Assembly (NCBI RefSeq): GCF_037042905.1
Contig: NC_087251.1
Location: 2,668,001 to 2,728,000, forward strand
Reading direction: 5' to 3'
DNA length: 60,000 nucleotides
Source of the DNA: Lytechinus pictus
Taxonomy: Eukaryota
Made by a program: the position numbers and the translations under genes. Positions 1-60,000 of this stretch are shown one piece after another. The notes beneath the pieces were generated by a model. The model saw only the letters and a program-made list of their open reading frames with translations, was not told the DNA's origin and did no database searches. Every line of letters starts with the position of its first letter. Position 1 is the stretch's first letter.

Positions 1-3000
1 CAATAACTCTGTAATGTAGCTTTTCTTTGCCTAAATTCTGAATGAATGTTAACTATGGTTTTAATCATCTCCCCTAATAAAATAAAAATCAATCTTTGAT
101 ATTTAGGCATATAAATATATTTTCTTGACTTCTCTTTGATGAGCATAATTATAAAGTTTCCTAAAATACATATACCAGTCTGCTGTACCCATGATCTTGT
201 ATAATTAAGACAACATTGCTATTAAAAAAATGTCAATCGATGTGAAAATGTGAAGAGATATGTATATTCAGGATATTAGAAGGGTCAAGTGTCATGATGC
301 TGGAGTTCGAGAATAAATGATAACGTCAACGGATTATATTGTGACGTCACGCACAGTTCATGCCTACAGAGTAATATTAGCGTGTACAAAGAGTGTTTTG
401 GAAGAACGGGGGTCGCATCATGCCAGTTTTGGGGAAGATAGAAATTATTTTACTCTGCCGATTCACTGTGATGTGATTGCCCTGGCCGATGATCGCCTCC
501 CTTTTTTTGGAATTATCATCGACCTACCCATTGGCAATTAAAGAAAAAAAGAAAAAAAGTTGAAGTGGTACTAGTTCATCATTGAAGATTCCATATAATC
601 GACTGTTGTTTGAAACTAATCATATAGGCCTACACTCTAAAAATATTGGGTTAAAATGCTCAATGAGGGTAATTATGTGTCCAACCAACATTGCGCATTT
701 CTTTTAGGCATTTTTATTTATCCAGTGTGATGAAAATTTTGCCCATCCTAAAGCAATTGCTGATTATTTTTTAACCTTACTGGACAATATGCTTCCCGCA
801 TTGGGTAAATTACTGCGCCAGATTGGTTGGTCAGATACTTACCTCGTGATGGTAAAATTTTAACCAAATATTACCCCCCCCCCCCGATGAAAACCTAAAT
901 TAGTTGTGCTGAATTGAATAGGCCAACTACTCAAATTATAAACCAAAGTTCGATCTCTATGTGTAATCATCGTAGTGGGCTTATTGCAATATTGAGTTCG
1001 TACTTTAGAGACATTTTGCTTCGGCTTTGATCGTTCCTAATCCCCATGGAATTAACCAAAATTAATATTTAGTTCCATTCCACAATTATGATCGTACGTG
1101 TATATGCCTGTATTTTCAAATAAGACAGGGTCGGTCTGCAGACACAGAGCCTGATTAGACTTGAGACAAGTCTAGCACAAATACAACCTGTTGAAATCAG
1201 GACCTGTATAGGCTGTAAATTCAGACAACTGTACTCTATCAAATTGTTTGCATCAACTAGTAATTATTATAGTCCTATTTGTCATGAATTCTCTACACGG
1301 ATAGGATACAAACGGATAAATAAAAACATTATTTTCTGCTAAATCGCGAAATAGCTCAACCAAAATAAAGTAGGCGAGCGATTTGATTTAATCATGATTT
1401 AACATGACTATTCCAGAGACTGCTTTGTTTGGAATAATATTAATTATTTTAATAACGTAATCATAGTTCTATGCGCCAGTGCATTCCTTTCAACAGGAGT
1501 TTGTCGCAATGCACACCTACACAGTAAAATGATTCATCGTTTACTTCATTGAAGTTTTGTCGTAAAACCTCCTGTGTCGTAATTTGCTCTAATTGAATGG
1601 TAATTATTAGCGAGTAATGTGTAAACACTTGTCTACTGGTTCGTAGTAAACAAACCATTAGACGTAAGGTTTCAACTTTTGAACGAGTCCAGGCCGTAGT
1701 TGGGTTCATATTGTGTATAATCTATGAGTTTTGAACTGAACTTCGTGCATCCGATATAAGAATTCTTGAATGATGAATAAAATTGAAATCTTATCTGGGT
1801 TGGAGTTAGTCCATTGAACATATTGGCAAGAGTGTCATTAGTAACTTAGTCATTAGCCCTTTTATAAGGGCATAGAATCTGACTGTAGTTCATATTCCTA
1901 TCTTGGCGCAGTAAAGAAAACGGTATAGTTGTTGAATAGCCTTTGTAGGCCTCTTTTTTTTGCAACATAGAAAGGGAACCACTTTTTTTTTCAAATCAAA
2001 ATCAAAATCATTAGAATGTTGGCTTGATGATTGTATCTTCAATCGGGTGTTTGTTAGTGGGAAATTCTGAATTTTAAAAGCAAATCGAGAGGTGGACGAA
2101 AAACCAAGTGAACTTCAAAACTATGTATGATAGATTTTACTTCTTTTTTTATGAATAAAATGGAGATCGTTCTAATATATTTCCAATGATACTATTTTAG
2201 CCGATTAGGAGTTTGTTTTATTGGTGCGACTGTGATATTGACTGCTTGCTGAAGCTAGGGGGATGTGACGCATAAGGAAAGAGGAAAAAATGTGTTTCCG
2301 TCTGATGCTAGTAGCAGCTCGAAAGTCGGCCAAACTGAAGCTGCATTTTATGTGCTCATAACACCCCCCTTACCTTCTATTTTCGTATTGTCACCTATCG
2401 CGCGCAGTATATACTGATATACATACAGTGAAAAAGATAGCGGTGAGAGGGGAGAGAGAAGGGGGGGGGGTGACTGGTAAAATAATATAGCACAACAAAC
2501 AAAACCCAGACTGAGAGAAAAGAGGGGAAAATATTTACATATTTACACGCATTTATGTTGGATGCCAATGGATACCATATACACAGGGGCCGCAGGACGT
2601 GTGTGTGTGTGGGGGGGGGGAGGGTGACCATGTGAAAAATCTAATACGTTTTTGTATTCCGGTTTCGCGGCCATCTATGAACTAGCTCCATATCAGTCTA
2701 TGCCAGTGTTTTGCCTCTAGCGCTCGGCCATTAAAAAAACAATTTTTCCAAAATCCAATACTGAGTAACACGCACGAGCGCGTGGAAAATTGGCGCGCTT
2801 TGACCTCTCTCGTTCACATTTTGGCGCGCGTACTTGTACATCATAGGCGTGGTCTAATCATAGGGCGTGGTCTGATTGTATTTACACGTGTCTGATCTGA
2901 TTTCAACCTTACCGTTCATTAGGTATAGATCTACATATATATTTTTTTACAAGAATTAGAGGAAAATATTGACTTCCGAGCATGGAAATGTGTGTTGTGT

Positions 3001-5850
3001 ATGTTTAAAGGTTAAGTTTGATCATAGCTCTATGGTTTGATAAAGAAATTTAACAAGAAAACTTTTTAGTTGAAAAAGAATAAATGTCGGATTTATATAT
3101 TTCATTAATTATTAGGTTATAATAATGATGACTCCGTATGGTCAGGGAACAGTACAGTACATACAACTGTTTTGTGAAACCGATTTATACCTCCATGGTA
3201 AGACGTTGAATCGAAACTCTAAATTGGCACATTAGAATTTCTTATTAATTCTTTCCACCCAATTATGATAAATTTAAAGCATTACACCAATGTTTTTTTC
3301 ATTTCTCTTTTCATTTAATCAACTTCTTAGTTGTAGTAGAACTTGGACCTAGCAAAATATAAAAGGGTGAGAATATTCTGCCAATATTTTGTACCTCCCA
3401 TCTAAGTTCGAGCAAGCGGAACTAAACACCCCCCCCCCCCCCCCCCCCCTGATAATCCACGTAGGCCTTTACGAGAGCGCACATGGCCGGCTACGATACA
3501 GACAGAAACCTCATTTGCTGCCTAAGCTAAGCTTTCCCTCCGTTTTAGTCACGTGATGATATACACCTCCCGCAATTACCTCGCCTTCACAAAAACAACT
3601 ATAATATACAGAGATACAAAAGGAACTCTCCCGGCTCGCTATACCATACTACCCCGATAGGGACTGAAGAAAGGAAGAACAAAAATCAATACCTTGAGAT
3701 TACCTTTTGTTGTAAGGGGGTAAAGTACAACTTCTTTTCACTGGCTCTCCCATTCTCTTCTATTCTTACGCTCTTTAATGGAGATTTAAATTGCCTAGCG
3801 CTGATCCACATGGCCATTTCATGTTCGACTGACTGGTCACCTATACTTGTGAAACGTAGTTTATTTGGGTTCTCCCTGTACATTACCGTTATTAATAAAA
3901 AAAACATACAGGCCTACATATCTTAAAGACGATGTACTTGAATTTCTGTATTTCGCATACTCTCATTCATTCTCTATTACTTCCTTACTCCGAAGAAATG
4001 AGATCATAATATTGCAAATCATATCATATTCTCAAATTGACACAGGTCTGGATTACGTATTTCACAAAAGATATTATCAGCCAGCGCCAGTGTGCAACTT
4101 AAAACCACACGATAAAACTCGCACTTGTAGTGTTTTGTACTTCGATATATATACATGTATCATAAACACAACCAACAGTCAACTCAGTGATCTGATACTC
4201 CAGCAGGTCATATTTAGTACACAATTATTTGTAACTTCAAAATTAACGAAATCCACTCGCACTATCACTTCAATTTACACGTATTATGTAGATACACACA
4301 CACACTCACACTCCATTTCCTTCCCATCTTCTTCTTTTTTTGGGGGGGGGGGGGTCGTCCCTTTTAAATGTTGATGATTGGAACAATTTGTTGTGATCTA
4401 AATTAAACGAAAGAAAATAAACGAACGTAATATTTATTTTTATAGGATTTTCTTCAGTTTTATTAATAAAATTAAATAATACATTAACAACTCTTGCAAA
4501 CTCAAACATTTCTCCAACGACCAGTTCTCAAATGCATGAAGCACTGGACGAAGTGACATGAGTAAACATTAGGATTGAGAAATTTAATGGAACAATTTGA
4601 AATAGGAATTTCTTTGAATGAATTACTTAAGACGGAAGGCAAGGCACTTATGTTTTCTTAAAAGATACAAACAAATCTTGATGATAGAGTGATTAAGCAT
4701 TGAGGTGTGAAAAATACTTTGTTGCACGTTTTTTCCCACTATTTCTCCTCAATGGAGGCTGCAAACTGTTTGTGAAACGTTGTTGTTCAACTTTTTGAGT
4801 TGTCAAAACTTATGAGAAGGGCGAGCCCAACATTTTACAATAAATTACAATATCTATACTGTACAAGAAAATAGAATTAAATGGCACAGCCAATATAAAC
4901 AAGCACGATTTTTCTCATGTTAAATAACCAAACGGCTCCTAGCTCAAACATCCACACAAAATGAACAAAGCTAAATATTAACTTTGCCTTCACGCGATAT
5001 TCTAATTACTGACGGTTTGTTAAAGATTTAACTAGAGAAAGAAAAATAAAATCCATTTATCGAGTCATTCTTACGACCTTGAGGCACTTGGTTTCAAGTT
5101 TTTTTCTTTTCAATTTCTCACAAAAACGGCCAATTAGCACCATTTCAAACAAAAATATAGAAATGAGCTAGAAAATGAGCTCGGTGTTTCATGGAAGACA
5201 TTTGTGCTTTCAATCTATCAAAATGGAAGATTAATTACATCACATGGTTTTACTCATATTGCATAGATTAGGCAAACCAGAGAAAATGACAAAAATATGT
5301 GTCAAACATTGTCTTTCGTTTGAACATAATCAAACAATTGTAGATATCCAATCATTATCAAATGAGAATAGTTTATATCATAAAAACAGTATTGAACATT
5401 GAACAATTAATATTTCTTGGAAAAAAAGAAATCCTATTGATTTTGGTTCATGGGCAGATTACTATGCTTGCAATAACTCCAAGACGAATACAACAAATTG
5501 AAAAATTCATATAACTTGACTAAAAAGCTTACACCAGGAGTTATGAGCAAGAGCCTGGCCCAGAAGTCTAACCCAAACACCAACAGACATACTGTAATTG
5601 ATTCATGCTTTGACTTCCTGAAACCCAAGAGTGCGGGGAGATAAAAAGAGAGAATGAACGCATGGACAGTATAAACCCAGTTACATGGTAAGGCTACAGT
5701 TCAAAATTGCTAAGTTTTATAAGGCAAGTTAGCATATATGCATAACAGCAGAGTGCATTTCAATCAGCACTAAAAATAACAACCTTTAAGTAGATTTCAA
5801 TGGAGATCTTTTTTTTCTGTACAGTGTCAGTTACCAAGAGTCTTAATGTG

Positions 5851-6812
5851 ATAAATAATTAATTGTAACTAGATATCAATGAGTTCATTTTACAGGGATT
5901 ATTCCAGATTGAATAGTGACAATATGAAACCTACGAGGCAGTGTTAAATAAATCAATTACATAAGAGTCTATGCACAACAAGTACTATATTCACAAATAT
6001 ATTAATACTATCATAAAGCTGATAGTTTAATAATGAAACTTTGACAATAAATAAGATAAAGGGCTGCATTTCGTTATTAAACAAGTCTCTTGCACTGTTT
6101 TTTTCCTTGTTAAGTTAGGTGGTTTGACAATAAATTACTAAATACAGGTCTATATAAGGTAAAACTACAACCCCGTTTAACTTTAGTACAGGTGACCACA
6201 CTGTACACAAGCTAAATAGGTATATTGGCACAGAAAAACATGACACAAATGGATATATGAAGCTGCTGGTTCTGACCAGTACCTCCAGCAGGGCATTAAC
6301 CAGTGCTGACACTAAGTACTAATCCACGCAAATGGCTACAAAGAAAAAAACATTCAATTCATTGTTAAATCAGAATGAAGCACATTGATAAGTTAGATGC
6401 TTGAATGATATAAACATATACTAATCAATCTTTAAAATAACCTGATAAATAAGAAATTCTTTTCAACATGATGATAAATTCATCCAAACAGACTGCACTT
6501 TTGTTTAATCAATTTGAAAATAAATATTACAAGATAACTTAAATACATATGTAGTGTTCACTATTTGCTGTAGTCACAAAACAGGCTGGAATAAATGATA
6601 CACAGACAAACATATATTAAACATAAATTGATTTTTTTTATATAAAGGAATTGCCACACAAACATAAGACTATAAATAGTCATGTTGAACACAAAGAGTA
6701 TATAACCTGGCAGATAAAATACTGCACAGAAGAAAATAATAAAAAAGAATAAGCACAAGATCCCTCTGAGCGAAATTGCCAGGAATGGACCAAATAGTCG
6801 ATATATAAATAA
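5851..6812 (-). promoter_or_regulatory. AU-rich element cluster in the TIS11 3' UTR
   Basis: mRNA-sense UUAUUUAUU at 6046-6054; UUAUUUAU at 6805-6812, 6445-6452 and 5851-5858; UAUUUAUU at 6519-6526; AUUUAUUUA at 5945-5953. The UTR end is uncertain (candidate AAUAAA at 4459-4464, 4433-4438 or 3860-3865). Confidence 0.6.
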
Positions 6813-7051
6813 TTCTAGAAACTTTAGATGCATCCATTAGAATCTACATGTACATCAATAAAATATTTGAACAGCTTTTTTTTTCACAAAATGAGGTTTT
6901 CATAATATATAATTAGGAGATCATACAAAATGTTTGCCTGTCCACGGAAGAACAAAAACAAATGATGTCCATGATAAATTAATGAGAGATCTAGACTTCA
7001 TTTGAGTGATTTTTTAACAAGGTTATCTCCTTGTCTGGGTTGAAAAGAATT

Positions 7052-8143
7052 TTAGAAACGTTGGTCTTCTTGGGAAATGCCTCTGAATATGGGTAAGCGT
7101 CCAAGCCTAGCCCCCACCGGACTAGCTGTAGGAGATGTTGAGGTCATGTTAGTGTCTGCTAAAGATTCAGGATCAGACAAGGATTCAGGTGGTGATGGTG
7201 GTCTGAAGTTGTTGGTTACAACATGCTCATCTACTGGGAAGAACACACTATTACTTCCTTGTTTACTGGCTAGACGTAGCACTGCGAGTTGCTCCAAATC
7301 ATCATTGATTGGTTGAAGTGGGATGAAAGGGGAAGATGGAGCAGCAGTGAATGCATTTTGCAGACTGGTAGGAGATAATGCAGAAGGAGAAAGAAGTGGT
7401 CCTACATCGTGCTGCATCTGACTCAGAGTCATAGCATTGTTGGTAAGCGTGGCAAGTAACTCATCTTGACTAAGAAGATCTATTGCTGGTGGTGGGGTGA
7501 GAGGAAGAGGGCTTTCACACATGGACATGGGTGGTGGTGTCAGATCACCACCCGCTGAACCAAGGGGTGCACTGGGGAAGTGCAGGAGCTTGGGCCTCTC
7601 GATTGTACGCTCGCGGCTAGATTTGCTTGATGGACCAGGCGATGATAATTTCCTCTCATCAGGATTGTGGATGAAATGACACCTAGGTCCATACGGGCAG
7701 AATCCAACAGTGTGGAAGGTGCGGCATAACTCTGTCTTGTACTTGGGATGTCGGGACAAGACTCGAAGTTCATGGATACCATGAGCAAATTGGCATTTGT
7801 CCCCGTATTTACAGGTGCCATTCTCTTCATAAGGCCTGCATAACTCCGTTTTATACCGACTCGAGTTCTGATTGCGGGTTTGGTTATTGCGATCGCTCTC
7901 ACTCAGAGCCCGGTCCCTTGGTTTGTTGTTGAGATTTTCCTTGTTGTATACCGCTTCCAACTGTTGTGTGAACAAGGAATTCCCATTGAGGTGGTTGGTG
8001 CTTATTGGACTTGTTGACCCAGTGGTTGCACTCGTGGAATGCCTTCGAAGAAGATGTGCTCCATTTGATCCATTTATAGGAGTTCCTACGGCCCGAGTGT
8101 CCCCTCTCAGCTGCGTTTTGGCATGTATCAATGACGACACATT
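7052..8143 (-). CDS. ZFP36L1: TIS11/ZFP36L-family tandem CCCH zinc-finger mRNA decay activator, exon 2 (main coding exon)
   Basis: Two CX8CX5CX3H fingers with RYKTELC and KYKTELC lead-ins. C-terminal GRLPIFRGIS matches the CNOT1-binding motif. Polypyrimidine tract plus CAG acceptor at 8144-8160 gives a phase-0 start AAT GTG (N-V), so the ORF-track GTG start is not the real start. Confidence 0.96.
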   Translation of the reverse strand, partial: NVSSLIHAKTQLRGDTRAVGTPINGSNGAHLLRRHSTSATTGSTSPISTNHLNGNSLFTQQLEAVYNKENLNNKPRDRALSESDRNNQTRNQNSSRYKTELCRPYEENGTCKYGDKCQFAHGIHELRVLSRHPKYKTELCRTFHTVGFCPYGPRCHFIHNPDERKLSSPGPSSKSSRERTIERPKLLHFPSAPLGSAGGDLTPPPMSMCESPLPLTPPPAIDLLSQDELLATLTNNAMTLSQMQHDVGPLLSPSALSPTSLQNAFTAAPSSPFIPLQPINDDLEQLAVLRLASKQGSNSVFFPVDEHVVTNNFRPPSPPESLSDPESLADTNMTSTSPTASPVGARLGRLPIFRGISQEDQRF

Positions 8144-8814
8144 CTGAAAACAGAAAAAAAAGACAAGACAAGATTAACAACAAGAACAAAGATGAAATTC
8201 ATAAGACCCTAGACTTGTTCAATAAAAACCTTGTGAACTCAATTGATTGCATTCAACATAGACGTCTATACTACTATAGATCTGGGCGTTGGGCCAGAGA
8301 CTGACAAGACTGAACCGAGTTTAATCATGATTGTGGTAAAATTGTACTAATCTAGCGTTTAAGTTAAAGAAATGCATAGGCTATGCGTCCAACAACAGTC
8401 TAGCCTTCGAACCAACTTTACTCTTTAGCCTAGGCTTAGTAGGCCTATACTAAGTATAATTATAATCTAACGTAAGACAAAAAATCTAAAATCCAAGTTT
8501 GAGCCAACTTCTTAAGACTAAGAAAAGTAAAACACAATATATAGGATATTGCTGACGTCGCAGGTACGAAACTCAATAGTGATCATAATGTAAACCAGGC
8601 TTCACAATTACAAGCATGTTACAAGATGAGGGGGAAAATGGCTTCACTGAGCCGAGCTGCACATAGCCACATTCAACAAGTGTGCAGCGCAGACATTCCA
8701 ACACACTGTGTAGCGTGGTGAAATTCACGCGAAATATTTATGCAGTGGCTAAGCCTAAGTTATTTGAAATCTACTGATATCTAATGAAAGCTACGAGGCA
8801 TTCTACAAAATTAC
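8144..8814 (-). other. Single phase-0 GT-AG intron of the TIS11/ZFP36L gene (671 bp)
   Basis: GTAA donor at 8814-8811 and TTTTCTGTTTTCAG acceptor ending at 8144. Same single early intron as vertebrate ZFP36-family genes. Confidence 0.9.
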
Positions 8815-8874
8815 CTTATGACTAAACAGCATATCTCCAACATCGTAAAAGGCTGATACCATTGCGGTGGACAT
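8815..8874 (-). CDS. ZFP36L1: TIS11/ZFP36L exon 1 coding part (MSTAMVSAFYDVGDMLFSHK)
   Basis: ATG at 8874, 20 codons ending AAG|GTAA donor at 8814. Resembles the conserved ZFP36L1/L2 N-terminus (MSTTLLSAFYD...). Joins exon 2 in frame, total 383 aa. Confidence 0.92.
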
Positions 8875-8949
8875 TTTTCAGGAGAAGATGCGAAGAAGCT
8901 AGAAAAACTTGGTTACACTAACTTCCCAGCGCTGTCGAACTCCTATTTC

Positions 8950-9500
8950 TACCTCTCCCCCAACTCGTGATATGCTGAAGTTCATAAAAAAAAACTGGTT
9001 GCGGTTTTTGCCAGCGAGATCAAGGGAAAACGCGTGCAGGGCTAGGGAGCTGGAGCAAGCTGAACGGGAGTCATTGAAAAAAGGCAGAAAAGAATAATAG
9101 TGGGCGGGGCTTACTGAGCACTCGCATTGTGGGCGTGTTTCACAATAAATTTTCGCAACTCACCCACAGCTTTGACAAAGTTAACATTCTGAAATGAAAT
9201 AAACCACACTGAAATGAAGTTCGCACTGTTCGTTTACTCTTTTTGAATGATTCAGTCGCATAGAGTATATATATTTTATTAAAAGAGTTGTAAAAAAATG
9301 AGCATTCTACATTGCCTTCTCAACAGTCACAATATTGCAGATAAACGGGCAGACAAAATTACTTCACACGTGGGCTGGGCTTCAACAGGTAGTCATGAAT
9401 ATTAATTTAAAATGTCCAATCAGCTACTTTGGTGCTACCAAATAAGAAGCATGACGTGTTTTCAGAATTTGTGATTGGTTTAGCAGTCGAGTGTACTAAG
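8950..9500 (-). promoter_or_regulatory. Probable proximal promoter of TIS11/ZFP36L
   Basis: Immediately upstream of exon 1. GC box GGGCGGGGC near 9102, CCAAT (plus-strand ATTGG near 9474), CRE-like TGACGT near 9452. Confidence 0.5.
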
Positions 9501-12500
9501 GGCATGCAGTGTATGGAGCTAGCAATGTGGCACAGTCGAAAGGGGAAAACTGCAGAAAAAAAGAAAGGAAAACATAAGTCGAGTCAGCGGCTTGTGCGAG
9601 TGACTTTTTTAAAGGGCGTAATCAAGCAAAGGTAAAGCCAGGGGATACGTCTCTGGGCGCCGGGCAGGCACAGTACACAATCTGATTCATGCTATCAAAC
9701 TTCGATATGTTAAACATTTGTCAGCATAATTATTCTTACGGTAATTTTTTCCTCACCAGTATATGGTATCATAACATTTTCAGACATTTTGGAAACATTG
9801 TTTTTATGTAGAATAAAACAGATGCATTGATGAGTAAAGAGGCTAGATCTATAGATCTGCGTAAATTCCTCTAAAGAAGTGGATATCAAAAAGAGGAGGG
9901 GGTTTAAAAAGATGCCTGTACACGTGGAACACATTTCTTAATGCAATTCTATCGTTTCGTAGATACTTTATTTTTAACTGATAGGCGATTTTTATTATAG
10001 GCTTAAACAACATCTCTTCTGTTCCTTGTTAACTTCTTTCCATTATCAACGTATTGTTATCTTACAGGCCTCATCCTTATCAAAGTAGAATAATAAGGGA
10101 CACGCATGTTGTCCAATGAAATAATCACATATAAAGCATAACTCATTGGAATTTTGTATTGGCAGTAAACATTGCTGCATAGGCAAAAGTTTTATGCACA
10201 GCCAAGAACGCGAAGCCAGGCAGGTGGTTTATCGTGATTCATTCGTGTAGTAGGACGAGATACAGTAAACAGACTACGTAATGCCATGCATGTAGCTGTT
10301 GGGAACCTGAACAACAAGACACAATGTGAGGGCGACATTTCGATTAGAGTCACGGATCAATTGTCTTTGAGAGAGTATACAGGCTTCTACAGTATTGCCT
10401 TGGATTGATCTCCTTATCCTAACAAAATGGGTAAAGAAAAAATGATGGCAATCCTCATTACTTTTTTTAAAAGAAATTGGAGGTCGGAGTATAGACTTGC
10501 CAAGTTCATTAAAAGTATTTTTTCACAAAATTTCTGATAAGTTATTTTGTACGTTTTTACTCCAGTGTTATTTATGTCTGTACGTAATAATAGTGGGTAG
10601 TGTGGCTATATGTTGTCTGTACTATAGGCTGTATACTTCAACATTTTAACTGATATCTTCACATTTTTGTTTCACTGTACATTATTTCTTGTATTGGTCG
10701 ATTTTTTTAAGTTCTACGTACCCTAAACAGTGCAAAGTTCAAAGTACCCTCGATATGTTAAACCACAGAAACCGCAAATATAAATCCGTGGTGAAATTAA
10801 CATACAGTATGTGGCGAAATCAACAACCAGCGTGCGTCTAAAGAATGCGCACATTCCGCGACCCATGTGTACTCTCGTTCTGAAACCTCCAGTGGTATAT
10901 CGGAATGAACGCGGCATGTATTTAAAAAAAAAAACACGTGGGTGCTTTCTGTTTGTGATTAAAACACAAACAAAGCTGCAAAGGGATCGCCGCTTTGCAA
11001 CAATTGATTAAAAAAAATTAAAAAGTCACATCCTATAGCGCTAAATGGAATAAAAAAAAAATATCCGGCAACGAAGTTGTGACATTTCATATTGTAAAAA
11101 GGCGCAGTGCTGAACGGGGCTGAAACGGACTTCGAATGAAACAAATTCCAGGCTTTGCACGATACGAGTATGCAGACATTTTCTATCTTCTTGCAGGGCC
11201 ACTTGTATGTGCATATCCCATGCAGGTAGATGTTGCTCATTTTAACTCCACAATTATCCAAACCAATCTGATGTTTGATACGGTACTATTAATTTTCAAT
11301 TCATTTTGATCTGAATTGCATCGATATCTTCATCATTTCCAACTTTCTTATTTTCCGTTGCAATACTGAACACGAATTGTAAACCATCTGGTCGGGGAAA
11401 CTTCCCGTTTCCCCGACATAGCAATAATTAATTTAGGCCTTAAACGTTATGATCGACATGCAGTTACTTTGATACAAAGGCATCATTCGTCTCATAATCA
11501 TGAAAATAGGCCAACTATTTTTTAATTAGCTTCAGTGCGATAGTGAAAGCCAAAGTTATAGCTTCTTCATAACATTTTTTTGAACAAAATTAATTTCAGA
11601 CTATAATGAGAAAAGTTTTCCAAAGAGAATCCCCCGAGTCTCCTTGTTTCCGCCGAGAACAATGTGTTCTGTTTTTTCATACATATATAATTGATTGGTC
11701 AACATTCATCGTGCCTGGTATACTGAGATAAGCAGATAGATCCCGTGAACTCCACCGGGAGATCTCCTGTTCAGACTCTTATCTCTCCATTTCACACGCA
11801 GATTTTGAGCGAGAAATGAAATGGACAAGAGATGGTTTGCGCGGGAAAACAGTCGTTTATTGGGATTCGATGCATAAGGTTGCTACTCTGGGAGAAAGTG
11901 GGTATTATTGTTTATACGATCTCAATCATACGTCGCAACGAATAGAGCTGTTGTAGATCAAAAGGCTGGAAAAGAACTTATCGGAATTTATTGGACGAGT
12001 GACGGAACGCTCGCTTGCCCCGTGACCGTCCCATGCTGGTATCGAGAGGATATGGCCCGCGACGTTGGTCGAAAGGGACAGCCGAGTGGAATATTGTTTA
12101 CTCAACCAGCTGCGATCGTCGAGGCACGTGCATGGCGGGAAATTTCATTTTAAGGCGCGCGCTTCGGGGCGCTTCTATACTCAACCTATGTATATTGGTT
12201 TTAACTGCCGAAGTCAGAAAACCTCGTTTTCTGTAAATCTCATCTTTATGTCTTTCCGAATCAATACATAAGTATTTCGCAATTAACATTTTGAATTTGT
12301 ACATAAAAGTGTAATTCTGCTTTCTATTACAGTAGGCCTAATATACGTTTAGAAGCTGTTAAATCCGTCCCATATTATTATTTTTTGTTTAATGTTACGC
12401 AATATAATTTTTTTTATGTATGCACCAAGAAATGTGGATTCACAATATTTTGAACCATTCTATGCGCTGGTATAAGGCCTACAATAGAGGGTGATAAGGC

Positions 12501-12995
12501 GCCCCGGGTAAGGATCATTATAATGTTTATGCACCTTAACACGGGTACAGTCTGAAGGAACATTTTCAGGTGAAAACGACAACCAAAAAATTGTGCCTTT
12601 TAACCGTTTTACTAAAGGTTAGAAGATAAGGCCCAAAGGAAGGTGGATCCAGTATCATTTAGGATGCAAACTTAAATCTTAGTGTGTGAATACAAAATGG
12701 ACAATAAGTACTACAGTTCCGCGTGGTTTCACAATTTCATAAATTATAACCTTTGTTTCTCACCCTTTCAACCTGCCTTCTCTCGTCTCCTTATGTCATT
12801 CATGATCTAATTTCATTTCCGCACTGGTTTTGTTTACAGCATTCCAATGGTTTTTTTTTTTTTTTTTTCATTCCACGACATCGACCATTATTTTAACTTC
12901 TGCCGCTGTTAAACCCTTGGTAAATTAGGTGCACCAATCAACGCAGAGTGCCCACGGGAATGTTTCAACCAGATATGGCCCTTTTTGGAGTATAC

Positions 12996-13610
12996 TTAAA
13001 GGACAAGTCCACCCCAACAAAAAATTGATTTGAATAAAAAGAGAAAAATCCAACAAGCGTAACACTGAAAATTTCATCAAAATCGGATGTAAAACAAGAA
13101 AGTTATGACATTTTAAAGTTTCGCTTATTTTCACAAAACAGTTATATGCACATCCTGGTTTGTATACAAATGAGGTGAGTGATGACGTCATCCACTCACT
13201 ATTTCTTTTGTATTTTATTATATGAAATATGAAATATTCTAATTTTCTTCTCATTGTCAAGTGAAACAGTGATTAATTCTTCTCTGAACATGTGGAGTTA
13301 GCAATGTTTAATACTATATGATTCAGTCAAATCGGTCCCTATGCATGGTCAAATCTGTAAAAAATGAAATATTGTATAATTCAAGCAATAAAAAACAAAA
13401 GAAATAGTGAGTGATGGACATCATCGACTGACTCATTTGCATGTCACTGAGTTGTGCATATCACTGTTTTGTGAAAAATGAGCGAAACTTTAAAATGTCA
13501 TAACTTCCTTATTTTTCATCCGATTTTGATGAAATTTTCAGTGTTATACTAGTTTGATTTTTCTCTATTTATTCAAATCAACATTTTGCTGGGGTGGACT
13601 TGACCTTTAA
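12996..13610. mobile_element. Kolobok-like MITE family A (TTAA|AGG...CCT|TTAA)
   Basis: TTAA flanks, TIR AGGACAAGTCCACCCCA / TGGGGTGGACTTGACCT, long imperfect internal palindrome. Related to copies at 21179 and 45089. Confidence 0.85.
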
Positions 13611-14366
13611 AAATATACATACACATACACATTAACGTTGTAAGCTCCTGAATGCGGAGGACCGTCGCCAAAATTCATTGGCAATCAAAGCATTATCATC
13701 AGCATTATTTTGTTACATTACTGAAGCCAATACGTGAAACTTTCAGATAATTTTTTTGTGGATGAGGCTTATTGGTCGGCATTTATTGGTCACGTGCAAC
13801 TACTGAACAGAATAGGATCAATGTGCACACCTATAATTATGAGTCCCTTGTGTTCCGGGCTTGTGTTGTCGCGTGCCTCATATCTTATCATACTTTATAA
13901 GCCTACGTGATGTGATCATAAGAGATAACAAAAATCACGACATATGGCTGCCTCTGTTTTTCATATTGCAAATTATTACTACTTTGAAATGTTATCAAGT
14001 CAGTCTCTTGTGATAAACGCAGTTTGCACGGAAAGGAAAATGAGCGGACCCCCCCCCCGAAAGTAAATCAAAACACAAAACAAAAACAAACATACATAAT
14101 ATATACGCTTCCACAAAATTATCATGCACACGAAACCAAACCAAAATAACCGTACAAGGTATATCAAAACTCTATACCAAAATGGAAAACCAAATCGTAC
14201 TGAGTTTGGAGACTGATGGTAAATTTTTGCCATGAGATTCAAGTTTCGAAAATAATTATATCGATAATGAAAAATAAAGAGCATAATTATTAATTCAGTA
14301 TGCAAATGCCAGAGATGTCTACCAAGGATAGGCTTATTCTGTTTGACTTGAGATCATCCTCGCTTA

Positions 14367-14536
14367 TACCTTGGTCACATTTGCTCTACGGCGGCCGACG
14401 GCGAGTCGAAAACAGCCGTTTTAATAATTTTAATTCAAAACACCTATATGTCTTGTATGTAGCTGGTACAAAAAATGTTAAAACGGCTGTTTTCGACTCG
14501 CCGTACGGCCGCCGTAGAGCAAATGTGACCAAGGTA
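14367..14536. mobile_element. Small hairpin MITE, PIF/Harbinger(Tourist)-like
   Basis: Near-perfect long TIR TACCTTGGTCACATTTGCTCTACGGCGGCCG with TTA duplicated on both flanks. Confidence 0.85.
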
Positions 14537-17500
14537 TTACTCTTCAACTTAGTGCCAGGGAGTAACCAAGGCTGACGGATGCATTTTTATTTGATCCAAT
14601 CAGCTCGTAACAAAAGACCAAGAAGCTAAAAGCGCGCCAAATTTATACAAGCGCGGGAGAAAGTGACAAAGGACGGGAAGGGTGATTCGAGTTATGATTT
14701 TGGAGTGAAAGTCAGCGATAGATAATGCAAGAGGTCTATTTAGCTGTTAAGCGAATACTTGGTCCTTTGATTTCATTTTAGTGCTAGATCACAATATTAC
14801 CAAAATGCACATAAAATATCCAAATTGAACTTGAAATCACCAAATCATAACAATCGCGATATTCGCCTTACGCCCCTTTTGGGGAATTGAATCGATATAA
14901 AAGCGTGTTCTTTGCTCTATCAGGGGCATAAAAAGCTAATATTCTTTTGAGGGGCATTTCAGTCAAATACTCTCCATCTCTTTCACAAATATTTTCGCAA
15001 TGTTCCAATTCAAGAAATATTTAGGTTACAGACATTTCATTCAATCGTTCTTTTTAATCGGTATAATCATTATAATATTATAAATATAAAAAACGGCATC
15101 GAATTTCACCATAATAATAAGCAGAATAAACATTACATCTGCTTGCATTGTTCATATTCCTCTTCATTAGATCCTGGCCTGTGTGTTTTATACACAAGAA
15201 ATGAATTGCAATTGTAAACGAACCAAATAATCTTCTTTTGAGAGCAGTATCATCTAAATGGTGCACTGAGATCATGCTGAACAGACAATAACAATGTTTA
15301 AAATATCTGGTAGACACTGGTACTTCGAGGTGCATCGTCATTTTTTTTCAATTAAAAACTACATGTATATTATGACAATTTCCAGAAGATTCACCATCAA
15401 AACAAAGAAACGTGCTTGTGAAAAGCACTTAGGTAATTTAATATTTCAAAATATACCCCGTACTCTTTTCACATCATTGCCCCTCAGAAGAATTCATGAA
15501 GACATGTTATTGTGTAGTCTTTGTTTATTCCTCCTGGCTCATTATTTCATAACTTACTTTCATATTTTGTTATCATGAATGTTTATATCAAAACAATCTG
15601 TACAATTCACTCATCATTCAATCTATTTGAAATACCTAGCCATTCATTTTATAAAAAGCTGACTTTGATTTTTTTGGGTGATATTTTGTAAAATATTTAT
15701 TTTTTCATCCATTTTACATTTTAATTCTTCAAATTTTAACGGGGGGGGGGGGGGTACAAAACAATGTAAATATTTTTGGATCTCTTATGATACTATCTTG
15801 ATAACTTTCATTACATATTTTTATAGAGTATATTGGTTTGCAAAAATGAGGGGAAAACAATTAAAAATATGGATGTCCTATTATCATCATTACTATTATT
15901 ATTATTACTATTAAGTATTATTATTATTATTATTATGTGTTGTTGAACAACCTGAAGTAAAATGAAAGACTATTCTGAAATAATCGTGGAAAGATTAAAA
16001 CTTAACTTTCAGTTAAATAAATATCAAGCTCTGTAAGCTCCCCATGTTTAAAATGCGTTGATATTCACTGTATATACTCCATGCAGTCAGTTTGAATCCA
16101 CAGCCCATAATAAATAGGATTTTTCATCCTAAAGCAACGATATGAAAATGAGAAAAACAACAACACATGTTTACAAAAGGTTTCTGGAATTGTTTTATTC
16201 ATTTTGATAAATATAGGATTACAAAGATATTATGACACGATTGATATAAAAAATTATCCAGTTTTTATAACAAAGAATAAATAGACTGGATGTCATGATA
16301 TTACTAATTAATTACACAGTAAAAAACAGCAAAATGTTTAAGTCTGTCACTCTAACAACAAGTTGTTTAAACTTTTTGCAATTGTTTAAACTTTTTAAAC
16401 TTGTTTAAAAAGTTTAAACAGTTGTTTAAAAAAGTTTAAACAGTAGTTGTTAGAGTGACAGGCTCAAGCAACATGCTTAAAATTTTAAACAGCGTTTAAT
16501 ACAATGATGCATCATTATACAAAGATAATTTATTCAGATTTATTCATAAATTAAGACATTCCATTTAATCCGTCAAATGACAGTCAGGCCATTAATCACT
16601 GACCACCGGATCCTATAAGACTTTTAATTTCAAAGACCTTAATAATGTGATAAACATAATTTTGGGGTCAACTTTCTGAAGTTGATTTTTTTTTTGCATA
16701 TTCTAAAAGCCTGTCATGAACTCTATTGAGTTACCTAATTCAAGATAAAAATTCATATTTTTTAAAAGAGTATATAATTATAGTGTAGAAACGATCCCTT
16801 TCTTTGATTTTACAAAGCGTTCTAAACTATCGTTTCTACACTATAATAGCAGTCTCCTGAATGGCGCGTATGGGTCCAGGACCTGACTTAGATGTTGCAC
16901 ATAATTCGTCAGTGCTTTGACAAACTGGCATAAACTGTGGTTTAGGCTGCTAAAAACTATGTGCATGATACGTGTGGTTTTACAAAGTGATCTTGTGTTT
17001 CGTAAAAATAAAATTTCTGGAAAAAGCTTCAGGACATTACAGATATTTCCTTTTATAGGATTACATGTATTTTAAAGTGCAATTTTTTTCTAATATTCAG
17101 TGCTACATTGATAACTGTAAACAGGTTTATATTAATATACCCTATTTTGCTGTGATCCCCCCAACTACATTAATAAACAGATAACGACTGATGGGGTGTG
17201 TAATATAAACATTCTTTGGACCGCCGGATTTATTTTCCCAAAAGCGCGTAGCACTTAGGAAAGATATGATCACGAGGGAAAATATAAATCCATCAGGTGG
17301 TCCAGAGAATGTTATTGTACACATTCCATCAGTCAATATCTGTTATATTAGATCGCCTTGAATGATGAAGATTGATCTAGATACAGATTGATCTAGGTCT
17401 ACGATGCATGCAGTAGATCTAGACTTATTCATGATATTCACAATGACTGATGGAACTGGTATAACTTTAGTCTAACATTAAGCACAGTGAATGACCCTTT

Positions 17501-19243
17501 TCTAATCAAAATCAAGTTTGTTTAGATCTAGAGTCCGTTCAGGTCCAGACTCCAGGACCCAATTAAGGCAGACTGAGAATGCATGTTGATCCATGATGAG
17601 GTGCACATTCTGATCTATCTTGGAAATGAGATAAAACATGACGAGGTTGAGATCTAGATTGGATCTATGTCAGACTACGTCGCAGCTGTAATGTTGGTGG
17701 TGTTCCTGATCTTTCTGTTGTCGAACCAGGTCCAGTACCGAATCTAACATTTCGTTAGCACTAGATCTAGTGACTAGATAGAGATTCTAACGTTAGCAAG
17801 ATTAGATTTCTCTAATGACTTAGACTCTAGTCTAGATCTAGATCTAACACGTAAAAAATTGAGACCTAACTTAAAGATCTAGGCCAAGGCCTAAATCCAG
17901 ATCTACTTACCCAACTTTTTCGTCTAAAAGCTGATCGCATTCCCAATTGGTCATCAACATCACAAATGTTTGACGTTAGACCAAAACTAAATAAAACGTA
18001 CATTAGATCTATCTGTTAAGCTTCAGTCTCTATCCGCTGAACTACGTTGGCTCCACTCAACAATACATATCCAGAAATTCTTAAATAAATCCCCCAGAAA
18101 CAATGGTTATTCCTGTCTACACAAATCTAGGCTCCATTTTAGTAACTGAAGTAAGCCTAAAGTTAGATCTAAAGTTAGATCTAACATTAAACCTAACTCG
18201 TAGTACGTTGGACTCACTCAAATTCCGCTATCCAGTCTGAAAATTGATTCCAATTGATAACAAGTGTTCATCGATTGCAAACGATCGCTACTTTAGTCCC
18301 ATATATGTTATTTCCGTGTAATTGGTTACATCTAGTACATGAGAGGTCGCCATACATGTAGAAAAATATATTCATGGACTGGCTGATCAATATATTAATC
18401 GAAGGTGCACCGGCTGGGAAAATACCATAGAGATGTATACTAATTACGCTAGTATATATCTCTATGGAAAATACAAAGATTTTGATCATATCACGTGAGG
18501 CGCTATGGATCAATTGTGCTTGGCTATCTGTCTTGGCTATCTAATATTGCACAATATTAACATTTCAAAGAATCTTCTGAAAGAAATGATAAACTTTATT
18601 GATACATTATTATACTGAAAAGAAGCAAATTTTCAGGACTTTTCTCTCAATGGGGTAGAAGTTTGAATAACCTTATAGTGTCCAAAGGTACCTGGATCAT
18701 ACCATGAACATACTAGCATCATGAATATGATAACCATATGAAATATGACAGATGCAATTCACCTCTTACAAATATAATTAGATTTACATTAATTGTTATA
18801 CGTGGGAAAGTCAGAGTACCATCAGGCATTGTCCTTGTCTAATTCCATATGAAGAATGAAAATGAATGCAATAATAAATCTATGGATCTGTAAATAAGAA
18901 AGGGACTAAAAAAAGGAATAACTCTTTTGAAGAATGTTTTGTCATGTAGTAAAAACTATGCTGTGATAGTGGTATAAATCTGGGAAAGCATAATAACCCC
19001 ATGAATGGTCAGCCGCTTCTACAATTGCGACATCTCCATTTTGTAAACGAATCACAAGATTCTAAATCTGCATTGAGTTAGAGAAAACAGTCTAATAAAA
19101 ATTGATTGCAGAGGTGGTGATGATAGTAAATGACACATCTATCAATGATGATGATAAACCCTGAATGACCTATTCGGGGTTTATCATCAAAACTTTCTTG
19201 ATTTAAAGATGGCAGATGGATCCATGGTTTAAAAACTTTAATG

Positions 19244-19910
19244 AAAACTTGGTTTGAGCTGAGATTGAAGATGGGAATGATGAAGAAAATGAAGCCAATC
19301 TTAGTTGGATCTAACTTTGTTTGAGCTGAAATTGAAGATAAGAAAGATGAAGAAAATGAAGCCAATCTTAGTTGGATCTAACTTTGTTTGAGCTGAGATT
19401 GAAGATGGGAATGATGAAGAAAATGAAGCCAATCTTAGTTGGATCTAACTTTGTTTGAGCTGAAATTGAAGATAAGAAAGATGAAGAAAATGAAGCCAAT
19501 CTTAGTTGGATCTAACTTTGTTTGAGCTGAGATTGAAGATGGGAAAGATGAAGATATGAAGCCAATCTTAGTTGGATCTAACTTTGTTTGAGCTGAAATT
19601 GAAGATAAGAAAGATGAAGAAAATGAAGCCAATCTTAGCTGGATCTAACTTTGTTTGAGCTGAGATTGAAGATGGGAAAGATGAAGAAAATGAAGCCAAT
19701 CTTAGCTGGATCTAACTTGGTTTGAGTTGGGATTGAAGATGGGATAGATGAAGATATGAAACCAATCTTAGCTGGATCTAACTTGGTTTGAGCTGGGATT
19801 GAAGATGGGATAGATGAAGATATGAAGCCAAACTTAGCTGGATCTAACTTTGTTTGAGCTGGGATTGAAGATGGGATAGATGAAGATATGAAACCAATCT
19901 TAGCTGGATC
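19244..19910. repeat. Minisatellite, about 10 units of 66-67 bp
   Basis: Unit TTGTTTGAGCTGAGATTGAAGATGGGAATGATGAAGAAAATGAAGCCAATCTTAGTTGGATCTAACT. GATCTAACT at 19308, 19375 and onward. Alternating variants on the left, 66-bp variants on the right. Confidence 0.95.
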
Positions 19911-19963
19911 TTTTCATTGTTGCTGTTGCCCTCTCCTTTATCAAACAAGCGATCTTCAAATTC
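19844..19963 (-). CDS. THADA: Probable terminal coding exon of THADA (thyroid adenoma-associated / tRNA methyltransferase regulator)
   Basis: Strong acceptor TTTTTGTTTTTTGTCTTTGCAG ending at 19964, then EFEDRLFDKGEGNSNNEKIQLRLVSYLHLSHLQSQLKQS*. This resembles the human THADA C-terminal motif EEDYLFEKAEVNFWAETL..KYL as recalled. Position and strand relative to ZFP36L match the vertebrate THADA-ZFP36L2 arrangement. Candidate poly(A) signal at 18595-18600. Confidence 0.62.
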   Translation of the reverse strand, partial: EFEDRLFDKGEGNSNNEKIQLRLVSYLHLSHLQSQLKQS

Positions 19964-21178
19964 CTGCAAAGACAAAAAACAAAAATAAATATTAAAAATA
20001 TAAAAGCATGCAACAATTAATAATTCTACACAAATAAGAGAAAACACCCCTCCATGACCCCTCTCCCCAGGCCACCATAGCATGAGCAGTATGAATGCAG
20101 AGGCCTTAAGTGGAAGTGCATTGCCATTACATGTATACAATATGAACATTTCAAAATGCTCTACCATCGCAAAGTCAGCATAAATGAGCCCTTAGTTACT
20201 CAGTTCATTGAGAGTTGAGCAGACATCACTTGACATTTTAAACATACATATTAAAAACAGGATATTCCCATACTACTTCAGACCATTGCATCTCACTATG
20301 TTCTGATGTATCTCATCATAAAGGTGACATCCTTTCATGGGCACATAAACTTGTATAGGAATTTGAATGCAAAAAAATGTGCAGGAATCATTGGCAGGCC
20401 TATATCTAATGGTCATGGCCATATTGCACTATGGCAAGAACCAACTAAGAAACCCCTCTCACATGACACACCTTATAATGAAGTATAAGAGATAGTGAGG
20501 GGGCTGTATCATCGGTTTTATTATTTCTTGTGAAAATATCAAGTACAACTTTAAAATGTAAGAAAAAAAAAATTACATATGAATTTTGTGAAGTTTTGAT
20601 GGAATTCATTTATTTGAATTTATTCACATGAACCCACTGTTGGGTTGTATTTGGCATTTAAACCAGATTATCTGTCACCATATCAGAGGCAAGAATCAAG
20701 ACTAGATCCTGCCCATCAGTTATACCCCTCACTATAAATAGTATTAACTTAAATAACCAGTTAAATGTCAGCCTGGAATTAAAGCTAGGCATATTTTGTC
20801 CTTTTGGAAATTTTGTACTGTGTGTTTGTATCTCATCTACCAGAAAATGAAGGTCAACATTGTACTTTTCGCTGATATGCCAACAAAATAAGTGGCACTC
20901 GGCTGGTGGTTTCGCCTGCATTATGCATAAGAAAAGCGGTCTTCATTGGACTTCCAAACAAATCATTTCAAAATGACCCCTTACATTTTGTATTTTCCTT
21001 TAAAAACACTCAACTGAAATTTCATTTTATCCAAAATATTTATAAATCAAAGTTTGTATCGATTCTATAGTTCACATGAGTATAAAATATCTTGGGATAC
21101 ATTATGACCTCTGTGACATTTGACCTTAATACCCAATAACTCGTCAGATCATCATCACCCCTATAGTATGGACCAAAT

Positions 21179-21782
21179 TTAAAGGACAAGTCCACCCCAA
21201 CAAAAAGTTGATTTGAATAAAAAGAGAAAAATCCAACGAGCATAACACTGAAAATTTCATCAAAATCGGATGTAAAATAAGAAAGTTATGATATTTTAAA
21301 GTTTTTCTTAGTTTCACATGATAGTTATAATGCACATCCCGGTCGGTATGCAAATGAGGGAACTGATGACATCACTCACTCACTTTTTCTTTTGTATTTT
21401 ATTATAAGAAATATTCTAATTTTCTCCTCATTGTCCTGTGAAACAAAGTTTGATTCCTCACTGAACATGTAGAATTACCATTGTTTAACATTATATATAT
21501 GGTTCAGTCAAGTTGGTCCTTAATGTCAAATCTGTAAAAAAATTGAAATATTGTATAATTCAAACAATAAAAAACAAAAGAAAAAGTGAGTGAGGGACAT
21601 CATCGATTCTCTCATTTGCATGTGACTAAATTGTGCATATAACTATTTTATGAAAAATAAGCGAAATTTTACAATGTCATATATTTTACATCCGATTTTG
21701 ATGAAATTTTCAGCATTATGCTTGTCTAATTTCCCTCTTTTGATTCAAATCAACATTTTTATGAGGTGGACTTGACCTTTAA
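21179..21782. mobile_element. Kolobok-like MITE family A
   Basis: Same TIR and body as the 12996 copy, TTAA flanks. Confidence 0.85.
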
Positions 21783-21897
21783 AGTTGAGCTGTGGAGTGG
21801 TTCTTTAGTTGTGAAAACGAGACAGATTGATGGGCGAAAGACCTGAAAAGATAATGCCTCTGGCACTGCCAGTGGTGGACATTTGCATTAATTACAC

Positions 21898-22488
21898 TTA
21901 AAGGAGAATGAAACTCTTGGAGCAAGTTAGCTTTTGTGAAAGCAGAAAAATCAAAGAATAAGATCAACAAAACTTTGAGTAAAATAGGACTAGCAATAAA
22001 AGAGTTATGAGCATTTGAATGTCGAGATCACTAATGCTATGGAGATCCTCCCATTGGCAATGCGACCAAGATCTGTGATGTCACACACGTACAACTCTCC
22101 CATTTGGACACTGAAAATATACCCCAAAACATCTCTTTTTGCTCATTCTAATCATATGACAAACGATTCATCAATGATATAATGTTGTGAAACCTCTGTA
22201 CTTGTCATCTCATAAAGAGAACACCTCACCTTGTGATAGACTCTATAAAAGTGAGAATATAAGTTAAATAAGTACTAAAGTAATGAGGGAGTTGTACATG
22301 TGTGATATCACAGATCTTGGTCGCATTGCCGATGGGAGGATCTACATGGCACTAGTGATCTCAATATTCAAATGCTCATAACTTTCTTATTATTCATTCA
22401 ATCTTCCTCAAACTTTCAACAATATGTTTCTTTGATTTTTCTCTTTGATATGGATTCAGCTGGTTTCAAGGGTTTCATTCTCCTTTAA
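21898..22488. mobile_element. Kolobok-like MITE family B
   Basis: TTAA|AGGAGAATGAAAC...GTTTCATTCTCCT|TTAA, with internal inverted arms (GGCAATGCGACCAAGATCTGTGAT / ATCACAGATCTTGGTCGCATTGCC). Confidence 0.85.
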
Positions 22489-24499
22489 TCACTATGATAT
22501 GTGTAAAATTTTAAATGTATAACAATATCATTATTAACAATCAAGTCACACATGGTCAAATGATAAATTAGTGCATAGTTTAATTGATTTTCTTCCCATA
22601 AAATTCATCCAGGAAACAGGCAGAATTAGCAAGAAAACATTAAATTGTTTCCCCTGAGAGCGATAAATGACTGTAAAAAATATGAAAATAGATTTTAAGT
22701 ATAGAGTTCAATAATGATAACAGCCAACCAGCTGATCATTCCTCCAAGTTCAGCTCCAAATCAGACCTATAAGAAACTAAAATAGACCCAAAGGACTTCT
22801 GGGAGTGAATTTCCCAGGATACGAAAATCTGGATAAAAAAAAAACCTGAAATCTATCCTTGGCCATGAATCAACCCAGTTGGTAAACCCATTTACATGTC
22901 TAAACAATTGTAAAGTCAAAGCTAGGTTGAAAACAATACATTATCTTATACTACCACCTGATGAAACGTCATATGCTGCCAAAAACACATCAATTCTCTT
23001 TTTGTTTTCTCTTTCAGAGAAGGCATACTAAACCTGTATTTAGAATTCTTCTTCAATTCTGTATTGAAAGTCTAACCACCTGTGCTTTGAGAGGACAATA
23101 TTCACAAGGGAATAATTCCTAAGAGTTTTACATGCTTATTAGTTTAATCGTTTTTTTTTTCTTTGAATGTAGGAATGCCTGTAAGAAATCAGAAGATAGA
23201 CAATCCATAATACCATTCACACGGATGCTGGTGATGAGGACTAATGCTTTACCAATGGTTAGTCTAAATAAAAAGAGCAATATTTCAATTCATATGTAGT
23301 AACATGCAGACATTGTATGATTTAATATGCATCATAGGGTGTGTTTATCTTCCTAGACAGAATCAGCGTTTTCAAACGTCGTTTCAAAACACCGATCGCA
23401 AACGTGGTTCTGGAGGTGCTGTTTATGCTTTATTTTTCAGAGGCAAAATCACGATCTGCAGCTGGCTTTGCATCATAATTTTCATTGAGCAGGAAAGCGA
23501 GGTCAAATGGTGCACCCTTTTTCGAAAGGTTTTTTCCGAGTGTTGTTATGGTCGACTTTCGAACAATTTTCAATCTTTAAGTAATTGCATGAAGCTACTT
23601 AACATAGCTATAGAATTTTCACCATGGTGAGGATAATAGTAAGATAAAATAAAGAATATTAAAGTATACATAAGAAAATAATAAGACATCTATTTGTTTA
23701 TGCTACTTGGGCTTTTGGCTCAGTGATGTCTCCTCATCATAACTCATGTTCCGTTTTTTGTGTAAATCTAAATTAGAGGAATAGTAATAGTGATAGTATT
23801 TAACTTAATAATCATACATCAAAGAGAGATGAGAGGTAATGCAGTAGAGGTAAGTCCCTGTTATAACCATGCGACTGTATTTGCCCGCGGATTTTCATCT
23901 CACCGGAAGCATGTACCAAATGACGTCATTTAAACACGTTTACGATCGCGGTGCTGTTTATACTTCCCCAGAAAACCTGATTCTGGTCAAATGACATTTA
24001 GAAACGCACCTTTTTTGTAAGTTTACGATCGGCATTCTGAAAAGTCGTTTAAATGAAAGAAGAAGAAGATGTCCGACTGGAGAGATCGACTGGAGAGATC
24101 GAGAAAGACCAGCTAATCCCAAAGACTAAAGTCATAGATATATTTAACATTTTTATACTATGTAAATCATCATTTTTACATTAGTTGCCGTCACAATGAA
24201 CAGAATGCGGTAAGATACTGTTGAATTCGTCTGTGCTTGTTGTCAATTTCTTAGAAGAGACTTCAATTTTTATCGTATGGTCCCACGTACTGAATTCTAT
24301 GTGACTGTACAACAGTGCACAGAGCGCGGAGAACGAGTACAAGCAAACTGCACACGTACATGTACCGTATGTGCACATTGTATTTGTAGGCTATCAATGC
24401 CTAGACTCTATGCCTACACTTTAGTGTAGTCAGACGGTAGCATACATTACTTGTTAATCTGATTTACATCATTATCACTCTGAATTTAGCTACTTTATC

Positions 24500-25303
24500 A
24501 TGGCTGGCACTAAAAACTTTACCAAAATGCTTAAGGATATATTGTCAAGTGAGGAATTCCTCACTGCCATTGCAGAAGCTGTGGAGAACCAGTTGAAACC
24601 ATCTCTGGATAGACTTTGCAAATCCGAAAGCAACATGTCTGATCTTGAAGCAACTTCGAGAAGATCTGAAAAGCTTCTGCGGGATATGAAATCAGATCTC
24701 GATCGCAAATCTTCAAACCTGAACTCCATGAATGAGAAGCTTGAATCGCTGATGATGGATGTCAAGAATCTATCCGATTCCAACGCCCAAAAACTAGCTG
24801 CACTTGAGAGTCAACTAGAGCTAAAATCCAACACCATCAACCGACTGCAACATGATGTCAACGATTTGGAGCAGTATTCGCGAAGAACTTCCATTCGCAT
24901 CTTCGGTGTTAAGGAAAAGCAGAATGAAGTTACCGATGACATTGTGATTTCTATCGCTAACAAGATGGGAATTGACCTTCGCCTTGAGCAGATCGATCGT
25001 TCACATCGCGTTGGAAAGCGTCATCAAGACAAAAAGAAGAATCGTGGAATCATTGCGAAGCTCTGCTCTTATCGTGTTCGTCAAATGCTGATAAAAAGCC
25101 GAAGTCGACTCAAAGGTACAGGAATCGCAGTATATGAAGACTTGACATCAAAGAACTTTGATCTTCTACACACAACACAGACCTGTGATAAAATTCAAGC
25201 TGCATGGTCATCCGATGGCCACATATTTGCACTGACTACAAAGAGTAATGGCAGTACAGCCAAGCACTTCATACATTGTAAAGAAGATTTGCTGAAGTTA
25301 TAA
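24500..25303 (+). CDS. LINE ORF1p (coiled coil plus L1-ORF1/Transposase_22-like RRM region)
   Basis: 267 aa. N-terminal heptad coiled coil, then LEQYSRR..IRIFGV.E, IDRSHRVG, IIAKL and EDLT motifs typical of this ORF1 class. Confidence 0.88.
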   Translation: MAGTKNFTKMLKDILSSEEFLTAIAEAVENQLKPSLDRLCKSESNMSDLEATSRRSEKLLRDMKSDLDRKSSNLNSMNEKLESLMMDVKNLSDSNAQKLAALESQLELKSNTINRLQHDVNDLEQYSRRTSIRIFGVKEKQNEVTDDIVISIANKMGIDLRLEQIDRSHRVGKRHQDKKKNRGIIAKLCSYRVRQMLIKSRSRLKGTGIAVYEDLTSKNFDLLHTTQTCDKIQAAWSSDGHIFALTTKSNGSTAKHFIHCKEDLLKL

Positions 25304-25678
25304 TCTACATGTATCAGGGGTCAGTGCAATTTACAAACTGTTTTCATCTAGCAAGAAAAACTGTTCAGATGGCATATTCACCATATTGTTTCAACCAATA
25401 CTCATTTACCCTAGTGTTCATACATTTATCTTGGATTTTAAAAGTTTTTTTTTGTTTTTTTGTTTTTGTTTTTTTGGTTATTTACTACTTTGTATCTAGA
25501 GTTACATTCAAATTCCCCATTTTTTATTGTATTTTGCCGTATTTAATGCATCTTTATTATTCATTTTACTCGACAGGCAATTCAATGTACATTTCTATAC
25601 AAACTGTTATTATAGGTCACAGCTTTTTTGTGAGCCAGGCAAGGTTGAGCTTTGTACAATTACCTATACATATTCTTG

Positions 25679-28618
25679 ATGGACGATGTCCCTATTAAAT
25701 GCTTAGATTCATCATATTATGAATTAAAAGACTTACCTTTGTGCAATACTTCATCTTTATCCTTTATGCATTGTAACATGAGAAGTCTTAAGAAGAATAT
25801 TGATAAACTCCATGCATGTGTAACAAATATAAATACTAATTTCTCTGTTATAGGGATAAGTGAAACATGGTTGAAAGATAATGAAAATTTATTACCAGTG
25901 TTCAGTTTAAATGGTTACAATTTTGTGAACAAAGGAAGAAAGGATCGAGCTGGTGGTGGTGTTGGTTTTTTCATTAATGATACATTGAATTATAAAATAC
26001 GTACTGACTTAAATTTATTTGTTAACGAAGTTGAAACATTATTTATTGAACTGAAGTTTAATAAACATAATGTTATTGTGGGCATTATTTATAGACCACC
26101 ATCTCAGTCAATACTTTCTTTTAAAGAATATATTGAACCAATGCTTTTTCAAATTGTTAATGAAAACAAATCCTGTTACATAATGGGAGATTTTAACATT
26201 GATCATTTTTTACACGATTCGTTACAGTCATCTGAACTTCTACAATTTATGAGTTCATATGCATTTACACCTGTTATTAGTAAACCCACCAGAGTCACGA
26301 TCGAAACTTCTACTTTGTTAGACAATATTTTTGTAAATGATTTTAATAATATTTCTTTGTCTGGTATTATAACATACCCGATAAGTGATCACATGCCCAT
26401 ATTTAGTTATACACTGTCTGATATTGATTCACCAGGGAAAAAATCATATCGCTCATCACCAAGGGTTAGAGTTATTAATGAAGAAAATATTTTATCATTT
26501 TGTTCTTCATTGCAGGACATCAATTGGAATACCGTACTTGTTGATTCCTCTAACAATCTTGATGTAAACAATATGTACGATGCATTTATGAATGTATTCA
26601 GTAGATTGTATAATACACATTTTCCTAAGCTTGAATATAAAGAAAACAAAATAAAAAGGAACCCCTGGTATAATAAATCCTTGAAAATGCTTTGTCGTAA
26701 AAAGAATTCCCTTTACCACAAGTTTATTAAAAATCCAACATCATACAGAGAAATTGTTTATAAAAAGCAACGGAATATTGTAAATTCTGCTATTAGAAAA
26801 GCTAAAAGAGATTATTATGAAAGAAAGTTTGGTTCAGTTAAAAACGATTTAAAGGGAACTTGGAAGGTAATTAATAATGTTTTGAAAAACAAAAAGAAAC
26901 CTGAATTCCCATCTCTGATGGTTGACAATACTTGTTTAACAGAACCTTGTGATATTTTGTTGCATTTTAATCAATATTTTGTTTCTATCGGAGATGGTAT
27001 TCTTGATACCATACCTCTTTGTAACAAGAATCCATCAGACTTTTTAAGTACTGTTTACCCACATTCATTTTTTTGTACAGCCATATCTGAAGCTGATGTT
27101 ATAAATGCTGTATTGGGATTAAAAGATGGCAAGAGCCCAGGGCATGATGAAATCGATAGCAGAGTTTTAAAAAAGTCAATTCATGTAATAGCTCCAGTAC
27201 TGTCACATATATTTAATATTTCCATTGAAACTGGGTGCTTTCCAGAATCTTTGAAAACAGCCAAAGTCTTGCCTTTATTTAAAAAAGGAGATAAACATTT
27301 GTGTACAAACTATCGTCCAGTTTCACTTTTATCTATTTTCTCAAAGGTATTTGAAAAATTAGTTTATAACAAACTAATGTCCTTCATAAACAAACATAAT
27401 ATATTATACAATAAACAATTTGGATTTCGATCCGGACATTCTACATGCATGGCTCTGTTGGAATTTATTGAAAATCTCAATACAGCATTTGAAAACAAAA
27501 ACATTGGATTGGGTATATTTCTGGACTTGTCAAAAGCTTTTGACTCAATAAATCACAAAGTTCTATTATATAAACTTCATCATTATGGTATAAGAGGTAC
27601 TTTTTTAGAATGGTTTAAGAGTTATTTGAGTAACAGACAACAGTTTGTATCCATCAATGGTATAAATTCTCCATTACTGCAAATAAACACAGGCGTGCCG
27701 CAAGGTTCAATCCTCGGCCCCTTGTTATTTTTATTATATATCAATGATGTCCAATATGTTAGTCACCAACTGTGCCCTATTATTTTTGCAGATGATACAA
27801 GTTTTTTTTTGTCAGGTAAAAGTATTGTCGATTTAAATTCTATCCTGAATGTAGAAATACCTAGGATCGAAGAGTGGTTTCTTGTAAATAAGTTGGTTAT
27901 TAACTCTTCTAAGACAAATTATATGATATTCAAAACAAAAAATAAGAAACTTCTTGACAATCTTAGTGATATCTACTTAAACGATAAAAACATATTACAA
28001 GTTTCTACAATTAATTTTCTTGGAATCACTCTTGATGAAAACCTGTCATGGTCTTCTCATGTAAATGTAATTTTACAAAAAATATCTTGTGCTATTGGTG
28101 TTATATTTAGAATAAGACATTTCATACCACGTCAAATTCTATTATACATTTATAATGCAACAATTTTACCACATTTATCTTACTGCACAATGACTTGGGG
28201 TAGCTGTGCTCAAACACATTTAAATAGAGTCTTTGTCTTACAGAAGAGAGCATTAAGAGCAATTAATAACTCCAACCCTAGAACACCATCTGGACCTTTA
28301 TTCTATAAGTTTAAAGTTCTTAAAATTTTTGATATTTACAATTTACAAATAGCATCTTTTATGTATATGTTTGAGCACCAGTTGCTTCCTCCTATATTCA
28401 CAAAATACTTTAAATTGACTTCAAATGTCCATTCATATTCAACAAGACAATCCAGTGATTTATATTTACCTTTGTTGAATTATGAATCTTCTAGAAATTC
28501 TGTAAAATATGCTGGAGTTATTTTATGGAACAAAATACCTAAAGAAATAAAAAGATGCCCATCTCTTGCCTCTTTCAAAAACAGATATAAAAAATTCCTT
28601 ATTGATGCCTATAAATAA
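25679..28618 (+). CDS. LINE ORF2p: APE endonuclease plus reverse transcriptase
   Basis: Uninterrupted ORF, first ATG at 25679. APE motifs ISETWL, IYRPP, IMGDFN, SDHMP. RT motifs NYRPVSLL, FLDLSKAFD, GVPQGSILGPLLF, FADD. CR1/L2-type C-terminus LWNKIP...SFK. Confidence 0.96.
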   Translation: MDDVPIKCLDSSYYELKDLPLCNTSSLSFMHCNMRSLKKNIDKLHACVTNINTNFSVIGISETWLKDNENLLPVFSLNGYNFVNKGRKDRAGGGVGFFINDTLNYKIRTDLNLFVNEVETLFIELKFNKHNVIVGIIYRPPSQSILSFKEYIEPMLFQIVNENKSCYIMGDFNIDHFLHDSLQSSELLQFMSSYAFTPVISKPTRVTIETSTLLDNIFVNDFNNISLSGIITYPISDHMPIFSYTLSDIDSPGKKSYRSSPRVRVINEENILSFCSSLQDINWNTVLVDSSNNLDVNNMYDAFMNVFSRLYNTHFPKLEYKENKIKRNPWYNKSLKMLCRKKNSLYHKFIKNPTSYREIVYKKQRNIVNSAIRKAKRDYYERKFGSVKNDLKGTWKVINNVLKNKKKPEFPSLMVDNTCLTEPCDILLHFNQYFVSIGDGILDTIPLCNKNPSDFLSTVYPHSFFCTAISEADVINAVLGLKDGKSPGHDEIDSRVLKKSIHVIAPVLSHIFNISIETGCFPESLKTAKVLPLFKKGDKHLCTNYRPVSLLSIFSKVFEKLVYNKLMSFINKHNILYNKQFGFRSGHSTCMALLEFIENLNTAFENKNIGLGIFLDLSKAFDSINHKVLLYKLHHYGIRGTFLEWFKSYLSNRQQFVSINGINSPLLQINTGVPQGSILGPLLFLLYINDVQYVSHQLCPIIFADDTSFFLSGKSIVDLNSILNVEIPRIEEWFLVNKLVINSSKTNYMIFKTKNKKLLDNLSDIYLNDKNILQVSTINFLGITLDENLSWSSHVNVILQKISCAIGVIFRIRHFIPRQILLYIYNATILPHLSYCTMTWGSCAQTHLNRVFVLQKRALRAINNSNPRTPSGPLFYKFKVLKIFDIYNLQIASFMYMFEHQLLPPIFTKYFKLTSNVHSYSTRQSSDLYLPLLNYESSRNSVKYAGVILWNKIPKEIKRCPSLASFKNRYKKFLIDAYK

Positions 28619-29423
28619 ATTTGAAAATAAGTTGTATTGCCTTATATCATCCACCCATATAATTATGTTTATAGTACTTTCTCTTTCTCTTCTATGATTA
28701 TTATGATTATATTATGGTCTCGGGAGCCCAGCCTTAGAAAGGCCATTGGCCTATGCTGGCTCCCTCATATTCTCATTTATTCTCTTGTTAAATGTATTTC
28801 TATTTTTGTATCTTTATTTGTATATAGTGTATTCTTTGATTTGTATGTTGTATGTTTTTTAATGAGAATTTGGAATAAATAAATGAAATGAAAAAATGAA
28901 ATGAAAGTAAGCATGGAGGCAACCGTGTTTTTGGCTAATCATGTATGAAAACGCTGATTCTGGCCCCGAAAAATGGAAGCATAAACACGGCCATAGATGC
29001 CAACAGTCTGTTTCTAAATGATGCAAATTATCAGTCATCCCAGCTTCTGCACAGCTTTTTTTTTACCAGGGGCTCAAGCATTCTAGGAATTTGTTCCTAC
29101 TGGTAGCAGGTAGCTTTACTTGGATGGAGAGTGGCGTATACAGATAAATGCGTTGTCAAAGGACATGAGCACTATTAGATTTATGACAGGGTATGACAGA
29201 GTTCCACGACTCAGATGCCTCTCCATTCTTCACTTTAAATCCCCCTATTTCTATCTTTTACACTAATTTTTTTTTTTTGAGGGGGTTGATTTTTTATTGC
29301 CCCCTGCAGTCCACCCTATGGCACTGCCGTTGATTACAATCATTATCTGCACCCATTATTTCTTATTTAACCTTCCAGACCTGATGGAATGTTAATAAAA
29401 CAATTCTAACCTAAATCTCGCCT

Positions 29424-30034
29424 TTAAAGGGATGCTCCAGGCTGAAGATATTTATATCCCAATAAATAGAGTAAAATTTACAGAGCAATATGCTGAAAAT
29501 TTGATCAAAATCAGAAAACAAATAACAAAATTATTGAATTTGCATTTGCATTTCTCCAGTGAAACAGTTCTAGGCCTGTCTTCATGAATATTCATTAAGT
29601 GGGCTGATGATGCCATATCCCCACTTGTTCTTTTGTATTTAATTATATGAAATTTGGTTAATTCAAAAAAATTTATACCAAGAACTAAATCAGTGGGATT
29701 TACAACTGATTAAGTACATTAGTTATTTCTTGCTGCAACTTATTTCATCATAATGGAGACACATCATTTACACATATATGAAAAAATGAAACAATTATGA
29801 TTTCATGTAATAACATAAGAAAAAGGAAAGTGGGGATGTAACATCATGCAGCCCACCTAATGAATATTCATGAAGACTCGCCAAGAACTGTTTCACCGGA
29901 ATAATGTACATCTTTGAAATTCAATAACTTCGTTATTTGTCATCCGATTTTTAAGAAATTTTCAGCATTTTGCTCTGTGAATTTCACTCTATTTATTTAG
30001 AAAAAAACATCTTCAGCCCAGAGCATCCCTTTAA
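29424..30034. mobile_element. Kolobok-like MITE family C
   Basis: TTAA|AGGGATGCTC..GGCTGAAGAT...ATCTTCAGCC..GAGCATCCCT|TTAA. Related to the 52235 copy. Confidence 0.85.
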
Positions 30035-30647
30035 ACAAGGCCCTGTGTCCGTCATGATATTTATATTAAATGCTTACCGACTGGAAAAAAAAGACTATTC
30101 GCGAAAAACCGGGTGAAATGCGAGGATTGCATGCCCAGTCACAGGGCCTCTAGGAACCCGACTAGGATTTCTTATGTTAATCATGTTTACGACTTGCGAT
30201 TATCAATGAGCGTATCGTTCAAATCAATGAACCCTGTATGATCCCGTACCACAGAAGTGAACGTTGCCGGTCCCATGACATCATCAACACCGAAGGTGCG
30301 GAATGGCGCATTAGCATGCTCATGAATAATGCATACATTTATGTCTCCTACGGATTCCAAAAGCCCTCACGACCATAAAAGTTGCTCGATCTTAAGCTCA
30401 CCCGGGTTGCGTAAATTCTTTAGTCTTCTCTTGGCCTCTAATTGATGAGAAATGCAGCCAAGTTGCAAGGCCATGTCAAAAGGCTGACCGAAATCTAACA
30501 TTCAACCTATACCCCTTTAATGCAAATCACCCAAAACATTCTGGACCAAGTCTGGATTAGAATATCTGTGAACCTGTTAATAAAAATTGTGCAGATGAAT
30601 TCAGAAGAAGTCTGTGTTTTCATGAGTGAAGCAGCAAAATAACTCAT

Positions 30648-32315
30648 AACTAGAATTTTAATTCGTCATGAGGACGAATTAGGTGATCTGTCTCTGATTT
30701 CATGATCAAGAAGACAATCAGCATGTTTATTGAGATCAATAAGATCATCACGATGAAAACTGAACTTCTCTTATGAAAAGAACGTGTTGAATAATCTTGA
30801 AAAAGAGGGAGATGAAAAAGATGTGTGAAAAATGTAGGTCATACACATAATTGTACAGGAACATTGTACATTAAAAGGGATTTTAATCTCTTTTATTGTC
30901 TAATGTTTTATTTTATATACATTGTAATGGTCTTTAAGGACCATTTGTGAAATGTTGAAAAGAAAAAAAAAAGAAAAAAAAAATTCTCATGTTCACCCCT
31001 GCCCCCTGGGCTCGATCCCTGGACCCTAAGGACGCAAGTCTCATGCCTTACCCATTGAGCTACACACTTCCCATAGACTTTACACATAAGCAAAACAAGA
31101 GGATCTCAAATCCAATTTTGCAAGTGAAATACGGGCATGATCCCGGCATCTGATCGGAAAATGGAGACCACAATTGCGATAGCTTACAATCTCAGCTACA
31201 TCATACTTCAAGCTCAGACAAAACCGACTGAAAGAAATGGAGATATGGCTCGCGAAATAGAGGAATGTAAAATCCAGTTTTGAGAAAAAGTCATTTCCCA
31301 TAGAGATTGCACACAAAATGAGCGAAAATGGCATGTCTCTATAACTTGCCATTTTTCAGGATGATCCGTTCCTTTAAATGTAAATATAGCCATCAAATAA
31401 GAAAGAGTATGTCCTTAGCTACAACATATTAAAAAATGAGCGAAAATTGGCCAATATTTACAGAGTTAGAGTCAAATATGCATGATTATGATGACGTCAT
31501 AAGTAGCAAAATGGGAATTTTGCGTTCCGACGCCATTTTGATGACGTCATGATAAAATTTCGGGTCATATGTGACATGAAATCATATCTCCCATTCATAC
31601 TCTATTCGAATATGAAAAAAAAATGGGGGTCAATGGACTACCTAAAGAGCTATAATGAATTTTGTATAGGCATGTTTTTGTACATACATTGTCTATGGTT
31701 AGTGCGCGCGCGCGCGCATGCTGTAATCTTTGATGGAGGCTAATTCCATTATTACTTGTCGTAGAAGGTTGATCAAGGTATCAAATTGTTCAGAATTATA
31801 TTATCGGTGCATTGATGTGAAAAAAGACGGCGATTCTATGTTGCGTAATGCTGTTACGCGTAACCGTGCGCACGCGCACATTTTTGAAATGCTTAAAATG
31901 ACCTGATTCATACTCTACTTTGGTCAAAAAGTGATTTTGAGCATTTTAAAATTTTGACGCGCGCGTCGTGACCTTTACATGACCTTTGATGACATGGACA
32001 GTTGACCCTTGACCTGAAGTTAATGGGATGTAAATCTGGTTAATTTTTGATAATTGATAATGAAGATATGATTGATAATGTGAATTTACAAAATGGCGTC
32101 TAGATGACGTCATGATGACCTTTTGACCTTGAACTGGTGTCATACAGATGACATGATAACTCCCCATATCTGATGATATTTTGAAGATAATTGATGATGT
32201 AGATTTTGAGATTTCATGGCAACAAGAAAAGGGCGGAAAAATAAAAATAAATAAATAAAAAAGAAAATTCGTACGAAATTAATAGTTGATCTGTCGATTG
32301 ACAGATCACCTAATT
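30648..32315 (+). mobile_element. Helentron/HINE-like non-autonomous rolling-circle element
   Basis: Starts AACTAGA plus hairpin AATTCGTC-ATGAG-GACGAATT. Subterminal 16-bp IR AATTAGGTGATCTGTC (30677-30692) vs GACAGATCACCTAATT (32300-32315). 3' hairpin TGATCTGTC-GATT-GACAGATCA and internal TGACCTTTGA motifs. Confidence 0.65.
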
Positions 32316-34030
32316 ATTATCATAGTAACCAGCAAATGTTGAAGAACTGGAAATTTAATGTTTAATAAAATGGTTTGCGCATAATTCAGAGCCACAGGAA
32401 ATTTTAAGATGAGGTCGAGTTGGATCTCCTAATAGCAATTAATTCTCAAATAGTTCGGACTGTTCTGGTTTGAAACCTTTCATGAAAAGAGTAGTCCACA
32501 TCCACAATTCATGAAAGTGGTACAAGTAAAACATTTAAACTTTTCTGAGGAGCTCAGCCGAAATAAATCTCATAGTCAAAGAAAACAATGCATGACTGCA
32601 CATAATTCAATTTAGGCCTTCATATGAAATATCAGTTCAAATTCACAAATCCTAAACAATGTTGGACAAATCTCTGGAATACCCCTGGAGTGATCCCATT
32701 TCATTTCTGGTATGTTTGTCATCTCTTCAATGAACAAATTGGTTGAATTGGTTCCATGACAATTGCTCCGATGGATACGCATCAAGTCAAACCTAAAACC
32801 TAACCTCCAAACTAAATAAACTCTATGTTATGCGACGAGTCAGGTGTGTTGCTATGTCAGAAAAGAAATTATCTTGTTAGGCATGTTTCTAACCTTGGGA
32901 AACTAGCTCTGACTCTACAGTAACTGTACCCACACCAATATCATGGGCATCCTCGCTTCTACAATTTAGTTAAATGTAAAGTTTTGAAAATTGAACGACT
33001 AAAGTTCATCAATTTCATCTGGCATTCTCCAATTATCAAAGTGGCACTGTATGAAGGATGCCGCAATGAGTACACTCTACATGCATACTGTTGGTCTTGA
33101 TTTCTAAATTTGGATTGGATTCCTCTCTATTCCTTTCTACTTTCTTTGGGTTGGTTATTTTGGAGAACAATTGCAATTTGTTGATGGCATTACATGTCAG
33201 TAAGTGTATGGTCTCCCGCTGAGTCTCAAATCTCAATGGTAACCCAAACCACTCACTTACCTTACAGATTCAACCTGTTACCATGTGTACAAGTAATGTT
33301 CACACTGTCACACATTTCTCATGTGGAAGATGATTAATGTATAGAATGTTTCAATACTTTTTAATCTTTATTAACAATCAACTAGAATGACGGGCCTATA
33401 GAACAGAAAATAAATGTATAGTGATAACAAAATTGAAAAAAAGTTTTGTTATTCAAGTATTAATTGCTAATTCATTCTCTCTTCCTCATTGTACATGGAC
33501 ATGATATGAGAATCATTGATAAGGAAGTATATTTATAAATCCTGAGTCACTCCTGTCATATTTCCACTTACAATATAAATCTGAAACTTATCACTCTTCT
33601 GTTAAATTGTCAGAGAGTTTATGAAACAGCATCAACCTCGGCTAGTCTCCAAAACTTGAGTTGGAGATAATCACGTTCAAAGTTTTCATTGTTTTCTGAT
33701 GCTCACAGCTTCCTGCTTTGAAGGAAACCACATCAATTATTTAAAGAATAAATAGTATAAATTCTATCATTTCATAATATGACAATTTTGTTAAAATTTC
33801 GAATTTATATTTGTTAATATTTTAAACGAGGTGCAGGCCTGCATTGCAGAAACTGATTACTTTAATGAAAAACAGGAAATAAGTCAATCCATAACATCAT
33901 GCGTATCAAAAATTAAAAAATTGACAAAAAATTAGGTTCTCTCCTGTTAGTAATATCATCAATAAATTATTCAGAGATGAATGCTCTTGTTTAATAAGGA
34001 CTTGCTTCAATATTAGTAATCGGTCCAAGA

Positions 34031-34117
34031 TAATTCATGTCCTACTAAAATGTCTATTTTAATTCATGTCCTACTAAAATGTCTATTTTAATTCATGTCC
34101 TACTAAAATGTCTATTT
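34031..34117. repeat. 29-bp tandem repeat x3
   Basis: TAATTCATGTCCTACTAAAATGTCTATTT at 34031, 34060 and 34089. Confidence 0.92.
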
Positions 34118-35406
34118 TTTATGCTGAGACCATAAAAATCATATAGATCTTATCAAAATCCTTAACCACAAAAAATAGGGGAACAGGAGAAGATTTGATA
34201 TTATCAGCAGATTGTCTACATTGTAAATTATAGGCCTAATAATAAGCATGGCTGCTTCGGTGCATTCAAGGAATTTCTTCCTAACAGGTACTAATTTACT
34301 ACACCTGGGTGGAGAATGGCAAATGTAGATAATGCCTTGCCAAAGGACACGGGTGCTGTGGTGGTAATCAAATCCCTGACCTCATGATTAACATCCATAA
34401 CATCTCTGCATATAACCTGCATACAATTTCCACCTTGCATGAATAACATACTTGAACTATAAACATAAATTCTAGCTGTGGTAAAGATCCCAAAACGTTC
34501 AAGTGTTCATAAATTTATGTAACATGTATGAAATCAAAATGGTGTAATTGCTATTAAAGAAAAGAGCAAATTAAGAGCGAGTAAATGAATGAATCTTACA
34601 ACAGAATTCAAAACTGCTTTTGGGTTGTATTATCAGGCATTACTAATTTACAATGGGGGACTATGAAACTTATTTACCACTTAAAACAACAACTTTATAT
34701 TCATGAAGAAGAGGTAGAAAATGCTTGGATAATACCCATGAAAGTATCATTAAGTAATGACTCCCATAGGAGTTACCCCACAAGGGAAAATAAGATGCTG
34801 TATATGGGCATGAAATGACTCCTTAGGGGTGGGAGGAACATAAAACCAATGTCAATTCCAAATGAGTTCACCATAAATTGTGGGAAATAAATTATCAATG
34901 CAATTTCAAACAGTTTGGACAGGAAACGCAATCCACCAAAAAAAAAGGACATGATTTTTGTTGTTGTTACTTAAAGTTCCTGCAAAATACTGATCGAATC
35001 AATTGATTGTAATATGGTATTCCTCGTAAAAGATGAATACTGGACTATGAACTAAATTAAACTACTCACCTTGTCGACATTTTGCACACCCTCACCAAAA
35101 ATGAATAAATAAAAAAATCAAATCAAAACCAAATAACAGATCAATGTAATAAAATCTTCATCAAGCACACTTAGCACAGTATATACTACCCAATCCAAAA
35201 TGTGAAAAAGGTACACGAAGTATACATATTCAGGTTACGTAATACATATGATCAATTACTAGTATAACTTTAAATCAATAGAAAACGGTTACATAATACA
35301 TATGTACAGAAAGAAGTCTCATCCCTGTAACCTCAGTTCATCATAAGTAGGGCTTTGATTAGAAACCAAAATTATAAGCCCAAGAATATATGTAAATTGT
35401 AACAGA

Positions 35407-35853
35407 AGTTGGTTTCAAACCGCCTCGATCATAAGAATCCCCGTTAAATTACGAGAACTTTTTTAGGCTAAAAAATACCCATTGATTATTCCTGCATTCA
35501 CACCGCCCCGAAACATACCCTTCGGAATAAATTCCTGAAGTTAGGAGCATGCGCAGTATGGTCTGATAGGCAGGCAAGGCGCGAGATTCAAAACCACTAG
35601 CTCAGCAGCCACCCACGGCGCCCGCGCCCAACTACATGCTGGGCTAAAGGTTCCCTGCGACCTTAGAAAAATCCCCTCGAAAGTTCTCGTAATTTTGCCA
35701 AGTACCTACTATTTAGTGGGTATTTTCTTTCGGGGATATTACACGTAATTTGCTTTCACATTGCCAATATTACCTGGTATTTTCTGATCAGGTAAATTTC
35801 CCGATCACAAAATACCTGGAACTGACGAACTTCGAGGCGGTCTGAAACCACCT
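35407..35853. mobile_element. TIR MITE (family E), copy 1
   Basis: TIR AG(G/T)TGGTTTCA(G/A)ACCGCCTCGA. Inverted relative to the copy at 38024. Confidence 0.8.
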
Positions 35854-35883
35854 GAAGGTAAATTATCTCAAGGTGCCTTCTAA

Positions 35884-37235
35884 CATGCTTTTCACACTGC
35901 ACTTTTTGTCCTAAATTGGTGGGGCTAAGGGGGGGTCTTAGCCCCACCAATTTCCCGGGGTTAAGCTTAGCCCACTTCGTTTTCACACTACGTTTTAGCA
36001 TGGACCTATTACGAATGGACATTCAACGAGAGTATTTTATGACCACCACCTGTTTCCAGCTGTCAAAATCGCTGTCTAACCCTTAACTTTCTCTTTACGC
36101 GGTTTTTACGACCACCGCCCGGGGCGATTGTTTACACAAGCTCCTTTCGCCCATTGATCGTCACCGATCGATCACTGGCCCTCTTTCGACCAAAGGCGGT
36201 CATGTTTTAGCCCCGATTGCCAAAAGGGAAAGTCCCTACATTACCTAGAATGCAATGCGCAATTCATATCCGGTTTTTCAGTACATTATTTTAGGCTGTC
36301 TATAATGTGCGATTGTCGTCTGTCCATCAAAAAAAATCCTGTTAAATTTCATCAATCCTGTGGAATTTTATGCCCAAATGAAAATCAACTTCTGACCGAA
36401 GGTAAGCGCTACTATCGACATCAATACTGTCCGAAAAAGATGAAATTTTAACGTTTTTCCGCAGATTTTTTCGTCAAATTTCAAGTGCTTTTTTGCCATA
36501 GATATACGGATCTGCAAGGTGATGTCAATGCATTTCATTTCCGGTTGTTAGCGATGTACGTAAAAAATACGTTTATGCACGCCCGTTTTCTTGTTTCTGC
36601 TATCATTTTCATAGCGCTAACGTTCGCTGCTGTGCGTTGCTGTTGATAAAGTGAACGAACAACATCGCAATGTGTAGGAGCAGCGTACAATTGATTTCCG
36701 CTGTCCATCAGTGAGAGCATGGTGAGAGCGTTTTTTACGACCGGCTTGATGGGTGTCAGCTGCCAGCGCTCTGTTTATAAAAGGATTAGCGGCGACGGTC
36801 TCTGTGTCAAAGGAGGGGATTCGTTGAATGTCCATTCGTAATAGGTCCATGGTTTTAGCAAAGTGGGCTAGCACGGTAAATAGTACGGTACTATCTGGCC
36901 CTGCAAAAAAGCAGGGTTAGCCGGCTTATTGTGGTGCTAGCACCACAATTGCAGTGTTAAGAGATGCAGTGTGAAACGAAACAGGGCTAAGTAAAAGCGG
37001 GGCTAAGCATTAGCCAATCACAGAAGTCGAAATCGCATGTTAATCGCGCTCTGTATGGTAAAATCATCAATATTTATGAGCTGTGTGATTGCCTGGGTTA
37101 AGGCGTTAACCCCGGCTAAGCAATAGTACGGGGTTAAGAAAGACAGTGTGAATCAAAGAAAAGATAGTATGGGGTTAAGGATAGTCCGGGGTTAAGGATA
37201 GTATGGGGTTAAGGAAATGCAGTGTAAAAAGCATA
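35884..37235. mobile_element. 1.35-kb non-autonomous PIF/Harbinger-like element
   Basis: TIR ATGCTTTTCACACTGCA / TGCAGTGTAAAAAGCAT, TAA flanks (35881-35883, 37236-37238), subterminal GGGGTTAAG/GGGGCTAAG repeats. No transposase ORF. Confidence 0.72.
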
Positions 37236-38023
37236 TAATTCGTAGATGTGAAGGTGACTTCAGGGGCAGATGTTTCATGCGTAAAAGGGATCTTACATTA
37301 GAACAGGGGGAGGCAAGTAGTAATCAAAAACTTTTTTTTCTTTTAAAACAAATCTTGAGATTAGAATGATTAAATTCATCTAAATTATTTTTGTAAGGTC
37401 CAAATGAAATTCAATGAGATCACCATGATATCCACAAATCTCTGTGAAACAAACATTTGACAATGAACTTTCACACCTTCTATGAAGCTATCTGGGTTAA
37501 CAGTATTTACATTCATTGTAGTGTAGTATCACCCTTAATGAGAGTTGACACAACTTTCTTGGCAACAAAATAAACCCAACAACAGATGTCAATGGCATGC
37601 TGCTTTGCTGTTAAAATTATTAATTGCATGTTTCCTCTCATGTTCAAACACATTAAAACAACAGAGAAAAAGACAGGAGATAAACTGAGAGAGGTGTTAC
37701 AAAGAGAGAGAGAGAGAAAGAAAGAATACAGATTTTCCAGATTATTCCTAAAGGTTATATTGGTGGCACATCCATTTGATTAGAATAACAGAAAAAAATG
37801 AATCAAGCACTAGATTGAATTGAATATAAGTGCATATTTCATTTTTATTTTAATTGAGAATGAGGAAACTATAATTTGCATAATTGGAGTAAAAATTGAA
37901 ACATGTGAAATATCACATGATAAAATTCGTTCAGCCAAAATTCTATATCACAAATCCTTCAAATTATACCCTTGTTGCTTTTTTACACATGATGGTAAAA
38001 ATCAAACAGCTTCATTTCAAAGT

Positions 38024-38425
38024 AGGTGGTTTCAGACCGCCTCGAAGTTTGTCAGTTCCAGGTATTTTCTGATCGGGAAATTAACCCCGATCAGAAAATA
38101 CCAGGTAATATTGGCAATGTGAAAGCAAATTACATGTAATCTCCCCGAAAGAAAATACCCACTAAATAGTAGGTACTTGTCAAAATTACGAAAACTTTCG
38201 CGGGGATTTTTCCAAGGTCACAGGTATTTTGGCAATGTGAAAGCAATTTACATGTAGTTGGGCGCGGGCGCCGTGGGTGGCTGCTGAGCTAGTGATTTTG
38301 AATCTCGCGCATTGCCTGCTTTCGGGGCGGTGTGAATGCAGGAATAATTAATGGGTATTTTTTAGCCTTAAAAAGTTCTCGTAATTTAACGGGGATTCTT
38401 ATGATCAAGACGTTTGATACCATCT
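38024..38425. mobile_element. TIR MITE (family E), copy 2, opposite orientation
   Basis: Reverse complement of 35407-35853 over most of its length. Confidence 0.8.
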
Positions 38426-39213
38426 AATGATTATTGAAAAGGGGGAGTAACTTCTAATCATTTCCTAGGAGATTATGCTGCAGGCTTGTAAGCTAACCAA
38501 CAGTTCATTGATTTTACTGTTGTTCTCAGGGTTTTCAAATTCATTCACATAAATATTTCATCTTGACTTTAATTTTTGTTTCTTATGATCACATGATTAA
38601 ATTTCCTCTCCATCTTTAAGACTCCTTTTTGCCATCAATTAAACTACTTGGATGTTCAACGCTGTTAAAAGGAAATATGAATCAGGTTTGACCTGGGTAA
38701 AATGAATGAAAGAAGGTTGAGATGGTGCCCCTGGGTTTTAGTACTGATACCATCATTGAGTGATCCAACCTAATCATACTATGCTGACAGCTAACTTTTA
38801 TACAACCAACCTACCAAACAAAAATTATAACTCCATGGTCTCAATTACAGTTGAAGTGTTTTATGAAAGAATATTTCTCATTGAATGCATTGATGTGATG
38901 TGACATAGGCATCAGGTTTGGATTCTGAGTATAGGAATGAGTTGCTTTCACACAAGACCCTATATATGATGTGATTGTTTAAATTAAATGCCACTGAAAG
39001 TCACTGAAAAGAAGACTAATCACAAAACCCAGGATAACCCAATCTGTTAGTCTAGATCTGGATATTCATAGTTATTTTGTTTGGAAAACCCTCATTGCAA
39101 AAATGATGTACACAGCAATATGCCTAATCTTTTGACCTCTTACTCCTTTAATGTCCAGTCTCATGTTATTTTAATACAAATATTTTTTTTATAACAATGG
39201 TTTCAGAATAGTG

Positions 39214-40062
39214 TAAGACACCGTTCTCAATACCGTCCTAACACTAGTTTACTGGAAACTAGTTTAACATGTAATGAGAACGGTCAAAGTGGTCTTATAC
39301 CCCTTTCATAAACCCAATAAAACCTATCCTCCAATTAGCCGCCTAAGAGTAATGCGGATAATTCAATAAAAATTGCGTTCACAAACTCCAAAAATTATCC
39401 GCATTATTTTTACGAGCGCCCGTCCTGAAAAAGGCGGATAATCGTCATGACAACTGGACACGCCCCCTCTGATGCGGTTGTGTTGGAAAAGGGTGACCTT
39501 GTGACCGCACCATGGCAATTAACCGCATTATTTGGAAATACGTTCATAAACTCAAAATCTTGTCCCGATGCTGCTATTATGCGGATAATAGCAGCATCAG
39601 AATAATGCGGATAACTCTTGTCCTCCTCTGATTTTACGACCAAATTATGCTGCTATTAGCCGCATAATTGGGTTTTATTGGGTTTATGAAAGGGGTATTA
39701 GAAGCGATCTTCCAAACCGGTTCAGAAAAACACCTCAGGATGTAGTTTTTAAGATCGCTTTGCTTCGTTAAACTGGTTTTAGCGTAAGTGAGGACACAAA
39801 CGTTCTTCGGGAAGTGATCTTCGCACATTTCAAGCGCGCTACTCCACACACTGTATGTGGAATGCCTACGCTGCGGTTTCAAATTTGCGTGAAACATGTC
39901 ACCCCACTGAGAGTGTTCCCATAGCAACAAGACCGCTTAACGTCAAGTGGTTTAGAATACCACTTTCGAGTGATCAAATGGGAACACCAGCAAAGGGATC
40001 TTCCAAACTGGTTTCCTGAACCGGTTTCCAGCAAACCAGTTGTAGAAAGTAATGGTGTCTTA
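39214..40062. mobile_element. Outer TIR element hosting a nested MITE
   Basis: TAAGACACC...GGTGTCTTA ends with AAAC(C/T)(A/G)GTTT subterminal repeats, interrupted at 39298-39697. Confidence 0.65.
39298..39697. mobile_element. PIF/Harbinger-like MITE (family F), nested
   Basis: TIR TACCCCTTTCATAAACCCAATAAAACC, TTA TSD, AATGCGGATAA subterminal repeats. Inverted sibling at 48806. Confidence 0.85.
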
Positions 40063-40797
40063 TTTGGATTTTCAGTATTTTGATTTGTTTACTTTAAGAA
40101 ATCATTGGGAATAGTCAGGTTCTCATATATTTGTGGTTATTTTGTTTATCATGTGGGTCTGAAAGTATATTTCGATTGAAAATTCTTGATATCTTGCTTT
40201 CGACCAGTATTTAATTGGAAGTATTTATGAAGTAACTTATTTCATTTTCAGGGCTACATTTCACAACCTATATTGCATAAATCTGCAGCATTTGTTCAGA
40301 TTCAACATAGCAGTATAAGTGGGGATGTTCCAGGGGCTCTTTTTTATTTTCCAGAGCTCTTTTGTTAATTTTGGGGGTAATTTGTTTCCATTACACAGCT
40401 CATACAAAATCTTACCAACTTGTCTGTAGGGCTGTTATCAATAACCTCTTTATCGCTAGTCTTGTCGATAATCGCTTGTTTTTTGCCATTTAGCGATATC
40501 GATAACCTTTCTCTCGTTGTCGATAATACTCGCTATTATGTCGGGACATGACAGTGATTTTTCATGATTTCACAGAATTCACCGAAACTGCCTTTTGAAA
40601 GTGGCTTTCAAACAGAAAATCACGGAAAGCGTATTTTTCCTCAAAATGCACAGAACAGCAACAAAAATTACTCCAAAATCTCAACAAAATACGAATATTT
40701 ACTAGCCACAAAAAACGATCTCACTTCACTAAAATCATGACAATCCGAACAATGAATGGTCCCAAAACAGACCTTTATTTCTGTCTGCAAATTTGCT

Positions 40798-41190
40798 ACC
40801 CCGGGAGGGGGGGGGGGGGCAGTCAAATGTATTGCTGTACACACGCGTGGCCAAATTATTTCCAAACACCCCCTAAAATAGTTTTTCTCTGTGTGCAAAA
40901 TTACCCCCTAAACAAGTTTTACGCAGGCTTTATTTTCATATTTTGGCCCCTAAACAAGTTGTCGCCAGAATATGACCCCGGGGAAAAAAAACATACCCTA
41001 AGTACGTTCGACCCTGCGATTGACCATTGACCAGTCTTTCAACACTACCCCTTTTTTTTTAAATCGGTGTTTTGATACCCTTAACAAGTGCATGTGCGGC
41101 CCGCGTCCAAAACTGGAAAAACACCCCTTTAAACACATCTCTTTGGTCATGCGTGTGTATAGCAATATATTTGACTGCCCCCCCCCCCTC
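40798..41190. mobile_element. MITE with poly-G/poly-C termini and 8-bp TSD
   Basis: CCCGGG..G(n)CAGTCAAAT / ATTTGACTGC(n) ends. AATTTGCT at 40790-40797 and 41191-41198. Confidence 0.75.
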
Positions 41191-41537
41191 AATTTGCTCT
41201 GTGTGAAAACCCTCTTTTCATCCATCAGAATTAAGGGAAAAGATGAATTTGACAGATTAACAACCAAAGGTATTATAACTATGATTATTGTTACAAAATA
41301 CACCATGAATAAGTACCATTCAAATGATGCAGGTCAAATTGAAGTTATCAGGTCCTGATTCAGACAAACCCTCCTCGATCATAGATGAAAAAACCCAGAA
41401 AATGGTGTAAAAAAACAGAGCTACTATTATATTAGTATACCATGGTGTTCCTGATTTTCAACACTCAGTATTTATGCAGACTACTTCAAACATTAATCAT
41501 TGGATGTTGTACTGTAGACAGGGAAAAGGGGGTGTTG

Positions 41538-42055
41538 CCCGGGGGGGGGGGGCACTCAGTATATAATGCATAGTGGGTATGTGCCGCGGAGGGGACCCCC
41601 ATTTTTACACTCAAATTTCCGTTCCAAGGCATAGCATTTCTGTCTTTTTGAGAAAAAGAACAAAGAAAGCCGCTCCAAGGCATAGCATTTCCTTCTTATC
41701 GAGAAAAAGGAAGAAAGAAATCCGCTCCAAAGCTTCGCATATTTTTCGTTACGCCGTTCCGGTCGCATTGATAAGCGGCCGTAGAGCGCTTTTCGACCAT
41801 CGCCTAAGCGCGAGCGCACCCGGCAGAGGCCGCGCTAGCTGCGTCATGGACGATTGCCCGTTCCATAGGGATGCATACGCACTCACAGAGATACGGAGAT
41901 CCGTTCCGAGGACCCCCGTTTTCACAAACATTTGTAGTTCCGAAGCCCGTTCCGAGGACCCTCCTTTTTACAATAAGCCCGCTCCAAGGCCCCCGTTTTT
42001 TGCCTCGCCCGCGGCACACCCCTCCCACTTTTTTGGTCGAGTGCCCCCCCCCGGG
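41538..42055. mobile_element. GC-rich MITE with poly-G/poly-C termini and 8-bp TSD
   Basis: CCCG(n)CACTC / GAGTGC(n)GGG TIR. GGGTGTTG at 41530-41537 and 42056-42063. Internal CCG(T/C)TCC(A/G)AGG repeats. Confidence 0.82.
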
Positions 42056-44715
42056 GGGTGTTGTGGATATCCATTCTATTTATGAGTTCATTTAGGAATT
42101 ATATAACTTCGGAGTAAAAATTTAAACTGATGGTAGGATGCAGTCGATTAAACAAAACAAAAGCCCCAGGAATTCCACTCCTGTATGACATCTGAATTAA
42201 TTTTTGTTTAATTCCATAATTTATTTTCACTTTAAAACACGATAAAGAGCGTGATTAAACAAATGATATTTCTGGATGGTCTTAACCCTAATAAGACAGG
42301 GGAATCAATGAAAAATGTTGATGGGGGTGGCTCAATCAGCCACCCCCATCATAAATCTGCAATGCGAAAAGTTCATAAGCATTATTCCACGACTTTTTTC
42401 TCTGAAGTCATATGTAATTTTTGAGACCAAATTTGCGACGCTAGGTGTGCGGTTCTAAAATCACTCATTCATAAGTGCTTGTCAAACTCAACATTGCTCA
42501 GAAATCATGAATTTGTTTACAAATCCGATACAAATTTCATTTTTAGCCTAAATTCATAAAAATATAATTAAGTACACCTAGTTTATGGTCAAAATAAATT
42601 CGCCAATGATTTTTGGCAAAAAAAACAAAGAGATACCTACAAAATTTAAAAACTATGTATAAGAAAAAAAATGTGGTATTGAAAACTAAATGTGAATTAT
42701 AATAGAGTATCATCCTTACATACCAATCTTAGAAAAAAGTAGAGGCCATTAGATCTTCTTCCAAGTATAGTAATAGATTAAGTTTCAAAGAGATGAGTGG
42801 TCTCAGACTTCCTTATAACCTTTAATACCATTCCAAACACTGTAAAACCTTGACCCATAGAGGACAGAGCTTTTAAGATTTACATTAACACTAAAAGATT
42901 TGTATGAACTTTGTGTTCATACTGGGACTGATTCATTCACACAACACCAAAAAAGAGTTCAAACATTTGCACAACAAATGCCCATGTTAAACTGCTATGG
43001 TATGCTAAGGGGGGGGGGGTGGAATTAGTGTTCATGTTCGAGTTCTCAATGGATCTTGTATGTGATCACAAAAAAACTGAGTCAAAGTTTTGAAGTAACT
43101 TTTTGCCCTGTCAAATCTTAACTTTTTATGGCTAAATCTGGAAACAATATTATTTCAATATATGATAGACCTCTCATAATATGTAATTAATTTCCTTAAC
43201 TGGTTTAAATTTTACTTTCAAATTTGGGCAACAACTCCCAACCCCCCCCCTATTTATTAAAAAAATCAATTTCTTTACAATGAGGGGATGGAGAGGAGGA
43301 GATGATGGCTGTTCAAATAACCTAGCCTTATGAGGACTCACCTGAATATGAAGAGAATAGTGAAGTATTTAATCCCTACAGACTTTTCATATATGGGATT
43401 GAATTTTAATTTCAACTTTAGTGACAAACCTTATCAACCCCCCCCCCTCCCCCCCAAAAAAAAATAATAAAAATTTTAAATAATAAATAGATAAAATAAG
43501 AAATAATTTTTCTCCATTTCTATCCAAGAAGGGTAGGGTACTGATATGACTACACTAGCTGCTGTAATAACCTTGACTGATGAGGAATCACCTCAAAACC
43601 CCAAAAGAACAGTAAGACTATAACATCTTCTATCATCACTGGTATTATTATTCCTGGAACCAAGGGAGAAATCATTTAATCTGGATACAAGGCTATCTAA
43701 CTTGGTGGAAAGTAAGGAATGGAGAGAGAAGGGGACAAGAATAGCTGAGTCTCTAGGCTCAACAAAGTCAGGTTCACATTGCTAGAACTTGTCTTTATGA
43801 TCAAACCTAGTAGGCCTACAGCTTCTCTCTTTGCCTTTATGAGTCTGATGCTATTACACAAAACTTGTAACTTACGCCCAGATTACAGGCTATGGATAGA
43901 CTTGAGAATGTAGAAAAGTAATTGGGGAGTTGTACAAGTGCGACTTTACACATGCTGGTAATTGCCAATTGGAGGATATCCACATTAGTGATCTCAACAT
44001 CCAAATGCTCATAACTTTTTTTATTATTTGTTCAATTATTCTCAAAACTTCATTAAAAAAAAATATGTTTTCACACAAGACAACTTAACAGAATAATTTT
44101 ACTTCTCAAATTTGATGAGCATTTTTGGCTGTAAGAGAAAAGCTTTCAACTTTGTTCTTTATAGTCCTATGTAATAACATTTCTGCACAAAGGAAATTTT
44201 GTGAAGCCGTCATTAAAAAATATATAGGCCTATGGAGCAAATTGCAACCCATTTACCAGGAATATTATTCCTTGAACTTTTTTCATTCTTCTTTTCTTTA
44301 ATAAAATTTGTGAATTAAAAGAACACAATTTATAAAGAAATTCATTTCTTTACTAATTAGGCCTAATACAAATTTAACTCCCACTTGCTTTTTATTCTAA
44401 GTTCATGCGACAATAATGCACCTATCCAATAAAAGAGAATCATAATCATCAATAGATATCTTTTGGCAAGTAGGAAGGAAGGAAAAGAATATAAATTGTA
44501 AAGGTTGAAGATGAAGATGATAATGTCTGCAGGTGCATTGAGATTGACATCATCCTTACCCATCAAGATATAACATCGTGATAGTATGAAGAAATTGACC
44601 ATTCATGTTTCCTTCTCAGTCATTATCAAGTCAGCTTCATAACCTGACTAAGCGTGTGTTTATCATCTACTTCTTGGGGAAGAATTCAGGTTTCAAAACA
44701 TGTTTCAGGGTATTT

Positions 44716-44986
44716 ATAATAATAATAATATAGGGTATTTATATTGCGCACATATCCACCTTGTTAGGTGCTCAAGGCGCTCATTACCCGGCTAAGCTAG
44801 GCGTTCATAGCGCACACAGCTTTTTAAGGAATTACTTCCTACCGGTACCCATTTACCTCACCTGGGTTGAGTGCAGCACGCTGTGGATCAGTTTCTTGCT
44901 GAAGGAAATGACGCCATGGCTGGGATTCGAACCCACGACCCTCTGTTTCAAAGTCCGAAGACTAATCCACTGGGCCACAACGCTCC
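44716..44986 (-). mobile_element. tRNA-derived SINE (SINE2), near full length
   Basis: Minus-strand head with A box TGGCCCAGTGG and B box GGTTCGAATCC. Central ACCCAGGTGAGGTAAATGGGTACC core and (TTA)n tail. Degenerate relatives near 29070-29220, 34250-34390, 55135-55240 and 59935-60000. Confidence 0.85.
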
Positions 44987-45088
44987 ACTTATGCAGATGA
45001 TAAACACAAAGCTGTTTTAATCATGAAATCAAAATCACACAAACCCTTTTCTGAGATTAGAAAGAACCTATGGAACATAATTAGATAC

Positions 45089-45670
45089 TTAAAGGACAAG
45101 TCCACCCCAACAAAATGTTTATTTGAATAAAAAGAGAAAAATCAAACGAGCATAACACTGAAAATTTCATCAAAATCGGATGAAAAATAAGTTATGACAT
45201 TTTAAAGTTTCGCCTAATTTCACATAATAGTTATATGCACATCCAGGTCAGTATGCAAATGAGGGAACTGATGACATCACCCACGCACTTTTCCTTTTGT
45301 ATTTTATTATTTGAAATATTCTAATTTTCTCCTTAATGTCCTGTGAAACAAAGTTTTATTTCTCACTGAACATGTGGAGTTACCATTGCTTAACATTATA
45401 TGGTTCAGTCAAGTTGGGCCTTATTGTCAAATCTGTAAAAATTGAAATATTGTATAATTCAAACAATAAAAAAGAAAAGAAATAGTGAGTGAGGGGCATC
45501 ATCGATTCTCTCATATGCATGTGACTAAATTGTGAAAAATAAGCGAAATTTCAAAATGTCATAATTTTCTTATTTTACATCCGATTTTGATGAAATTTTC
45601 AACATTATGCTTGTCTGATTTTTCTCTGTTGATTCAAAACAACTTTTTCTGAGGTGGACTTGACCTTTAA
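45089..45670. mobile_element. Kolobok-like MITE family A
   Basis: Same TIR and body as the 12996 and 21179 copies, TTAA flanks. Confidence 0.85.
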
Positions 45671-46842
45671 ATAGCAGAACCTGAGTTGTATTCAACACAG
45701 TGCATCAATATGAATGAACTTAAATTTAGGTTGCAAGGGCTTATTAATCTACAATCTTTTTTAATAAGTTTTCTAAACTGTGAATATGATACATGGATCT
45801 TCCTGGAAGAAGAGGAGAAAGTTTACACTTAAAAATGTCAGAGCAATTTGAAGAGAAGGAAAGGATGGTTAGTGATGCAGTAATCCTACTGATTTCCTTC
45901 GCCCACAAGCATTCATCAAAATCAATATCCTCAATGTGGTTGTTACAGGCACTCCACTTTTGGAGCACTTGACACCATGCTTTCTGATTGAAAGTATGGT
46001 TTATTTCTATAATTGATTGTACAGTCAATGCAATCATTCATGAAACAAATACTAGTCTACAATAATTGCTATCAAACCTTTGTGTTTCAGGGCCAGAGGA
46101 TGATTTCATCAAGCAACTTGTCACACAAAAAGTCACATTCCCATTCATAAATTTCCTTTCAACCAATCACACATGACGACCCTGTCATATCATTTTGTGC
46201 AAGCCATGTGTGCCACTTGTGGGTGACTATTTTTGCTACACGCAGGTTGCCCACAAGTCGCCCACATTGACAGAACCTTGCATGTACATGTATCTCACAA
46301 GCAGTCGCCCACATAAGTGCACTCAAGGCTGATTTGCACACAGAAAAATATTTGAGCGGGTGATTGCCCGCAACTCACCTGCAAGGCTTGCATGGAACGA
46401 TGTGACAGGGCCTTCAGTATCTTATAGCAGTTCTTAGTGAAAATCACTCAGGCCCGTATTCTGAAATATGGTTATACTTATGCCATGGTCTAACTCTGTG
46501 TCAAATTATGGAAAGCCAAATATTTCATAATTGTATTGACATTATTACATTTCCCATGTCTTTACTAGGTTCTTTCATCATGTTTTTAATGAAGAAAACT
46601 ATTTCAGTAATTATTCCCGGTCAGTTATGAATGATTTGAGTGTCGAATGAGTTGACAAATTGAACTTGTACTGTTAAAAATACCTGTCACAATTGGCTAT
46701 CCATAGTTAAACCACAACTTTATACCAGAGTTTAAATTAAACCGAGTTTAGAGTACGGACATGAGAGTTTACGAAACTACTGAACAGTGTTGTATGCCTC
46801 GAAGCCAGAAATTATGGCCTCATCCTCGGAGCCGAATGTCTA

Positions 46843-47616
46843 GGGGTGCATTTATGCGCCACTTTTTTACCCAAGAATCATGATTCTGCAATATCACGAT
46901 TGCATTTAGTAAAAAACCAAAGCGAAAATAAACGTCTTTCAAATCACAAACATGAAACACAGAAAAGGGGGTGTTTGGAAAAACGTTTCTGTAGAATCAA
47001 GAACAAAAAAGGTTGTATAACGCAATGGTGATTTTAATCATGAATCTATGAATTCACTGTGTCAGGCTACCTTCGGTTTGACTCTTGCCAAGCTGAAGGC
47101 ATGCACTATTATATGTGCTATCCATGCATTTCTTGTCACATGCATTTAACTTCAAGTTCTGTGTTGGTCATCGCATCGTCCTTTGCTTTTCTTTTTTTAT
47201 TGGTCATGGCTTCAACTTCAAGTTCTAGTAAATGAAGTAACTGGACAATGATCTCAGTTGTTGCTGAGTTAACACTAAAACAGTGTCAATATCAAATTGG
47301 ATCTACACTGAAATTCACTTCCGAACACCATTTTCTATAAACCGACAAGATGAATAGAAGTAAACAATATGTGGTATAACAGACTGAATTCTGGAAGCAA
47401 AAAATTGTTTTTTTCGAGAGCCGAAACACGCACAAAAAATTTGACCTATACTTAAGCTGCGTACTGTGATGCGCACTGGATAACGCCAAATCCGAGTAGA
47501 AACAGTGTTAGAATGAAGGTTGTCTAAACCCTGATTCTGTGGTATTGTGATTCATGTTGTGTTTTGAATCATGATTCAAATTATGATTCTGGCTTGATGT
47601 CTCCTAAATGGAGCCC
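46843..47616. mobile_element. Degenerate TIR element with GAATCATGATTC subterminal palindromes
   Basis: GGGGTGCATTTA...TAAATGGAGCCC ends and repeated AGAATCA/TGATTCT motifs. Confidence 0.5.
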
Positions 47617-48170
47617 AAGTGTATCAGCTCAAGGCCTGAGCGAGGCAGGGACAGACACAGACATTTTCAGTGCTGAATACTAGTAAATGTGTTTTATTTG
47701 AGTGATTTTATATTCCCTATGTAGTTATCATGACGAAAAACCTCCATTTGAGAACACTATACCCCAGTTTTTCTCAATGAATTCTCTTCTCCAAGTACGA
47801 CAAACCCTACTGCCCCAGGCATGCAATGTAAGTATCAAAACACCTGTTTCTTGACCTCGGTCCGAAGATAACACAACAGCCCGAGCGCGGTCCGGGAAAA
47901 CATGCCGCCATTTTTTATTCACTTACTTTCCTTATTTCGAGGTTGATTTTCTTCGTTCGAAATTGAAAATGGACTAACATTGAATTTCTGAATACAATAT
48001 GCCTTTGAAAACGTGATTAAATATCGAATACAATAATTTCATTCCGAAGGTCCTTCTACAGGCAGAGAAGTCTTACGTAATAGCACAGCTGTTGTTTATC
48101 ATTTCGTCCTTGGCTCAACGCTCATAATCTGGCCTGTGGGGATTACCTGGCCAAGCGGGGTTGATCAGGC

Positions 48171-48307
48171 GGGTGTTTCATAAAGCTGTTCGTAAGTTAA
48201 GAGCGACTGGTGATCCTGTCTTGCGGTAAATGGTACAAACCATTAGCGACGATCACCAGTCGTTGTTAAAGTCGCTCTTAACTTACGAACAGCATTATGA
48301 AACACCC
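48171..48307. mobile_element. Small hairpin MITE
   Basis: GGGTGTTTCATAAAGCTGTTCGTAAGTTAAGAGCGACT inverted to AGTCGCTCTTAACTTACGAACAGCATTATGAAACACCC. Confidence 0.8.
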
Positions 48308-48805
48308 ACAGGGCTTGGAAATGATTTTTTAGATTTCAAATACAAATTGGGGTCTAATACCGCAGTTTGCAATCTGAACTGCGGTCTTTCTGCAAATGTG
48401 GGTTTGACGTAATGATTACCCCTATGTCTTTCAGCTGCATTAGTGTCTCTTTACTCTCTTCAATATGTACTACAATGTTACATTGATTTGAGTTTTTTAA
48501 ACATCAAAATGCGATCTTAGGTAAATCAAAACTGATCTAGTTCTCCCAATATCTCTCCACCTTGCTCACCATCGTACCGCCCGCAGAATAGGAGATGGCA
48601 GTACCAGAGCCCTAGCCCAACCTGTAACCCAGAATCTAGCACACGTACATTGAAATGCCGATACATGCAATGAATAGTTGTATGCCTCGAAGCTAGCCTC
48701 ATCTTCAAGGCTGGTCTTGAGGCTGGAAAATGCGTCCCCGGCCTCAAAGCCTGAGCCATGTCTCAGTCTCGGCTGAGCCGGCCATGGATACAACACTGCC
48801 ACTTA

Positions 48806-49189
48806 TAGCCTTTCACAAACCCAATTATGCGGATAATATCCGCATAATTTGGTTGTAAAATTGGAGCGGGACCGGAGTTATCCGCATTATTTCGATGCTG
48901 CAATTATCCGCATAATAGCAGCATCGGGACCAGATTTTGGCTTTGTGAACGCATTTCCAAAGTAATGCGGATAATTGCCATGGTGCGGTCACAAAAGGTC
49001 ACCCTTTTCCAACACAACCCCATCGGAGGGGGCGTGTGCAGTTGCCATGACAATTATCCACCTTTTTCAGGTCGGGCGCTCGTAAAAAAATAGTGCGGAT
49101 TATTTTCGGAGTTTGTGAATGCAATTTTTATTGAATTATCCGCATTACTCTTAGGCGAATAATTGGAGGATGGGTTTGTGAAAGGGGTA
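48806..49189. mobile_element. PIF/Harbinger-like MITE (family F)
   Basis: TTA TSD on both flanks. Reverse complement of the 39298 copy. Confidence 0.85.
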
Positions 49190-51069
49190 TTAGATGGCTA
49201 TGTACTTTCTCTCTTTCTCCTCCTTTCTCTATATCTCTCTTTTTCTTTTCCTTTCTCATTTTTTCTTTCAGTCTCTCATCTTCCTATCCTTCTATGATTA
49301 TCTTCCTCTCTCTCGCCTCTCATCAAAATGACTTTCTTAGAAATGATCTTCCACCCAATTTAACCTTTCCAAACCCCGTGAAAATGATAAATATCATCCT
49401 CCTCCTACGCCAAACCACATGCAGAGTATTAAGATCTCTAGCCCACGCATTATGACTGAAATGTCTCAATTCATTGCTCAACCAACATCAATTTAAATGT
49501 GGCAGCCAGAAAATCAATAATTGTAGGATTACTTATCCTGTCTGGTTAACGAGCAACATTTCCTCTTCTAAACTATCTATGAATTATAATCTTAAACAAA
49601 CTTTCTCCAGAAGGCTAATTAAACATCATTACATCATCGTCTCAATGATTTCTTTCTTTCTTGATCTAGAGGTTATGGAATGTGGGTCAAAGCTGCTGCA
49701 CCTCTTAAGGGGTGAATCAGGTTCTCAAATATGAAATGGAATAAAACAGTTTTTTCCTTTCTTCTGCAAATAACTCTCAGGATATAACTTCCCTTAAACT
49801 TCTCACATATCATATATTGAAAATACAAGTGGAACACTTTTCCTAAGCTTGTGCTACATACTTAGTATCTTAATATTTTAGTGAGAATAAAAACCTAATA
49901 AAGAGATAGTATTATTAGTACAGGACTTTTAAAAGTCCCATATGAAGAAAGAAATAGGCACATAAGGTCACTGCCACAAAGAAGGGGGCAGTGTTCTCCA
50001 AATTACAATGACCAAGAAAAACATGAAGGGGAAAGAAAATAAAATTGATTATGTAATAATCTGTACAACAAAATAGATTTTTCATTTTAAAATGGCAAAT
50101 TTGTTTGCTGACTCATTTTGCTTACTTGCAACTTTACCCAATATACATATTGTGCCCTGCCCCCCTAGAATATTGAGCCTCATTATGCCACCATGTATAA
50201 GGCCATCATATATTTTTAGCAATAGCATCATAAAAATATCATGAATAAATTGAATCCTCAGAAGCAACAATATAGGCAGGCATCATCTTTAATGCAAATA
50301 CACATAGTTGATAATAAATATCTTGAGTACTTAAATATGATAGGGGTCTGATGTCTGAGGGTGAGTGAGCAATTAGTGTGAAAATGAGCACTTGCTATTC
50401 TATCTAACCCCTATTCACACTGTAAAAGACATATAAGGACCCTGTTCACAATGATGAGTGACATCGGATAACGTAAGTGCGATGCTGGTACCTGTAACAT
50501 TCTCTCCCTCTACCAAAATGTATTTCAAATATTTCATCATTATAATGACATATTTCATATTTATTTCATTATCACATTGTATATTTCATATTTTTCATTA
50601 TGTTTTATTAAGGGTTGAAGAGAAGTTGAGTAAAGTTCAATGATTTGGAGGTCAGTTCAATGATTTGGAGGTCAGTTAACATAAGAGGCTTTGAAGCATA
50701 TCACACATTAGAGTATAACCCTTTCATTGATTCCACCTCAAATAATCCAGGTCAGAAAAGTGCAGATCCGAACATAAAAATTGCATGATTTCTGCAATAG
50801 TCTTCATTATTTCTTTACGAGTGCAGTAAGGAAGTAGTGTGGACTAACGTCATAGTAACTTGTGATGATAAAGCACACAATGCAGTGTCATAGTAGTCTG
50901 CTGGGCAAACCCTTCACTCGAGTTAAGGGTCTGAATGTGCAGCCTACTCATGCCTTGTGTACTGAAGGCTCTCTCAGCAAGTTTTGTATGTGCTAGTCTT
51001 TGCGTGGAGGCACACTTGTTGATCAAAGTTCCAATCAGGGTCTGTGTGCAGACTAGTGTCACAGTGTGC

Positions 51070-51672
51070 TTAAAGGGGAACCCAGCCTTGGCAATAAAAT
51101 GTTGTGTTGGGAAGGAGAAAAATAAATTAAACAAATTGGTGAAAGTTTGAAAGAAATCGGACAAGCAATAAGAAAGTTATAGCTGCTTAAAAATTGAGAT
51201 CACTAGTACTATGTAGATTTCAAATTGGCAACTGGGTAAGTAAATTATGACAAGGGGCAAGGACAACTTTCCCATAGGCCATGTACTTTATTATCAGGGA
51301 TTTGTGGTTTTCTCCTAAGTACCCATTCCCCTGGGGCAGTAATCTAAATATAACCCAGGTAGTATATTGTTATAAGTCCTCATGAAAGAAAAATATAATT
51401 TGAAATAAAACTTTTTGGAAAAATGATATTTTAGCCATAATATGTATTGGAGTACATGGAAGAGTAGTCCTTGCCTTACATCACTATGACATCCCATATG
51501 CGGCCAATTTGAAGTCTCCATGGGTATAGTGATTACCAATATTTAGAACTTTTAAAAATTCATAACTTTCTTGTTGTTTGTCCAATATTGTTCAAACTTT
51601 CACCTATCAACTTGTCTGATGTTTCTTTTCCTTATGAAAATAAGATTTTATTTGGGTTGGATTCCCCTTTAA
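51070..51672. mobile_element. Kolobok-like MITE family D
   Basis: TTAA|AGGGGAACCCAGCC...GGTTGGATTCCCCT|TTAA. Related to the 56094 copy. Confidence 0.85.
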
Positions 51673-51712
51673 GGCATGTTACCTATGACCACAGAGTCTG
51701 CACTATATTAGA

Positions 51713-52098
51713 ATGGTTTATTTCTAATTGGTCTAATGCCAATTCATCCAATTACCAACCCTTCTATTATCATTTGGTCTACCATCAGCTCGTCCACTAT
51801 CCACATGGTCTAATTGCCATTTCGTCCACTCACAATTTCATCTAATAATCAGTCCATACTATTTCGTCCAAATGGTCCATATACCATTTGGTCTAATTGG
51901 ACGAAATGAATGAAAAGAAAGTTGATATTAGACCAAATGGTTATGAGACGAAATGGTCACAGACAAACTGGTGATTAGACAAAGTGATTAATGGATCAAA
52001 TGGTTATTGGACCAAATGACTGTTAGACGAAATGTTGGACGGAATGGCATTAGACAAAATGAAGAATGACCGTCCAATGAGTAGATAAGTTGGCAATA
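51713..52098. repeat. Foldback-like repeat built from short TGGTCTAAT / ATTAGAC(C/G)AAAT units
   Basis: Left half has arrays of TTGGTCTA/TTCGTC, right half has the reverse-complement arrays. Confidence 0.6.
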
Positions 52099-52234
52099 GA
52101 CGAATCAGCAGTTTACCATTAGAATCTTGTTTGTTATTTCCAAGATGAGATCGAGTGTGCCACCTATAACAGACTGAGTCTTTCAAGCAGCAGTAGAGTA
52201 CCATGAACTATTCTGGTCCTGGTCCTTTCATAAA

Positions 52235-52851
52235 TTAAAGGGATAGATACTACACGCTGAAGTTAATATGATTAGAACATATAAAAAAAATCAGACAAAC
52301 AAAATACTGAAAATTTAATCAAAATCAGACAAGGAATAACAAAGTTAGATGACATTTTAAAGATTTTTTTAATATTCCCGTGAATCAGTTCTAGGCGTGT
52401 CTACATGAATATTCAATGAGCAAATTGATATCATATCCCCACTTGTTCTTTTGTATTTTGTTATATGAAATTAGGTTTATTCAATTTTTTCCTCCAAGAA
52501 CTAAAAATATTGGATTGACAACTGATTTAGTGCATTAGATGTTCATTGCTGCAACTTATTTCATTATGAGGGAGACGTATTATTCACAAATGTATGAAAT
52601 AATGAAAATATATATGATTTAATGTAATAACATAAGAAAAAGTAAATTGGGGATTTGACGTCATCAGCCCACCTAATGAAATATTCATGAAAACGTGCAT
52701 ATAACTGTTTTCACAAAATATTGCAAAACTTACAAATTCAATAACTTTGTTATTTGATATCCGATTTTGATGAAAATTTCAGCATTTTGCTCTGTGAATT
52801 TTACTGTATTTATTTAGATCTAAATATTTTCGGCCCGGACCATCCCTTTAA
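52235..52851. mobile_element. Kolobok-like MITE family C
   Basis: TTAA|AGGGAT...ATCCCT|TTAA, body similar to the 29424 copy. Confidence 0.8.
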
Positions 52852-54145
52852 TTCTTTAAGTCCGCATTCATGAATTAATGAAACGTGGTATAACAAGATT
52901 TACATGTCAACATAATGGAGTGCTACAAAGATAAGGCCATCTCAATGCAATATGAAATAGCTGCACTAACTAGTACTACCTTGCACAATATCAAAATCTC
53001 TAACGTGAAAATGGATTCCCACATCGTCCAAAATCTGGGATGACATGCACTAAGTCCACTATGTTTGATGTACAAAAAAATTGTGATATAATCACAAGCA
53101 CACTTTCTTCTCACTGCCTTATGTGTTCACTTTGATCTAAAATGTGTTTAAACATATAACAAATCTTATCAGTGGAATGGGACTTTGTTGTCATAAATAC
53201 ACTCTAAAACCCCTTTTGTCACTTTGATTGGTATCAAAGAAAATCAGAAACAACAACAAACTTCTGAACATGAAAGTTATCATTTTACTTGGTGGCTGGA
53301 GATGTTCCAATTTCTTTCATATTATGTATAAATATGTATAACTTCTCAGATTTAGTATCATTTAAGCCATGGTTACTTAACTAAGTTAAAGAGCCATTCA
53401 GATATATACATGTGCTTTCAATATCAAACAAGTTAATAGTTAAGCAAACTTTGATATACAACAAGCACAATTGGATCATGAATGTTTAAGCTTACCTAAA
53501 ATCAACATGTTTTGTATAACTATTGGTTAATGTTGTCAGCTCTGTTTAATGTCACATAGAAACAGCTACACTGGCCACATGGTTGCGGTTACTGTTTGTT
53601 TGATTACTATGGCAACTAGATACATGATTTCATGATACAATTATCAACAATTCCTTGAAAAGACACCTACTGAGTGTGTGTGTGTGAGAGAGAGAAAGAG
53701 AGATGATCAGTTCTAAAACATCACCATGAAGTAAAGGGCAAGGTCTGATCTGATCGACTAATCCTTCTCAATTAAAATATGACTCTTTTACATTCTTCGA
53801 GGACCAACTTTCCAACCTATCTAGTTAGCAAAGAGGGACGAAGGAGAAAAACTTTCATATTTTATAGCACAGTGTGCTGTATAACTGCACAAGATCATAT
53901 TCAAGTATACGTATTGGATTTACTGTCAAAGGAAAAAAATGAGATTATTGGAGGGGGTATCAATGATGTTAATTTAAGATCAAGCACATAAATATTGTTT
54001 TGGGTTTAATCATATTTTAGCAATATTATTTCAAAGATGTCAATGATGAGGATCACACCACAGTTCTGTGATCTAATATTATTTTTTTTTTAAGTTTGGA
54101 ATAGAACTGAGTCCGAAAAAAAATCAAACATCGTCATTCAAATGT

Positions 54146-54374
54146 GATGATAATGATGATGATAATGATGACAATGACAAAAGTGATGATGATAAAGATG
54201 ATGATAATTATGTTGATGATAATGATAATGATGATGGCAATGTTGATGACAATGATGATGGCAATGCTGATGACAATGATGATGGCAATGTTGATGACAA
54301 TGATGATGGCAATGTTGATGACAATGTTGATGACAATGATGATGGCAATGTTGATGATGATAATAATGATGATG
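54146..54374. repeat. (ATG)n microsatellite with 24-bp super-unit
   Basis: ATG/ATA/ACA triplets; ATGACAATGATGATGGCAATGTTG repeated. Confidence 0.92.
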
Positions 54375-55250
54375 AGGAGGAACACTCGGAGTAGCATCAC
54401 TAAGAAATGAAATTCCTAGATTATGGACCTACTGGACAGATCCTCCTCCACACCTTACTTGGGAGGAATCAATTGAGCAATGTGACCTACACACGTACTG
54501 TAGAATGTGATGTGATGGATGAGGAATATAGAAATAGTAGTAGTGTTAGAATGCATGTTATCCTGTGTTCTACTGTGGGTGAGGGGGTACTGTCCGATCA
54601 CTCTAACTAAAATCAATGGTATTGTGAGATACTGTATTAATTTGGAAGTATGAATAGGTCTTGTATGAACTGGGGCTCTAGGCATCCCCATAAGGTTTAC
54701 AACCATGACTCGCTTGTCCCCAATGTTTGCCATTTCATTATATTTTATCCCCTTACCACAACTGGAGCATTGCCAGAAATTCCCAGAGTAGTATGGTCAA
54801 CTTTTCCATGTGGTTTTTATCAAGATAAAAACAAACCTCAGTAGCCACCCCTTCCTCAATCAAACCCAGTGATTTTGACAAAATTAATCTCCTAATGGAT
54901 ATTATGAAGTTCATTTGTCTACTTATTTTCACAAACATTTTTTTCAAAATTTCAATGATGTTTTTAATAATACTGTTCAATAGACACAAAAGTATATTTC
55001 AAATATAAGGACAAACTTGTAATTTCGATTTATAGAGATGTAAATATTATTGCACATGAACAAAATATGAAAAAGGTGCTTTATAATGAAAAGTATAGAA
55101 AAACTCCAATATAAAAAAATAATTGAAATGCAATTTATATTGCGCACAATCACATATCCACCTTGTTAGGTGCTCAAGACAGGTACTCACAACATTTTTA
55201 GGGATTCCATTGTGCCAACATCCATTTACCTCACTTGAGTCAGGTCTGTA

Positions 55251-55395
55251 GGGGCCTGTTGCATAAAACTCTGCCATCCAATGGTAACTACCATGGTAAT
55301 AACAATACTAATCAGCCAATCAGAATCAAGGATTTCAGGGTAGTTACCATTGGATGACAGTGTTACTTTAATATTAACTTTTATGCAACAGGGCC
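55251..55395. mobile_element. Small MITE
   Basis: CCTGTTGCATAAAA / TTTTATGCAACAGG TIR with inner CATCCAATGGTAACTACC / GGTAGTTACCATTGGATG arms. Confidence 0.75.
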
Positions 55396-56093
55396 GATAA
55401 CATTGTTGATGAATTACATGCTGAATGAAATTAAGCCTTCTGCTAATCATGCATGCATAGCCTAAAGATGTACATTGCTACAGAAAAACAGTTTCAAACT
55501 TTGAGTTAAAATACACAATTTAGAAAATGAAGTCTCATAAAGAATGATAGTTTCTGAAACACTAAATAAATATTTACATTACTTTAAATTAGGAGCAAAA
55601 TGTCAAAGTCAACAGAAACAATAGAAGAAAAAGCGAGAATGAAACTAGAGAAACAAAATACAACAAAGTAAGGGGTATTGTACATAATGAGAAAACCTCT
55701 GAGAGACTAGGGAGAAAGTCACCTATAGCCTCTAAAGGTCATAATACAATATAGACAATAGAGGATAGAGTGATACATGAAGAGAGAATGAAGAGAAAGA
55801 TTGAGAAAGAAAAGCAAGGGGACTAGAGAATAGAAGCAAGCATGAGCTAACACACTGCTTCCTGTTTGAACTCCCCAATGAGGTGGTGACTCAAGCAGCA
55901 AGGGGGCCCTCAGGCAGGGGGTGGGGATTCTAAATACTCAGGTGTGAACAGGAGTCAACAACAGAGCCAAGTGAAAGTCTTTAAAATGCAGGTGAATTGA
56001 TCATATCATCATTAATCTATATCTAGTAAGTGCCAACATGGCTCAAGCAATCCTCCATGGTTCTTGCTAGTCAAACAGGGAGTTGGTCGAACA

Positions 56094-56692
56094 TTAAAGG
56101 GGTATCCAACCTTTTTAAAAACACTGCCGTGTTGTAAAGGAGAAAAATTGATAAAACATAATGGTGAAAGTTTGAAAGAAATCAGACAAGCAATAAGAAA
56201 GGCTGCTTTGAAATTGAGATCCCTAAGACTATGTAAATTTCAAATTGGCAACTGGGTAAGTAAATTATCACAAGGGGCACAGACAACTTTCCCAAATGCC
56301 ATGTACTTAATTATCAGGGATTTGTGGTTTTCTCGTTAGTACCCATTCCCCTGGGGCAGCAATCTTAATATAACCCAGGTAGTGTATTGTTTTATGTTCT
56401 CATAGATGAAAAATATAATTTGAAGTAAAACTTATGAAACAAAAGAGAAATTTTAGCCATTTTATGTATTGGAGTACATGGAATAGTAGTCCTTGCCACA
56501 CATCACTGTGACGTCACATATGTGGCCAATTTGAAATATCCATGGGTATAGAGATGAGTTTTTCACAACTTTCAAAAATTCATAACTCTCTTATTGTTTG
56601 TCTGATATTGTTCAAACTGTCACCTATCTACTTGTCTGATTTTTCTTTTTCCTCTAAAAACAAGTTTTTATTTGGGTTGGATTGGCCATTAA
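56094..56692. mobile_element. Kolobok-like MITE family D (right TIR degraded)
   Basis: TTAA|AGGGGTATCCAACC..., body colinear with the 51070 copy. Confidence 0.8.
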
Positions 56693-57442
56693 GAAATAAT
56701 ACCTGAAAACAAAGTGCTCTGAAATTTGCCAACAAAAAAGTATAGGCCTACATGGACACATGTATGTATCACAGAGTTTAATGTAATTCTTTACTCATTA
56801 GGTAACATGGCTCAGTGGACAAGATGTAGATTATACTTGTCATATATAGATGGGAATGAATTACAAGTAAAATGCTTTATGAGCACTTAGTCTGACTAGT
56901 CCCTTACTCTCAATACACTCATAAAAACCAAGTTGAATGCCCTGTCACCAATAACACAAGTTTCCTCATCAAAACACATGAACCATTCTATAATAGTCTC
57001 ACCTCAAAGCAATATTGCATTATATTTCAATCATGGAGAAATACACTGGAGCCAAGTCTATATTATACAAAAAGTGGACTGTCTACTGCTATGCTTGGTT
57101 TTGAAGTTAGTTACAAATCAACTTTGAAATCAGGCAAATGGAGTTTTAACTGGTTTCAACAGGTCACTATTTGGTTACAAATAATTTCATTAAATAAGGT
57201 TGATTTGAAACAAACCTTGGCTCATATCTCTATTATGAGTTGTAAGCTAATGGATGGAAAACACCTTGGCGGGGTGAGGTCAGTTCAAGTGGAAAGGGTG
57301 TAAGTTGGAAGTCTATCTTTTCTAATCTTACTTTGAAAAAAAAAAACCAGAGATTTATCCAAAGTCTTATGATGTTCATGTTTAAAGCATCCATCATTAT
57401 CACATCACCATTCACTTGTCACATCCAAGTCAACTATATTAC

Positions 57443-57478
57443 CTCAAGTTTATCATCCCTTTGTAGATTATTCATAAA
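57443..57478 (-). CDS. Candidate 36-nt internal exon (FMNNLQRDDKLE), possibly penultimate THADA exon
   Basis: Long polypyrimidine tract plus TAG acceptor (57479-57505), open phase-0 frame, GAG|GTAATA donor. Would splice in frame to the exon starting at 19963. No recognised homology. Confidence 0.35.
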
Positions 57479-59393
57479 CTAGAAGAAAAAAAACAAGAAA
57501 AACATAAAAATCTACCAAATTTGAAAGAGGAACACTCAGATAACATGTGTTCTTATTCATCAACACCTTAAAAGACAACAGTAAAGAATAAATGGAGCTG
57601 ACATAGAAAGACTTGTTACCCTTCACATCTATAGCTCTACACTATAAGGAAACATGAACAGTAAAGAGAACAGCTGTTAACCGCTGCTGTTGCTATTTTA
57701 TCTGTCAGGTTAGCCTCATTCAAAGCTAATGAATACCCATGGATGTAGAGGGGGGTGGAAGGATTCTTTAATCCCTCTTTCAAAACAATAAGCCACCTGT
57801 TTGGACAAAGAGTGATAATCTGCACGAAATCAAGTCTGATGGTGATGAGCGTTGTATAGCTGTCGTTCGCATCTCTCGTTTACGATACAACAATTGTTGA
57901 GCAAAGGTAACAGGAATTTCCTGTTGAGAGCACCAACCCTACCAGCCTCAACTTGAACTTTTAGCACCATCAAAAGAATTTAGAACCATTTTATCTTAGA
58001 GGTTGTAGAATATTCACACATAGAATGACTATGATTAAAAAATCTCATATTTTTATTTTGAGGTTTATCATTTACAAAAATCACATATATTAGCTCTAGA
58101 TGTGTATGAAATCAATATAAGCAGCAGCATGTAACAGGCACTGTTTCTATGATTGAGTTTCAAATTTTCCATCTCTGTTTCAGATCATCTTCAGAAACTG
58201 ATTCATAGACTGAACAGCTTATAATTTGCAAAGGAAATTATATTAATCAGGTAGTTATATTAGAAGAACTCTAAATAAAGACACAGGCTATTAGATTCAA
58301 ATTAACGTTGAAAAGGTATCAACTTATATAACACTAAAGCAGATAAACAGCAGTTAACAAAGTTATTGAATGGGTAAAGAAAGTCCTAAAATTTGAGACT
58401 CAATTATGGGGATTCTATATGGCAGTTATGGATTATTGCTAAGGCTATCCTGTTTAAAAAAAAAAAACCAAATAACTAACTAAATAAAACAATTAGCAAA
58501 CCCATTTTCACTGATACAGTACAAGAGAGTAGCAGCAGCTCTCATAACTAAGAGAAAATCATGGCAGTCACAATGAAATAACAATAAAAATGTACCCAAC
58601 TCAAGAGGGACACTGTTTTTAAATCACATTTTGCATCATGCAACAATTTAAGAATTTTATATAACTGGCATCTTTCCCAGAAAAACGAGAGGCAGAGACA
58701 ATTTAACAAGAGAAGGTGTGATCCCATGTGATTGACATGAACAATTTGATGTTAACTGTTCTGACAACTTGACATACAGGTTATACTAATGTTTAACACA
58801 TAAAATAGAAACAGAAACTAAAAATGACACAAGTTATCTCCATCACTTAAATATGAAACCCATGGTAATATGAACTGTCATCTCATCATACAATTGGTAC
58901 ACAAGATAGCAGACATGTTCACATCTTTTCTTGTGGGTAAGAGAGGAATAGCATGAACACAGCAGGATGTCCTGTGCTTCACTAAAGAGATTTTATTTAA
59001 GAGATGATATGTACAAGGTATTCTGTTTCATACGAAAATGGGTCTCAATTTAATTTCTTTAAATATCAAAAAGATTAAAATCTTACAAATAAGAAACTAA
59101 TCATAAGCAAATGAGGTTATCACTATTAAATAAGAAAGATAGACTGACTGAAAGATAGATAGATAAATATTTGCAGAGATAGACAGAAAGACAGAAAATA
59201 GATACATGTAGATGTATGATCGGATGGATGAATTTAAAGGATAGATTGACATTTTTTATATATGTTTTTATATAAATGTTGCTCATCAAAGTTGTTTCAA
59301 GTCATACATGTTCTTTCCAGTTTTCAGTGACATCTTATTGATTGTAAACTAATATTCCAGTATGAAGATATCATTAAATGGAAAAGTTATAAC

Positions 59394-59875
59394 AACAAGT
59401 GGAATGCCTCTGGCCGTCTCACCTGCATCACGCGATTCAATATAGCAGCAGTGCTGATTTTGAAAACTACTATAACTCGCACAAGATGTTCAGTGATACT
59501 TGGTTACTCTTATTTCCACGTTTTATGAACTAGACCAATACACTTATAGAGATATGATGGCAATTCAACAAATACCCCCAACGTGGCCAAAGTTCTTTGA
59601 CCTTACATGACCTTTGACCTTGATCATGTGACCTGAAACTCGCACAGGATGTTCAGTGATACTTGATTACTATTATGTCCAAGTTTTATGAACTAGACCA
59701 ACACACTTTCAAATTTATGGCTGTAAATTCAACAAATACTCCAATTTGGCCAAAGTTCATTGACCCTAAATGACCTTTGACCTTGATCATGTGACCTGAA
59801 ACTTGCACAGGATGTTCAGTAATACTTGATTACTATTATGTCCAAGTTTCATGAATCAGATCCATGAAACTTTTA
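59394..59875 (+). mobile_element. Helentron/HINE-like element with internal 163-bp tandem repeats (3' truncated)
   Basis: Starts AACAAG. Units start ACT(C/T)GCACA(A/G)GATGTTCAGT at 59475, 59638 and 59801 and carry TGACCTTTGACCTTG. Confidence 0.62.
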
Positions 59876-60000
59876 AACATTACCTCAAAACATTTCTGTT
59901 CAATTCTTCTTAATTTCTTTTATAATTTCCTAAAAAGCGCCTTGAGCACTCTACAGAGTGGATTTGGCGCGATATAAGTCTAATTATTATTATTATTATT

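What the first reader, a model, noticed from the sequence alone, without database searches (positions are those of the whole stretch)
7052..19963. Probable ancient THADA-TIS11/ZFP36L microsynteny in an invertebrate
Seen: a clean minus-strand splice acceptor at 19964 followed by EFEDRLFDKGEGN..., about 11 kb upstream of and co-oriented with the TIS11 gene. Known: human THADA ends just upstream of ZFP36L2 on the same strand and has a C-terminal EEDYLFEKAEVN motif. Inference: the gene pair predates vertebrates. It may be a genomic regulatory block in which THADA introns carry TIS11 enhancers. ORF callers miss this exon.
Basis: partly seen in the sequence, partly recalled or inferred. Interest (0 to 1): 0.72.

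Follow-up and report, generated by a model that had tools for sequence, protein, structure and literature searches.

The report
Sea urchin THADA–ZFP36 gene neighbourhood
A sea urchin gene for the mRNA-decay factor TIS11/ZFP36L has, 11 kb upstream, what is probably the last exon of THADA, the same neighbour it has in humans, but this old pairing is already listed in a published catalogue of ancient regulatory blocks.

Summary
The features are there. A two-exon TIS11/ZFP36L gene lies at 8874-7052 (minus); exon 2 is identical to the Lytechinus pictus RefSeq protein. A strong acceptor (AG 19965-19964) opens a 39-codon phase-0 frame, EFEDRLFDKGEGN..., 11 kb upstream on the same strand. Of 95 acceptor-like sites it gives by far the best match to the quoted human THADA motif (31 vs 19). 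Public contigs cover its bin and hardly the flanking unique intron. THADA identity is likely (~0.85) but not shown: the motif is recalled, five database searches with the peptide found nothing, no other THADA exon is in the window, and no splice junction was seen. The evolutionary claim is already published: Touceda-Suárez 2020, Table S1, lists ZFP36L2=THADA as an ancient regulatory block from the Irimia 2012 set, kept in three non-vertebrates. My decoding of its key includes S. purpuratus. Enhancers in the urchin intron were not tested. A side feature: a 10-copy 66/67-bp minisatellite is built from the exon's last 21 codons. The scan's index held no earlier THADA note.

The parts
7052..8143 (-). 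TIS11/ZFP36L exon 2 CDS: tandem CCCH zinc fingers, Tis11B_N part, C-terminal RLPIF tail (its role as the NOT1-binding motif is recalled)
   Evidence: Pfam zf-CCCH E 1.4e-20, Tis11B_N E 1.9e-5; 363 of 363 identical to L. pictus XP_054759127.2, 339 of 363 to S. purpuratus XP_782811.1
8144..8814 (-). TIS11 phase-0 intron, GT...AG
   Evidence: urchin-like contig L001 aligns in two pieces, ending at 8815 and resuming at about 8145; a single phase-0 intron is described as ancestral in PMC3546996 (passages)
8815..8874 (-). TIS11 exon 1 CDS, 20 codons
   Evidence: same 20 residues as the N-termini of P0001, P0121 and P0122
8875..19243 (.). Interval between the two genes: TIS11 5' region, repeats, candidate THADA 3' UTR; polyA-signal candidates at 19242 (ATTAAA) and 18600 (AATAAA)
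   Evidence: no Pfam family at E<=0.01 in the minus-strand ORFs of 33 aa or more here; plus-strand ORFs were listed but not scanned; hexamers
19246..19911 (-). 10-copy minisatellite of 66/67 bp. Unit 1 is the last 21 codons of the putative exon; the TAG stop forms at the unit 1/unit 2 junction
   Evidence: TRF period 67 x 10, 93% matches; unit starts 19910, 19844, 19778, 19712, 19645...; alignment 92% identity
19844..19963 (-). Putative terminal coding exon of THADA/Trm732: 39 codons plus stop, phase 0
   Evidence: contig depth 50/222/91 in bin 19845-19996 against 0/0/3.1 in the next bin
19964..20025 (-). 3' splice site: AG at 19965-19964, polypyrimidine tract, 62-nt AG-free zone
19964..60000 (-). 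Inferred last intron of THADA, over 40 kb, running out of the window; holds a LINE and several high-copy short repeats
   Evidence: no THADA-family Pfam hit in any of 392 minus-strand ORFs of 33 aa or more between 8902 and 59829; intron status is inferred
24458..28618 (+). Non-LTR retrotransposon (ORF1 coiled coil; ORF2 endonuclease and reverse transcriptase, open for 989 aa), antisense to the putative host intron
   Evidence: RVT_1 E 1.5e-32, Exo_endo_phos

Best explanation
The exon at 19963-19844 is the last coding exon of the sea urchin THADA gene (partner of the FTSJ1 tRNA Nm32 methyltransferase). It is spliced to upstream exons beyond 60000 across an intron of over 40 kb, and its transcript ends several kb upstream of the co-oriented TIS11/ZFP36L gene. 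This is the echinoid copy of the catalogued ZFP36L2=THADA block. The likely reason the pair stays linked is that TIS11 enhancers lie in THADA's long 3' introns, so a break between the genes is selected against. Shown: TIS11 structure, the acceptor, the frame, orientation, distance and the published listing. Inferred: THADA identity (~0.85), use of the splice site, and enhancers in the urchin intron (~0.6).
For: Best motif score after any of 95 acceptor-like sites, 31 vs 19. Acceptor among the top 17 of 6358 AGs. A loose motif pattern hit only this site in 398,801 bases of window plus 79 TIS11 loci (pattern designed after seeing the site). Contig depth 50.2, 221.6 and 91 on the exon bin, while the seven following bins (19997-21060) are zero in 6 of 7 (X18), 7 of 7 (X1) and 5 of 7 (X17). 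PMC7530604 Table S1 lists the pair as an ancient GRB in 3 non-vertebrates; Table S3 gives 4,228 bp between the human genes. Key GRS=10001100 shares slots 1 and 6 with HEY2=HDDC2 (11001101); these are the slots missing from HEY1=MRPS28 (01001001), for which the legend says no data were available for S. purpuratus or L. gigantea. So slots 1 and 6 are probably these two species (my inference). Long bystander introns are a GRB prediction (PMC3514665 section 8). In human, THADA-intronic SNPs are reported to influence ZFP36L2 levels (PMC8886408 passage).
Against: No THADA sequence could be retrieved, so homology was never aligned. The peptide found nothing in Pfam, PDB sequences, 1.84 billion representatives at E<=0.001, or 5.8 billion proteins up to 2000 aa (a THADA longer than 2000 aa could not appear). 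An equal motif score occurs by chance at 33849. No joint or loose end at 19963 among the rows shown; 490 joints and 2568 loose ends were hidden behind repeat reads. The covered bin contains minisatellite unit 1, so depth may come from the array; the three contig runs are not on record as RNA; raw reads of the related species gave depth of only 1.9 and 0.88. The frame stops 26 codons after the motif, shorter than the human C-terminus as I recall it. Two human enhancers I read about lie outside THADA: one downstream of ZFP36L2 (PMC12707995) and one listed as intergenic (PMC12628035).
Confidence: 0.8

Rival explanations
1. THADA is next to TIS11 as proposed, but the linkage in sea urchin is passive: slow rearrangement, or constraints confined to the 11-kb intergenic stretch, with no TIS11 enhancers inside THADA introns.
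For: No enhancer or conserved non-coding element was tested or found here. Much of the inferred intron is repeat-derived. ZFP36L2 is an RNA-binding protein that entered the GRB list through a Gene Ontology filter (methods). Human enhancers with evidence lie on the other side of ZFP36L2. The pair is absent from 5 of 8 non-vertebrates in the key.
Against: Pairs shared by four lineages arise by chance at under 0.0002 per pair (PMC3514665). The last intron is very long, and THADA-intronic SNPs are tied to ZFP36L2 expression.
Confidence: 0.3
2. The exon is a THADA remnant or a non-functional copy (eroded bystander, partial duplicate, or an allele damaged by the minisatellite), with the working THADA 3' end elsewhere.
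For: Short frame after the motif and a tandem array starting inside it; no other THADA exon in 40 kb; no protein-database hit. Bystander exon erosion is a documented fate (PMC7530604).
Against: The acceptor is intact and strong. The last repeat unit also runs into a stop two codons further on, so the array did not remove a long tail. The bin is covered in 4 of 4 runs laid.
Confidence: 0.08
3. The resemblance is chance: a T-rich tract ending in CAG, followed by a peptide that happens to resemble a 12-residue recalled motif, or an exon of an unrelated or non-coding transcript.
For: An equal score appears at 33849. All database searches were blank. The motif was not verified against a real THADA.
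Against: Joint acceptor-plus-motif chance about 0.005-0.03, on the strand and side predicted by a published conserved pair.
Confidence: 0.08

Closest known systems
GRB 62 / pair 124 ZFP36L2=THADA (Touceda-Suárez et al. 2020, PMC7530604, Table S1; source set Irimia et al. 2012, PMC3514665)
   Same: Same two gene families and the same proposed roles (ZFP36 target, THADA bystander); conserved in 3 non-vertebrate species; human gap 4,228 bp against about 11 kb from stop to start here.
   Different: The table names no species in words, gives no exon-level map and no enhancer test for this pair in the rows I saw. The Lytechinus locus, the intron of over 40 kb and the minisatellite do not appear in what I read.
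TIS11/ZFP36 (tristetraprolin) family, single invertebrate member
   Same: Two exons, phase-0 intron, tandem CCCH fingers in exon 2.
   Different: Nothing notable; exon 2 is identical to the annotated L. pictus protein.
THADA / yeast Trm732, partner of FTSJ1/Trm7 (PDB 8Y2O, PMC12145424)
   Same: The peptide after the acceptor resembles the C-terminal motif quoted in the finding (score 31).
   Different: Only 39 residues are in the window; DUF2428 and the repeat body are not. The C-terminus looks shorter than in human (recalled) and ends in a coding-derived minisatellite.
Tested ancient GRBs Islet-Scaper and Otx-Ehbp1
   Same: Same proposed logic: enhancers of one gene in the long introns of a neighbour.
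   Different: Those have 4C and transgenic evidence; this locus has none.

Membership tests
TIS11/ZFP36 family | Tandem C-x8-C-x5-C-x3-H zinc fingers | tested here: met
   PF00642, two stretches, E 1.4e-20
TIS11/ZFP36 family | Two exons, phase-0 intron, fingers in exon 2; orthology to annotated members | tested here: met
   PMC3546996 passages
THADA/Trm732 | Significant sequence similarity to a real THADA protein | tested here: inconclusive
   no hit; only a match to the recalled 12-residue motif; 39 aa is near or below the reach of these searches, and proteins over 2000 aa were outside
THADA/Trm732 | DUF2428 and repeat domains on upstream exons, same strand | tested here: inconclusive
   none in 392 of 392 minus-strand ORFs of 33 aa or more in the window; no sequence beyond 60000 is held
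THADA/Trm732 | Acceptor used in spliced mRNA | tested here: inconclusive
   coverage on the exon bin, little on the flank, no junction shown
Genomic regulatory block | Target gene linked to an unrelated bystander across distant lineages | tested here: met
   published for the pair; here conditional on the THADA identity. No THADA-family hit in 150 of 245 upstream ORFs from four non-urchin TIS11 loci (flanks 2.5-10 kb, uninformative)
Genomic regulatory block | Very long bystander introns | tested here: inconclusive
   over 40 kb with no detected THADA exon; short or diverged exons could be missed
Genomic regulatory block | Conserved non-coding elements in bystander introns | not testable with these tools
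   no second echinoid genome could be read
Genomic regulatory block | Intronic enhancers that contact and drive the target gene | not testable with these tools
   needs ATAC-seq, 4C and reporters; human hints only

The most novel reading that the evidence does not exclude
The echinoid THADA last intron has grown beyond 40 kb as the working enhancer field of the single TIS11 gene, in the same position as the human THADA-intronic variants tied to ZFP36L2 expression. THADA's coding end has meanwhile become short and seeded a minisatellite from its last 21 codons. The sea urchin embryo would then be a one-copy, pre-duplication system in which to test whether the bystander introns, not the THADA protein, carry the conserved function of the locus.
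Probability: 0.35. Interest if true: 0.4.

Novelty: already known. Interest (0 to 1): 0.17.

Why it matters
If right, it adds an exon-level sea urchin example to a pair already catalogued as an ancient regulatory block. It also supports reading human trait variants inside THADA introns as possible ZFP36L2 regulators. It is confirmatory. The practical value is a defined intron in a tractable embryo for enhancer tests, and an exon to check in the gene annotation.

Tried and rejected
Whole-genome search beyond the window: no genome is held, and the metagenome loci lie in no held record. Exon peptide against Pfam (0 families), PDB sequences (0), ESM Atlas twice (no usable hit), 5.8 billion proteins (no candidate; 71-2000 and 203-2000 aa only), 1.84 billion representatives (0). 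Sequencing runs: no RNA holder listed. Read laying was swamped by high-copy repeats at about 21180-22560 and 23340-24060, so junction rows for 19963 could not be seen. TIS11 loci from metagenomes (79 loci): mostly short; 150 of 245 upstream ORFs scanned, from L023, L051, L033 and part of L048, with no THADA family. Degenerate motif scans of viral (15 stretches) and prokaryotic contigs (89) to fish out a THADA query: the 19 contexts printed looked like chance matches and were not scanned against Pfam. The 0-of-100 shuffle result is set aside as circular, since the pattern came from this site. Rfam: 0 matches. Main-text searches THADA+ZFP36L2+synteny and THADA+TIS11 gave 0 papers; THADA+ZFP36+invertebrate gave 1 unrelated review; THADA+sea urchin gave 16, none on this topic by title. 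The prior report was found only in a supplement. Supplements of PMC4729200 had no hit in 2 files. No THADA alignment text was found in the supplements of PMC12145424 (11 files, one unreadable). Supplements of PMC3514665 and PMC9088939 could not be read; the former would name the three species. Rejected: the exon as an alternative first coding exon of TIS11, since I saw no good donor before its stop (by eye). The 33849 match was rejected: wrong strand and no pyrimidine tract.
Full report
1. Observation. The window is AT-rich eukaryotic DNA (GC 0.30-0.41) with two long coding features: a TIS11/ZFP36L gene on the minus strand and a LINE at 24458-28618 on the plus strand. TIS11 exon 1 (8874-8815) encodes the same 20 residues as the sea urchin proteins. 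Exon 2 (8143-7052) is 363 of 363 identical to Lytechinus pictus XP_054759127.2, 361 to L. variegatus and 339 to S. purpuratus. An urchin-like contig (L001) aligns in two pieces that skip the intron. So 'invertebrate' is a camarodont sea urchin, most likely L. pictus.

The acceptor is as described: AG at 19965-19964, 83% pyrimidines, a 62-nt AG-free zone, among the best 17 of 6358 AGs. It opens a phase-0 frame of 39 codons ending at TAG 19846-19844, 10,970 bases upstream of the TIS11 ATG and co-oriented. Its first units are 66 bp and in frame, most later ones 67 bp. Unit 1 is the exon's last 21 codons, and the stop is made at the junction with unit 2. The last unit runs into a stop two codons further on, so the array seems to have grown from the coding end rather than cut off a long tail.

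2. Is it THADA? I could not obtain a THADA sequence from any tool, so the test used the 12-residue motif quoted in the finding, which is recalled and unverified. Over all six frames this site scores 31, a plus-strand site at 33849 scores 32, the next 23; 2 of 300 shuffles reached 32, and the best of 79 control loci was 26. The motif alone is therefore not decisive. Restricted to the 30 bases after acceptor-like sites, it ranks first of 95 (next 19) and first of 22 strong sites (next 9); the background rate of such scores is about 5e-6 per position, which I turn into a joint chance of roughly 0.005-0.03. From recall, with no call behind it, the spacing of residues after the motif also fits human and plant THADA. 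Against: blank results in Pfam, PDB, and both large protein collections; the word-based searches stopped at 2000 aa, near the length I recall for THADA. No other THADA exon was detected: none of 392 minus-strand ORFs of 33 aa or more between 8902 and 59829 hit a THADA family, and none of the frames after good acceptors looked like one (by eye). If the exon is THADA's last, the intron exceeds 40 kb.

Expression. I laid four runs on 19845-24400. The bin 19845-19996 had contig depth 50.2 (X18), 221.6 (X1) and 91 (X17), and raw-read depth 1.9 and 0.88 in a related species (X20). The next bin had 0, 0, 3.08 and 0.01; most unique intron bins were zero. That is the pattern of an exon. However, the bin includes repeat unit 1, the contig runs are not on record as RNA, and high-copy repeats filled the tables: no joint or loose end at 19963 was among the rows shown (490 and 2568 hidden). 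Splicing into 19963 is neither shown nor refuted.

3. How it most likely works. THADA is the large partner of FTSJ1 for tRNA Nm32 methylation (PMC12145424, abstract and passages) and has no evident functional link to an mRNA-decay factor. The most likely arrangement is a bystander block: THADA is transcribed toward TIS11 and ends several kb before its promoter, and its long 3' introns carry TIS11 enhancers, so breaks between the genes are costly. Shown: order, orientation, distance, acceptor. Inferred: identity (~0.85), intron length, enhancers (~0.6). Human evidence is mixed. THADA-intronic SNPs are reported to influence ZFP36L2 levels (PMC8886408, passages), but a CRISPRi-tested ZFP36L2 enhancer lies downstream of the gene (PMC12707995, passages) and the leukaemia-hijacked 2p21 enhancer is listed as intergenic (PMC12628035, passages). 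PMC12361435 (passages) added nothing. Rivals: passive linkage (0.3, compatible with the THADA identity), remnant or damaged copy (0.08), chance (0.08).

4. Comparison with what is known. PMC7530604 (main text parts 1-4 of 5, supplement rows and part 3 read) catalogues 156 regulatory-block pairs present in the chordate ancestor. Row 63 of Table S1 is ZFP36L2=THADA, with THADA as bystander, three non-vertebrate species and key GRS=10001100, meaning that it comes from Irimia 2012. That paper (PMC3514665; introduction, first part of the results, section 8 and methods read; supplements not available) required linkage in four lineages and placed 593 of 595 pairs at the origin of Bilateria. The species order of the key is not given in what I could read. 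Comparing HEY1=MRPS28 (01001001) and HEY2=HDDC2 (11001101) with the legend of Fig. S2 suggests that slots 2, 5 and 8 are amphioxus, Capitella and Trichoplax, and slots 1 and 6 are S. purpuratus and Lottia. The THADA key has slots 1, 5 and 6, so the pair was probably already scored in a sea urchin and a mollusc. This decoding is my inference. PMC3546996 (passages) covers the ancestral two-exon structure and vertebrate synteny, with no mention of THADA in its main text.

5. Novelty. The central claim is already known. What I did not find in print is the exon-level Lytechinus map, the very long last intron and the coding-derived minisatellite; supplements that I could not see may hold the first. 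These are details. The scan's earlier notes held no THADA finding.

6. Verdict. Observation partly confirmed; interpretation probably right but published. Novelty: already known. Interest 0.17. Most novel open reading: a working TIS11 enhancer field in the giant intron together with a shortened THADA end (probability 0.35, interest 0.4).

Noticed in passing
window 19246-19911 (-): Minisatellite whose unit is the last 21 codons of the putative exon. The junction of units 1 and 2 makes the stop; later units alternate between two variants. Five of its units carry acceptor-like CAG sites as strong as the main one.
   Followed up: partly
window 24458-28618 (+): Apparently intact two-ORF non-LTR retrotransposon (281 and 989 aa stop to stop) followed by short tandem repeats near 28873-28906; clade not determined.
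   Followed up: partly
window 12996-13611, 21179-21783, 45089-45671, 51070-51684, 56094-56704, 29424-30034, 52300-52851: Copies of roughly 600-bp elements that match themselves in reverse orientation (MITE-like); the 21179 copy has very high depth in all four runs.
   Followed up: no
window 19150-19188 (-): Perfect 12-bp inverted repeat with a 15-nt loop just past the minisatellite, in the candidate 3' UTR (read).
   Followed up: no
window 8617 (-), TIS11 intron: RefSeq lists a 365-aa L. pictus isoform X2 that starts with two other residues before exon 2; an ATG-CTT-GT at about 8617 inside the intron fits as its alternative first exon.
   Followed up: partly
window 5936-7051 (-): TIS11 3' UTR aligns to two other urchin-like contigs (L001 to 6667, L002 to 5936) and holds many AU-rich motifs, as expected if the gene regulates its own mRNA.
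   Followed up: no
window 33849-33884 (+): Chance-level match to the quoted THADA motif (score 32) with no acceptor; a useful internal control.
   Followed up: yes
L023:9611-9751 and L033:2960-3100: Weak Tis11B_N hits mark a separate first exon in two non-urchin TIS11 loci, in line with the ancestral two-exon structure.
   Followed up: no
window 54141-54357 and 59474-59855: GAT/GAC-rich 12-bp tandem array and a 163-bp tandem repeat in the inferred intron.
   Followed up: no
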